Assembly: GCA_048013815.1 (NCBI GenBank)
Contig: CM106586.1
Location: 18,166,001 to 18,230,000 of the forward strand
Length of the DNA: 64,000 nucleotides
Direction of reading: 5' to 3'
DNA from: Setoptus koraiensis
Lineage: Eukaryota > Animalia > Arthropoda
The position numbers and the translations under genes are program-made. The notes below the pieces were generated by a model, which was not told the DNA's origin, did not search any database, and saw only the letters and a program-made list of their open reading frames with translations. Shown here in pieces: positions 1-64,000 of the stretch; position 1 is the stretch's first letter; each line of letters starts with the position of its first letter.

Positions 1-1110
1 CTGTTGAATGCAGCACCGGTCCTTTATTTGTTTGTTGTTGTTGCTGCCAGGAAATGGATAGCTCAATCGTATAGAGGTGACACACTCAATTAAACTGCTG
101 GCAGATAGCGAGAGAGTTACCTTGATGACTTATAGGCTGACTTATTGCCGGTATGGGCCGTATGTTTGTTGTGTGGAACACAAAAAATCCTTGTTGTGTG
201 AAATCCAGCGTGTATGTGAGAGGAGAGTATGTGAGAAAGACAAAAGCCCCCCCTGAAAACGCTAATTAAACTTGAGCCCTTAAAATTGTTGGCGCCGACC
301 ACCAACTGGTCGGCAATTGCCATGCAGCCAATCAAGCGACACACAAAGACGAGTTTTGCAAGTTGTGTCCAGCTCGACATGTAGTGACATTCGTGTCTGT
401 GTCGAGTGATAAATAGTGATAAATAATAATATTTCAGGTTATTATTTCCCACACAAACACACACACACACACGCATACGCTTGCACTCACACACTGTTTA
501 CAACAAAGGAGAGACAATGAGTAACTTTTGTTGTGTGTATGTGATTATCCCGGATAATGATGTCATGATATCGCCAGTTACTGGATATTGGCAGAGCCCA
601 TTTTTCTCGTGCTTGATCGGCCGGCGCTGCTGTTTCAATGGTCGTTGGCTTCATCGGTGTCTCTTGTGGCGCCTGTGTCAGTAGTAGTTGTATAATGGTC
701 AATTTTTAATACCTAGATTCAATTGGTCTGAATAAATGTGTCCATTGTCGGTATAATCGGTATACGGCGGCCCCGTTCAGCTGATACGCAATTCGTTGGG
801 CTAGCCGCGCGAGACGTGGCCCAGCACGCAGGCCAGCAGCATAGAGCGGCCAAATGTGTATACAATACAGTACAAATGCGAAGCGAGACACACACACACA
901 CACACACACACACACGGCAGCGTGGATTTGGCCGGAGCAGTCGCTCAATTGTGCGCCGAAATGATCACCGAATTGCGGCCACAATTCGAACGACGGCCGT
1001 GCGCATGCTCAAGCAAATTATTTCTTGTGGGACACCCTGTACCAAGGCCGAGGCATGGCTGCGGTGCTGCTGCTGCAGTGTGGCTGTAGTATGTGGTTGT
1101 TGTTCGTATG

Positions 1111-1125
1111 CGCAAACAGGTAAGT
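1111..1125 (+). other. Consensus splice donor (ACAG|GTAAGT, exon end 1119), probably a 5' leader exon of the downstream eyegone gene
   Basis: Perfect donor match at 1116-1125. Assignment to eyg is an inference from position and strand only. Confidence 0.35.
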
Positions 1126-1900
1126 TGATTATTGTGTGTGTGCGCAGAAGCATCGTCGTAATGAATCATGATCAAAAAATGAGCCAGCCAGCAGTGGCAT
1201 TGTTATTTACTATAAGCAATAAGTTGCGTTATAGTTTGCTGCTCACACTCGCACTTTAGTTCGATTTTCGGTGCCAGCTGGCGAGTCTCGTCTCCCATTG
1301 GTGAACACACAGCATAGCAACACACACACACACACACAAGTGGAATTGTCTCGCAGCACAGTGGTCGGCCATTTTATTGCTCCATTATAGTCACCATTTG
1401 ATCACAATTCGATCCGGTTAGATTAGATTCCACTCAATTCGATTCGATTCGATGCGAGCCCGCAGCCAGCGCGATCATTCCACGATCATCATTCCATGAG
1501 TAACTCGCTCAGAGGCGACAACACATCGAACGTTCACAGTTTTTAGATTATTTAGCTAGAGAGAATTAATTAATTAGAATTATTGTTAGCTCAGGCATTG
1601 CAGTATAGATTTGTATTTATTATTATCGCAACATCATCACAACGTCACAACGTAACCATCATCGCAGCACCATTTTAACTAGAAGAGCCCCAGTTATGGA
1701 TCGCATTCCATGAGACTACTCGCTGTTTCATCATACATTTATGCAGCCATCGAGTGCTTGTTGCGCCAACAACGCCAAACAAGAGAACACTCTCGAACCG
1801 ATTGACAACCAGCAACAGATTGATCGCCACAAACTGAACCAACTCAACCCACGGCCAACATTCACTGAACACACGCGCGTCGGACGACTCGACACACAAC

Positions 1901-4661
1901 ATGAACAGTCACACTATGACCTCAGAGTCGCACCAGCAGCATCATCATCCAAACTCACCTGTAGAACCACAATCAAAGACCACATCAAACAATGTGTCAC
2001 CATTCAGTGTTGCAGCACTATCTCAACCCCATCAACCAAACAGGAATTCTGCAACATCGTCACCCACACATAGCAATCACGCCACAAATAGCTCTATAAA
2101 CACATTGATTAATCAACAGCAACCAACCTCTGTCGACATGCAACCATCAACAACGGCGGCGGCCTCAGCGGCGGCCGCAGTAGCAGCCGCTGCTGTGTCT
2201 CACAGTTACTCTATTCAACATTTGGTCAGCCAACGACAACAACAGATGGGTGCTGCTGCTGCAGCAGCAGCGGCAGCCGCAGCCGCTGCAACGGCCTCAC
2301 CTCAATCAACAGCAGTCAGCCTAGCCGCGGCCCAAACAGCTGCCTCTTTGGCCATGTTCCGTCATCATCAACAACAACAGCAACAACAACAACATCCAGC
2401 ATTACATCATCATTCTCATCATCATCAACACCAGCAGCAACAACAGCAACCGCATCCTCATTCACACCAGCACCTGATTCCATCTACAACAAATTCTCAT
2501 CATCATCATCATCATAATATACATTCGCATCATAACCCATTGCACTTATTACCACCGCAACCTCATCATCAGTCACCAAATGATTCTGTTAATCTTCCTC
2601 AACATCCACATCATCATACTTCAGTTATAGGTGGCTCCAAACCAAAAGTTGCCACGCCGGTAGTTGTTAACAAGATTGAACAATACAAAAGAGAGAACCC
2701 AACTATATTTGCATGGGAGATACGGGACCGTCTCATTAAAGAATGTAAGTAAACAAAAGACAATAGCAATCATGACCCAAATCTATATCTTGATATACGT
2801 GATACAATATTGTCAGAACTTTATGGGAACATGCATGTCTGTTCACAGCAATTGTGGTTAAATCATTATCATCGATCCTATATAGAGCCAACAATTTAAG
2901 GCAGCTTTTCCGGACTTGTTCGATTTAATGACTTGCACAAGACCTATAATGTCAAGAATCTAACATCAGTATTACACATGTATAAGTAACAACCTCCTAC
3001 TTTGATCCTTATTCTCATTGATGTATCTATAAAACATACAGCTGTATGTAGCAGTAATACTGCCCCATCAGTCTCTTCGATCAATCGAATTCTGCGTAAC
3101 AGAGCATCGGAACGTGCTCAAGCCGAACTTGCTAGAACTTTCCTCTTGAATGGGACCCTGCCACCAAATCCACAGCAGCAACAGCATCTACATGGTAATC
3201 ACGAGCCAAACAATAGTAGCCTTATAAGCAATCACCAGCAAATTAATGGAGACAGGAGGAACAGTAGATCCGCATCTGGGTACAACTCAGCATCAAATAC
3301 CCCAACTAACACCTATAATGGGCCCCCATCATCACTGTCGTTGGCTAGACCAACTATGTCTGCAGCTCTAGGCAGTGGCCTAGATTCATCGGCCGCTACT
3401 GCCGCATATCACCAATCTCTCATAGAGCAACATTTAGCCATAACTCAACACCTCTCAATGAACGCCTCAGGTAGGTCACCAGTATAATGTTAAAGGACCA
3501 ACATAAAAAAGAAGACTCTTTATGAGATTAAATCTGCCACTAGAACAGTTTTCCTATTGTTATTCTACAATCCAAATGACAACTTACTCATGAATTCTGC
3601 ATATCGCATCACCAATTCTTCAATTATTTTTGTTGTTATAGGTTCAACTCTCGGTAATACAGCTAACAATCAACAGCAAAATTTATACTCAATATGGGCA
3701 GCTGCAGCTGCTCTTGCTGCTTCTAGACCACAACATCAACCTCATCTGGGCCACACTCTCGGTGGGCTTCCTTTCAATGGATCTAACAATCCATTCCTAC
3801 ATTTCGCTGCTGTTGCAAACTCGTCAAACTTTTTGCAGCAGCCAGCAGACCATTTTAATCAGTTCACCAACGCTTTTAATCAAGCAACTCAAGACTACTC
3901 GCCTAATCTTTTAAATGGTAACCCTAATGGCAATGTCAGTCTTAAACACAATGATGATGGACTGGCGGAGGAAGCCGAACTTAACAATAACTCCAATGTC
4001 AAGGAATCTCAAGGTAACATCAATGAACAAAACAACAAGTTACTAGCAATATCATAAGATGTGCGCATAATCAAATCTAATCTAAACTATCTTCGTATGA
4101 TTGTAACCTCAATTTATATATGCACATATATAATTTATTCATCATTTTTGTATATTTTTCTATAGAGAAGGCGGTGAAGATAGACAACGAAAACTTAGAT
4201 GCTCTGATAACAGAAGAGAATCATATACGGATGAGAAGGATCGCTTGAATGTATCATCTCCTGAAAGAGGAACTGATGACGAGGAAACCTCACCTTCCAC
4301 ATCTTCAAAGTTTCGCCGGAATCGTACAACCTTCTCTCACAAGCAGTTGAAAATATTAGAAGAAGAATTTGAAAAGACGCATTACCCCTGTGTTGCAACT
4401 CGTGAAAAACTGGCTCAAATAACCAAGTTAAGCGAGGCTCGAGTGCAAGTCTGGTTTAGTAATAGGAGAGCTAAATTTAGGAGGCATCAGAGATTACCAT
4501 ATTCAAATGATCATCCCGGCTATAGATCTCCAGATACAGATCTCTATGATACATCATCTAATTGCTCCCTTATAGATGACGATGATCAAGAAAACATCTC
4601 CGATTGTAATAGTAGCTCTAAATCGGATAGACAAATTTATGACATAAATCAATCATCCTAG
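1901..4661 (+). CDS. eyg: Eyegone/twin-of-eyegone-type Pax transcription factor (RED-only paired domain plus S50 homeodomain); join(1901..2744,3042..3470,3642..4013,4168..4661), about 712 aa; last junction uncertain
   Basis: [36 protein letters not shown] joins via GT-AG intron 2745-3041 to [26 protein letters not shown]. Homeodomain [10 protein letters not shown]...[11 protein letters not shown]...[20 protein letters not shown]. Both match the Eyg signature as I recall it. Phases of introns 1-2 are consistent. Confidence 0.9.
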
Positions 4662-4858
4662 TTGAATCAAAATTTATACGGATCTATCGTTCACATATGA
4701 TTATGTACATTAAATGTAAGAAATCATTATTATTTGTATATAAGATAGTTAATAAATGTGGATAACTAGAATAGTCAGAGATGCGAAAACTAGGCGATTC
4801 TACCGGTATTTATTACTTAATTTACTTTATTCTATAACAACTATTTTGGAATCTTATC

Positions 4859-7384
4859 TCATGATGGATACCTTTTTGAAGGTTTGTAACTTTTTCTAGG
4901 ACCAAAAGTGTACTTTGTTTCTCCCTCAACCGCTACTGGTATTTTAGGTGGTGGTGCAATATCGTTTGCGTTATTTGCTTCGTCTGGATTACTTGGATCT
5001 ACCCATCTTTTGAGATTATTATCATAGTACATGCTGTTTTCTTTGGGAAGTATCATTGGTTTTGCTTTGTTTTGGGGCAAGATACTTGAGGCCACTTTGG
5101 AGAACATGTTCTTCATATTCGATTGAAGACTACTTGCAGGTTGCTGATCTCCAGATTGCGACTCCCTGGGAGGTTCAACATCTTTCTTTTCATTCGGAAT
5201 CGAATTTCTAGGAGTCGGAGACTCTATTGGGCCGTTATCATACTCATTTAGCGGGGAGATCGGTGACCCGAAGGAATTCACTGGATTATCCGTGAAATCA
5301 TGATGTGGCATATCATCTTGTAAGGGTGAAGATGTTGTCATTTGGGGCTCGGCAGGCTGAGGAGACAATATGGCAGGGTCATTGGCATTTGTACTGTTAT
5401 AATGTACATTTGCATTATAGGCCTCGGTTGTGCCTACCTCGAGTGCTGGAGGTTTTTGATAAGCCCAGAACGGCGGAGGTTGATAGTCAGGCAATGGTGG
5501 TTTAAATCTATCTTCTAAAACGTCATTGACAACTTCTAGAGATGGTTTGTGGGGTGGTTCATTTAGTTGGCTGAGCTTCTCATCCTCTAACTGTTCCCCA
5601 TTGTAACCGGATTCTTGAAAGTTTCTATCGACGTTCTTGTAAGATAAATCATGGCTCATATAATTTTGGTTATCATGCAACGGACTATTGTTGTATGTTG
5701 GCAAAGAGTTCACGATAGAATTTCTTGATTGAGATTCCAAAGCATAACCCTGTGAAGATTCATACTCATTGTCTACGATTCTGCCCTCGCAAGTTGCACA
5801 CACTTCGGCTAAATAGCCAACACAAGACCTTATTGCAAGCCAGTCATAAGATGAATCTTCAATTTGTATACTTCTTCCGTTTCCAAATCTTTGTTCAGTT
5901 TCAAATTGCTTGAGAGCCTCTTTGATGTCATCAATATATCCATTGCATTTTTGGATCATTCCATAATCCAACAATTTGGAGGCGAAGATTATTTTATATG
6001 GAACTAAATTGATTAGATACTCATAGTTACTCGGTGCAACACTTAGATTGCGTGCAAACTCCCAAACTTCGTTCAAGATCAAAAGCTCTGGGCTCGATAT
6101 TGTTTGTACTCTTGAGCCAATAGTTTCTGTCAAAACGAATGAAGAAAGGGACCGATGAGATAGATCATCGGACCTAGAATCGTCATTCGATAGTCCGAAA
6201 TTGATTAAATGATTCCTATCCTTATTTCTTATTGCAACAATCAGTTTAAATAGTTCGTTCGATGTATCATAATCAATACCTTGTATCTCACATTCATTGG
6301 ATATTAATATTGCGAAGAGATAACTATCCTTTGCAGAGACAACTGGAATCTGATTTAATGAGTTACTATCCCATTGTTTTAAAATTTGATTTAGCAAGGT
6401 CCTGTATAAACAATAAACAGGTCGTAAATCTATATGGACTTTAGTCTGATCGGGCCTCATCTGTACTAAAGTCTGGCCCTCTAAGTCAGCTATGAATCTT
6501 GAATTTAGTGAAACAATTGGATCATCTAGCAGCCTAGCTTCTTTTGTTTCTACTGGTAAACAATTCACAGGCTGATATTTGTCTAAGAATGATAAGCATT
6601 GAGCATGTGGCCATAATTTCTGACTAGCAGCATATTCAATAGCTGATTTTCGTTTTCCTAATAATAGTTGCTTGATAAACTTATTTATTGCTTCGTCTTT
6701 TTCATTTATTTTAGTGTCACCAGGGTCTAAAAGCATCTCAGCCATATCAAGTCCGCTAACGTTTCCATGCTGAAGTATCAACTTCAGTAAGAGATTCCAT
6801 ATAATAGTTCTTTGTTCATCGTGCGAAAATTTTTTCCTACGTTGAAATTCATTTTGTTGCAATGTTGTAATATAATTTATTATACCACCGGTCGGCGATT
6901 GACTGCGTAGAGGCCCAGGCCAAACATTCAAGAATATATCATACATCTCATAATCTAAGCTTACGAGGTAGTCTGACATAAGGGACATTGGCGCAATTGT
7001 GATACAGTTGTGCTGGACTTGTATGAAAAAATTTCGTCTTGTAAATTTTGCCACAGTATGCTTAGTTGGGAACTTTTCCGGTGAGTCATCAAACGCCGAC
7101 GGGTTCAGAGATAAATCTAACGAGTACTTGGCCATGAATTTGTAATACTCTATCTCATAAATTTTAGTCCACTCGGATTTGTAAGCTTCCCTAGAAAGTT
7201 GGCCACTTTGTAATAAAACGGCTGTACGTCGAGTGGCCTCATCTCTAGCGGAATGAGTGGCCTTCATTTGCAGTTTACCCAGTATTATTCCATGCTGAAC
7301 ATTCGATTCAGCTACGCTAAAAGTGGAAAATCTCGAGGAATCCATATTGTAATCTGTTTTGCCTATAAGATATGGTTTTTGCAT
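4859..7384 (-). CDS. Sec16: Protein transport protein Sec16 (ER exit site scaffold), short intronless form of about 841 aa; start at ATG 7384 or 7345
   Basis: Central conserved domain motifs LLLGKRKSAIEYAASQKLWPHA and ELLILNEVWEFARNL...VPYKIIFASKLLDYG. C-terminal MILPKENSMYYDNNLKRWVDP. One uninterrupted ORF. Confidence 0.88.
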   Translation of the reverse strand: MQKPYLIGKTDYNMDSSRFSTFSVAESNVQHGIILGKLQMKATHSARDEATRRTAVLLQSGQLSREAYKSEWTKIYEIEYYKFMAKYSLDLSLNPSAFDDSPEKFPTKHTVAKFTRRNFFIQVQHNCITIAPMSLMSDYLVSLDYEMYDIFLNVWPGPLRSQSPTGGIINYITTLQQNEFQRRKKFSHDEQRTIIWNLLLKLILQHGNVSGLDMAEMLLDPGDTKINEKDEAINKFIKQLLLGKRKSAIEYAASQKLWPHAQCLSFLDKYQPVNCLPVETKEARLLDDPIVSLNSRFIADLEGQTLVQMRPDQTKVHIDLRPVYCLYRTLLNQILKQWDSNSLNQIPVVSAKDSYLFAILISNECEIQGIDYDTSNELFKLIVAIRNKDRNHLINFGLSNDDSRSDDLSHRSLSSFVLTETIGSRVQTISSPELLILNEVWEFARNLSVAPSNYEYLINLVPYKIIFASKLLDYGMIQKCNGYIDDIKEALKQFETEQRFGNGRSIQIEDSSYDWLAIRSCVGYLAEVCATCEGRIVDNEYESSQGYALESQSRNSIVNSLPTYNNSPLHDNQNYMSHDLSYKNVDRNFQESGYNGEQLEDEKLSQLNEPPHKPSLEVVNDVLEDRFKPPLPDYQPPPFWAYQKPPALEVGTTEAYNANVHYNSTNANDPAILSPQPAEPQMTTSSPLQDDMPHHDFTDNPVNSFGSPISPLNEYDNGPIESPTPRNSIPNEKKDVEPPRESQSGDQQPASSLQSNMKNMFSKVASSILPQNKAKPMILPKENSMYYDNNLKRWVDPSNPDEANNANDIAPPPKIPVAVEGETKYTFGPRKSYKPSKRYPS

Positions 7385-7411
7385 ATATAATACGTTTGAG
7401 CGGAATAGGTA

Positions 7412-7783
7412 CAATATAATTATATAAATAAATTAAATCTGTATAATGGATTGTTTGCGAATTGACTCACAATGAGTTTGCCGATATTTCGCTGTCAAAC
7501 GTTCGCATATGACTCCTTGACATACACGTCAGGTGTTCTGGATGCGGTGCACAAACACCGCACCACTGCCCTTAATAATAGCGCGAGATACGAAAGTTTA
7601 AAACAACATTTCGTCGAAGTCGAGCGCCTATTGAGTAAGAGACGACCATTTCTTTGAATTTATTGTTTACAACAAAAATATTCACTCGATACATAACATT
7701 CAACTTGACAGACTCTCTCTTCGTGATGATGATTAGTGTATCAGATAGAATATATATGATAGAACATAACTATATATTATCGG
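7412..7783 (-). promoter_or_regulatory. Duplicated upstream element, copy A (faces Sec16)
   Basis: Inverted homolog of 12148-12472 with six identical 16-28 nt blocks. Contains TGACGTG (7525-7531, minus) and TGTAAACA (7664-7671, minus) and ends 27 nt before ATG 7384. Regulatory role is inferred. Confidence 0.6.
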
Positions 7784-8266
7784 TGTTTACATGTTTATGA
7801 CTGTCAAAGGAATAATTAAGGACATAATCAATGTGATAATAAAGAGAAAAAAGGTAGAAGATTCATCCTGTTGAATAAACTGCCAACTGTAATAACATCT
7901 AACACCTTGGTGTGCGAATAAAGAAGAACTCTACGTGTAAAGTGATTTTGCTAGCTAAGATCACTCGGCTAAGGGCAATTTACGAGGCTTCGAACCGGGT
8001 GGGGGAGGTATGAAAACTAGTTGGTTCGGATTTTTTGCGTTATTGTTATCAGTAATATCCTGAGTATTGCGCTCATTGGAGCCGCTGTTTGTAGATGCAC
8101 TGCTCCCTACTTTGGGATTTGTTCCGTCCTTCTTACTCATGTTCAAATTAACTCTTATCAATCCCTTAAGGCTAAGATCCAGTTTGGGCTGATTTTCCTC
8201 AACCGGATCACTGTCTCTGGCTTCATGCTCAAGTGTTTTAAAGTGATCATGCAGAGCGACATTCAA
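7547..8266. repeat. 720-bp direct duplication, copy 1 (equals 10335-11054)
   Basis: Offset 2788. By eye only three substitutions: 7556/10344, 8116/10904, 8138/10926. Confidence 0.95.
7961..8266 (-). pseudogene. Duplicated 3' half of NECAP (LNVALHDHF...KLPLAE*), no PHear N-terminus; probably forms the 3' UTR of the upstream orphan gene
   Basis: Near-identical to 10749-11054. Begins at a TTG overlapping the TGA of ORF 8263-9456. Confidence 0.85.
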
Positions 8267-9456
8267 TGCTGCATCTTCATTGCCTCTTCATATGAAGGAA
8301 GATCCTCACTCCAAGAGAGATGATTCTGTGTATGAGGATAAATCTCCTCGAACTTGGGTGGCGGATTATTCAATGATTGACTTGAGTTTGTAAAGTTACT
8401 ATTTGGTAGAATACCATGAGCTCTCTGACCTGCGTTGTTGAGAAATACTTCCGAGTCGACAGCCGAAGGGTCATCAACTGATATGGATAGCGATTGCCGA
8501 TCCGCTGTCTGGCTATGTAAATGATGGTGCCTATTCACTGCTGTTATGAAAGGGTGCAACCATTGTGATGCCGTGGAGGCATCCTGCCTGATGCGTCTAT
8601 GTCCTGACATCGATTGTCTTCTGACTGTATGAATAGATTTGAGTTTTCGTAACTTTGCAGTGAGAATTAAGATGAGGAGAAGGATCCATAATAAAACGAT
8701 AGACACAAATGAGAATTGAGTTGCACTCAATACAGGTTGGAAGCTAGATTGAAGTTCGTTGATATCAAAAGCTCTTTGACATGCGTTAGTTTTCGAATTC
8801 CAAAACTGACCCCGCTTACATTCTCGTCCAACTAAGTCTAATGGCACACAACCCAAGGTTCTGTTTGATTCATAATAGAGATGATGGGTTGATCTGCAGT
8901 TACATCTTTGCTTGCGTTGATCACAGATTAAATCGGGATGTCCGCAAGGATTGTTTCTAGAGCATTCTTTTAACAATCTAGGTTTGTTTGAAGATGCAAT
9001 TAGGCATTTGTTCGTCGCTGGGTCCCACAGGAAAGCAAGGTGTTGTAAGGAGGGGGCGGGAAAACAGTTACATGGATGACCAAACTTCTTTGATATAGGT
9101 GGTCGACAATAGTCTGTCGTCTCGTTTCTATTAACAAGGGCCATCAGCTTATCCGGTAGCTGGGACGTTTGAATAACAGTTATAACTGGAGCTGCAGTAG
9201 CTGAATCTTCATATGATAGTAGATTTTTAACTAATAGATTTGGCCGTAACAATAGGTTTGGAGTATCTGTATCATCAGAATTCAAATGTAAAAGATTCTT
9301 GCTGTCTTTGCTGTTAATACTGGCTAAATTACTGAGCGAAACTTCATCGTGATTTGTCCTGGTAGGAGGATTCTTTTCATCGCTCTGATCAGATAACTGT
9401 TCTTCGACGAAAGAGTTTGATTTGGGTTCAGGTGTGGTCTTAATGCTATCAGCCAT
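8263..9456 (-). CDS. Uncharacterised single-pass membrane protein, 397 aa: Cys-rich (EB/EGF-like) region, TM helix, cytoplasmic PY-like motifs
   Basis: ATG-initiated intronless ORF. Cys-rich segment (CNC...KC...C...PC...LIC...RCNC...GC...C...FW...AC). Hydrophobic FSFVSIVLLWILLLILILTA followed by KLRK. Tail motifs PPPKFEEIY and LPSYEEA. Confidence 0.8.
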   Translation of the reverse strand: MADSIKTTPEPKSNSFVEEQLSDQSDEKNPPTRTNHDEVSLSNLASINSKDSKNLLHLNSDDTDTPNLLLRPNLLVKNLLSYEDSATAAPVITVIQTSQLPDKLMALVNRNETTDYCRPPISKKFGHPCNCFPAPSLQHLAFLWDPATNKCLIASSNKPRLLKECSRNNPCGHPDLICDQRKQRCNCRSTHHLYYESNRTLGCVPLDLVGRECKRGQFWNSKTNACQRAFDINELQSSFQPVLSATQFSFVSIVLLWILLLILILTAKLRKLKSIHTVRRQSMSGHRRIRQDASTASQWLHPFITAVNRHHHLHSQTADRQSLSISVDDPSAVDSEVFLNNAGQRAHGILPNSNFTNSSQSLNNPPPKFEEIYPHTQNHLSWSEDLPSYEEAMKMQH

Positions 9457-10334
9457 GATAATAATTGGAAAATATCAGTTTAAAACATCAATGACTCAGG
9501 GCCAACATCAGTAAGTCGATAGCTAAATTGTTAAATGAACATGTGTAGTTCGATTAGCGAAAGGGTTTCTTTCTACTCCTGCACTGATACCTTACTGATT
9601 GTTACAGATGAAAAAAATTGGTTGGTATATTACGATATTTATTTTATTTCGGGTGCAAATAAATATCACGCGATCGTCCGAAGGGCTTGTCGTAATGAGG
9701 TCCAAATAAGAGCGTTCGTTGTTGGATCAATTCCTTGTCTGATACTCCATTATTGATGATAAATGTGGGTTAATAGTTGCGTCATTGTAACGTTAGAACC
9801 AAGTGTGGGAATTGTGGTTGTTGTTTTCGGTATAGTGTATCGGTAGGAACAATGCAGCTTGCGAAACGATTCACAAAAGCTTAATTTTTGTTGTCTGATC
9901 TAAATTGTTCGAATTCTGAACAATACCACTATTTGCATCAATATAAACATAACCTATAAGCAGATGAAGCAATTCTCTTTTGCTAATGCAGCTCAAATTT
10001 CCCAGCAATAAATAAATAAATAGTCTTCTAGGCCATGTTTAACGAATCCTCATTAGATTGTTAGGGTATATTCGATGTGTGCCTTAATTCAAGAGTGAAA
10101 ACTGTAGATATTCATTCTCAGGGCTAAATCCTGTGGGGACAGTGTGGGTTTTTTCCAATTCAAATGACTTAGATCAAATTCTAACCGCGAGAGGCGTTCG
10201 CAGCGCTTTTGAAATCCGTGCAGTGTTTCACTGAACGATCTCCCCTTCTCGAATAATTTATTTTGACATCAGTGGAGCGCTGATATGATTATTGACGCTA
10301 GTGGCGCTCTGGTTGGTAGGCCCAAATGTAAGTA

Positions 10335-11054
10335 GTGCACAAAAACCGCACCACTGCCCTTAATAATAGCGCGAGATACGAAAGTTTAAAACAACATTTC
10401 GTCGAAGTCGAGCGCCTATTGAGTAAGAGACGACCATTTCTTTGAATTTATTGTTTACAACAAAAATATTCACTCGATACATAACATTCAACTTGACAGA
10501 CTCTCTCTTCGTGATGATGATTAGTGTATCAGATAGAATATATATGATAGAACATAACTATATATTATCGGTGTTTACATGTTTATGACTGTCAAAGGAA
10601 TAATTAAGGACATAATCAATGTGATAATAAAGAGAAAAAAGGTAGAAGATTCATCCTGTTGAATAAACTGCCAACTGTAATAACATCTAACACCTTGGTG
10701 TGCGAATAAAGAAGAACTCTACGTGTAAAGTGATTTTGCTAGCTAAGATCACTCGGCTAAGGGCAATTTACGAGGCTTCGAACCGGGTGGGGGAGGTATG
10801 AAAACTAGTTGGTTCGGATTTTTTGCGTTATTGTTATCAGTAATATCCTGAGTATTGCGCTCATTGGAGCCGCTGTTTGTAGATGCACTGCTCCCTACTT
10901 TGGAATTTGTTCCGTCCTTCTTACTTATGTTCAAATTAACTCTTATCAATCCCTTAAGGCTAAGATCCAGTTTGGGCTGATTTTCCTCAACCGGATCACT
11001 GTCTCTGGCTTCATGCTCAAGTGTTTTAAAGTGATCATGCAGAGCGACATTCAA
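10335..11054. repeat. 720-bp direct duplication, copy 2; includes a partial copy (C, about 10335-10570) of the Sec16/TMED9 upstream element without the TGACGTG block
   Basis: Direct sequence comparison with 7547-8266. Confidence 0.95.
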
Positions 11055-11402
11055 ATCGAATGAATCTGATCTATCAGTGAAACCGATGCCCAACAATGCA
11101 GTGCGGCCAGTATCACTTTGAACTTTAACCACAAAATATCTACTTGAGTCACTGACAGGCTGTACGGAGGGCCCTGGGTATTTGAGTATGGGCGCCTGGG
11201 CGTACAATTGTCCTGTGGTTTCATCTTCAATCCTTAAGAATACTTTGTCCGCAATGGAGACAAGTCTCATTCGTCCTTTCCAATCTGGATTCTCCAAATT
11301 CCAATCTGATGCCTTGAATCCCCTGGAGGTTGATGTTAGAGGCGGTATTCTATATACAAATATCTTTGGTTTAACGAGTAGAACACGTTCATAATCACCC
11401 AT
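10749..11402 (-). CDS. NECAP: Adaptin ear-binding coat-associated protein (NECAP, PHear/DUF1681 domain), 217 aa, intronless
   Basis: [18 protein letters not shown]...GFKASDW...WKGRMRL...[12 protein letters not shown]...[28 protein letters not shown] is the NECAP signature. Confidence 0.93.
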   Translation of the reverse strand: [217 protein letters not shown]

Positions 11403-12147
11403 AATAGTTTGTTAATGGTATGCTCCAAGTATTTCGGAAGATAAGCATATAAATGATGGATGAAGTTTGTTGTTTTATGTAACTGGACCAAATGTTTCAA
11501 CAACTCTATTGGAGCCAACAGTTCTCGAGAGTGAGATGAGTAATATCATTCAATTTTAATACTAATGTATTTGATAACTGTACTGTTATAGACTTGGCTT
11601 TCACCATTTATCAAATTTTGTAAAACGCTAAAGATTATAAAGATACCATCGATTCTGGGTGATAATCTAACAACAATAAATAAACAACAACAATATATTA
11701 ACAAAAAATTGATCTTTTGTATTGGCTTGAGTTTCAGAAACATCTAATGTTGCCCTAGAAATTCACGCAAGCGAGTCGTAGATTTTCAGTCGTAATGTGT
11801 AATTCGAATGCTGTATGATTGTTCTTCTAATTTTGTCTCAACTAGTTGAAAAAAGTCCGCTAGAGCGACGCCCGAAGGCTTCCCCACAGCAATACAAGTG
11901 AGAAGCGATTTGATAGCGATGCAAGTCTTTCCAGTGTGTAGTATCAGGCGGAGAGGAGTGCATGCTTTGCTTTGAAAGCAGTCATTGTTACAAAGTTTGA
12001 CGCAACACTGTATGTTCGATTGTGCATTTTCAGAGGCGCGCCAGCACCTCTTGTGGATCACTCTGTCAGGCCAAACTTCCAGTCTAAATATCTACGATGA
12101 AGAACCTCCCCCACCTGGTTCGTAAACTGGAATCGCCAATGGCTCGG

Positions 12148-12472
12148 TGATACTACTATGTGTAGTTCTATCATATATATTCTATCTGATACTCAATCAC
12201 TTATCACAAAATATCATGATTATTTCGGGTGATGATCTTTATTGTAAACAATAAATTCAAAGAAATAGTCACCTCTGACTCACATGGCGCCCGAATTAGA
12301 CGGGATGTTTTAATCTTTCGTATCTCGCGCTATTATTGAGCGCATTGGTGCAGTGGTTATGCACCGCATCTGGAACACCTGACGTGTATGTCGAAGAGTC
12401 ATATGAAAACGTCTGACAGCGAAATATCGACAATCCTACCTATAGATTTAATTTATTTATATTATAATATTG
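12148..12472 (+). promoter_or_regulatory. Duplicated upstream element, copy B (faces TMED9; lies between the divergent NECAP and TMED9 genes)
   Basis: Inverted homolog of 7412-7783. TGTAAACA at 12243-12250, TGACGTG at 12380-12386; ends 30 nt before ATG 12503. Confidence 0.6.
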
Positions 12473-12502
12473 GACTAAAGAAAGAATCACATTTATCTCA
12501 CT

Positions 12503-13171
12503 ATGCACAAACCAAATCTTATAGGCAAATTCTTGGCTTGGTTTTTGGTCTCATCATGCCTGATCTCTGTTTGTCATTCTCTTTACTTCCATATCGGCGA
12601 AACTGAGAAGCGTTGTTTTATTGAGGAAATACCAGACGAGACCCTATTAATGATTAATTACAAACTACAATTACATGATCCCGTCACTGGGGGTTTCATG
12701 CAGGCAGCTCCAGGACTAGCTATGCACGTTGACATACGAGACCCAGATGATAAAGTCATTCTGTCCAAAACATACATGGCCGAAGGAAAAGTTGCACTCA
12801 CATCGCACAAACCAGGCGAACATGTCATCTGCATACACTCAAACTCAACGAAATGGTTCACTGGTGGCCAGCTGAGAGTTCATTTTGACATCAGAGTGGG
12901 AGAACACGCTCTCGATTACCGAAATATTGCTGAAACTGAGAAATACACACAATTACAACTAATGGTTAGGCAATTGCAGGACCAGGTTGAGCAGATCAAT
13001 AAGGAGCAAAACTATCAAAGGATACGAGAGGAGAGATTTAGAGCTACATCGGAAAGTACCAGCAATCGAGTATTCTATTGGTCGATTGTCCAAGCTACTG
13101 TAGTGACAGGTGTCGCTGTCTGGCAAGGTAGACACCTTAAGAGGTTTTTCGAAGCTAAAAAACTTGTATAA
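12503..13171 (+). CDS. TMED9: p24alpha family cargo receptor (TMED4/TMED9/eclair-like, GOLD domain), 222 aa, intronless
   Basis: Signal peptide, [21 protein letters not shown], coiled coil [25 protein letters not shown] helix, and C-terminal [13 protein letters not shown] dilysine tail. Confidence 0.95.
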
Positions 13172-13280
13172 TCTACATGGTGGTATCAATTTATAAACAA
13201 TGATTGTATACAATTAAAGAATAAATATATTATAGTTGTGAAGTCGGATTTGAGTATTATTAGAGATCTTTTTGTGTTTA

Positions 13281-14873
13281 TTATGCAAATGCAAGTACTT
13301 CTACGTCATTACACGTGAAATCTTTATTCTCACATAAGGGTTGATTATTGAAAGTCTTGCAATTATCTGTTTTGCCACGAGTTAAGTCGGCATCTAGCCA
13401 TAGACCAAAGCTACCATTTCCGCTGCCTATGATCAGCTCTTGAGCAGTAGCATTCATGAATAGTTGAGTAGATACTGAATCGATGACACTTTCGCGGTCT
13501 CGATTAGTTTTTCCAACCCACAAGTAAACGGCAAACTCTGGCCATAATGTAAATAGGAATGTATCTCCGTTACCAAAGTAACTAGCGGATTTTTGTGCTT
13601 GCTCATTTCTCAATGACCACGATGACGAACAAAAAGCACCAAAAACTTCATTACGTATAGTTCTTATAATAATAATAGTCTCTTCATATGGGTCTACTCT
13701 GGAAAAGAACGTCTGTAATGATGTACCATCTTGGTTAGAATTGAAAACTATTTTGACTATTTTAACAGCCGCCCTCTCAGGTAAGTACTGCCATAGGTTA
13801 TCTAATAAACGATAATCATCTACTATAGATGATTTGAAGGACCTTGGCGCTATCCTAGGGCTTATTATGACATTAGTTAACATATCGTTTCTAGGTTGTT
13901 GTGTTAGATTGTAATTATTCTTTTTTCTCATGATTGATTCAATGATCATGGTTGCCTTTATTTCGGCGCTACGACTAGCTTTTGCAATCTTAACGGTAGA
14001 TATCCTTTTCAATGAACGCGCTTCTTTAATAAGTTGATCAACACCACCACGTGGCTCTAGGATTGTTTCTAATCTCAAACAAAATTCAAACATTTGATCG
14101 GCAACTAGAGAACGTTGATTAGTTTGTTGTCTATAACGTTCTAATAATGCTAAAGCGATACGATATAAGAATTTTTGTCCATCAATCAACCAACAATCCA
14201 ATATTTTAACACAGTAGGTGAATGGCAGTGCTACAAATATCCATTTATACCAATCTAGGAAAGGTGTGTCAAATGTAATATTATGATTTGTTATCTGACT
14301 ATTGTCTCCATCTAATGTTGCCAAGAAGCGATTCTCTTCTCTGACTAGATCGCGCATTAGAAATGGTGCGATTATTCCGAATTTTGTACATAATTTGATT
14401 AAAACTATTATGTCACGTACATGCTCCAAGCGTGTAGTTGGCATTAAAACACGTTTAAATTGTCTGTCACGAGTAGCTCGTTGATTCTGTTGAAGTAGAT
14501 CACAAATATATCGATATGTTTGTTCATGGTCAAAATAATGTAAGAATATCGCTACTACGGGATATAGTATAGGCGCAAATGTTATCTGAGGATGCGTTTC
14601 GCACAATTGCCATAATATCTTTTCAGCTTGGATGCGACCAGCGCTAGATAAGTTATAAAATCTAAGTAGACTAGAATCAATATAAGTGGGCAGTCGGCCA
14701 ATGGGTTGCATCAATGACTGTTGTTGTTTTAGTTGTTGCTGCAGTACACTTGTATCAGTATCAGTATTATTATTAGTAGTAGTAGTGTCAGTAGCGGGTT
14801 TAACTGGTGTTGCTGGTGGTGATATTGTTGCTGCCCCATCGGGGACCAAAGTTGATAGCTGTACATCCAACAT
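13281..14873 (-). CDS. TBC1D24: TBC1D24/skywalker-like TBC plus TLDc protein, 530 aa, intronless
   Basis: TBC part: PQITFAPILYPVVAIFLHY, ILDCWLIDGQKFLYRIAL. TLDc part: VFNSNQDGTSLQTFF, EVFGAFCSSSW, YFGNGDTFLFTL, GLWLDADLTRG, CKTFNNQPL. Confidence 0.92.
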   Translation of the reverse strand: MLDVQLSTLVPDGAATISPPATPVKPATDTTTTNNNTDTDTSVLQQQLKQQQSLMQPIGRLPTYIDSSLLRFYNLSSAGRIQAEKILWQLCETHPQITFAPILYPVVAIFLHYFDHEQTYRYICDLLQQNQRATRDRQFKRVLMPTTRLEHVRDIIVLIKLCTKFGIIAPFLMRDLVREENRFLATLDGDNSQITNHNITFDTPFLDWYKWIFVALPFTYCVKILDCWLIDGQKFLYRIALALLERYRQQTNQRSLVADQMFEFCLRLETILEPRGGVDQLIKEARSLKRISTVKIAKASRSAEIKATMIIESIMRKKNNYNLTQQPRNDMLTNVIISPRIAPRSFKSSIVDDYRLLDNLWQYLPERAAVKIVKIVFNSNQDGTSLQTFFSRVDPYEETIIIIRTIRNEVFGAFCSSSWSLRNEQAQKSASYFGNGDTFLFTLWPEFAVYLWVGKTNRDRESVIDSVSTQLFMNATAQELIIGSGNGSFGLWLDADLTRGKTDNCKTFNNQPLCENKDFTCNDVEVLAFA

Positions 14874-14884
14874 TATAATAGTAA

Positions 14885-15120
14885 GCCCATAATAGTGATG
14901 TTAATAGTAATAATGATAATAATAATATTAGTTATAGCACTGGTAATAATATCAACGTTAATAATAATGATCGCGTAGATTGTGTGATGAGCAATGATAA
15001 TAATAATTAATTAGTGTTGTTGATTATAATAATAATAATATCAGTAGTAGTAGTTGTAGCAGTAGTAGTAGTAGTAATATTAGCAGTGATTTTAGTAGTA
15101 ATAGTAGTAGCAGTGATTCA
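14885..15120. repeat. Low-complexity TAA/TAG trinucleotide mosaic upstream of TBC1D24
   Basis: Runs of aataat and agtagtagt. Confidence 0.8.
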
Positions 15121-15187
15121 ATGTAAAAAAAAATCAATTAATCAACATATTGTGTAGAAGCGATTGGTGCACCACCAGCAATTGCCC

Positions 15188-15198
15188 AGAGAGACAGG

Positions 15199-15230
<32 letters not shown>

Positions 15231-15240
15231 AAGAGAGAGA
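15188..15240. repeat. (GA)n microsatellite 5' of TBC1D24
   Basis: Pure GA run about 15199-15224 with degenerate flanks. Confidence 0.9.
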
Positions 15241-16272
15241 CGTTGCATGTATAACCGTGTATACTGTAACTATAATAACCATCTTTTCCTTCATGCCAAT
15301 GGCTCTCATCCAATAATTTTGTCCGTACTTGCACATTCGCCACCATGCTGCACACTGCCCGTGAATGGGTGCATTCTGTGCAAACCAACATCAGAATGCA
15401 AATTTTACATGCTATACACCCTCTCAATCCCGCTCTGCCATGTGTTCATGTTTACATACTGCACCATGCCCAGTAAGTAGTACGCTCGTTCAGTTTACAC
15501 ACTTTTATTAGGCACAAGCGAGGGTGCTGCGCAGCGCTCAATCGCTGTGCCGTAAGATACCATTTCTCAGAATGGTGCACTACGAAACAGGTGCATTGAT
15601 GCTGCTTTACTTTGCACAAATCCACATCTTTATCTCTGTGCGCCTTGAAAATATTGCCTTGTCAATATACATTACAGTCTCGCCAAATATAGTTGCTACT
15701 AGCTCATAGAGAGAGCGCCATTGCGAATCACCGGACAATCTATCGCTTCATGTCTATAGAGATCGCTCAAGTATCGCGAGCGCCCCTATAGTGCATTTCT
15801 TGAAGTTCTCCCGCACTTCAAGATCCAACTTGAAATGTTCAAAATATTCTTTGAAAAAAAGTTTGGTCTCTACCTCTCTTTCTCTGTCGCTTTCTCAATC
15901 GAAAAACTGCCAGAAACTCCAAATCACCAGGCTTCATCTAAACAAGTGCACAAAGGAGATCTTTTGTTGTTTTAATTCAAATACGAATAACATCAACTAC
16001 AGAAACAATAAACCAGGTCCATTTTAAGCAATTGCGGAATATGAACCTCTGTACGATAATTCAGTCGCAATCGCGCTGATATAAACACCATGACAACAAA
16101 CTAAACCCTTCTTTTCAAATCACTGCGCTTGAAATGATTCCGATAGCTATGAAGCGAACAGGAGGACATGTCAAAACTGAAGGTGATTTTTTAATTTATT
16201 GTATCAAATAACATCAAATATGTATCCGCGCCAGTGCCGGACGATATCACAATTTACAATCATAATATTAAT

Positions 16273-17837
16273 TTAGACCCACTTGGGTGGGAATGGTAAG
16301 GCATAATCATGATGATCTTGATTATTGGTAGTTCTTTTCTGCGTTAAGCACAAATCCGCTTCCGATGATAATTGTCGCTGCTGGTGGCTGTTGTTTAAGT
16401 CACGCCCATACTGATTACTATTGTACTGATGATTGAGTAGCTGGTCTTCATTTTCTGTCTGATCCTGATCCCTAGTTAGAACTCGATCATTTATGGTTGA
16501 TTGTTGATTCTGCTGCTGCTGTTGTTGCAATTGTAGTTGTTGCTGCTGTTGATGTATTACACCGTATTGCGAGGCATGATAAATGCCATCCATAATCTTT
16601 TTTATTCCGTCCATAGTAGATGAATTTGTTATATCCATCATGTCTACAACATTAGATAGATCAGGGCACTGTCGAGAGTTTCCTGTATCATGGTGATTGC
16701 CATTAGATATGGGCGTATTTAATACATTATTAGAGATGGAGCTATCGTGTCTGATGGAATATTGTTTTTCTTGATGCCGCAATGATTCATTACCGGTCAG
16801 AAGAGATTCGTTGGCCGCCAGCAGACACATATTCATAGAATTATTGTTGTTCAGACTGTTGTCATAATCGAGTTCATTTGTATTGTTGTAGACATAGCCT
16901 GACGGACGCACTTTATAGTTTGTATTGGATGGATTGAATGATAGAAGTTGGTTATCCCTATCATTTGAAGCTTGATAAATTACATTGTTGTTGGATGTAA
17001 CTTTTGTCTTTCGATCCATTGTTGCGCTAACTAGATTGTACGGCACATAATTTGCTTTCTGGCGAGCAAGCTCACTGCTAGCATATTTTGATGGTGTGTA
17101 TGGCAACGTCTGACAGCCTTGATTACTATTCTCGTTATATTCAAATGTATCCTTGATGATACCATCCAATGTAGAGCAACCGTTGGCAGCGCCAGCGAGT
17201 TCCATCGTGAATCCATTGACTAGACTGCATCCACCAATGCCACTGTCACCATTACTGGTTGCTATTGTTGCTGCACAAGGAGAAGATTGCAAGTAGTGAT
17301 TTGTGGCATTCTCATTGTCTAGATAATTAGAGGTTCCCTGAGAACTTGATGATGAACCGGCCGAAGTATTGCTGGCATGATTTTGATATTTTTTTCTCAA
17401 ATAAAACCACGCACTAAAAGCAACAGTTGTTAGAACCACAAGAGCAAAACTAGGCAGTGTGTAGAGAATTGCTTGGTAAGATAGATTCAAGAAAAGAGAA
17501 GAACTCTCTTGGGAGTTCAAGTCTAAGGCCGCCAGTGGTATTCCTCCAAATTTATCCAACGTTATGAAAGAATATTGCTCCTCTGTTCTTCCTGATTCTG
17601 AAAAGGCTATAACGGATATGGAATACCATGTTTCAGGTGTTAAATCTCTAATTTCAATGACTTTTTGATCAGGTGAAATATCATTTGAGAGCATGAGCCA
17701 GTCATTGTTTGTTTTCATTTTATATTTTATCTCAAAATTAATTATGCTGCACCCTGCATCCATCCAAGCATCCAGATTAGCATAAACTACAGTTGAATTG
17801 ATATTCAAGAAGTCCTGCTTCCTAGGAGCTATCGCGA
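16273..17837 (-). CDS. Dscam: Dscam last exon: FN6, TM (ILYTLPSFALVVLTTVAFSAWFYL), cytoplasmic tail ending DYALPFPPKWV
   Basis: LDAWMDAGCSIINFEIKYK...DLTPETWYSISVIA; acceptor ctag at 17838-17839. Confidence 0.88.
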
Positions 17838-20800
17838 CTAGAGGAAGATAAGAGGGTGATTCGGAATAGATTACAGATGAATGAAATATTCGCGAGTGGC
17901 AACATGGCTGTAAAAGGTAGAAAGTTAAGGAATCTTTACCTGATCCTTTTGTTCTTGTTTTAACAATCTGACTATGACTCCCTTTCCCTATACTGTTATA
18001 AGGGACTATATAAGCTTGATACAATGTGCCACATTTGAGATTATTCAACTCATAACGGAATGAACGCATATGATCTCTTATGGTCTTCAATCGATCTCTC
18101 GTATCAACTTTTATGCTATAAAGCTCACCTATGAGCTTGTTCTCCGTCCATTCTGCGTCAGAGATACTTTTATGGTAAAAATCGTACCCATCTATGATCA
18201 ATCTAACATCCCCACTGGAGTTGACGGCGACCTGAGAACTCAATGTGCTTGTGTGTTCGTTAATCAGTATCTGGTTCAATTCATCAAATGTCCAGATGAA
18301 TTCTATCGAAGAGAATGTCGCTGAGCCAACTCTAAGTGATGCTAAAGGTGGTGGATCATTTTCCAATGTCTGACTCTCTACAATATCAGACTGGGGCCCG
18401 AGACCGGCTGAATTGAATGCTTGTATAATTACAGAGTATTTGGTTGATCTCTTCAAATCAGTGATGAGGATCGAAACTAGATTGTTCACTCGTGAAGACT
18501 TTAACTGAAGCATAGTATCTTCATTCGTTTTCCCATGGGAGAGGTTGTTATTTGCATGAGTATCAGCGTTTTCATTCAATTTGTGTTTCAAGTTATTTGA
18601 ATCATCATTGTTTATAGTTTTGTAAATATAGGGATCGCTAGAATTATAGATCTTATATCCAAGGTAATAACCCTTGACTCTTGAGCCCCTGAATGAAGCG
18701 CTTGGGTGAAGATTCGAATGCCCTAGTGAATAACCTTGATTCTCGTCTAAGTTTCCGGGCGAAGAAAAAATTGATGACTCTGCTGACCTGCTATTATTGG
18801 AAGGTGTATTCACAAAGTTGTCAATATCATCTGCATTTTCTACAATTGTTGGCGGTGGCAGCCAAACTATCTGAAGACTTGTTGACGAAATCGGAATTAT
18901 TTGGATATTCGTTGGTGGACTTGATGGGGCCTCTTCTATCGTCGTCATCACTAGAGGATTGCTGCTTGGACCGAATCCTAATTGGTTGACAGCTTTGACA
19001 GTTACCTCATAAGTCGTCAGTGGTTTTAGAGGACTTAAAATCGCGGATGTTTGCATTGCTGATAATCTAATAACTGTTGGAGAAGGTGATTGCTTCAAAA
19101 TATTCTCTTTCTGGTGTTTAAGTCCTTGATCTTTGTAAGTCAATTGTTTTGGATTGTTATCAGTATTTTGCATTACGGTTTCAGGGCCGCTGAAAGGAAT
19201 CTGCTGATTTTTTTGTTCCATGGAGCTTACGGTAACTGGGTTCTTTCGTCTCACTACCCACTCCACAATATACGTGGTCAACGGGCTATGACCATCGAAA
19301 GGTGGCTTCCAAGATATGGTAGCTGCTCTATTGTCTATTCTATCAACCATAAGACCGTCAACTCGATCCGGTTTTTCTGTTAAGGAAAGAAGAGAAACAT
19401 ATGGGTTGATGCGTGATTAATGTCCGAGATGGAGAAACTACTCTAAAACTGCTTCAAGTGCTGCGATCAGTCTTACCTTGAACAAATAATTTTATCACCT
19501 TCTCATCGTGGCCAAATCGATTTGATGCTAAGCAAGTATATTCAGCGGAATCTTGCCTTCTTGCCTGTTTTACTACAAATCTTGTGCGATCGTTTTTGAA
19601 ACTAGATGGAAGATTACTTTCAGCATCCCCAGAAGCTACTTTACTGTTGTCATTTTGACGTGGTGGATGAAAAGAGTTCGCACTAGAGGATGAGCCAAGA
19701 TCCAATATTTCCGACGAATCCGTATCAATTGTCGCAATAGATAATTTTTCTTGGCCCTGATACTTATCCTTGAAGTCAAATTGATTTACGGTAAAATACC
19801 GGGATGTGCCATATCTGCCATCATCTAATCCTGATCCAATCATTTTTCCATCATCATCAGAATTGAAGCTCGATCTAGATTCGGCCTTTTTGAACCAAAC
19901 AATTTCGATTGGACCCTGGCCAATTGGATCACAATGCAATTCTACTTCATCGTTCAATCTTATATATTTCGTTTCAAATTTATTTGTGAAATGAGCAGCG
20001 ACTGGAAATTGAAATAAACAGGAACATATTATTAATAGTGATTGTGATTACTACAATAGATTTATCTAGGCTGTCGTTCAGTGTTGCCAAAAAGTGGTCT
20101 ATCTCAGAGTGGAATTTTTTCAGAGCTTTTCGTTGAGCTCAAATTCGACTAATTATTACCGCTACACCATCTTTTACTAACTCAATAAAAAGCATGTCGC
20201 TCGGAAGAAAACAGATGTATTCAAATTCTGAGATATCTAATGCAACCCTACGTGGTCTGTAGCTCGAGAAATATTCTTTATAAATTAGTCCACTTTCAGA
20301 TGCAACACATCAGTTATTACTCACTGTTTACTGTCAATTTTATAAGTGAACTTAAAGACCCGAAATTGTTGGAGGCTTGGCAAAGGTAATACCCTTGGTC
20401 AGCCTTGGTCACATCCCGGATAACCAGACTGGCATTTTCCAAAGTGTGGATATGGGAATTACTTGTTATTGGCTTATAATGATTAGGCGGATTCGCCAAA
20501 CCATGAAGTTTAGATGACGACATCTTCGAGGCGATTCTCTTGTTATTGTTTTCATTCATGTCAGTTGTGCCAAAATGTAATAGATTGTGTATGCTGCCAT
20601 CATTCTTATCTTCAGGGGCAACACCTATTTCCCACCTATCACAATAAAAAGTTTGAAGTTAGATTTTAGCAAAAATTTTATAAATAAAAAAGATTAATCA
20701 TCTTGTTATAGGATGTTGGATCAATGTTGCCTTCTTTATCTACACTATATCCTTACCATATCCTGGGACTTGGGTAGGCTCTAGCCTGACATTCGATAAC

Positions 20801-23800
20801 AACATTTTGGCCGGATACTGCTTCTATATCTTTTGGGGCTATAACCCATCTAGGCGGCACTGTTCAAAGGATAGAAGAAAATAAACATAAGTTTGTCAAA
20901 CTAATTCTGTAACAATAATAAGCTCCGGGTTCAATAACAAGCTATTCTATCTTTCTGTCTAGATTCTTCAGCTATGAGGGATTCTCTAATGTGTTTGTGT
21001 TTCTATGGCTCTGCAAACACGACGATTCTTTTTTTCAAATCTATTTTGGCTCAACGGACTGGACAGTTATTTCAATCGGATTCCCAGCATTTTTTAACCA
21101 AAAGATGCTGGAACTGTAATTAAAGTACTCAAAATATATCACTCAAATACCTCCATTAAATTCTTTGTGGCAAATCCTAAGTATACTCACCGTTGACCAC
21201 CATCCTGGTTGTATAATTGACCGACGCCGCACGATTGGTAGCCCTGGGCAAGACACATGAGAAGATTTTTTTTGTGGAAGGAGGAGAGTTGGTCATCAAA
21301 GTGATATATATCTTCAGATGTAATAACTAATTTGTTTCTATCACTCTCTATCTTCGTCCTCCTTTGATTCGATCTGTCTAACGTTTTCACTCTTTCAGTT
21401 TCTGTATTTTTTTGCTCGCCTATCTTCCTCTTTTGCTTGAAAAGATTGATTGCCTCGTGATACGACATTTTCTTCTTGACAAGGGCTTATTTTAGCTGAG
21501 CAATAAAAATCTACAAGGGTCTTAGATATACTTACATGCAAGTATAGTTGCCACTATCTTCGAACTCGACGTACTCAAAGAATACTGTCGAGGTAAACAC
21601 ATTGCTTGCGTCGATCCCGATGCTTTTCCTTATTTTCTTCTGAGCTTGTCTTGCTTGCGGTTGATGATGATATCCAGACATATCAGATAATTGTGAATCA
21701 TCAATGGTATCCAATAGGCGGGATGGGTAGGTTTTAGTTGCTGGGTCAACTTGGGCACTCCGATGAGATATAAGCTCATCTAGTGATTGATTATCTTTAA
21801 ACCATTTTAAGGTGACGGGAGAGTCGCCCTCTATAACAGAACATGTGAGAAAGTTTCGCATGCCCTCACGCAGTGTTGTAGAGGATGCGAATGGCGATAT
21901 AACCGGCGGCACTAAAACAGTGAGATAGAATTCATTGGATGTAGCGGAAATGGGGCTGCTCGATTGGGATGCGTACAGGGGTCCCATGGTTTGCTTAGAA
22001 ATTTGTTGGTCGTCAATTTTACTGTACATATCACTATATTTGTGTTGTTCATCATGATTACTAATTGTACCTGACGCGTAGCCCAACCTTAGGTTATTAT
22101 TGGGCCCTTCATTAGTAGACGGATGGCTTGTATACTGGCCCGGCTCTGGTGATGCACCATTGTGCCGATGTGCTGGCGTCGATTGATGAAAATTCGATGA
22201 CGGGCTGGCTGTCACACGACATTTGTAGAATCCCTGATCTGCTCTACTGACATCTTGTATGACAAGAGTACCATTTGGGTGAATTAGATGTCGTCTGCTC
22301 TGCGGTAGCTTCACGTAGGTATTGGCTAGCTTTGCATCAAAAGAATCCTCTTCGCTGGCTGCGTTCAATTTTCTTCGAATTTTTTTGATGGTATTAGTGT
22401 TGGTGGTGGTGACATTTCTACTAATTGGCCTCGGATGTGAATCAGACGAGTCGTAGGCTTTGTTAGTGTGCCTCGCCTGCCTGACATAAGCGTTGGACAG
22501 GTCAGATGTGGCAGCTGTGGCGGTTGCGCTCAAACGAGTGAGCGCGTTGTCGCCCCTGGCCGCCAGCAATGTTATTTCTCTATATTTGCGCCTCTGTTCG
22601 CTGGTGCTGCTGAATGATGTTTCGTCATCGCCACTCGAACTAAAATTGGCCTCCATTGGATAATAAATGGATGTATCCGCTGCATCGTCGTCGTCGTAAC
22701 TGTCCAAAGTGTAATCGTCCTCATCATCGTTGTTGCTTGCAGAGGTCAATTTGTTTGTGTTGTCCGGAACAATGATACTATTGTCTACCGCTGACGGAAT
22801 TTGTTTTTCAATTAGATCACCGAATTTCAGTAGCGAAAAGTTGTCGCCAGTTGTTGTTGCTGTCGTTTGCATCATTGTGTTTGCAACTATACCTGCAACT
22901 AGATTATCTTGGCGCTCGCCACTAACTACATTGTCGTTATTCCTGTGCCGGCCATATTTGTTGCGCCTGTTACGCGCGCCACGATTGAACACGCCGTCGT
23001 CATAATCTGCGCCATTGTATTGACTCATATCGAAGCTATTATGATTCATTACAGGGCCTATATTATACTGCTGCTGCATCGCCGTCGCCAACACTGCTGC
23101 ATTTGTGGCTGCACCCAAGGGAACCGCACCGCCATCGGAGCCACCGCCAGCCACATTTGACGCATCGTGCTGCTGTGCACCGTCTTGGCCGGTGCCGTGC
23201 ATCATGTGCATCATTGGCTGCGCTGATTTGTAGAACCATTCGATTTGTGCAACGGGGTAACCGCTATAGGGGCACTGGACGTGCATCTGGTGCTCGCCCA
23301 CCAGCACACTCTTATTGGCCATGGTGCGCACTATTGTCGGTTGGCCATAAACATCAATTCTACCCTCGTGCCTGACACTGTGATAACCGTTGCTGGCCTC
23401 ACAGGTATAATAGCCACCATCAACAGTTTGTATTTGGCTAATATTAACAAACGAATGAACGTGATTATCTTGGCTTACGTAATCGCCAATACGAATGCGC
23501 AAATTAGACATAAAATGCTCGCTCAGAGGCTGATCATCTAGATACCAATTCAATTGGGGCAAAATGTGGCCAGTGGCCTCGCATTTTATGGACACTTTGT
23601 CGCCCGGTTTCAGTAGCTGGGACGCAAATCTAAAGTTCATTATTGGTATATCTTCAATCATGTTCAATTGGAAGGCACTCTCGGAACATTCATACAAATT
23701 GCAGGCCATCAACTGATAGACGCCCTGATCGGCAAGGCTCAACTGGCTCAATTCTAGCTGGACAACAACAATTGGAGCACCCAGTGGCGTGCCGTAAGGG

Positions 23801-26800
23801 TGCGCTCTACTGCTCGCAGACGACGATGAAGATGATGATGCAGGCATATTATCAATGAAGGACGATGACAAGGACAAATAATGCTTACGTACTAAATATT
23901 GCTCCAATTCAAGCCAATTGATAGAGTTACCATCGCCAATCAACGTATCCACGTAATAGTGAAATCTTGCCCTATGACCAGCTTGCTGCGGCTTCTGATT
24001 CTGTTGACTGCCATCGCCAGCGCCATTCATGAAATTTAGCGCCTCATATATCCTATCCAAATTGCTGCCAATTGTTGTGGATGAAGTCGACGATATATCA
24101 CCATTTAGATTATTGTTATTATTATTGATTTGATCATCGCTTACTTGGACCATCATGAAGAGATCATTATTGTTGTTGCTGTTTATGTTGACCCCGTTGT
24201 TGCTACCCACGAGCCCATCACCCATCAGTATATCACTATTGTTGCTAGTGCCGCCATTGGACACATCGCCACTGGACGACATGAAGGCACCCTCGTCACC
24301 TTGACTGAATTTTGTATTGCTACCACCATTGAGCACGGCTGATTTCTTTAATATTCTCTGCCTGAATCTAGTATTGAGAGTCAATCGTTTGGCATCTTTT
24401 AGCCATCTCAGATTGTACACTGGATAGCCGGCTATGACAAAATTCACTATTAGCCTAGAGCCCTCTATAGCGGTTATTATTAAATCAGAGGATGATTGAT
24501 GATGAACGCCATCATTACCAGTATGGAATCGGGAACGATGTCGATACACAAGTCTAGGCTGGTGATACGGCTGATGGTGCGGACCTTTGTTTGTCGGGGA
24601 TGCCTGTAGATGCTGCGAAGATGTCCAATTGATAGACTTCGCAAATGGCAAATTGTTGTGCTCATTATTACTGATAATAGATGGATTGTAGTAAGCAGGT
24701 TTATACGATTGGGAATTAGTCCAGCTCGTTATATTGTCTACAATCATGGACAAAGGAAAACTTTTCAGCGAGTCGGCTCCTTTAATTGAGAATGTCATCA
24801 CTTGCAAAGGTTGAGTGGAAGTCGAGTCTCCCGTGTCACTGTTCGTCATAGATGGAATTACTCGCGATGATGCCATTCGATATAAATCACTGTCCCCATT
24901 CGAATTGGCTGAACTTTGCAAGTTTTCGCCGGACGAGAATATATTTGAGTAACCTAATGGATGAGAGGGGAACGGGTAGAGATACAATTATTAGAGTATA
25001 CGATATTTGAGTGTATGTTTCATAATTTAGGAGACCGACCATACTGATACAGTAGTTTGCTATATCTGCGATGGCAAAGAATCGTTTTTTGTCTCTCTTG
25101 GTTGGACACAATGTTACGAAGATGAGGGCTCAGCCAAGAAAAAAAAAATCTTGCAATGCGTTTTTCCCCAGCACGTGCTCATAATCTCTGAGAAGTGTCT
25201 TCACTTCTTTCAAAGCGCTTCTTAAGCCGAACGAGATGAATGAATGAACAAGCCATCGAACATAAGTCAAAGTTTGGATGGTGACGGCTCAATTGTGACG
25301 AGAGTGGTAAATCCTCCTCTTAGCTGGCCACAATTACTGCAATTGTATCTCTTGACACTTTTACTATCCCTTAATAACCCCAAGAACGTTTATACGTGTT
25401 AGCACGTGCTCCCTCCGGCACACAAGAGATTATTATTATTATGATGCATGATGACATCACAAGGAACATAACAAGCGTAACATTGCACCATAAATTGTTG
25501 GATTATTCACTGTCATGTCTCTTTTGGCCAACTAGACAGTAGTAGTAAGAGTAGCGGCGTCGGTTATATCGAGATTACTGCTGCACAGTTGTTAGCCGGA
25601 CCACAATGTCGCCATCTTCATCGGGGGCGGTGGAAGCATGTGCACAATTGACAGCAATCCTCTATCTCACAAATACACTTGCCATATGCGTTGCATAAGA
25701 CCGTTGCTGTTGCATTTTGCGGGTGAACAATTCATATCATAATGTATTGCGTTGGGTCTTAGGCATTGTCAATGGACGCAAAAACGAGAGCGAGCTCATC
25801 GGCTTATGTCATCCAATATAATCATGGATGAGGAGACCAGATGCAAGTATGAATATATCAATAAACTTCTATATATTATTAGCTTATTATTATATTTCGG
25901 CTCACATAGACGAGACTTAGTTGGAATGGGAGGCCGCCGGAGCACACATGTCATCGCCAGTCCATATTATTTCTAGTTGCCCTGTTCAATTACACTCTCT
26001 CAGCTAGATAGGGAAGCATACTGATGAATTAATGGATCAGATGGATAATGAACGGATGCGACGGATCGTGTTGGTGGGTCATTGTAGAAACAAAGAATTA
26101 CTGCATAAATAAAACGGAACATACCACTAGATTATTATTATTACTACTTTTATAAATGGACACACAAACCAAAAGTGAAACTGGCCGGCTCGTTGTTTAT
26201 ATTAAGCCAAGCATAAAGAATCTATCTGTCTATCGAAATTGAGAGTGGTTGTTGGCTGAGCCATTGTTCAAGTTGGAAATGGACAAGCTCACAAGCTCAT
26301 GTTCAGTTCTAAATTCAATCAGCAACTATTGTCATTGTTTGCCTCTATTGCTTGTTGTGCCACATAACGGACACAAGAAACAAAGAACGAAACCGATGCT
26401 AAAAGCACACAAACTATTCTAAATTCAATTTCCTATACCTATATCTAATGCTACTACTATAGCTACCGAACGGCCCCCCATGTATCTGCACTAACGAACA
26501 AACAACAATACGCGGCAAACGCATTATATAGTTGACCAGAGAGCACACCATACCATATGAGAGAGGCCACTTGTCAGTGGAAGAATGGACGATTCCGGTT
26601 ATAGAATCGTCTGGCCGGCAAGCCAGAGTGTATAGCCAATTTGTGTGTCGTTATATCGTTATAAATTGGTAATCGTGATATCGTGCTCCAGATATCCCTG
26701 TTGTCTCTAACAACAGATATCACAGATTGATCAAAAGGGACCCCACAGCCAACAGGATAGTGATCTGGATAGAATGCCCTCCATGACTCTTCATGACAGT

Positions 26801-29800
26801 AGTTTATATTCAGATGGGATGCCAGCGGCGGAGCAGAGACAGCAGCAGCAGCCGTGGCACCAGATCACTTTATATGGCATAATGTTCTTTGGTTGTAACT
26901 CGGCGAAAATACAAAGGCCAATGCCCATACCAACGCACCAATGCATAACATGGATGGGCATAAAACGATGCCAACGGCTCGTCGCAATTGTTCGCGGAAA
27001 TAATGCAAGTGAGACTGTTGAAAAATTCAGCCACTTTTTTAGCTTGTGCTCGTGCAAAGCTCGTGCTTGAACTTTATGTCGATCGTACAGGATGCTGCTG
27101 GCGCTGTGTTTGTTCTAGTTGACAAACAAGCAAAAGCAATCAAGTCTTCGTTTGGTATCGGCAAACGAATTGTCAGTTGCACACACACACGGCGAGCTAG
27201 CTGACCATCAGCAACTCAACTGAAATGGAGTGATACATACATGGAACACTTAACGTATCGCAACAACATAATATGATTTACGATTTGCCAGCGGCAAACA
27301 ACAGAGTAACAAATAAGTTTCCGACGGCATCCTGGGGTGCTATGTACTCGTATATGTGTTTGTGTGTTGGCTATCTAGTGGCAGCAGTAGTGGCAGTAGC
27401 GGGGTAATTGATTTGAGTAAAGTTTTGCCAACAACACGAACGAATGATCAAATTAAAGATTAAATGAGAAAAATGTAAGAGTCGGACAGAGTCAGCAACG
27501 ATAACGGCGATAAGGCGTTTGAATTGGATTAGATATAGCGAGGCAAGGATTTTTTGGTTCTGCCAGTGGTGCCACTGGTAGTGGTGGCCCATTGTGATCT
27601 GTTTGCTCACAGTGGGAGTCGCCCCTGGGTACAGTGGGAGCCACCTCCAAAAGTGTCCACGTTAGGTTAGATATGGTAGTAGTGGCGTTGGTAGTGGGAG
27701 TAGCAGCGAAAAGATACCAATTTAGTGACCACGGGTTCCTTCTAATCACAGTTGCTGCTTATCGTTGGGAGAGTGGCGCGGAGCAGGGATAAAAAGTGGA
27801 ACATTTGATTCCAGTTGCAAGTAGTTATTTTATTGGCTTATTTTTGTCGCGGGCCGAGTGATAATTTCATATCACAGACCATGGCACCATGGAGGACGGC
27901 GTCAACATCCGTTATGGTATCGCGAAGCGGAGGCTATTAGAAGACAAGTCACTCGAACAGCTTATGAGTGAGTTATCAATTTGAACCCTGTCGCGCTGTC
28001 TATCTAATCTAGAGAACACTTTGTATATCACCACTGGTGCTTTTTGACGATGGCTAGAGTGTTTATTGTATTGCGCGTGTGTGTGATTTAATAACTAATT
28101 TTTCGTTATAGCAAGCAAACGTTATAGCCATAGCTCCGGCTGTGAACAACCTCTGAACTGATGATCAATGTATGTTCGCTATTTCGTCTAGATTATGCTC
28201 TTGGGGGGGGGGCGGGAGGGCGCACGACGAGCCAACAAATAACTTGATATTGTTATGTAATCTGGAGATGAAGTTTAATCAGATATTGCGGCGTCTGCGA
28301 TAAATCCCTCGCACCCACAAGCGCACTATTAGAATAGGCATACACAACAACAACAACAACAACAACAAACATGTCGACCATAGATGTATACAAACTGAAC
28401 ATATTCAAACATCATCGAGTCGTCGGGCAACATTATACAGAAATGGAAACCGGGATTGTATTGGAGTGGCGAAGCGCCAGATAGATGGCGGATATATGGA
28501 GTGGTGGCGGATAAGAATGGTGCCAGGCTGAATAGTCAGATATCAAGCATCACGCACTAAATCTTTTAAAGAAGGCCACTTATACGCACGCAATTTGATG
28601 ATGTGATTCAACTCGATTGATGATAATTGAATTGACTGAGTGAGGCGGTCCCCTTGCCGACTCGTGATAGCTGGCATAGCCCACTGTTACTTATGACACT
28701 AGAAGCACAAAGTCACCTCATCGTACTCGAATGGTCGGTTGGTCGCATAGTGGGTTAGTCGGATAGCGGGTTAGTGGGATAGCGGGTTGGTCGGATAGTC
28801 GGATAAAGGGGAGGCAACCGAGAAAGAGAGCAACTGTTATCCCATTGTGCGTGCTCCAAATCTGGCGCGTCGAAAAGAGGATAAGCGCGAATGTGGGCGC
28901 CAATTTGCAACTGCGACCAACCAATTCAAACCAACTCAAACCAACTCTAACCAATTCCAACCAATCCCAACCAAAGGCAGATAAAGAAAGGCTGCGTGTC
29001 GCAGCGCCGGCATGCAGGAGGGCCCCGTTTCCACTTCATACTTAAATGATCGCCAACACTGCAGCCGAGTTACATGGGACGGACAGGCCATGGGACTTTG
29101 GGCAAGCTGCGGTCATTCATGAGGCCCTCTTTTCAGTTGGTGTCGCCCATTCCATTCAATTTAGTTGCTGTTGGCGTTGCGAGACAACAGGATGGACTTT
29201 TGATCTGTGGAGCAGGCAACATGAAAAGAAACACACACACATATCACCAGATAGGCCAGGCAAACTAATCGTATCTGGGGCCAGTGCAGCGAGCCTCGTA
29301 TTATTATTGTTGTTTTTATTGCGACAAACAGACACAACAGAGCGACATGACAGAGAAATGGGCAACTTGCCCCATTCTCAATAGTTGGAGCCTTGTTTTT
29401 TGGTGCCCGCGTCTCCAACTCACGGCCCGCGGATGTCAGTGTGTGTGGCCCAGTGGATGCCAGTTGTTGTTTGTGAGAGATGCGTCGTTTGGGGCCCGGT
29501 GACTATGTGGCTGGGGCCAACAACGGACTGGCCGGCACCCAGCTAACTACTCATGCCCGCCAGACAGCTATGATGTTGGCAGATTTTAGCCAGCCAGCCA
29601 GTGTATGAAGTATGATCATGCAATCAGCAACGCGGATGCGGATTTGCCCGGCCACGTATCGGCGGGCCCCATTGAGCGCTTTGTGGCCAGGCTTTTTCAT
29701 GCCCTTATCAGTGCAGAAAGTACCCTCACATATAATACCCTCGCATATAATATCATCATGTATGATATCATGATATATATGCCAGCAAAAATACAGAGAG

Positions 29801-32800
29801 TACAGCGGTGCGCATATGCGTTTCTGTTCAGTTTTGATACCGATCGAGAAGCGGCCCAATGGGCCAATTGCTGGCTAGAGAGCTCGCTTTTCAGCTGTAC
29901 TCCGTTTCAGCCCGAAAGTGCTCGAGTTAACAATAGCCCTGAACGGGTTATAAATAAACGCGTACGCAACATATGACTCATATGATACGAGTACACATCA
30001 CAGAGATATGGTGATGGTGACAACAACAGCCAGCCAGCCAGCCAGCCAATACAGCCGCCGGAATCGCGTATAAACCGCTGGCATATGAGCGGTGGTATAT
30101 TTCTGGCGGTGGTATGAGCGGTGGCGAGGCGCTCATTTAGCCGTCGTTGGGCAACAATCTGCTTAGGGTGGCACATTTGGCTCATTTGTTGGCGCCGTTG
30201 CGTTTGTCAGGCAAACATGCGGAGCCCACTAAAAAGCGTGGGGCCCGCTCGTGGGGCGCACCTCGCTCGCTTGGCGGCTCGTTGTTGGTGTTGCGACAAT
30301 GCTGTGCTCGCGAACTACACCTAGCTTGCGGTATATCCGTGCTGGATGTGCAGACAGTGCGCACAGTGTTGTTGTTGGCATTACTACTTTTGAGCGTTTA
30401 TTTCGGCATTTGGCCAGCCGTTAGACCCGCCAACAGAAGCGATTTTGCCAGCCAGTGCCAGTGCCGCAATTGCAGGCCCCCGAATGGCCGTTGAATAGAA
30501 TCGCTACAGCGGCGAGCAGAGCAAATAATATAGAAATAGGGCTAATAGTTTATGGAGATACAAGCGGCGCGGGCGTCTTATTTGCACGTGTTGTTGACAG
30601 CTATGGAATGTTTTTCTTGCTTTGCTCTCTTTGTGTGGCAAAGGTTGGCCCCTAACAGCGCCGTCCGCACGATTAGCTGCCTGCATAAGCTGTCCAAGCG
30701 GGCACTACCTACTGCCGTCGCTATTAGTTTTGGCACGAGCTCACCAGTGGGCCCGGTATCGGTATTGCAGTGCGCGGTGCGGCCGTGTTCGGTATTGCGC
30801 GCGGTGCGGCCGCTTTCGGGTTCGGTCGATCGCGCGCGGTCCGCCGCAAGCCGTCGCAAGCCATCGCAAGCCGCCATCCAGCAGCCGCGCCACCAGTCCC
30901 GGCACCAGCCGCGATATTGGGCATGATACCGGCCGCGGTACCGGGCATGATATCAGCGAGCGCCACGAGTGTCAGCGGGGCGAGCTGGCGACATCTCTTT
31001 GTTTGGCGGGCACGGGCGCTGTCAGTGGCATTGTGACTGGCGCTGTCACTGGCCAGGTCGCCGGGCAATTTCTGGCCCACAGACGACGCAGGGCCCCACA
31101 CACGGCCCACGGATGCTGTCTGGTGCAGCCCGAAGCTCGGGCGCAACCGCCGGAGCGGCTGCCGTGCGAGCTAGCTCGTAGCATATCCGAGCTCGGATAT
31201 GAGTGAGCTCGAATATGCTATGAGCTGGGCGAGACGCCAAGACGGCCGCGCGGCGGATAGCGCACGTATCAGCACAGTGCGCAACAATGATAACAAATCT
31301 GTTCCGTTTAGTGGCGCTGTCAGTGTTGGTTGCGTCAGACATCGCCAAATATCAGACATACATCATGTTTGTAGTGGCCAATACAGCGTGTATAACCAAA
31401 CGGGCCAGCCATGCAATCGATAGCCAGTTTGTGATAGATTGTGATAGTTTGTGTGCGTGTGTGTGTGTGTGTGTGCAAGCTCGGCAAACAATATCACAAT
31501 GGGCAGACAAACAACAACAACGGCAACAATATAAACATTGCATCACATGAATTTATTGTCAACCGGGTGACAGTTGCGAGCTCGCCAGCTCGCCAACGTG
31601 CTCTAAAATATACGCCGCGATATAAGTCAGTGGGCCGAATATTGTATTAACATTATTGTTATTATCAATTTGTCTGTGTTTGTCTGACTGCAGGCCGCTG
31701 CTGCGCAATCTGTTATGTAATATAGCGACGGCGGCGCAATATAATATCCGTGGCGCGCCCCATATATAACCGCCGCACAAGACCGGTCGTATATGACTGT
31801 GCAGACACTCGATAACGGACAGCGCCAGCGTCATGTGACGCCCGTGATACGCGGGCACATATTGCGTCCGCGGGCCGGAGCGGCCATTAGCGTTCTCGGT
31901 CGGGCAGCGTCTTTGTCTCGGGCGCATCGGGTGCGTCGGGCGCGTCGAACGGCCCCGCTTGGCCAGTGTTCATTAACTTTGTCACATTAGCATCGGCATT
32001 AGCATAGAGAGCCGCCGAACAGATTAACTGGGCTGCGTGTGGCGCGCGCTGTCTCGCCGGCCACCGGATTGTATCCGATGACAGCGTATATATATAATAA
32101 TGATAATTAGTTAGGTACACACACACGACGGGCTGCGCACGGCCGCTAATCGGGTCCGCTGGCGGCTAATCGGGCGCAGCGACCGATAACGGGCCAAGTG
32201 GGAAACACGAGTATGACATAACTGACAAAAACAACTATCGACCAGACCGGCCGTCGGCATGTGCGGGCCGGCGGCCGTTTAATTGCCGCCGTTGCACTTG
32301 TGCGCCGATGGGGCCCGCAAGTGTGTGTGTGCCTATGCGTCTTATCATGCGTGAACCGGCCCGATCGCACCTGACCAACCGCAGGGCTGGACACGAGAGA
32401 GATGGGGCCCGCATGATAAGGTTGTTGTCGTCGGTGTGCGTTGTAATCAATTGGCGCTCTCACAATTGCCTAATGACACCAGCCCGGCCGGCTGTTAATG
32501 TTCAGTCGGGCGGCAACAACAGCGCCGACAACAGCATCGACATCCACGCCGACGGCAGCAACAACAGCGACGGCAGCAACAACAGCGACGGCAGCGGCGA
32601 CAACGGCGACAACAAGGACAGTTTTTTATTTTTATCGCCGCTCGCCGAGCCGTGCAAGCGAGCCAACAAGCGACTCGGCAATACATGCCTGCGCGCATAT
32701 ATTACGCGCCCGTTCGCCCCAGCGGCTGCCCGAACAACCGACCGGCCCTCGGCCGGAGCAGCCAGAGCCCGGCTGGCGCCAGGCGGCTGCGGTGCAGATG

Positions 32801-35800
32801 CGAGCCGCGCGGACAATCGCATACCATCAAATAATCATTACTTTGGACTGCTCATGCGGCCGCAAAAGAAGACGCAAAATGCGAACGAAATACGAAATGC
32901 AAAACGAGAAAGATGCAACATGCCAACTGCTGCATTGCGACCAGCCATGACGCGCCGCGATATGACGCGCACAGTCATTGCGTCATTGTTGGGCCCCTCT
33001 TGCCCGTTGACGCAACTCTGACACATCGGCAACTGGCTGGCACAGTTGCCGCAGCCAAGCCGAGACCAGTGTCGAGCTGGCCCAAAATAAAACTGTTTTT
33101 GCGCGCACATCTTACATAACGTCTTACAAGTCATGATATATATATATGACTGTTTCTTTGGCCCGTTTGCGCTACTTCTACTCGGCTCGGCTCAGCTCGT
33201 TTCAATGGCAACCCAATGCGCCGCACACAATCATTTTTTATCTATCCGTGCACCTATGCGCGCCTTTCTGGCCCGCATTATCCGTTGGCGCGCTGTGCCG
33301 CTTTGGGCCGGCTGGCCCGGCGCTGCTCGACTTGGTCCCGGCCCCTCGAAACTGTCGCGACTCGCTGCTAGCTGGCGGGCCGGCGGCCGGAGCTGGTGAC
33401 AGAGCATGATGTGATTATAATTGAGATCATTTGTGTGCATGCCGGAGAGCGGGCACCGCGGGCCGGCTTTCAACGGCGCGCCGGACAGGCAGCGTAACAG
33501 ACAGAGAGCGCGTGAGAGAGAGAGAAGGCACAAGAATGAAAATAGAGAATAAAATAAAATAAAATGTATCTCTTGTCATTTGTTGTCGGGCATCTCGCAT
33601 CTCGGCACCTCGCTTTGTGTGTGCTTGTCGCGCTTGCAACGGGCCCCGGTCGACGGGCCCCGGTGGGCGGCTGCCCGAGGCGAACCGGTGCCAGTCCAGC
33701 AGTTGGCCCGCAGTTGCCCGTCCGCTCGGGATCTGCGTTCGTCGGGGCGACTGCGGACGCAGAGTCGCCGAATCGCATCATCGGACTGGAGGCCATTCCG
33801 ATGGGGGGCACGGCAACGTTTTTGGGCCAGTTTCGTGTTTAGCTGACATTTGGCTGCTCTCGAGTCTCGACAACATGGCAACGCCGTTGAGTGGGCCCGC
33901 AATTGATCGCAATTGGTCAAAATCGTCAATTGAATTCAAGTGTCGAGCTCGACAAGCGACACTCAAACACTGAGGCGCATTCAAATTCAAATCGCCAATT
34001 GTCGCAACGTGTTGGCGTGTGTGTGTGTGTGTGTGTGTGTGATCATTTATTCAGAGGCGCGCGATCATCAGTCATGCTACAAAAGTCATGTTACGAGAGT
34101 CATGTTGTTACGTAAGCAAGTGCCCGCTGCCCACACTGGCTTACGTAACAGCATGAGTTTGGCCAGTACAAGCGGATAGATACGGATGGCTGCGAGGTGT
34201 TGCGATGGTCAATTGAATTGAGCGGCCAGTGGCGGCTTAAGCGCCGTATGAGCAATGATGATGATGATGATTACGGTTGCTGTAACAACAATTTGCTGCA
34301 AACCAACTCGGCAGCAATAAAATGACAGCATTACAAGCAGTGATTGTGCACAAGTGGCGCTACCTCTGCTCGCCGCTGGCAAGCTAGCGTCACCAGCGGC
34401 GAGCTAGCGTCACCAGCGGCGAGCTAGCGTTACCAGTGGCGAGCCAGCGGTAATGGCAACGTAGCCCGTGGCGCGTGCGTCACGTGTAACTTGTAACTGG
34501 CCTCGTATCATTGTTGTTTGCTGGTCACTTGACCGCTGGCTGGCCAGCCAGCCACCGATGCCAGCCAACGGTCAAGTGATTAACAGAGCCAATCCGTGCC
34601 GCGCCACCTGCTCGACGGCGCGCCAGCTCCGCAAACGACCGCTAGGTGCAGTGCGCACATTTGTTTTGGTTGGCCGTTGGGTCTCGCTTTGCCAAATGGA
34701 GCTGGCGGCGGAAGTCGCAAGTTGCAAGTCGCAAGTCGCCACTGGAAATTAGATACGGCACTGGCCGCCAGTCGCACTGGCCGCTATGGCCGAGCCAACA
34801 GCGGAAAGGTCAGCTAAATGGCCGGTCGGTTGTTGTGCGGCCAGAAGCGCAGTGGCGGCCAGAAGGATGAGAAATTGCCACAGATCTGCGATAGATTTGC
34901 TGTGGCGGTCGGCCGGCCCGCCACTGGGCTCGCCCGAGCCAAATAGCTTTGCCAAATTGCACCCGCTCGCCGTTAGTCGGTTGGTCGGGGCCCCTGTTTC
35001 GGTTACTGGGGCGCCTGCCGGCTGCTCGTAGCGATTTGTCGGCGGCTCGCAGCGATTTGTCGGTTGCTCGTAGCGATTCCTCGGTTGGTCGGGCCGTTTG
35101 TCGGACTGGCCGGTCTGGTCGGCCGGCCGACGGGCCAGAGCGGCAGCGCCAGGCCAGCAGCGACTGGGCAGCGCGCAGCAGGCCAAAATGAAATGCCCAA
35201 ATCGGCCGAATTGGCCGAATAAAATGACGACACGGACAGACGAGTGGCTATTTTTGCAAGTTGCAAGTTGTTTGGCGCAACAACAACGCCGAAACAACGC
35301 CGAAACAACACAAACAAGTGCTCAATCATTAGATTCTAATCTAAACAGGCAGCGCTGCGTTACATAACCGCGCTGGCTGGCCGCCATCGCAAGCGCGCTT
35401 GTTGCGGATAACGGGCAATTGTGTTACGGATAGCGCCCAAGCTTGCGTTGCGGACGGCGCCCGATCGCGTTGCGGGCGGCTCCCGATTGCGTCGGGGACG
35501 GCGGCCAATCTGGGCCCGCGCGCCGGCCCAATGGCCGCCAATTGGCAATATTTGGCCGCTGTCTGCGGCCGCCGTCCGCGGCCGCCGTCTGCAGAGATAC
35601 TTGTCAGTGGGGCCCGCGCGAGCATCTTGCTGTGCGCCAGTCGGCTCCGGTTGTCAGTGTGCGGCATATCGCTTATTGGGTGAGTTTGTCATCGCTGCGC
35701 CCAGCGCCGGGCCCCGGCCCCAGCGACGGCCCAGCGACGGCCGAATCAGCGCGAGCAAGCGGGCCGGCCGAAAATGGCCGCCGTTCATCATTATGTCATC

Positions 35801-38800
35801 GGCGACAACTGTTCCGAAAGTGGCCCGCTCGGGCGCGCCTGCCGAACAGCGACGGCCAGTGGTCGTTTTGCCGCTGTTGGCATTTTGTCGCCGCCAAACG
35901 ACGGCACCGCGATTGGGGCCAGTCGCGGGCCCCACTCTGGCCCCAGCCGGCCATTTGTTGCCAGCTGCAACGGGCAAGCGGTGCGCAAATTGGCCTCCCC
36001 ACACACACACACACACACACACAACAACTGGCGCCCCATATCCAGTTGGCGCCACACACAGCCGCTGGCAAGGTAATGTCCATATCGCACGAGTGTGTGT
36101 GTGTGTCAGCTAGACAGCTCATTATAATATTTATTGCGCAATGCCGTTGCTGGCGCAGCTCACCTGAGTGTTTGCATGTGACACTCGCTAGGTGTGGGCA
36201 CGCAGCGGCAGCGGCAATGCGTCATTAGTGGGCGCCACCTTTTCCGGCCAGCCGACACACTGGCCAACTGTTCGGGTAGCGCCGGCGACGCACCAACGGC
36301 CGGCCGACGCACCAACGGCTGGCCGACGCACCGACGGCTGGCCGACGCACGAACCAGGGGCCAAAACCGCAAGGTGGCGCCCGTAATTAGGGCTCGGCTT
36401 GCCCATATCTGGCCACTTTGGGCAGCAGTTGTGCCCTGTCTACCTTTGCACCGAGCAACATTGTGCAACCGGCCCGCTGTTACCCGCCAAGTTGACACCA
36501 GAGGGGAGCCGGGCCACCGACGCACTGTCAACCATTGTCCAATATTTGGCGTGCGCGCAAACTGCACAAGCTCGCCGTGACAATAATTATGGCAATAGCC
36601 GAGATAAGATTGACAAGACAGCGAGACGAGCAATTTCGGGGCGCGGCCCGGTGGCCCCATTGGCAGCGTTGGCAGCGTTGGCAGCGTTGGCCCGTTGGCC
36701 CGTTGGCCCCGTTGCCAGCGCTGGTGGCGTTGCCCGCGCGGCCCGCATTGGCACTAGACGAACGGACAAAGCGTTATTGTTTTTCGCATATTACATGACA
36801 GTTGGCTCCCGTTTCGGGCCGCGGCCCGCACCGGCAGCCAGGCAACGGTGTCAAGGTATCCGTCTGTCCGTCTGTGAGTGGCAACTGTCTCGCTGTTGTT
36901 GCGCAACAGCCCGAGCGGCGGCCCCGAGCCAGCATGTGACGCGGCGAGCGGCACAATGCTCACAATGCTGACACAATGGGATCGGCTGAACAGCGAGTCA
37001 CTCTGTCACAGGGGCACAGATTTATTCGCGCTCGCGCACCATCGGGCCTCGCCCGATTGTCAGCCGTGGGGCCCCATCGTGCAGGCGTGTGTCACATTGT
37101 CATAATGCGAGCGTGACAACTATCAAGTTTGATTCGTTTAATTGTTACGTAACACAAATCAGTGCCCCACTAATGGGCCAATGCCGTGCCGTGTCTTGGC
37201 GCGTCTCGGCGCGTCTCGGCGCGTCTCCGGGCATCTTGGCGTAGCTTGCCAACGCTCACATTATGAGAAATATACAGCTGAGCAACGGTGACAAGCGACG
37301 GACATAACGGCACACACACACAGCATATGGCAGCGCGGTGTGATTAGGGCAACAGCTGGCCCGGCGCTGCCGTGATTTACTGTTCGGGCGGGGGGGGGGC
37401 ACGTTGTCAGTGGGCCGAGCCAGCAGTCGCAAGCCAACAGTCGCAAGCCAACAGTCGCGGGCCAACAGTCGCGGGCCAACAGTCGCAAGATGTGACAATT
37501 GTCGTCGATTGTCACATGCGAACACGACTGGCACTTGCCACGCTCAGCCGCCGCCATTGTTTTGGGGCCCGCTCGCATGACAGTTGCCGCATCTAGTTGT
37601 GGGTCGTTAGCGCTGTGCCGCGGACTGTGACAGCGGCATCGGCTGTCACAGTGCGCGCGTCACACTCAAACCGTCCGAGTCAGACGGACAGACAGTCGTC
37701 ATCTTTGGCGAGCTAGCCAAGCCGTCGCTGCCGTTGTTGTCGTTGTCGTTGTTGTTGTCGCTGTCGTTGCCGTCGCTTTTGTCGCTGTCGAAATTGCACA
37801 GTGACAATTTGCGACAGTGAGCCGATGCAAATTTTGCGTCGCGAAGGTGCCCTCCTGTGCGCAGCTCGCTAGCTCGTGGCGCGGCCCGGCCCGGCGAGCC
37901 AGCTGGCCCAAGAGGCAGCTGGCGACAGCTCAGTTTCCGGTTTCATACGCAACGCCATACATCAGCGCAGTGCACGAGCGTGCACGAGCGAGCGCAATCG
38001 TCGGCACCAACTTGGCTGCACCGTTCTGCTGCACAGCGGAAAAGCCATTTAATTAAAAGTGGCGCCGCATCGCGCCGCCAATCTGCATACAAACTGGCCG
38101 CTGCCGGCCAGTGTAGATGGATCACGACACACCCACATATATCGCTACGCACCCAGATATATCGCTATACACCCAGATATGTGGCGACGTACCCAGGCAT
38201 GCCCAGATGGGTCGAGAGAGGGGCCCCACACGCTCGTGGCCCCAATATTCGGCCACTCGGACCTGGCTGGAAGTGTAAAGCGAGCGTGCAAATAATATAG
38301 AAATGCAATAATGCGCATTCAAGCGGCCGGCGGCGTCGATTGGCCGGCCGCAAACAACAGACGGCAGCGTGAATGATTGCGCAATCATTAGCATAAGCCG
38401 CTTGGTGCACTTTGTTGTGCCCTCTCTCTGGGCCCCATTATCTGGCTGGTACGCAAGGGGTGCAAACGAGATGATGCCGAGATTGTTGTCACATCATCTG
38501 TGATCCTGGCGTGGCCACTGTCGCATTCTCATGCGACAGTGGCAATTCGCCGGCGAGCGACACTTCTCATTTCCGTATGTTTATGCGCATTCTGGCGGTG
38601 GCATTGTGTGTGTGTGTGTGTGTGTGTGATGGATCACATTTATCACATCTTTATTTGGTCACATTTGTTGCGGCCCGACAACGAGCTGATACACCCGAGC
38701 GAGTGTGAGCGGGGCAAGAAATGTGACTCGGCAAACACTCCAGTTGCGTGCGTATCGATCAATGGGTCAATGGTCGTTGTTATTGTCACCATTGACTCTG

Positions 38801-41800
38801 GCCGGGCCGGCCCATTGAGGGGTCCCTCGCCCGTCTCGAGAGGTCCGCTTGATGCGCACAGGGCCACACACTTGATTCCGGCTGTGCATCAAGCGGCTGT
38901 GCATCAAGCGGCTGTGCAAGTGATCATAATTGTTGCCCACTAGACAAACACTTGGCATTTGGCAAATTTCTGCTGCCACAATCACGGGCTAACGGGGCCA
39001 ACAATGATTGCGCAAACGGAAGAGAGATAAAGATCGAGGCTTCAACTGTGTTCAAATGTGCGCCTTGCGTGACCAACGGGGCCCGCCAACGCGGGGGCGC
39101 CCGTTTCCGTTGGCTGCCACCAGCCAGCGTCCATATTACTGCTATGATCCATAATATTAATGTTTAATATGCTGTATCCAGTTTCCTTGGCCGCATATAT
39201 CGCATATATCGCATATATCGCATATATCGCATATATCGCATATATAGATGAGCGAGCGGCACCTCGTGTGGCCTCGTGTCGCACCAATCGCCTTGCTGCG
39301 AGCGGCCGACCTAGCTGAAACCGGATGAAAGCGAGCCTAACGCGAACCCTAATGATGGCCCCACACACACACACACATAATCACTCATTCGGCAAATAAT
39401 AATGTATAAATATAATATGCGGTCTGGTGCCAATGTTGCCGTTGCCCGATAATAATTATCGCCCAGTCAAGAGCCTAATCACTTGGCCGCTCGCTTGCCG
39501 TCAAGTGCCGATGGTTGCATCCATCTGGCCACTTATTATGTGTACCACTGCACATTGGCTACTTATTGCGCTTATATTAATCGGTTGCATTGTCACATAG
39601 TTACCACATACACTGTATAGTATACATAGTATAGGGGGCGCCTTGCGAGATTGCGCCCCCTATACTATGTACACCAAAGGCCCGTGGCAAGTTGCTCTAG
39701 TCGCCTCCACAGCTAGAGCAACTTGTCACGGGTTCTGGGAGATGAATAAGAGAGTTTTGGGCCATGAATAACTGTATTTGTGTGCGCCGTTACCATTGGG
39801 CAACAATGCGACAAAGTCAATTGTTCATCGTCGCGCCTACATTTTGGCCCCATTGAGCCGCACAACTCGTGAGCCGGCCCACACACATATTGCGGCTCAC
39901 AATTTGTGGGGTGCCCCAACGGATATCAACCGGCACATGTGCGCTGCATGAGCACTGGCGGGCACAAACTGTCGGGCGGGCACAAACTGTCGGGCTGGCA
40001 CAAACTGTCGGGCCGGCAAACTAATCCGCACACAGATTAGTTTGCCGACCCGACAGGGGAGGCGTCAAATGGTCAAATGGTCAGCAAATGGCCATATGTC
40101 CGTTTGTATCAGTATTGCTTTGGTTGGCCGTCGTGGAGGGCTTACATCATGTAAGCTACACGACACTCACAACTGAACATATTGCCTCGATTGCGAGTTC
40201 ATGCACATGCCACTGGCAGGCTGGCTTGAGGGGCCACAATTGGCCAGATTATGATCTGGCAGATCGTTTCGGTGCTAAAAGATCAATCAGTGGCTGTTGT
40301 GGCAAAACAAGCCCACAATCATACCAATTGGTCACTGGATTGTCACTGGTGGTCAACACATTGTCGGTGGTCAACACATTGTCAGTGGTCAACACATTGT
40401 CAGTGGTGGGCCCATCCATGGGACACAATGCGTTGACCGCCGACAAGGTGCAATACATATCTCGCTACATGTCTATCTGTGGGTCGATATTGGTTGTATC
40501 CTATTGGCGATCGTATCACCGAGACGAGCGAGCAATCTTGCCATCAGCGCAATCCCATCAGCCCACAATACTATCAACGCGACAGATGTTGCTCGCTCAT
40601 GTTGAGCGCGCGATCACACTGCGCTGCCCATCGGGGGCCCCCTCGAATCGATTATGTAATCATCGGTGAGCGGCCACACACATTCAAAATCAATCTATCA
40701 AGGTAATCGATCATCTGGTGCCATTCACGCCACACTGACTGGCCAGTGAACTGACCATTGAACTGACCATTGAACTGACCAGTTGAGTTGAGTGGAGTGG
40801 AGTGGTCGAGATGATCATTAGCTGAGCTGTTGGCGTGATATTCACAGCTATTCTAGCAACCAGTTATTATGACCACGATCATCATGAGTCATGATAAGAG
40901 AGAGCCCATTAGCAATTGAAACAATTGAACAGTGATAACAACCATTGCCGGCAATTAGCCAAGCCAGGTTGTTGTCGGTTCATTGGGTTGGCTGGGCCCG
41001 CGTGTGGCCATTAGTTTTGAGGGCCCGTTAGTTTTGCATCACTGGCTTTCATCGTTCAAGTGAAAATGATAGCCATAATGGTGTTGCGCGAACCGGCCAC
41101 CCTTCGCTTAGCTGTGCACTGTGAACGAGGGCAACAATGGTCGCGCCCGTCATCGCCAAGCAGCAAACCGACCGTTGCCAGTTGACCAGACCAGTCTATT
41201 TGAGCCCAATTCGAGCCCAATTCGAGCCCAATTCGAGCCCAATTCGGGCCCGATTCGAGCCAAGTGATGCGATCACTTTCATCGGTCGCCTTACCAACTT
41301 GCAGTTGTTGTATTGTACAATTGGTGCCGAGACCGAGATGCAACGTTTGTGATGCAATTGTGTGATGCAATTGTATGGGGCCGATCCGCGGCCGACATGC
41401 AATAACTAATGTGCTGCAATCATCATTTATAATTGCTGCTGCTGCTGCTGGGCACACACAAATGGCACAAACAGGTTGGCGAGGTACGCGGCCACATGCG
41501 GCGACAATACCAACAGATACCAACAGATACAAGTTGCGGTGTGCAACATGCGCTGTTTTGAGCGAATCTAATTGAATAAGAACATAGAAAACATGTTAAG
41601 CTAATTAGCGAACCGATCCATCTTGCTTAATCACGTGGTCACTTGTTTGTGTTTGCCTGTTGTTGGCTGAGTGATCATGACACCGTTGCCAGTCTAGTGG
41701 CGAGCTGGCTAGTGTACTAGTGCTGGCAACCAGAGTCTAGTTACTAGAGGCAAACAATTATGTAAGAGCAAGCAAGTGGCAGTAACAAGGTGATAGAACA

Positions 41801-44800
41801 ATGCACGCGAAAGCCAATTTGTTTGTTTGTCTCTTTGGCTGCGGCTGTGGCTGTAGCTGTAGCTGTAGCAACTTATTACATCATTATGGTGCATTATTTA
41901 GTTTGCAGTGCAGTGTTTGCGAGCGAGCTTGCAGTTGGCCCGACTTGGCAAATGCTGGCGCTGGCTGTTACCGCAATTGACCCGGCCCCCGTACACACTG
42001 GCCGTACAATATTGCACACAATGGCATAATAGTTGGCCAGCGTCGAGCTGGCCACTGGCCAAGCGGCAGACAAACGTAAACGTGTAGGTGGCGCACGAGC
42101 GGGCCATGGGCAAGAAATTTGTTTCAGCTGCTAAGTTGTTGAGTTGTTGTGTCTTGTTGTTGTCGTTGCTTGCGCCAGTTGCGTACATATATATATGCTA
42201 TAATGTATATATATATATATGCTACATATATATATATATATATATATGAGTGTGTGAATGGCACGAGATAGAGCGCGAGAGGAAGCTTCATTAATCAAGT
42301 TTGTTGGCCCCGGCGCGCGCCTCTCCCCCCGCTCGCGCTCTGTCGGCCAGTTATATCGTTGGGCTCTAATTACTTGCTCGTCTGCTGCTATTGAGGCATC
42401 ACAGGGCATCATTATATTATATCATGTCGGCCCATTCTCTCGCTGGCTAACTTGCTGACTAGCCAGCGAGCGAGCAAGCGAGCCAGCCAGCCAGCCAGCC
42501 AGCTATTTTTGGCTAACTAACTCACTGACTAACTTGCCAAACTGACAAACAGCTCCTAGCTACTGGCTATCGTATTACATCATTTCTAGCGCCGCTACTG
42601 CCGCTAAACTAATAACTACCCTCCACGCTACACGCTCTATTGATATCAATACTAGTAATATTCTTTTGGTCATGCTGATGATGTTGATACAAGCGACCAG
42701 TTACTTGACTTGTTCACACAAACCTTTGTGTGGGGGTGTGCTACACAAATTGGCTTCGGCGGCCCATTCGCAGGCGGCCCATTTGCAGGCGGCCCACTGG
42801 GCAACGTGTGTATCATGTTTCCATGCCTAAGTCGGCCGCGTTCTTCGGCCCCATTTCTCGCTTGCCCATGCCAGCCAAGCGAGCGCCGCCGTCGCTCGTT
42901 GCCTTGCATTCATTGGTGCGCGCCGAGGCCCCACCAAACAATGGCAAGGAAAAATTTTTCTTGCGCAACCTTATGCCGTCACAATTAGCGCCAAGGCGGT
43001 ACCTTATCAACGTTTTTGCAGTGGGTGCCACCTCCGATGGCGCGCGCGATCTAAAGATTAGACCACGCGCACCAGTGTCGGGTGACTCGCCCCATTGCGG
43101 GCTGTTTGCCGCTTGCCAGGCAGCCAACGGCCCGAGGATCCGGCCAACGGGAGGACCCGGCCAGCAAGGGGGCCCGGCCAGCGGGGCACCCGGCAAGCAG
43201 AGCCGAGAGGAGCGGTTGCGCCGAAAAATGAATATCTGTTATTGTTTCTCTCATGCCAATAGGGCATGGCATTCACAAATTGTGAATCACAATTATCAAT
43301 GCTGATCTCGATGCGAGAACAAGCAAAAAATGCCCGTCTCGGGCACACCGAGCAGCCAGCGCGAGCTGTGCGTGGCAGCCAATATGGGCGAAGTTTTTAA
43401 CGGCTAAATAATAATTTGTACTAATATCGGCGCGTGTCAAGCAAGAAAATATCGCATAGATGGGAAAAAGCGATTGGCCAAAACAGTGCAACATGCGACA
43501 GTGCTTAGGTGTGCGTTTAGGCGTGCATGCGTCTAGTGGAGCGCATTTGGCCGCAGAGCGCACTGTGTTTTGGTGCATCAATGGGCGAGCGCGTCGCTGA
43601 TACGCGCGTATATGCGAATACGCGCGTATATGCGAATACGCAGCTCGCACACGCGAATAGGCCGCATATATGCGCGCGCCCGTGCAACGGCTACCTCGTT
43701 TCAGTTTGGCTGCACGGGCCACAACAATTGCTGGGCCCATGCACCTCGTTGCGACCATTGTGTCACTTGAAGCTTTCTTGCAGACTCAACCGCTGTTGTC
43801 TAGCAGATGGCACTGCCAGACAACGAACGGATAATTGATGGTGGTTCCCCCTTCTCTCACACGGCTACTTTGTGCCTACAATTTGTGTGTGTCGCCCAGC
43901 TCGCTTGCTGTTGCAGACTTTGCAAGACACACGGACCCAAAATGATGTAATATGTATTGTGTGTAATATGTGTGCGCAATTGGAACGCGCAACTAGAACA
44001 AACGTCAGCTCTTGCTTCTGCTTTGCTCACGGCTCGAGTTTGAGTTGTTGCAGCAGGTAAACGGCTCGAGTTGGGCAGAGCGAGAGAGAGACAAACAAAT
44101 AGATTGCGACAATAGTGACACCGTGTCACATGGCGCCAGCGCCAATTCAATTTGGGGAGCTGGCCAAATTTGGGTTTGATCCGTTTGATCGAATCCAATA
44201 TATGCTGATTGATACAATTTTTGCGATCAGATTCGCGCACCAACCAGCCAACCGACCAGCACACACACACACGCTCAGCTGGAGTGGCGGCCATAGCTTA
44301 TTTTTGGCTCGGCTGGCGCAACAAAGAGGCCGAAAGAAGCGAAGCGAAACGAAACGAAACGCCCGCGATGATATAGCGACAAATATAGTCCGACAACGGC
44401 AAACACACACGCCAGGCAAACATTGACAGGCCCGCTTGTGTGTGTACCCCGCGCACCTACCCCGTAATTACCTCGTGCGTCTTGACAGGGCCCCTCGCGT
44501 TTTGGCACATATATCAATGATGGCAATATTATGGCTTATGCCGCCGCCGGTACGTGCAAATGGGCATTTGCAGTCTGGCGCAGTGGCCATGCCGAGAATT
44601 GGCGCCGCCATGCCGAGAATTGGCGCCGCCATGCCGAGAATTGACGCCGCCAGGCGGAGAACAATGATCGAAAGTGTTGCTCGGCCAGCGTCTTGGCCGG
44701 CCAGTGTCTTTGGGGCGCCCGTTTGGGCCGGCCTATTAACGGATATCTGGGCAAAGATAAAAAAGTTGCTCGCCGCACACACACACTCTGATTATGATTC

Positions 44801-47077
44801 GAATATCATGGGGCCATTTGACTATGCGTTAATCTCTTTATGTCGCCACCGGGCCACAATTGTCATGCTGGCAATATCCGAGCGGCGGCGGCGGCGGAAA
44901 TGGTTGCGCTTCAGCAGCAGGGAATCGTTATGATTATTATCGCTGCCACGGCAAGTGTCGTCGCTCGCCTAATGGAATCTCTATGCGTCTCGTCTCTGTC
45001 TATGTCTCGGCGCCTCTCTCGACTCTCTTGGCTGTCGGTGTAGTGGCGCATTAGTGACAATTTTATTGTATTATTGCCATTATGCTGGCCGACAACACGC
45101 AGGCATTAACACGAATTGCGCAATTGTTACCCTTTATTGTTATTGTTATTGGCGCACGACGACAGTTAGTATTCAGGGACTTGCTGGGCAATTTCACTGC
45201 CAGTTTGTTGTAACGCTGTTGCCTTGCTGACTGGCTCGGCCTCGTCATTCAACAACTTGGCCACAGCTTAAGCCGTTACGTGTGCGCTTACGCGGCCACA
45301 GTTACGTAAGCCTGGCCTCTTGCTTGTGCTGATTGTTGTGCTGTGTTGTTGCGGTCACCATAATAGCCGCCAAGCCGCTAATTCTGGACATTTCTGACTG
45401 GCACTACTTTTCCTCTGCAGCGCCTCTTGCTTCAGACTCGGGCTGACTCGGCAGCCCAAGCCAGGATATCACCATTTAATGTTAATGCCCGATCTGATTT
45501 AATGTCTCTTACTTGTGTATAGATACGCACTCAAGATAAATCTAGTTATCTCGGCAGCATCATCACAAATAGAGCCCCAAAGTGTGTATTACGACATGAC
45601 AACTGGCCCGTTTGCGACGACAATTCTGGTTGATTTGCTTTCGCGCGCTCGTCTCCGACTCGCAACTTGTGACTCGCAACTTCTGATCTAGTGACTGGCT
45701 AGTGACTGGCTAGCGGAATCTGGCGATCCGCAATAGTTTATAGTTTCAAGTGGAGGCCCAACGATGATTGTGTTTCGCAACGGAATGCAATCGCAACTCG
45801 AAAAGCTTGTTTTGACATGTCTGTTGTTTGCCTGTGAGCACACTTGACTAAGCAGCATCTCGAGTGACCGCTAATATCACTGACCAATAGTTGGCCTCTT
45901 TAGTTTGCCCGACTAATAGCTGGCGTCGACATTAACGAATGAAGCCAATGAAATGGCTGCATGTTTTGCCTGGCCCGGCCAGATCACACAGCCTGCAACT
46001 TGCATGCAAGATTGAGTTGTCGTTGTCCGGCTCAATCAAACATCATCAATTGAATTGTCAGCAAACTATTGGCCATTAAAACAACTCTAATGATAATAAT
46101 TATAACGATTGAATGGCCCCAATGGCCCCAAATTAATTAATGTCATGTGCCTACTCACCATTGTTCAGGCTTGGCCTAATTATGCTGGCTATCGACTCTA
46201 ATTGACCAAAATTGTTGCTTGCCACACACTTGAATGCATACTGGTGATTATCATGATGAGATTTCCAAGTTATTGGCTGCTGCTGCTGTTGTTGTTGTTG
46301 TTGTTGTTGCTGCTGCTGATTATTATTATGTAAGTAAACTGTTAATGTGGAGCCATCGTGGCTTACAGCAATGTTACTGTTGGCTAGCTGCTGTTTGCTG
46401 GCGAGCATTGGAGGATCCGTTTGTTGTTGTTGTTGCTTGACCGCTGTTAGTGAGTCCAGCAACGACGTCGACTGACCCACCAGTGTCCAAATGGGCTGAT
46501 CTGAGCTATCGTAATTGGCCAAATCTAACTGATTGATTGCCTCTAAATGATCACTTGTTGTTGCAGTTGTTGTTTTTGTTGCCGTTGCAGTTTTGGCAGT
46601 TGCACTTGGCGCGGCCCCAATCACCGACGAAGCCAGCTGATTGTTTGCTGTTGCCTGTTGGCTTGTTGCGGGCAGGCCAGACAAAATTTGTGACAAAGTT
46701 GCCGAAGTTGTGGTGCCCGTTGACAGTGTGTCTTGTTGGCGCTCATTCAGTATCTTTAACGCGTACCATTTTATCTTCACTTGCGGATAACCAACCGCCA
46801 AACAATTGAGCTTCATCGACATTGGCGATTCACCTGGCGACACAATTATGGAATCATTGGCACTGTTGCCGTTACCCAGGGGCTGATATTCAATTAGCGA
46901 CGGCGGGCCCCACAATAGTATGGGCCCTATTTGATTGAGTTGCTTGTGATGTTGCTGTTCGCTCGTGCGCCCATTGGCGGCGGCGGCGGCGCTCAGCGCT
47001 ACATTTGAAAGACTTGCAATTTGAATGATAATTATAAAACCTAACGATGCTGTGAAAGATGCTTTTTTGCGCCTCAT
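16273..47077 (-). CDS. Dscam: Shortened Dscam, whole model: join(47077..46159,24953..21536,21243..21191,20859..20757,20635..20325,20001..19477,19376..17940,17837..16273); 8331 nt, 2776 aa; SP-Ig1-Ig4..Ig9-FN1-FN2-FN5-FN6-TM-tail
   Basis: All seven introns are GT-AG and phase-compatible when checked base by base. Domain identities come from recalled similarity to Drosophila Dscam1. Extra unseen exons in intron 1 cannot be excluded. Confidence 0.85.
17940..19376 (-). CDS. Dscam: Dscam exon: FN1, FN2, FN5
   Basis: SWKPPFDGHSPL; EEAPSSPPTNI...GYYLGYK...YSVIIQAFNSAGLGP; LKCGTLYQAYIVPYNSIGKG...RTKG. Acceptor at 19377-19378, donor GTAAAG at 17939. Confidence 0.88.
19477..20001 (-). CDS. Dscam: Dscam exon: Ig9
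   Basis: AAHFTNKFETKYIRLNDEVELHCDPIG...QDSAEYTCLASNRFGHDEKVIKLFVQ, with canonical splice sites. Confidence 0.88.
20325..20635 (-). CDS. Dscam: Dscam exon: Ig8 C-terminal half
   Basis: LENASLVIRDVTKADQGYYLCQASNNFGSLSSLIKLTVN; AG at 20636-20637, GTGAG at 20324. Confidence 0.85.
20757..20859 (-). CDS. Dscam: Dscam small exon: Ig8 N-terminal half
   Basis: VPPRWVIAPKDIEAVSGQNVVIECQARAYPSPRIW; 103 nt; AG at 20860-20861, GTAAG at 20756. Confidence 0.85.
21191..21243 (-). CDS. Dscam: Dscam 53-nt micro-exon: Ig7 G strand
   Basis: (M)ATNRAASVNYTTRMVVN completes GNYTC; AG at 21244-21245, GTGAG at 21190. Confidence 0.82.
21536..24953 (-). CDS. Dscam: Dscam giant exon: Ig4, Ig5, Ig6 and most of Ig7
   Basis: GDKVSIKCEATG...IGDYVSQDNHVHSFVNIS...DGGYYTC; VQCPYSGYPV...HPNGTLVIQDV...DQGFYKC; LTCSVIEGDSPVTLKWFKD...DSGNYTC. 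AG at 24954-24955, GTAAG at 21535. Confidence 0.9.
31173..31226. repeat. Inverted repeat/hairpin: 22-nt arms, 10-nt loop
   Basis: AGCTCGTAGCATATCCGAGCTC pairs with GAGCTCGAATATGCTATGAGCT; 20 of 22 Watson-Crick pairs. Confidence 0.85.
34382..34448. repeat. Tandem 20-mer (AGCTAGCGTCACCAGCGGCG) about x3
   Basis: Direct reading. Confidence 0.85.
37424..37489. repeat. Tandem 14-mer (CAGTCGCAAGCCAA) about x4.5
   Basis: Direct reading. Confidence 0.85.
39192..39245. repeat. (CGCATATAT)6 tandem repeat
   Basis: Six exact 9-nt copies. Confidence 0.92.
39620..39674. repeat. Inverted repeat/hairpin: perfect 19-bp stem extending to 22 bp, 11-nt loop
   Basis: TACATAGTATAGGGGGCGC (39623-39641) pairs with GCGCCCCCTATACTATGTA (39653-39671). 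Confidence 0.9.
40005..40056. repeat. Inverted repeat/hairpin: 22-bp stem, 8-nt loop, adjoining a x3 18-mer tandem array (from about 39960)
   Basis: CTGTCGGGCCGGCAAACTAATC pairs with GATTAGTTTGCCGACCCGACAG; one mismatch. Confidence 0.9.
41202..41261. repeat. Tandem 11-mer (GAGCCCAATTC) about x5
   Basis: Direct reading. Confidence 0.88.
44586..44652. repeat. Tandem 21-mer (GCCATGCCGAGAATTGGCGCC) x3
   Basis: Direct reading. Confidence 0.88.
46159..47077 (-). CDS. Dscam: Dscam first coding exon: signal peptide plus Ig1 (start probably ATG 47077; upstream in-frame ATGs up to 47206)
   Basis: MRRKKASFTASLGFIIIIQIASLSNVALSA; GPILLWGPPSLIEY...LNCLAVGYPQVKIKWY...HQYAFKCVASNNFGQLES. Donor G|GTGAG at 46158. 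Confidence 0.82.
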
Positions 47078-48579
47078 TTGCGCCAACACGCCATCTCTTG
47101 TTGTGGCCTCAACTTGTTCACTGTGCGAACGACGCATCGACGCGCCGATGCTGGCGGCCATCGGATGATCGGCGGCCGGTCGGCATTTGCCTTGGCTATT
47201 GGCCATTTCTCTCAATTATTATTGCTGTTGGCTGTCGAAGCTAATTGTCAATTAGCTAATACATTACATAAGTCAATCAGTGGCAGTCATACTGTTTGCA
47301 TACTAATTTGCGCACCTTTGTGTTGTTGTGTTTTTGTCGTGTCTCACTGCGTCAGCTATTAACTATTAGGAACTTTATTTAACCGTTTGGCACCGTCTTG
47401 TCACTGTTGTTTACTTGCTGTTTGGCTGCCCAATGTGTGCACCACGACACTCAACTAGCGAACTAGCTCGATATAGACAAACAAACGATGCAAAGGCTCA
47501 CGTTTCTTTTCGTCCAAATTGGGGCGCTTGCGCACAATATCGCTGGCCTGGGCAACTTGTGGGGGCCCGTTGTGCCATTTGTGCACTCGCGCGATTGCGC
47601 AGATATTTGCGTGTGCCCGCTCGCTCGCCGCACAACATTATATTGGCACGAATGATGTGAAGAGGGTGCAATGAGTTGTAAGGAGCACAAAATGGGATAA
47701 AATTGGCGGGCAAGTCGCGCGGAGACATATGTCACATACAGACACGGCTCACGATGGGGCCAGCTTCTGGTGATGGGCTGCGCGGCTGGTCGCCGGCGGT
47801 GTCATGGTGGCACAGTTGACAATAGTCAAATGAATGATAACAACGCCACTCGTGTTGATACAAACTCGAGTAGCGAGATGCAAATTTTGCTCGTGCACAC
47901 ACACACACGCGCGTCGACATTATTTGCTGTTTGCCCAATGATGACAAATCAATCATTCGCCACAGAGGGCGCCCCTAATCGCATGCAAAGGCGTCACTGT
48001 TGTGTGTCATAATTGACACTCGATAGACAATGCCGCTCGTGTCAGCTCGCTCGAAGCGACAATATAATAACAATAATAATAATATTTCGCCATCAATTGC
48101 GTCACACGCGATGCGCGAGCTTGTCATGCGGCGGGCCGGTGTTGCGCGGCGATTGCGAGGCGCCCCCGACTTTGGATAGCTCGTGCAGCGTGAGTGCGAT
48201 GCACGCACACGCCCGCCTGACGCTGGCGAGCGCTGGTCGGACGGGGGCCGGCGCCGGGCCAAAAACATAAATTAATTGGGACAGGGCGCAGTCATTGATT
48301 AGGGAATCGCATCGCATGAAACCTTGTTGTTGTTTATCTCGCTTGTAAACCTGAAAATCTGGCTCGCGATCTGGCCCATCTGTCCGGTTCGCTGGCCGAC
48401 TGGCCGGCCCGGAAATGTTGCGCGTCCGCGCGGTGCCCGGCCGAACGCTGCTCGCCGGCATGATAATCGGCCTGATCCAAATCTGCGCGCGGGGGCGCCC
48501 GGGACAGGGCCCGTATCCGCGGCCGTACATATAAAAAACTATATCTGTTACTGCAAAGTTGCCGCTTTTGTTTGCTTCG

Positions 48580-48696
<117 letters not shown>

Positions 48697-51018
48697 GATA
48701 CACGGCGTGGCGCTTTGTTTTGGCCAGACTACTTACATATTCTGCATATACTGCTGCCGTGCGTACTGGCGTTATGTACAACAGAGCCGCTATAAAATAA
48801 CTGCCAGCGGTGGTAGTTATGTAACGGAGCCATTTATATACCATCATGGCTTATCAAGTTTTAATTAGCACACCATGAACACAACGCAACGCCGGCCAGA
48901 CAGCCAGCGAGAGAGACAGAGGGAGACACTGAGTGTTTTAGTCGTTAGAGTGCGCATCATTTCACCCAAACTAACTCTCGGCCGCTATCAAGTGAGTGTG
49001 ATTAACAATTAACTAGTCGCTTGCTCTTTTTGTGCCTCTCTCACTCGCATAAGCCACCATTGTTACATAACCATTGTGTGTGGCACACAGCGACGGAATA
49101 CGTGTGATTGTTGTTATTTTGGATTTAGACCAGCAAAACAACAACAACAACAGCAACAGCAGCGACGGCAAATGCCCGACCGAATGCCACCGAAACACCA
49201 CCGAAATACTCGCCAATGTACAAGGCTCGCTGGCGTCGCTCTTGATGACGTTGTAATATGGCGACATTAATATTATCCACTGCGGGGCAGTAAACAGACA
49301 GCAGCAGCAGCAGCAAAACTATCAGCCGGGCGCAAGTGTCAGATTAAAGATTCGCGCCGGCCCCACTGGCTGCGCGTGCCCCATGAGCAGTGTGCCCCAC
49401 GAGCAGTGTGCCCCATAAGCGGCCAGCTCTGTGCCGCGCAACAACTCGCCTGGCAGCCGAAATTGGGGCCCGATAGAGAGACAATAGATAATGAAGCTTG
49501 CATGTTTGCATGCGCCGGGCGAGCTTCTGGCAATCAGTGCTGGCTGGCTGGCTGGCTGGCGGGCGGGCTGGGACGTTGCCAAGACTGGCGGCGCGCCGAA
49601 CCAGCCAGCCAACTCTGCGCCGACTAAATAATAATCCGCTTGCATCGCGCGACAGTATCCGCTGGGCGCACATTAATCACAATTAACAAATGCGTCGCCA
49701 GCCAGCGAGATAATACATTTATTTTACAGAGATAACCCCCTCGTCTTGCCACTTGAGCTTGCCTGCTGGCTGCGCGCTGGCGTCTGCTGGCGCCTATGCG
49801 CGCCCTCTATTTGGGCGAGTGGGCTCATTTGCGCCCCTCGCCAATTTCGCTGCCAAGTTGCCGGCTTGGCGTGCTGCCATATTGCGCGCGAATATATAAT
49901 ACACACACACACACACGACACACAATAACATATAATGACGACGATCGTGATAATAATCTCAGTTAACGGTTGCGCACGTTCAATGGGCCAAAAAATGGGC
50001 CGAGAGAGGGCCGAGAGACGGGCCGAGAGATGGGCCAAGAGATGGGCCGATAGACCGGCGCTGTGCCCAAGGACGGCGTTGGCGCAACCCAACAGGGTCG
50101 GCCGGCGACAGGGCACCAGAAATAATTGTTTGTTGTCGAGAACAAGTTGTCGCAGGTTGACGCTCGCACTCGGCCGGGGCTCGCTGGGGCCCGCAATCGA
50201 CGCCGCAACACCGCCACTGGCCCAACCGGTAAACAATAATCACCCGGGGCGACACCTACGCGGCCCAACTTCACAGGCCAATACAAATTATGTAACGCAA
50301 ATTGCGTGCTCATCGACCATCAATTTGATGCAGTTTTTCGTTGCTTGTCGCCGTTGACTTTGCTTAGTTCATGTCGCAACTTTGTTTGCTCGCTTGGCGC
50401 AAATTGTTTTGGCCGTACCGCCGCACCACTGCTGGCGGTACGGCCAAACTCTGGGTCATGACGCAACGCTCTTGTTAGGCTCACCTGGACTGGAATGGAC
50501 AACACATGGCGCCAACAAAACCAGACGAGAGTGTCCTCTCGTGAGAGGGCACCAGTGGCCATTATTATCTCTCTCGACTGGCAAGCTATGCGAGTTTTCA
50601 ATGTGTGATAGCCAGTCAAATCTATCATCGATACAGCCAAGTTCGTGTCGGATAAACCAATGGCACGGCTTTGTGCCGTGTTGCCGACATAATGATATCG
50701 ATGCAGGCCTCTGCAAAGATCTGTGTGCGATCTGTGTGCGATCGCATATGCGCTCGCAATATCCGAGTGGCGCGATTTATCTCTCTCATGTGCCAGCAAA
50801 CAGTGCCCGTGTCTAGCTGCTATTTTATCCACTTGTTTACACACCATTTAACACACCAGAGCATCGACCTGGCCGCGCGCCATCACCTACCCGACAAAGA
50901 TGGAGATTTTCTCGAGAGAATATTCACTAGAGCAAAGAGTTTTAATGTCGGCATTTATCGTCCCTTTTAATGGATACTGTGCGCCAGCGTCTTTTGTTGC
51001 GCGCCAGCGCGGGCCCCC

Positions 51019-51080
51019 TCTCTGGCTCGGCCGTCTCTGGCTCGGCCGTCTCTGGCTCGGCTGTCTCTGGCTCGGCTGTC
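51019..51080. repeat. Tandem 15-mer (TCTCTGGCTCGGCYG) x4
   Basis: Direct reading. Confidence 0.88.
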
Positions 51081-54000
51081 CACTGATGGTCGCTGGCGCA
51101 TGCTGGTGCCCCTGCTACAAACAACCGGCGGACGCACCAGCGGATAAACAACAAAAGTCATCATGATGATCATGATCATAAAAACTGGCATAGCTACCGT
51201 CGGCCGCACATAAACGACACATAAATGATGATAGAACCTGAGAACACGAGCACGAATTGAATAATATCATGATGGATGACGAGAGGCAATCAGGTGAATG
51301 CGGATAAATAGCGGCATGAGTGATGCCAGCCGATCTTACAAACAACAACCACTAACAACTGCCACACGGGCCTCTAACGACTTGCCGGCTTTGCCGTCTG
51401 ACCAGCGCATTGAGCAGCAGCAGCGCAGCGTACCTTTGAGGCCCATTTCGTGCCGGGCTCTGGCGTGCCGAGCCGAGCTGAGCTCTCAAAAGTATGTCTC
51501 ATAAAAGAAGAGACAGATCAAAACAAGCGGGCATGTTTCGCCCATCGGCCCGCGCCCCTGGTGGCTTGATATGACGACCCTTTCAAAAACACACGACAAA
51601 CACAAGATTGATGGAGGTCTTATTTCGCGAACGCTCCGCCAATTGCATCGTCCGTCCGCCCCCGAACCAGCACCCACTGAATTGAATATAGGCCAATTGA
51701 ATGTTGGCCCAGCCAGTGAGTGGGGGCCCCACCATGCCAACAACATGGCTCCAAATCCAAATTGAACAAATGACAGACAAAACGTTATTATTATTTGTCA
51801 CACAAATGAACAACTGCTGCATCACAAGCTGACCATTCAATTTAGCTAACCAGAAAAACAATAACATCGGCTATAAAGAGCAGTGCATGTAAACAACAAC
51901 AATCTCGCACAAACAACAACAACAACAACAAACAATCGTCTCGGCGTTTATATTTATCGTCGTCGAGTATATGGTCGTCGTCGTCGTCGAGTTTTTAACC
52001 ATTACTCCACATCTTTGCCCTTTGGCTGCAACATTGATACATGCAACAACTGTATACTAAATATACACTAAATGTATCAACTCCGCCCTGGATGATTCAT
52101 CGCGGATGAGTTCATTTATGTAGCGCGGCAATTGAAGCTTGAAATTGCGAAGCTCCAAAGCAAAACATTTCGACCACTCGTCTTGATTTGTTGAACGACG
52201 ACGACAAAGTCGTTGAGAATTCATCAGAGCATCAACTAATGGTGCCCACTCATTTTGCAAACACACTAATGTTTGCCTTGCATACGGGGCCCATATTGCA
52301 CCGGTTTACCTCAGGCTGAATATGTGCGATGCCAGCGACCTGGTTGCGTGACCAGGTCACTAGTGCTGCCTAGTGCTGCCGGGCTTTTGAATGGTCCGCG
52401 AGCTAGGTCATTTGTAACTATCAACGGCAATGTGAAACAGGTGCCGTCGTGTCTCAGACTCAAGATTGTGTCGCGGTCAACGCTATTGCGCCATGACAGA
52501 TACTGTAGTGGTCAGTGGCACGGCGACACGGACACTGGCAGACGACAATGAGGCCAAAAAGGACAGTCATGCCTGGAAACAAACAATTGGCGACCCCTCC
52601 ATGAAAATGTCTCCTCTCTCTCTCTCAGAGGACAGAGGTCCAGCAAAACAGCAAAGAGCACGTGCTTGCGGCTTTCTGTCCGGCAAACTATCAGAGCAGA
52701 GCCGCACGATTGCACGTGACGACAATTTTGGGCGCGTTTGAGTTTGTTTGCGGCAGCAGTTTGTTGCTGTGTCAGTTTCAGTTGTTTCGGTCAGCGCACT
52801 TGTGAGCGGAATTTTTTCAGCACTGACCTTACCGACAGTATCTGGGGCAGCGAATCAACCAAGCAACCATTAATTGGCACACATCAAATGACAATTGATA
52901 GTTAATTGGTCTTGTAGACAACTCTTGATTTAATGGGTTCGCCAGAAGATTCGCGTCGAGCGCGCATGATGTTCGAAGCGGGTGCAATCTCCTCTGGCTG
53001 GCCGGCGACGCCAGCCACAACTCTGGCTACAAACCGCACAAACCACACAAACTGGCAATGGCGAATTTGTTTATCGCATTGCCGCATAATCTGCCGCCGA
53101 CAGGTAGTATTTATGGTTTTTCGCGCACCACACATTGGAAAATAAATAAAAAATTTATATTAACACACCGGATAAACTTTGTAAAAAGTGGCACTTTGAT
53201 AGAGAATAATAAACAAAGTGTGCAATAAACACTCTGCAATCATAAAGTGGTGACAGAGTAGTGACACGTTCCGACGAGCAGCGATGACGACAAGCGCAAG
53301 AGGAAAACACAGACAGAGCTCATGTGTTCGCTGTTGGATCCTTTGTCTTGGCGAGCGACGACGCCGATAACAGACTGACATTAGTGACTCAAACAATGAC
53401 TCAATGCACCTGTCATTTGCTACTCATGTTTACAACATGCAGCCAGTGAAGCTGCTGAACTAGATTGGAATTTTTACGAATCTCATTCGCAAAATCTCTA
53501 CTCGAGACAGTGGGCAACATTGTGATATCAAGGTCCATTAAATCACATTCGCTCGCTTATCAGGTGGCTTACTCGCAGATAGAGACAACGAAAAGAGAAA
53601 GCGACCAAAAACAAGCAACAAGAGAGACAGAAATCAATCAATACGCTGCTGTTATTTGATTGCACCTTTATTTTGGCCAACACTCTCGCTGCTGTGTTGC
53701 AGCAAGTTAGTGAGTCTGATAAATAGTGAGTAATAGAGTTGTGTGTCGATTTTAACTGATTTGATTTTGTTTTTAGTTTTGCTCGCTGACGTTTGTTTTT
53801 TGTCTTGTGTGTGTGTGTGTGTGTGTGTGTTATAACTCTCAAGGTAGTTGAAACACTTGTTAGTGTAGCGACACGGCAAACACAACGCCGTTCACAATGG
53901 CACACAATGCTGTGTATCAAGTGTATTATACAAGTGTATTCATTCAATTGTCATTGGCGCATTAGCTTGGTGCGGCTGTCGGTGTTTGTCATCATTTGTA

Positions 54001-57000
54001 ACTGTAACTGTCTTGCCAATGACATTCGTATGACTGTTTGTTACTACTTGTTAGCAAGGCAGCGCAGCGAAAGCAAACGCAACGCACCGCCATCAGCAGC
54101 CATAGCGGATAGTGCCCAAGTGTGTATTAGTGGCTGCTACTGTAAATGTAAGCATGAGCTGTATATAGTAGACACACTGTCGTTATAGAGGAAAGAACTA
54201 TTATCTAACTGGTAGTGGAGATTGCGTAATAATAGTTGCAACATTGAGCCGGGCAAAAACTGGTATTGTTATACCAGCTCGCAACAACAACAACAACAAC
54301 TTAATAATAATAAACCAGTGTCCATGATGAGTCACTCTACAGTCTAAGGTAACATGCGCACCGATTGAACAACGGACTGGGCCGAATAATAGTCAAATTA
54401 ATAAATAGTCAAGTCAATAATTAAATAACTAAATATACTTGCTTGTTAGCACAATATAATGGTATTAGTTTGAAGTTTAGACAAAAATGTTGATAGTTGC
54501 GGCAATTATCGCAAATTTTAACTATCGGCAACGCAATAGCAGCTGCACAACTATTGTGCAGCAGCGGCGGCGGCAAACATTTGCCCATTAATGCGATACC
54601 ACACAGCACAAAACGCACACAAGATGCTCATTTCGTCTGCAAACTGCAGCCATCGCATAGTTTGTCGCAGTAAATGCTATACACAATCGTAATTATAACC
54701 ATATTGGGCAATTGTCTCACAGTAACACCGTTCAAAGCTGCCACTCGTCACTGATCGGCGTGTGTTGACTATTATTAGCCAACTTGTGCCATCATTTGGT
54801 CGTTGGCTAGCAATTGTTGTCGCGATCAACTGGCCCATGACAACACATCGGCGATCGTCTCTAAACAGTCGCACACAGTGAAGTTACCCATAGCCATATA
54901 GCCGCATAGCCACATGGCCAGCCACTGGCGTGCATGCCGGCATGTTGTTATTAGACATGTCGATATCAGCGACAGCAGGTAGCAACAACATAAATAAATA
55001 AAGCTTTCACTTGTTGCTCAAGCCAATTTATATCATCGTCGACAGCCACCGACAGTCAGAAGCCACTGACAGCCAGAAGCCCCCGACAGCCAGAAGCCAG
55101 CCGAAAGCGAGCGAATCGTCTCGAGAGATAATTGACTTGCGATATTAGCATGGCGCCATTTTGGCACCTGTTGTAGCGAGCCCATTAGCTGTTACCTGTT
55201 ACATCTTAACTCTCACACTCTGACAGTCACAGTCTGACTGGCTTGTGTGTTTGTAGACGACGAGCACAACTTTTGATGGCTAACTAGATTGTTGCATTAT
55301 GTGTCAGTGTCGCTCTTGTTGTGCCGCTCATTGTCCATGACAATGATATCAATATAGTGCAAATGTTATTAAATTGTACGGTGTATTGTGTGCAGCCCGA
55401 TAACACATCGACAAGGATAAATCATCCCGAATCAAAGTGTTTGTTCGATTGCCAATCGTCGAACATGGTGCAATTCGCGCGCCAATCAGCCAAGCAAATT
55501 CGAGAGCGCGACCCGACTTCAATTCGATAATATCATCAATACGCGAGCTTCTTTTCGCACCAACACACACACATACAAACATACAAACTTACAAACATGC
55601 AAACATTCATACATAGTGCACAGTGTACAATGCCAGTTTGATCTTAATTTCGCTGGCCAATTGCAGCAGCCAAGCGAGCGGCAGCAGCCAAACTAATCGC
55701 AATCAAATCTCGGCAACTCAAGACCGGCCAACCCGACCAACACAACGAGTGCAGCAACCAGTTGAGAGCCGGCAAACAATCATAGCGAGACAAGAGAAAT
55801 AGATTGTCGGCATCAATAAATCATCGGACGGAATGCACTTACAAGTTAGCCAAGTTTATTTGCATGGCGCCGCCTAGCTTGTTTGCAAACAGTAAATAAT
55901 AGTAAATAGTAAATGAATGAATAATAATCCGCGCTAATGAATATCTGCGTGTGCCCCTCGGATGAGCGACTGTTGCACAACCGCATTTAACCATAAGATA
56001 ATCCCCTGGCATACCGATCTCAGCCGCTAATGAGCCGCATTTGCCTGTGTCGGGCACTAGACCAAGCGCAGCCACTCCGCTCCACTCCAGGCATTTATCC
56101 AGGCAACTATCCACGCCAATATCCACGCAACTATCCACACAACTATCCACACGAGCGGTAGCGTGAATATCAGTGCTCGTCAGATATTATTACATTTGAT
56201 TTATATATTATTCTATTATTATTATCATCTTGAGCGTGGCATTTCCCAAGACGACGACACCAATTACTACAACATCTTCTCTGGCACGCTACTGGCACCA
56301 GGCGAATCAGCATCGGCAAACAACGAGCGATAACAAGTGTTTGTTATCGCTACCCGGCTAACCTTCAATCTTTTAATCCGAACACACGACGGCGACTACG
56401 ACGCTGCCGCCGCCACTCAGTTAAATTGTGCAATTGTGCCTCAATAACGAAAAGGTGCAAATTATATTATTATTATTATCGTCATACTATTATGACTATT
56501 TGATAGAGCCATCAGGCGCGCAAGAGCAGCCATAAAGCCGTTGCCAGCCATCGCCTGTCGGGCAAGCGAGCGCGAATCTGACAATCTGTGAGTGGCGAGA
56601 ATTCGTCTAGGGAAGACACAAGCGAAGCCAACACAAGCGGAGCCAACACGAGAAGCCAACACAAGCGAAGCCAACACGAGAAGCCAACACAAGAAGCCAA
56701 CAAAGAGGCAGAAGCAGTCGACTGGTTTGCCGAGTCGCGTCGTATCGAGTATCATCCAATATAACAAGTGCGTGCGGTGATGGCGCATTCTTATCGGTCT
56801 CTCGCCAAGATCATCGAGTTGAGCAAGCGGAGACAGTGCGAGAGTACGCGAGAAAGCGAAAGCAAATGAGCAAAGCGATTGTAGTTGCAGCAGACAACAA
56901 GAAGGTTAAGGCAGGTAGGTGTGTGTGTGTGTGTGTGTAGTAACAACGATAATTCCCCTGCCTTCCATCCAGCGACGCTGTCAGACAGATCACAATTGCC

Positions 57001-57464
57001 GAATTGCCCAACTGCCGACTGGCAAACTCAAAACTCTCAAACAGGTAACAGCGCCGTCCGCGATGATCTAGCAAGAGGGTCAGTCGCAGCGATACGCTAG
57101 CCCCGTATGGGATATGGTCACACGCAAACAAACGCCGGCGACACATATCAGATATTTTCGTGGCATCACAACGTTTGTGTGCGCTGAGGACACTGGCAAC
57201 TGTCAGCGAGCAACTGCAAAAGCATTTGAAATTATCCCTGTTAGCGCTGCAAACGAGCAAACTCAATTCGCTGCCATTCGGCGTGTGTCACATGTGAGAA
57301 GCTCGCTGACACACAACGACCGGTGTGTGAGCTTGGCAATTAGTCGTCAGTTGTCATATTGGAGCGTCGTCGTTTAGCATCTCGTCAGCGAAACAAACAA
57401 CAACAGCGACGAACAACGGGAGCGCCGAATCTAGAACAACAACAACAATCGAGTCGTAACTGGG

Positions 57465-60400
57465 TTGGCGACATCAGCAGCAGCGGCGACAGCAGCGGCG
57501 ACAACAACGACAGCGACAACAACAACGACAACAGCAGCAACGGCGACAACAACAACGGCAACAGCAGCAACGGCGACACCGACATCAGCGATCATGTTGA
57601 GCTTCGCCAGACAGAATGGCACCGAAATCAGACTCAAGAAGCGACTATTGGCGACGACAGGTAACAATGATCAATCAGTGAGCACTCAATTTGCAGCAGC
57701 AGCGGCAGCCAGCAGTAATCCAATTAGGCAGGCCAGCAATCACAAGAGCAACAACAATAAGCTTCGCCTGCTCACCAGAGACAGCATACTGGGCTCCGGC
57801 GACACCAACAGCGACAAAGTGCGATATCCACCATTATTCAATAACACCGTGCTGAGAGCAGTGTCGCCGTTGCTCTACGTCGAGTCAAACAATGTTTTCA
57901 TCAACAAGTCGGGCGTCTTGCAATCAAGATACAAGCCGCCGCCGCCAGCCAGCAATCATCACCACAGCACCAATCACAACAGCATCAACAAAAGCAGCAG
58001 CAGCAGCATCACCCTGTTCGACAGCGACATGCAAGATCCGTATATCGCCGACGGGGCGCCCACCATGGCCGACGCCGTCATCAGCCAGCCGCCCGACAGC
58101 CAATTGGCCGCTCAGCCGGCCCACGACACAGTGTCGCGTTTCGTCATTTTGGGCCTAGAGGTCAGCGACAGCAACGTCACACTGACGTGGACACTGTCGC
58201 TGGTCAGCGCTGGCGACACCAATCGGTCGCACGCGCTTCAAACAACAATTGTCACCCAAGCGAACAGCAGCGATGACCAGTACGAACTGATTGATCGGCA
58301 CAGCAAGCGCAATTATCCGCACGATCACGACTCGCAAACCAGAATAGACACCCAGTGGCTGCGCCGAACGAGGCGACACGCCGCCCAGGCCAACAGCAAA
58401 AGCGGCGACAGTGGCGACAAGTTGACATCCGGCCCGGCAGACGCCAAGAGGCAGCCGGCCCGACGGAGGGTGAGCCTCGACGGGCCTCAACAGGCGCAAC
58501 AGCCCCCCCAGCGGCGCGATCCAGACACCACAATCGCCGACATGGCCAGCGCCAACGTGGCCGTGCCCCAGTGGGCCGCCCAAACGGGCCGCGAGCAGCC
58601 CAGCAACCTGTACCCGAGCTTGCAAGACACGCTGAGCCAAGAGAGTCGGGCACAGCAGCGGCTCAACGGCGACAATGGCGAGCCCCATACGGCCGCAACA
58701 GACAACAACAGCAGCAGAGCGCGCAAATCCACTATGTCCAGCGAGTGGCTGGTGCGAGTGAGACGGTTCGCCTCGAACGAGGTGGACATTTTGAGAATAG
58801 TGATCAACAACCCGAGCCCAAACGCAACCGCGACAGCCGCCACCAACGACGCCTCGGGTGCGCGGCTAGCGGCGGGCCCGAGGCCGCTCGAGCGCAAGAT
58901 CGCCTTCACCAAATTGCAGCCGGGCACCGGCTACGAGTTTTGCATAGAGTCCGCGACGCCAAATCAACAAATCGAAGACAGATACCAAATAATGGATGCC
59001 AATCACTACCTGAAGTGCCATGACAGCGAGGAGCTAGCGCTCAACGCTGGTCAACAACACTCAAACAGCAGACAAAATGTGAATTTGAACATGAATTCGA
59101 ACGGGGGCGCCATGATTGACGAAGGCGTGTACGGGAGCGGCGGCGCCGCCGCCAGCTCGGGGCAGCCCAATGATGAGCAGCTCAGGCGGCGGTCTAGGCG
59201 ACACCACAGACAGACGGCGGCGGCGGCGGACAGCGCAGGCGGCCCGCCGAGCAACACAATGAAAAGTTTGTGCAAGGAATTGTTCACCGCCAGGCCGGGC
59301 AACAGGGGCGCGGTCAGTTTCGGCGAGCCGCACAAATCGCACACAAATCACAGCGGCCACCGGCAGGCCAAGTCGTTGCCGATATTGCAGAGTCACCTGG
59401 AGACGGTGCAAATAAACGATATGAGCGCCAGATCGTCGGCCGGCCTAGACGCCTATCAATCGTCTATTATCGAGGTGGTGAGCAGCACGGGCCATCAGCT
59501 GGCCCGGGATGGCTGGCAGGATGCGGCCAGCAACGCCGGGCAGCCGGCCAATATAACGGGCAACCGGGCGGGCGACCCGACAACGTCGTTCGTTCACATG
59601 AGCTCCATGCACAACTATCTAGTCACCTCTGCGCTTCCGGTTGCGGCGGGCATTTTCGTGTTGATACTTTTTGTTACTATTGCAAATATTTTGCTCAATG
59701 TGGCCTGTTGTTTTTGCTGGTGGCCTTTCAAGTCGACAGGACAGCACAAACAGGCCAAGGGCTCGGGCAGGTCGTCGTCGTCGTCGTCGGCGAACACATT
59801 CTCGCATTTGGCCACCTTCAACAGGAACAACAATTACTTCTCCACGACAGCAACAACAACAAACAAGAAGAAAAAAAACTATCAGCGCGCCATATCGCCC
59901 TATTTCGACATGATTGACACGGGCCACTCGGCGCCCCAATTGACGGGCGATCTGGACTTTGCCATTGGTGCGCTCGACACAAACACCAAACAAGCGGCCG
60001 GTGACGATCTGTTTGACCGTGCCGGCAAGCAGAGAGACAGGCCGCCCCACAAGCGAAACATCACAAGCATCTCGATTGGTGGCGCCGGGTACGGCGATTC
60101 GCCAATTAGCGCCGCTGGCAACGCTGCGCTCGATCTCGAGGAGCTGGCCTATCCACCACCCAACTTGTTTACCATTACCACCGGAAATGAGCACAATGGT
60201 GGCATCGATAATGCGACCAGCGACAGTCAGCTGAACACGACGGCAGCCGGCCAGCATGCAAACACTTGGCAACATGAGCGCAACAAATTGGACAGGAACT
60301 TCTTTGCTACTGAGCCGACCAGCAACCAAAAGAAATATTATTATTTGTACAATAATATAAGCTCGTCCTATGACAACACGGCGCATAGAAAGTTTTTGGC

Positions 60401-61091
60401 GTCGTCGTCGTCGTCGTCGTCGCAACGCCAAAAACAATGGAAATCACAAATACACTTACCTGTGTCATACGCGCCACGAATAGACAGAATAAATCCTTTG
60501 TACGATCACGACGCGCCCTCGACGCAACACTCGGCCAGTAACACTCTGTTGGGCAACAATAGACCTAATCACCTAAACAGGTCATTGTTGTCCATCAATG
60601 GAGCAATGAGCGACCACCACGACCAGACTGACGCGCCCATTGAGGGTGACAGATTGGAACTGCAAAAGCAACGCTTCCAACAGCAACAACAACAACTCGA
60701 GAAAATAGTCACCAAAAGCGGCTCCATTGTGCCAAGACCATTCATCGATCCAAATGGGCCGCCTAAATGCACGTCGCCAAATTGTAATTTCATAGCCACT
60801 CAGCATGAATTATTGATTAGTCCGTCTGTGAGGGGCGACGATGACGATGACGACGATTTCATTGGCAGCACCCTATTCGACGATTGCGACCAGCAGCAGC
60901 AGCAGCGATGCAACGATAATGCAAATCAACAACGAAGAATAACGTTCGCTGACGAGCAGCCGGCCAACGATTGCGACGAATGCAACCAGTCTGGTCTGTT
61001 GTCTGAAACCACAAACAATCACGACAGCGACAACGATTCATCCTGCCGAATGTGCCTCCTCCAGACCATGACCTCCGATCTCCCGCCACAA

Positions 61092-61126
<35 letters not shown>

Positions 61127-61604
61127 ACAACAACAACAGCTAAAGCAGCAGCAACACCAACACCTACAGCAGGACGAGGCCATGGACAGCGACGATAGAG
61201 CACAGGCGGCCAGAGAAACGGGACAACATCATCAGGCCGAACTAGAGTCGCATGACTTATTTGAAACGTTCAACAACCATCGATTATCGAATGATGGACA
61301 GTTCAAGCCTGCGCCACCTAAAATGACCACCATTATACAATTAAAATGCAACAATCAACAACAAACGGACCAGCAAGCCAACAAGCAACACTTAACCCAT
61401 GCCATGACCAGCACCACCATACCGATTGGTGGGCAACAAGCGTCCACTGGTAATACATTTAAGCGCACCACGGACAACAAAGTCGCTTCTGACAATTGCG
61501 ACACTGTTCTCACTGACCGCAAGCCACTTACCGAAAGTCAGCTCAACTTTAGGAGAACACGTCAGGAATTGGCCTCGAAATTGTTGTTAAAGCAATTGCA
61601 ATAG
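57465..61604 (+). CDS. Large single-pass receptor-like protein: one insertion-split FN3 domain, TM helix, long low-complexity cytoplasmic tail (resembles the FN3-TM end of LRR-FN3 proteins such as TRIL/hattifattener); 5' end unresolved
   Basis: 1379-codon open frame. FN3 strands VILGLEVSDSNVTLTWTL / EWLVRVRRFAS / IAFTKLQPGTGYEFCIES / LCKELFT. TM ALPVAAGIFVLILFVTIANILLNVACCFCWW. No signal peptide in the ORF. In-frame stop at 57432-57434 whose AG may be an acceptor. First ATG at 57594. Confidence 0.8.
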
Positions 61605-63582
61605 TGTGATAAACAAGACAGATATGACTAGCAGTACCAGTAGTATCGACAACAAGTGCGACAAGACTAATGGTTAATTACACACTTACACTAACCAGCC
61701 TCTCGTAACATTAGACCCTTTAAAACTAAAGTACAACAAGTGTAATTATTCGCTCTTGCCAAACATGATGAACATGATTATGTGATTGCAAGCCAATGTC
61801 AATTTACACAAGCAAATATCATTGATGAGTCAAAAGTATGTGTGTGTGTGTGCGTAAATCACAGCAAATCGATGATCAATCATTCATGTAATTTAATCCA
61901 TTCTAACAGGTGGGCAATAGCAATGGAAATGGCTGTTCTCATGATGTCATAACAATAGATTGTACAAATGATAATAAACACATTGACATTACAACTGGCA
62001 TGCAGCTCGACTTTGTCCAATGAGTTGCTGTCTCAGCTCGCCCTCTCATAACAACAACCTCCCCCAGTGACAGCCCGCAGTTGGGCATACGATACACAAA
62101 TATTGCACCCCTTGATCGATCAGGTGCGCGATTGAGTCTCTGAAACACGACGGATCGTCCCCAATTAGTTGCTATTTTCCTATTTTATCAAACATTTTTT
62201 CGTTTCAAATAGTAGCCCAAGCAGACTCGACGGATATTCTCTGTAAAAGCTACACTCGTGCCAAGACTGTTGCGAGTAAGTGCGAAAAAAATCCGCGAGG
62301 GGCGACGCCGCTAACTGCTGCTTCCGCCATTCGTTGCGGCAGTCACACATGTAAGTTTGCATGAGCTTGCTGTCTGCAGGATAATCGACGTGTCAGAGTA
62401 ACTCGTCATGCGCTCACTCTTTCCCCATGCTCACAGCTGACAGCGCCAAGTTTAACTTGCGATAATTTGTGCGCGTCTAGTGCTTCGGATGTGCATTGAA
62501 AAACGCTGGATATTGTTATAATCGCTCATTCAACGCTCGCGGAGGCAACAGTAGTTTGACATCTGTCAAAGTCGCTAATCACTCCAGATGATCAAATCGT
62601 ATGTGATGAATTGAACGACAACACACAAGTGCAAACGTTCACCGGAACAATCTGCAGCTGACTGTGCTCTCCGCTCGGGCCAACAGCGCCTCTAGTGGGC
62701 ATTTTTGCACTCTGCGCACAGGCAGCACCGAAAGTGATGGAGCGCACAGCTAGCGTCAAAAGTAATGGAGCGCTCCCAACTCCCATAGCTGCCCAGCCGG
62801 AAGCCATGACCCATGTTTTTCTGTTATTCAATACCTGTTTCTTCCGCTGCTACAGGCCGGTGCTGCCTGGACTCTCGACAGCGGCAGCAGCGATTCAAAT
62901 TGCAGAATGTCACACGCGTAAACTGTTAAAAAAAGTCATTTGCGAGATTCGCTCGAGCAAGAAATAAGTGAGCCCCATCATACAAGATTGTCGTGTCATT
63001 TTTCCGCCTGTACATGTACTGTAATGCGATTGTACATGCGGGGTCCGTACAGGCAAATCTGGGAGACTGGTGATGGGAGCGCGGGCAAGCTCACTGTGCT
63101 ATGTTTAGAAGGGAGGGAGGCGCGCTGCAGTAGTAGCGCGAGATAGTGGAGTCTGGCCGCGTTATAGCCGCGTCGAACGTCTGCAGGCCGACAATCGGGG
63201 AAAGCAAGCGCCGAACAGATTTCAATTGGCCTGCCGGCGGGCAACATCGTTTTGAGCCAATGAGCTCGACGCTTCAAACGCAGCACTAGTGACACCGCAC
63301 GGAGAGGGAATGAATCTTGTATGTGCACACCAAAAGAGCGAACCAAAAGATTTTGTAGCAGTGCAAACTTGCGTTGGCTACGCAAGCAGCGACGAGAGCG
63401 ACGTTAGCACAGTGACAGCGATGGGGGCAGCATGTGTGCAGTGCATGTTCTCTTATGCTACATCATCATAAGCGCTGTTTAAAGGTGAATCACCGCAGAT
63501 CGAACTGTGTCCTGTGTGCGCCGGCAACAACAAGATCAACTTTTTGTCGACAACTGCCACAACTCGCTGCCATATACATGCG

Positions 63583-63797
63583 AACAATTCGCTTTTGCTC
63601 AACAGTTCGCTTTTCACTTGACAATTCGCTCTTCGCTCGACAATTCGCTCTTCGCTCGACAATTCGCTTTTCGCCCAAAAATTCGATTCTGCCCGACAGT
63701 TCGATTCCGCTCAACAATTCGATTCCGCTCAACAATTCGGTTTTGCTCAACAATTCGATTTTGCTCAACAATTCGATTTTGCTCAACAATTCGATTC
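63583..63797. repeat. Degenerate 18-19-mer minisatellite (ACAATTCGATTTTGCTCA-like), about 11 units
   Basis: Repeated caattcg cores at about 18-19 nt spacing, with no unique spacers. Confidence 0.88.
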
Positions 63798-64000
63798 GAT
63801 CTCTAGGGGAGTATCGCTAGGGCACTGCAGGCAGCAAGAGTTGCGTCGCTGCCAATTAATTCTCTTCACCTATTGACGACGACAAAGAGGAAGTCGATTA
63901 TTGTTTGGCAACGATCAACTAGTGTCGACAGACCCAATCAGTCAGCAGTGTGCAACAGTAAAAGCGCTTGATATATTGATTGATGCATTGATATTGATAT

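Follow-up and report, generated by a model that had tools for sequence, protein, structure and literature searches.

Inverted copies of the TMED9 upstream region and start codon stand before Sec16 and TMED9 in the gall mite Setoptus koraiensis

Genes and repeated elements at the locus

We analysed a 64,000-nt stretch of the Setoptus koraiensis genome (assembly GCA_048013815.1, contig CM106586.1, positions 18,166,001 to 18,230,000; hereafter the window), in which Sec16, NECAP and TMED9 lie close together. Sec16 occupies 4859..7384 on the minus strand when read from an upstream in-frame ATG at 7384 (Pfam TPR_Sec16, E 3e-16), and an intact NECAP gene of 217 aa, for which orthologues were found, occupies 10749..11402 on the same strand (Pfam DUF1681/NECAP, E 1.4e-49). 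On the plus strand, 12503..13171 encodes a p24-family protein of 222 aa with an EMP24_GP25L domain (Pfam, E 5e-52) and a signal peptide starting MHKPNLIGK; its best match among solved structures is human TMED9 (E 8e-83, versus 4e-25 for TMED10), and its orthologues carry the names eca or eclair. Between Sec16 and NECAP lies a minus-strand ORF of 397 aa (8263..9456) with no Pfam match, and on its other side NECAP is followed by a single-copy spacer (11403..12103) that is unique in the genome.

The first-pass annotation had reported that 7412-7783 and 12148-12472 are homologous in inverted orientation at roughly 75-80% identity and keep six identical blocks. Both observations were borne out: self-BLAST aligned 7478-7765 with 12433-12165 at 79.2% over 289 nt (E 3e-64), and a gapped alignment recovered the same six perfect-match runs, of 28, 25, 23, 20, 19 and 16 nt. 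Across the 429 columns of that alignment (7781-7358 versus 12149-12529) identity is 72%, or 83% when each gap run is counted as one event. As delimited by the alignments, the first copy (copy A; 7385..7781, minus strand) comprises the distal part of the NECAP 3'UTR followed by a TMED9-type upstream region, and carries AATAAA at 7664-7659, TGACGTG at 7531-7525 and a TATA-like block at 7440-7422. In its counterpart before TMED9 (copy C; 12149..12502, plus strand) these motifs lie at 12250-12255, 12380-12386 and 12444-12462, respectively.

The duplicated unit is larger than had first been described. The copies had been thought to end 27 or 30 nt before an ATG; instead, after ~40 diverged nt, homology resumes at both ATGs and covers nine codons, and the stretch from the TATA-like block to the ATG, the expected location of the transcription start site, is the most diverged part of copies A and C. 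On the Sec16 side, 7358..7384 (minus strand) is a copied TMED9 start codon plus eight codons, in frame with Sec16, matching 12503-12529 at 25 of 27 nt (MQKPYLIGK against MHKPNLIGK). Homology to copy C stops exactly at 7358, after TMED9 codon 9, and the 27 nt that follow are, at 50% identity, unrelated, which places the left breakpoint junction at 7357/7358. At the far side, homology begins inside the NECAP coding sequence (8009-7960 versus 12104-12151; 72%, E 2e-4), so that the last ~16 codons of a NECAP 3' half (7961-8009, minus strand) are common to copy C. There, 12104..12151 on the plus strand is a decayed relic of these codons and the stop, with PPPPGS kept before a frameshift; no further NECAP homology is found left of 12104, and the right breakpoint junction falls at 12103/12104. 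The earlier proposal of a paralogous promoter or 5' leader stands as regards the upstream regions, but the unit, 426 nt long in copy C and 652 nt in copy A, also includes the NECAP 3'UTR with its AATAAA and the TMED9 start.

A third, partial copy of the element (10335-10553) lies inside a recent direct duplication of 720 bp, in which 7547..8266 recurs at 10335-11054 with three differences (at 7556, 8116 and 8138; 99.6% identity). This copy (copy B) is the 3'UTR of the intact NECAP gene (10335..10748, minus strand; AATAAA at 10452-10447), is cut at 10335 and lacks the promoter-proximal blocks. A NECAP 3'UTR part of ~178 nt (7782..7959, minus strand) is present in copies A and B and missing from copy C. 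Next to it, the duplicated NECAP 3' half (7961..8266, minus strand; 101 codons plus stop) abuts the stop codon of the 397-aa ORF, which belongs to a 2068-bp segment (8267-10334) that separates the two 720-bp copies and is itself single copy in the genome. A later, separate event would have inserted this 2.07-kb segment with its ORF, duplicating 720 bp (the 3' half and 3'UTR of NECAP together with some of the element) and so giving rise to the third element copy.

With regard to artefacts of assembly, the 720-bp pair is similar enough that it could in principle reflect a haplotype or join error. The inverted pair, however, is 17-28% diverged with indels and so is no assembly duplicate, and in a close relative, too, a single contig of 13,252 bp carries Sec16, NECAP and TMED9; we regard such an artefact as very improbable. 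The first-pass annotation had proposed a count of copies as the means of separating a few local duplicates from a transposable element, and a search of the whole 48.8-Mb assembly found three copies, all within this locus, and no dispersed repeat. Short copies of a few hundred bp, in both orientations and near genes, do resemble a MITE or other transposable element lying by chance before two genes, and a Tc1/mariner-like element with 74-bp terminal repeats is present ~11 kb past the right end of the window. Yet the unit contains coding pieces of two host genes, neither terminal repeats nor target duplications were seen, and the copy number refutes a transposable origin, to which we give practically no credence. 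An RNA gene was likewise rejected, as no Rfam covariance model matched the region 7000-13000 at E <= 1. A conserved small ORF in the element (MSRSHM.. versus MSKSHM..) is not coding, since four of its five differences alter the amino acid.

The Sec16 start and the origin of the inverted copies

The Sec16 start in the window differs from that of its orthologues. Eleven of twelve eriophyoid Sec16 orthologues (807-903 aa) begin MP(A/S)SDISR.. or with a shorter variant, which aligns with MDSSRFS in the window, encoded from an ATG at 7345-7343 (minus strand) that lies 39 nt downstream of the TMED9-derived in-frame ATG. MQKPYLIGK is absent from all twelve, and the TMED9 of the close relative starts MQKPNLICK. 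Homology to the TMED9 upstream region begins 12 nt before the orthologue-type ATG; the 12 nt in between (7346..7357, minus strand), now read as codons TDYN, are a remnant of the Sec16 5' leader, beyond which the gene has no further upstream DNA of its own. Because the orthologues start at the position of MDSSRFS, Sec16 appears to have been cut off from its former upstream DNA at a point 12 nt ahead of its ATG and to have gained the TMED9 copy.

Each inverted copy joins an intact gene to a stub of another. A full NECAP reading frame runs on from copy A, whose opposite end is a TMED9 stub of 9 codons that adjoins the Sec16 leader. Copy C leads without interruption into full TMED9, and at its other end a NECAP stub of ~16 codons meets the unique spacer. 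A single staggered-break inversion predicts precisely this combination of intact gene and truncated stub on each copy, provided that TMED9 is the gene that kept its upstream DNA, and the earlier suggestion of such an inversion as one route to the duplication fits this reciprocal continuity well. From the anatomy of the sequence, we consider it likely that both elements are products of one small staggered-break inversion that flipped NECAP. Before the event, the order would have been Sec16 (minus), a spacer of ~700 bp, NECAP (plus), a short intergenic stretch and TMED9 (plus). One break, with a stagger of ~430-650 bp, would have extended from ~16 codons ahead of the NECAP stop as far as codon 9 of TMED9, and the other would have fallen upstream of Sec16, 12 nt from its ATG. 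Through fill-in and end joining, NECAP and its spacer would then have been reversed, with the staggered stretch left in mirrored form at either side. The duplicated unit would consist of the NECAP tail, the NECAP 3'UTR including the poly(A) signal, the entire upstream region of TMED9 and the ATG of that gene with eight codons. The present spacer at 11403..12103 would be the former head-to-head spacer of Sec16 and NECAP, inverted along with NECAP. TMED9 would have retained its own upstream DNA, and that of Sec16 would have been replaced by the TMED9 copy directly in front.

An identical present-day anatomy would arise if a segment running from NECAP through the intergenic stretch into the start of TMED9 had been copied in inverted orientation by fold-back or template switching in replication and had landed before Sec16, the original NECAP being later deleted to its last ~16 codons. 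Errors of a replication type do occur at this locus, as the duplication-with-insertion behind the 720-bp repeat indicates, and the spacer between PAN3 and Sirt1 is a near-perfect, fold-back-like palindrome. This course nevertheless needs at least two events, with a deletion ending exactly at the end of the homology, whereas an inversion accounts for both truncated stubs together in a single event, and we judge copying of this kind improbable.

Gene order in other mites indicates that the locus has been rearranged in this lineage. When protein searches with Sec16, NECAP and TMED9 were compared, only the close relative linked the three genes; in Fragariocoptes setiger, NECAP and TMED9 are on different contigs. 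On four outgroup metagenome contigs that carry an eriophyoid Sec16, its neighbours are Pax and an unnamed gene of 469-507 aa, Sec16 and Pax being in opposite orientation in all four, and NECAP, TMED9 and the 397-aa ORF are absent from these contigs. It is these different neighbours and orientation that point to rearrangement. The unnamed gene was not found in the S. koraiensis genome with either a protein query or a three-sequence profile, and comparison ruled out the 397-aa ORF as its homologue.

A staggered-break inversion would have well-described counterparts in Drosophila. In the melanogaster group, 17 of 29 inversions carry inverted duplications attributed to staggered breaks, 46 bp to 1.9 kb long with a median of 321 bp in D. 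yakuba (Ranz et al. 2007, PMC1885836), and further cases are known at D. mojavensis 2h and 2q (Guillen and Ruiz 2012, PMC3355041), published lengths reaching 4.3 kb (PMC1885836, PMC3355041). As in these Drosophila cases, the duplicated sequence had been non-repetitive and present only once, and parts of genes are included in it; it now occurs twice, mirrored around the putatively flipped segment, one copy of each cut gene decays, and its length (426-652 nt) is within the published range. At the second breakpoint, comparison of the 5' end of Sec16 with the right-hand end of the spacer showed no inverted repeat; duplication is confined to a single breakpoint, as it is in 12 of 18 published cases (PMC1885836). 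Unlike the Drosophila chromosomal inversions, the segment proposed to have been inverted here is tiny: it holds one gene and would have measured ~1.3 kb between the copies when the event took place, or ~2 kb if one copy is included. A further difference is that the duplicated piece is a complete promoter region plus start codon, joined in frame to the gene that loses its upstream DNA. As a scar of rearrangement, the locus is of a known kind, and its consequence is unusually neat.

Promoter use and the conserved blocks

With a copy of the TMED9 upstream region directly before Sec16, and its own lost, the arrangement of the sequence suggests that Sec16 is probably transcribed from a TMED9-derived promoter. 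The TATA-like block lies ~30-60 nt before both ATGs, within the -80 to -21 zone, which holds 20 of the 33 TATA[AT]A hexamers located upstream of 51 other genes (264 kb). If Sec16 does use this promoter, the ER-exit-site organiser would be under the control of the promoter of a p24 cargo receptor, coupling two early-secretion steps, and if transcription mapping agrees, the locus would amount to a natural experiment in promoter swapping between two early-secretory genes.

The first-pass annotation had also read the block-wise conservation as a sign of selection, for which comparison with a uniform model gave only marginal support. For copies A and C, six runs of at least 16 nt were found against 3.1 expected (p 0.03), but neither the longest run (p 0.28) nor the sum of squares (p 0.06) was significant. 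The element has ~14% mismatches against ~26% in the NECAP relic (chi-square ~4.3, p ~0.04). One interpretation, which would add to either origin model rather than compete with it, is that selection kept the blocks as a common secretory-pathway module (CrebA/Creb3L-type TGACGTG, Forkhead-type TGTAAACA and TATA box) that co-regulates Sec16 and TMED9. The TGACGTG in copies A and C is a putative CrebA-type site, and this motif is rare in the window (five found against nine expected), two of the five being those in copies A and C. In Drosophila, p24 genes are direct targets of CrebA, and Sec16A is induced by Creb3L1 (Fox et al. 2010, PMC3003312); both genes belong to the class regulated in flies or human cells. 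In common with CrebA/Creb3L-dependent promoters of secretory genes, the p24 gene and Sec16 have a CRE-like site with an ACGTG core, here ~120-145 nt before their starts. In contrast to those promoters, however, the putative motif is not common to other p24 genes, ACGTG being present within 500 bp upstream in none of four (a small test, of the p24 class only), and TGACGTG is found in none of four outgroup Sec16 upstream regions. Moreover, the poly(A) signal of NECAP falls within the TGTAAACA block and accounts for the conservation of this block in copies A and B. Overall, we think a selected module unlikely.

A second shared start and broader reading

A comparable arrangement exists elsewhere in the genome. 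PAN3 and Sirt1, unrelated divergent genes 36 kb away, also have an ATG and first 8-9 codons in common as an inverted repeat (24 of 27 nt). There, the whole 564-bp spacer forms one palindrome between adjacent genes, whereas the Sec16 and TMED9 copies are 4.4 kb apart, have NECAP and the later insertion between them and include a piece of a third gene. In a survey of 264 kb, common starts were found in 2 of 51 divergent gene pairs and in none of 4023 distant pairs. It is possible, though in our view doubtful, that in this compact gall-mite genome staggered-break micro-inversions repeatedly provide a neighbouring gene with the promoter, start codon and initial codons of another, and are tolerated since the duplication supplies a working promoter. 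At Sec16, one staggered break would both have severed the gene from its upstream DNA and made the replacement copy of promoter and start codon, which would provide a clean and dated case in which rearrangement exchanged an essential gene's whole promoter in one step; together with PAN3/Sirt1, it hints at how very compact genomes survive breakpoints in or beside genes. For annotation, the Sec16 start in S. koraiensis is ambiguous between the ATGs at 7384 and 7345, and 12104-12151 is to be read as a NECAP relic rather than as regulatory sequence.

Inverted copies upstream of Sec16 and TMED9

The genes of the locus, each a single ORF, are those for Sec16 (TPR_Sec16; 4859-7384, minus strand), a 397-aa ORF without a Pfam family (8263-9456, minus), NECAP (DUF1681; 10749-11402, minus), an emp24/GOLD protein (12503-13171, plus) and a TBC/TLDc protein (13281-14873, minus), the named ones being assigned by Pfam. 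Among solved structures, the emp24/GOLD protein comes closest to human TMED9 (E 8e-83, versus 4e-25 for TMED10), and NCBI names its orthologues eca/eclair; the best named relatives come from Fragariocoptes setiger, an eriophyoid mite, which marks the genome as that of a gall mite.

The first-pass annotation had claimed that Sec16 and TMED9 are each preceded by a diverged, inverted copy of a ~330-370 bp element. This homology was borne out, far above chance, by a repeat search and by self-BLAST of the window, in which the copy before Sec16 (copy A, 7478-7765) and that before TMED9 (copy C, 12433-12165) are 79.2% identical over 289 nt (E 3e-64); a looser gapped alignment pairs 7781-7358 with 12149-12529 (72%, 429 columns). 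The six identical blocks originally listed are the six longest perfect runs of the global alignment (28, 25, 23, 20, 19 and 16 nt). The copies had been said to end 27-30 nt before the ATGs, which is wrong: about 40 hardly alignable bases are followed by renewed homology at the ATG, where 7384-7358 (minus) and 12503-12529 (plus) share nine codons (25/27 nt; MQKPYLIGK versus MHKPNLIGK). The following 27 nt, at 50% identity, are unrelated. On the NECAP side the homology extends through 8009-7960 (minus) and 12104-12151 (plus; 72%), which in copy A is the final ~16 codons and stop of the NECAP frame and in copy C a frameshifted relic, with no resemblance to NECAP found left of 12104. About 178 nt of copy A (7782-7959) are missing from copy C.

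In its reading direction, the duplicated unit consists of the last codons and stop of NECAP; that gene's 3'UTR, with its sole AATAAA (12250-12255; 7664-7659; 10452-10447) inside the 25-nt block; an upstream region of about 240-265 nt that holds the 23-, 20-, 16- and 19-nt blocks, the last of them TATA-like and ending about 40 nt 5' of the ATG; and the ATG with eight codons. The unit is thus the whole NECAP-to-TMED9 intergenic region plus a small piece of each gene. What had been described as a shared promoter or 5' leader does include a paralogous upstream region, but the duplicated unit is larger, taking in the NECAP end and the TMED9 start.

A partial third copy lies at 10335-10553, inside a 720-bp direct duplication, and searches of the 48.8-Mb assembly with either copy matched these three places only. 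This count rules out a dispersed repeat, and the absence of a match among Rfam families indicates that the element is not a known RNA gene either. The inverted duplication is real, non-repetitive and made locally.

Origin of the duplication and of the locus

The two copies differ in what adjoins them. Copy A runs on into the intact NECAP frame and, at its other end, breaks off in a TMED9 stub that meets Sec16; copy C runs on into intact TMED9, and its other end is a NECAP stub joined to a 701-bp spacer (11403-12103) that is single copy in the genome. In the proposed ancestral order, Sec16(-) would have been followed by the spacer, NECAP(+), the unit and TMED9(+). One inversion with a single staggered break would then have flipped NECAP and the spacer and left the unit on both sides, giving Sec16(-), the unit inverted, NECAP(-), the spacer inverted, the unit and TMED9(+), and would thereby have set duplicated TMED9 upstream sequence, together with the TMED9 start, in frame ahead of Sec16. 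We favor a single staggered-break inversion because it yields precisely both intact-gene continuities and both stubs. The mirror version, in which Sec16 owned the unit, predicts an intact NECAP on the TMED9 side, which is not observed. A staggered-break inversion was one route suggested in the first-pass annotation, and it matches the stub anatomy of copies A and C. Judged from sequence, the inverted duplication is best explained as a putative staggered-break micro-inversion of NECAP that left the TMED9 upstream region and start before Sec16. The inverted piece measures ~1.3 kb between the copies, minus a later insertion, or ~2 kb including one copy, and the repeat search gave no sign of duplication at the second breakpoint.

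Of 29 Drosophila inversions, 17 bear non-repetitive sequence duplicated in inverted orientation; these duplications measure between 46 bp and 1.9 kb (D. yakuba median, 321 bp) and affect one breakpoint only in 12 of 18 (PMC1885836); more such cases, partial genes among them, come from D. mojavensis (PMC3355041). The staggered-break model proposed for Drosophila is the one invoked here, with duplication seen at one breakpoint, although the inverted piece at NECAP is very small compared with the Drosophila cases. The rearrangement would be a scar of a known kind; its interest lies in the apparent one-step replacement of the promoter and start of an essential gene.

Gene order was compared with four metagenome contigs carrying eriophyoid Sec16, from two lineages. 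Their common order is a Pax-type gene(+), an unnamed 469-507-aa gene(-) and Sec16(+), whereas in the window a Pax-type gene (1901-4661, plus) and Sec16(-) stand tail-to-tail. The window's Pax-type gene, which we take to be eyegone-like, encodes only the second paired-box half (profile positions 65-125) and a homeodomain, and occupies several ORFs versus one 589-aa ORF in outgroup contig L009. The unnamed gene of 469-507 aa evolves fast, has no Pfam match and stands on the minus strand, head to head with Sec16 (L009 3638-5047, L011 3418-4941, L012 2722-4245); protein and small profile searches did not find it in the Setoptus koraiensis genome. NECAP and TMED9 are absent near Sec16 in the four outgroup contigs and lie on separate contigs in F. 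setiger. Among the orthologues compared, only a close relative has all three genes on one contig (13,252 bp). Given these different outgroup neighbors and the restriction of the trio to the close relative, the arrangement appears to have arisen in this lineage; its immediate pre-inversion order is one that we infer.

Sec16 start, predicted promoter and constraint

Twelve eriophyoid Sec16 orthologues (807-903 aa) were used to ask whose codons now open Sec16. Eleven start with MP(A/S)SDISR or a shorter form such as MSDISRLS, which aligns with MDSSRFS at the ATG at 7345-7343; the exception is the gene model of the close relative (P0121), which starts further in. None of the twelve contains an MQKPYLIGK-like sequence, and the close relative's TMED9 (95% identical) opens with MQKPNLICK, which argues that the nine codons belong to TMED9, where they encode the charged start of the signal peptide. 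The in-frame Sec16 extension has 13 codons, MQKPYLIGK plus TDYN, the latter being the apparent final 12 nt of Sec16's old leader. The upstream ATG sits in a weak context (T at -3), and the orthologue-type one is flanked by A at -3 and G at +4; either, or both, may serve.

The TATA-like block sits some 30-60 nt 5' of both ATGs. Of 33 TATA[AT]A hexamers upstream of 51 other genes (264 kb surveyed), 20 fall within -80 to -21; the position of the block inside this zone supports the prediction, for copies A and C alike, of a promoter that gives a very short leader, such that Sec16 transcripts would contain the upstream ATG. TGACGTG, presumably a CrebA-type motif match, occurs five times in the window against an expectation of nine; the two element copies account for two of these occurrences. 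ACGTG was found within 500 bp upstream of none of four other p24 genes, and TGACGTG was absent upstream of outgroup Sec16 in the regions examined. Both in flies and in human cells, secretory genes are documented targets of CrebA-type control (PMC3003312).

Block-wise conservation had been read as selection on both copies. With each gap run counted as one event (60 events in 362 columns; 20,000 shuffles), runs of at least 16 nt are in excess (6 observed, null mean 3.1, p 0.029), but the longest run (28 versus 25, p 0.28) and the sum of squared run lengths (3946 versus 3229, p 0.063) are not significantly so, and block sizes are about those expected from an 83% alignment. Ungapped identity is 74.5% in the NECAP relic, 86% in both the 3'UTR and upstream parts, and 78%, with many gaps, from TATA to ATG; the nine codons (25/27) give p 0.15 at the average rate. 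Divergence is somewhat lower in the element than in the relic (chi-square about 4.3, p about 0.04), and constraint on the element is possible.

A younger insertion and nearby inverted repeats

The direct duplication (7547-8266 and 10335-11054; 720 bp, three differences) flanks a 2068-bp segment, single copy in the genome, in which the 397-aa ORF lies. This ORF's stop codon directly adjoins the duplicated 3' half of NECAP, which therefore probably supplies its 3'UTR. Because the element is unbroken across 7547 relative to copy C and NECAP is unbroken across 11054, both outer junctions must be original, and segment insertion and direct duplication therefore happened together; just three differences between the 720-bp copies make the event far more recent than the inverted pair. 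The arrangement resembles either an insertion at a long staggered cut or an assembly error, and such an error would affect that part only.

A second point of interest is an apparent recurrence within this genome. PAN3 (Pan3_PK) and Sirt1 (Sir2-family), head to head at CM106586.1 18136681-18137300, 28.7 kb before the window, have mirrored 32-nt arms over both ATGs (4681-4712 and 5269-5300 of L013, the CM106586.1 sequence left of the window) and an inverted repeat gives the two genes a common ATG and common opening 8-9 codons (24/27 nt); ORF starts and gene identities were confirmed. Their spacer has a 73-nt palindrome arm pair as well. In the 264 kb around the window, 24-25 of the first 27 nt are shared by 2 of 51 divergent ORF pairs less than 8 kb apart, and the number stays below 20 in all 4023 distant pairs.

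Right of the window, two tandem paralogous ~560-aa genes (CM106586.1 18236040-18245035, about 6-15 kb away), both starting ..FKFSIVRHFILI.., have near-identical (98-99%) inverted upstream copies of 241-274 nt. At 18240668-18241787, about 10.7-11.8 kb away, 74-nt inverted terminal repeats (95%) enclose a 183-aa ORF resembling a Tc1/mariner transposase fragment. Self-BLAST of the window also returned four short perfect-center palindromes (34100-34156, 39620-39674, 40005-40056 and 42203-42243; 41-58 nt, 81-88% self-complementary), and dinucleotide microsatellites with one common unit lie at 888-915 and 48581-48694.
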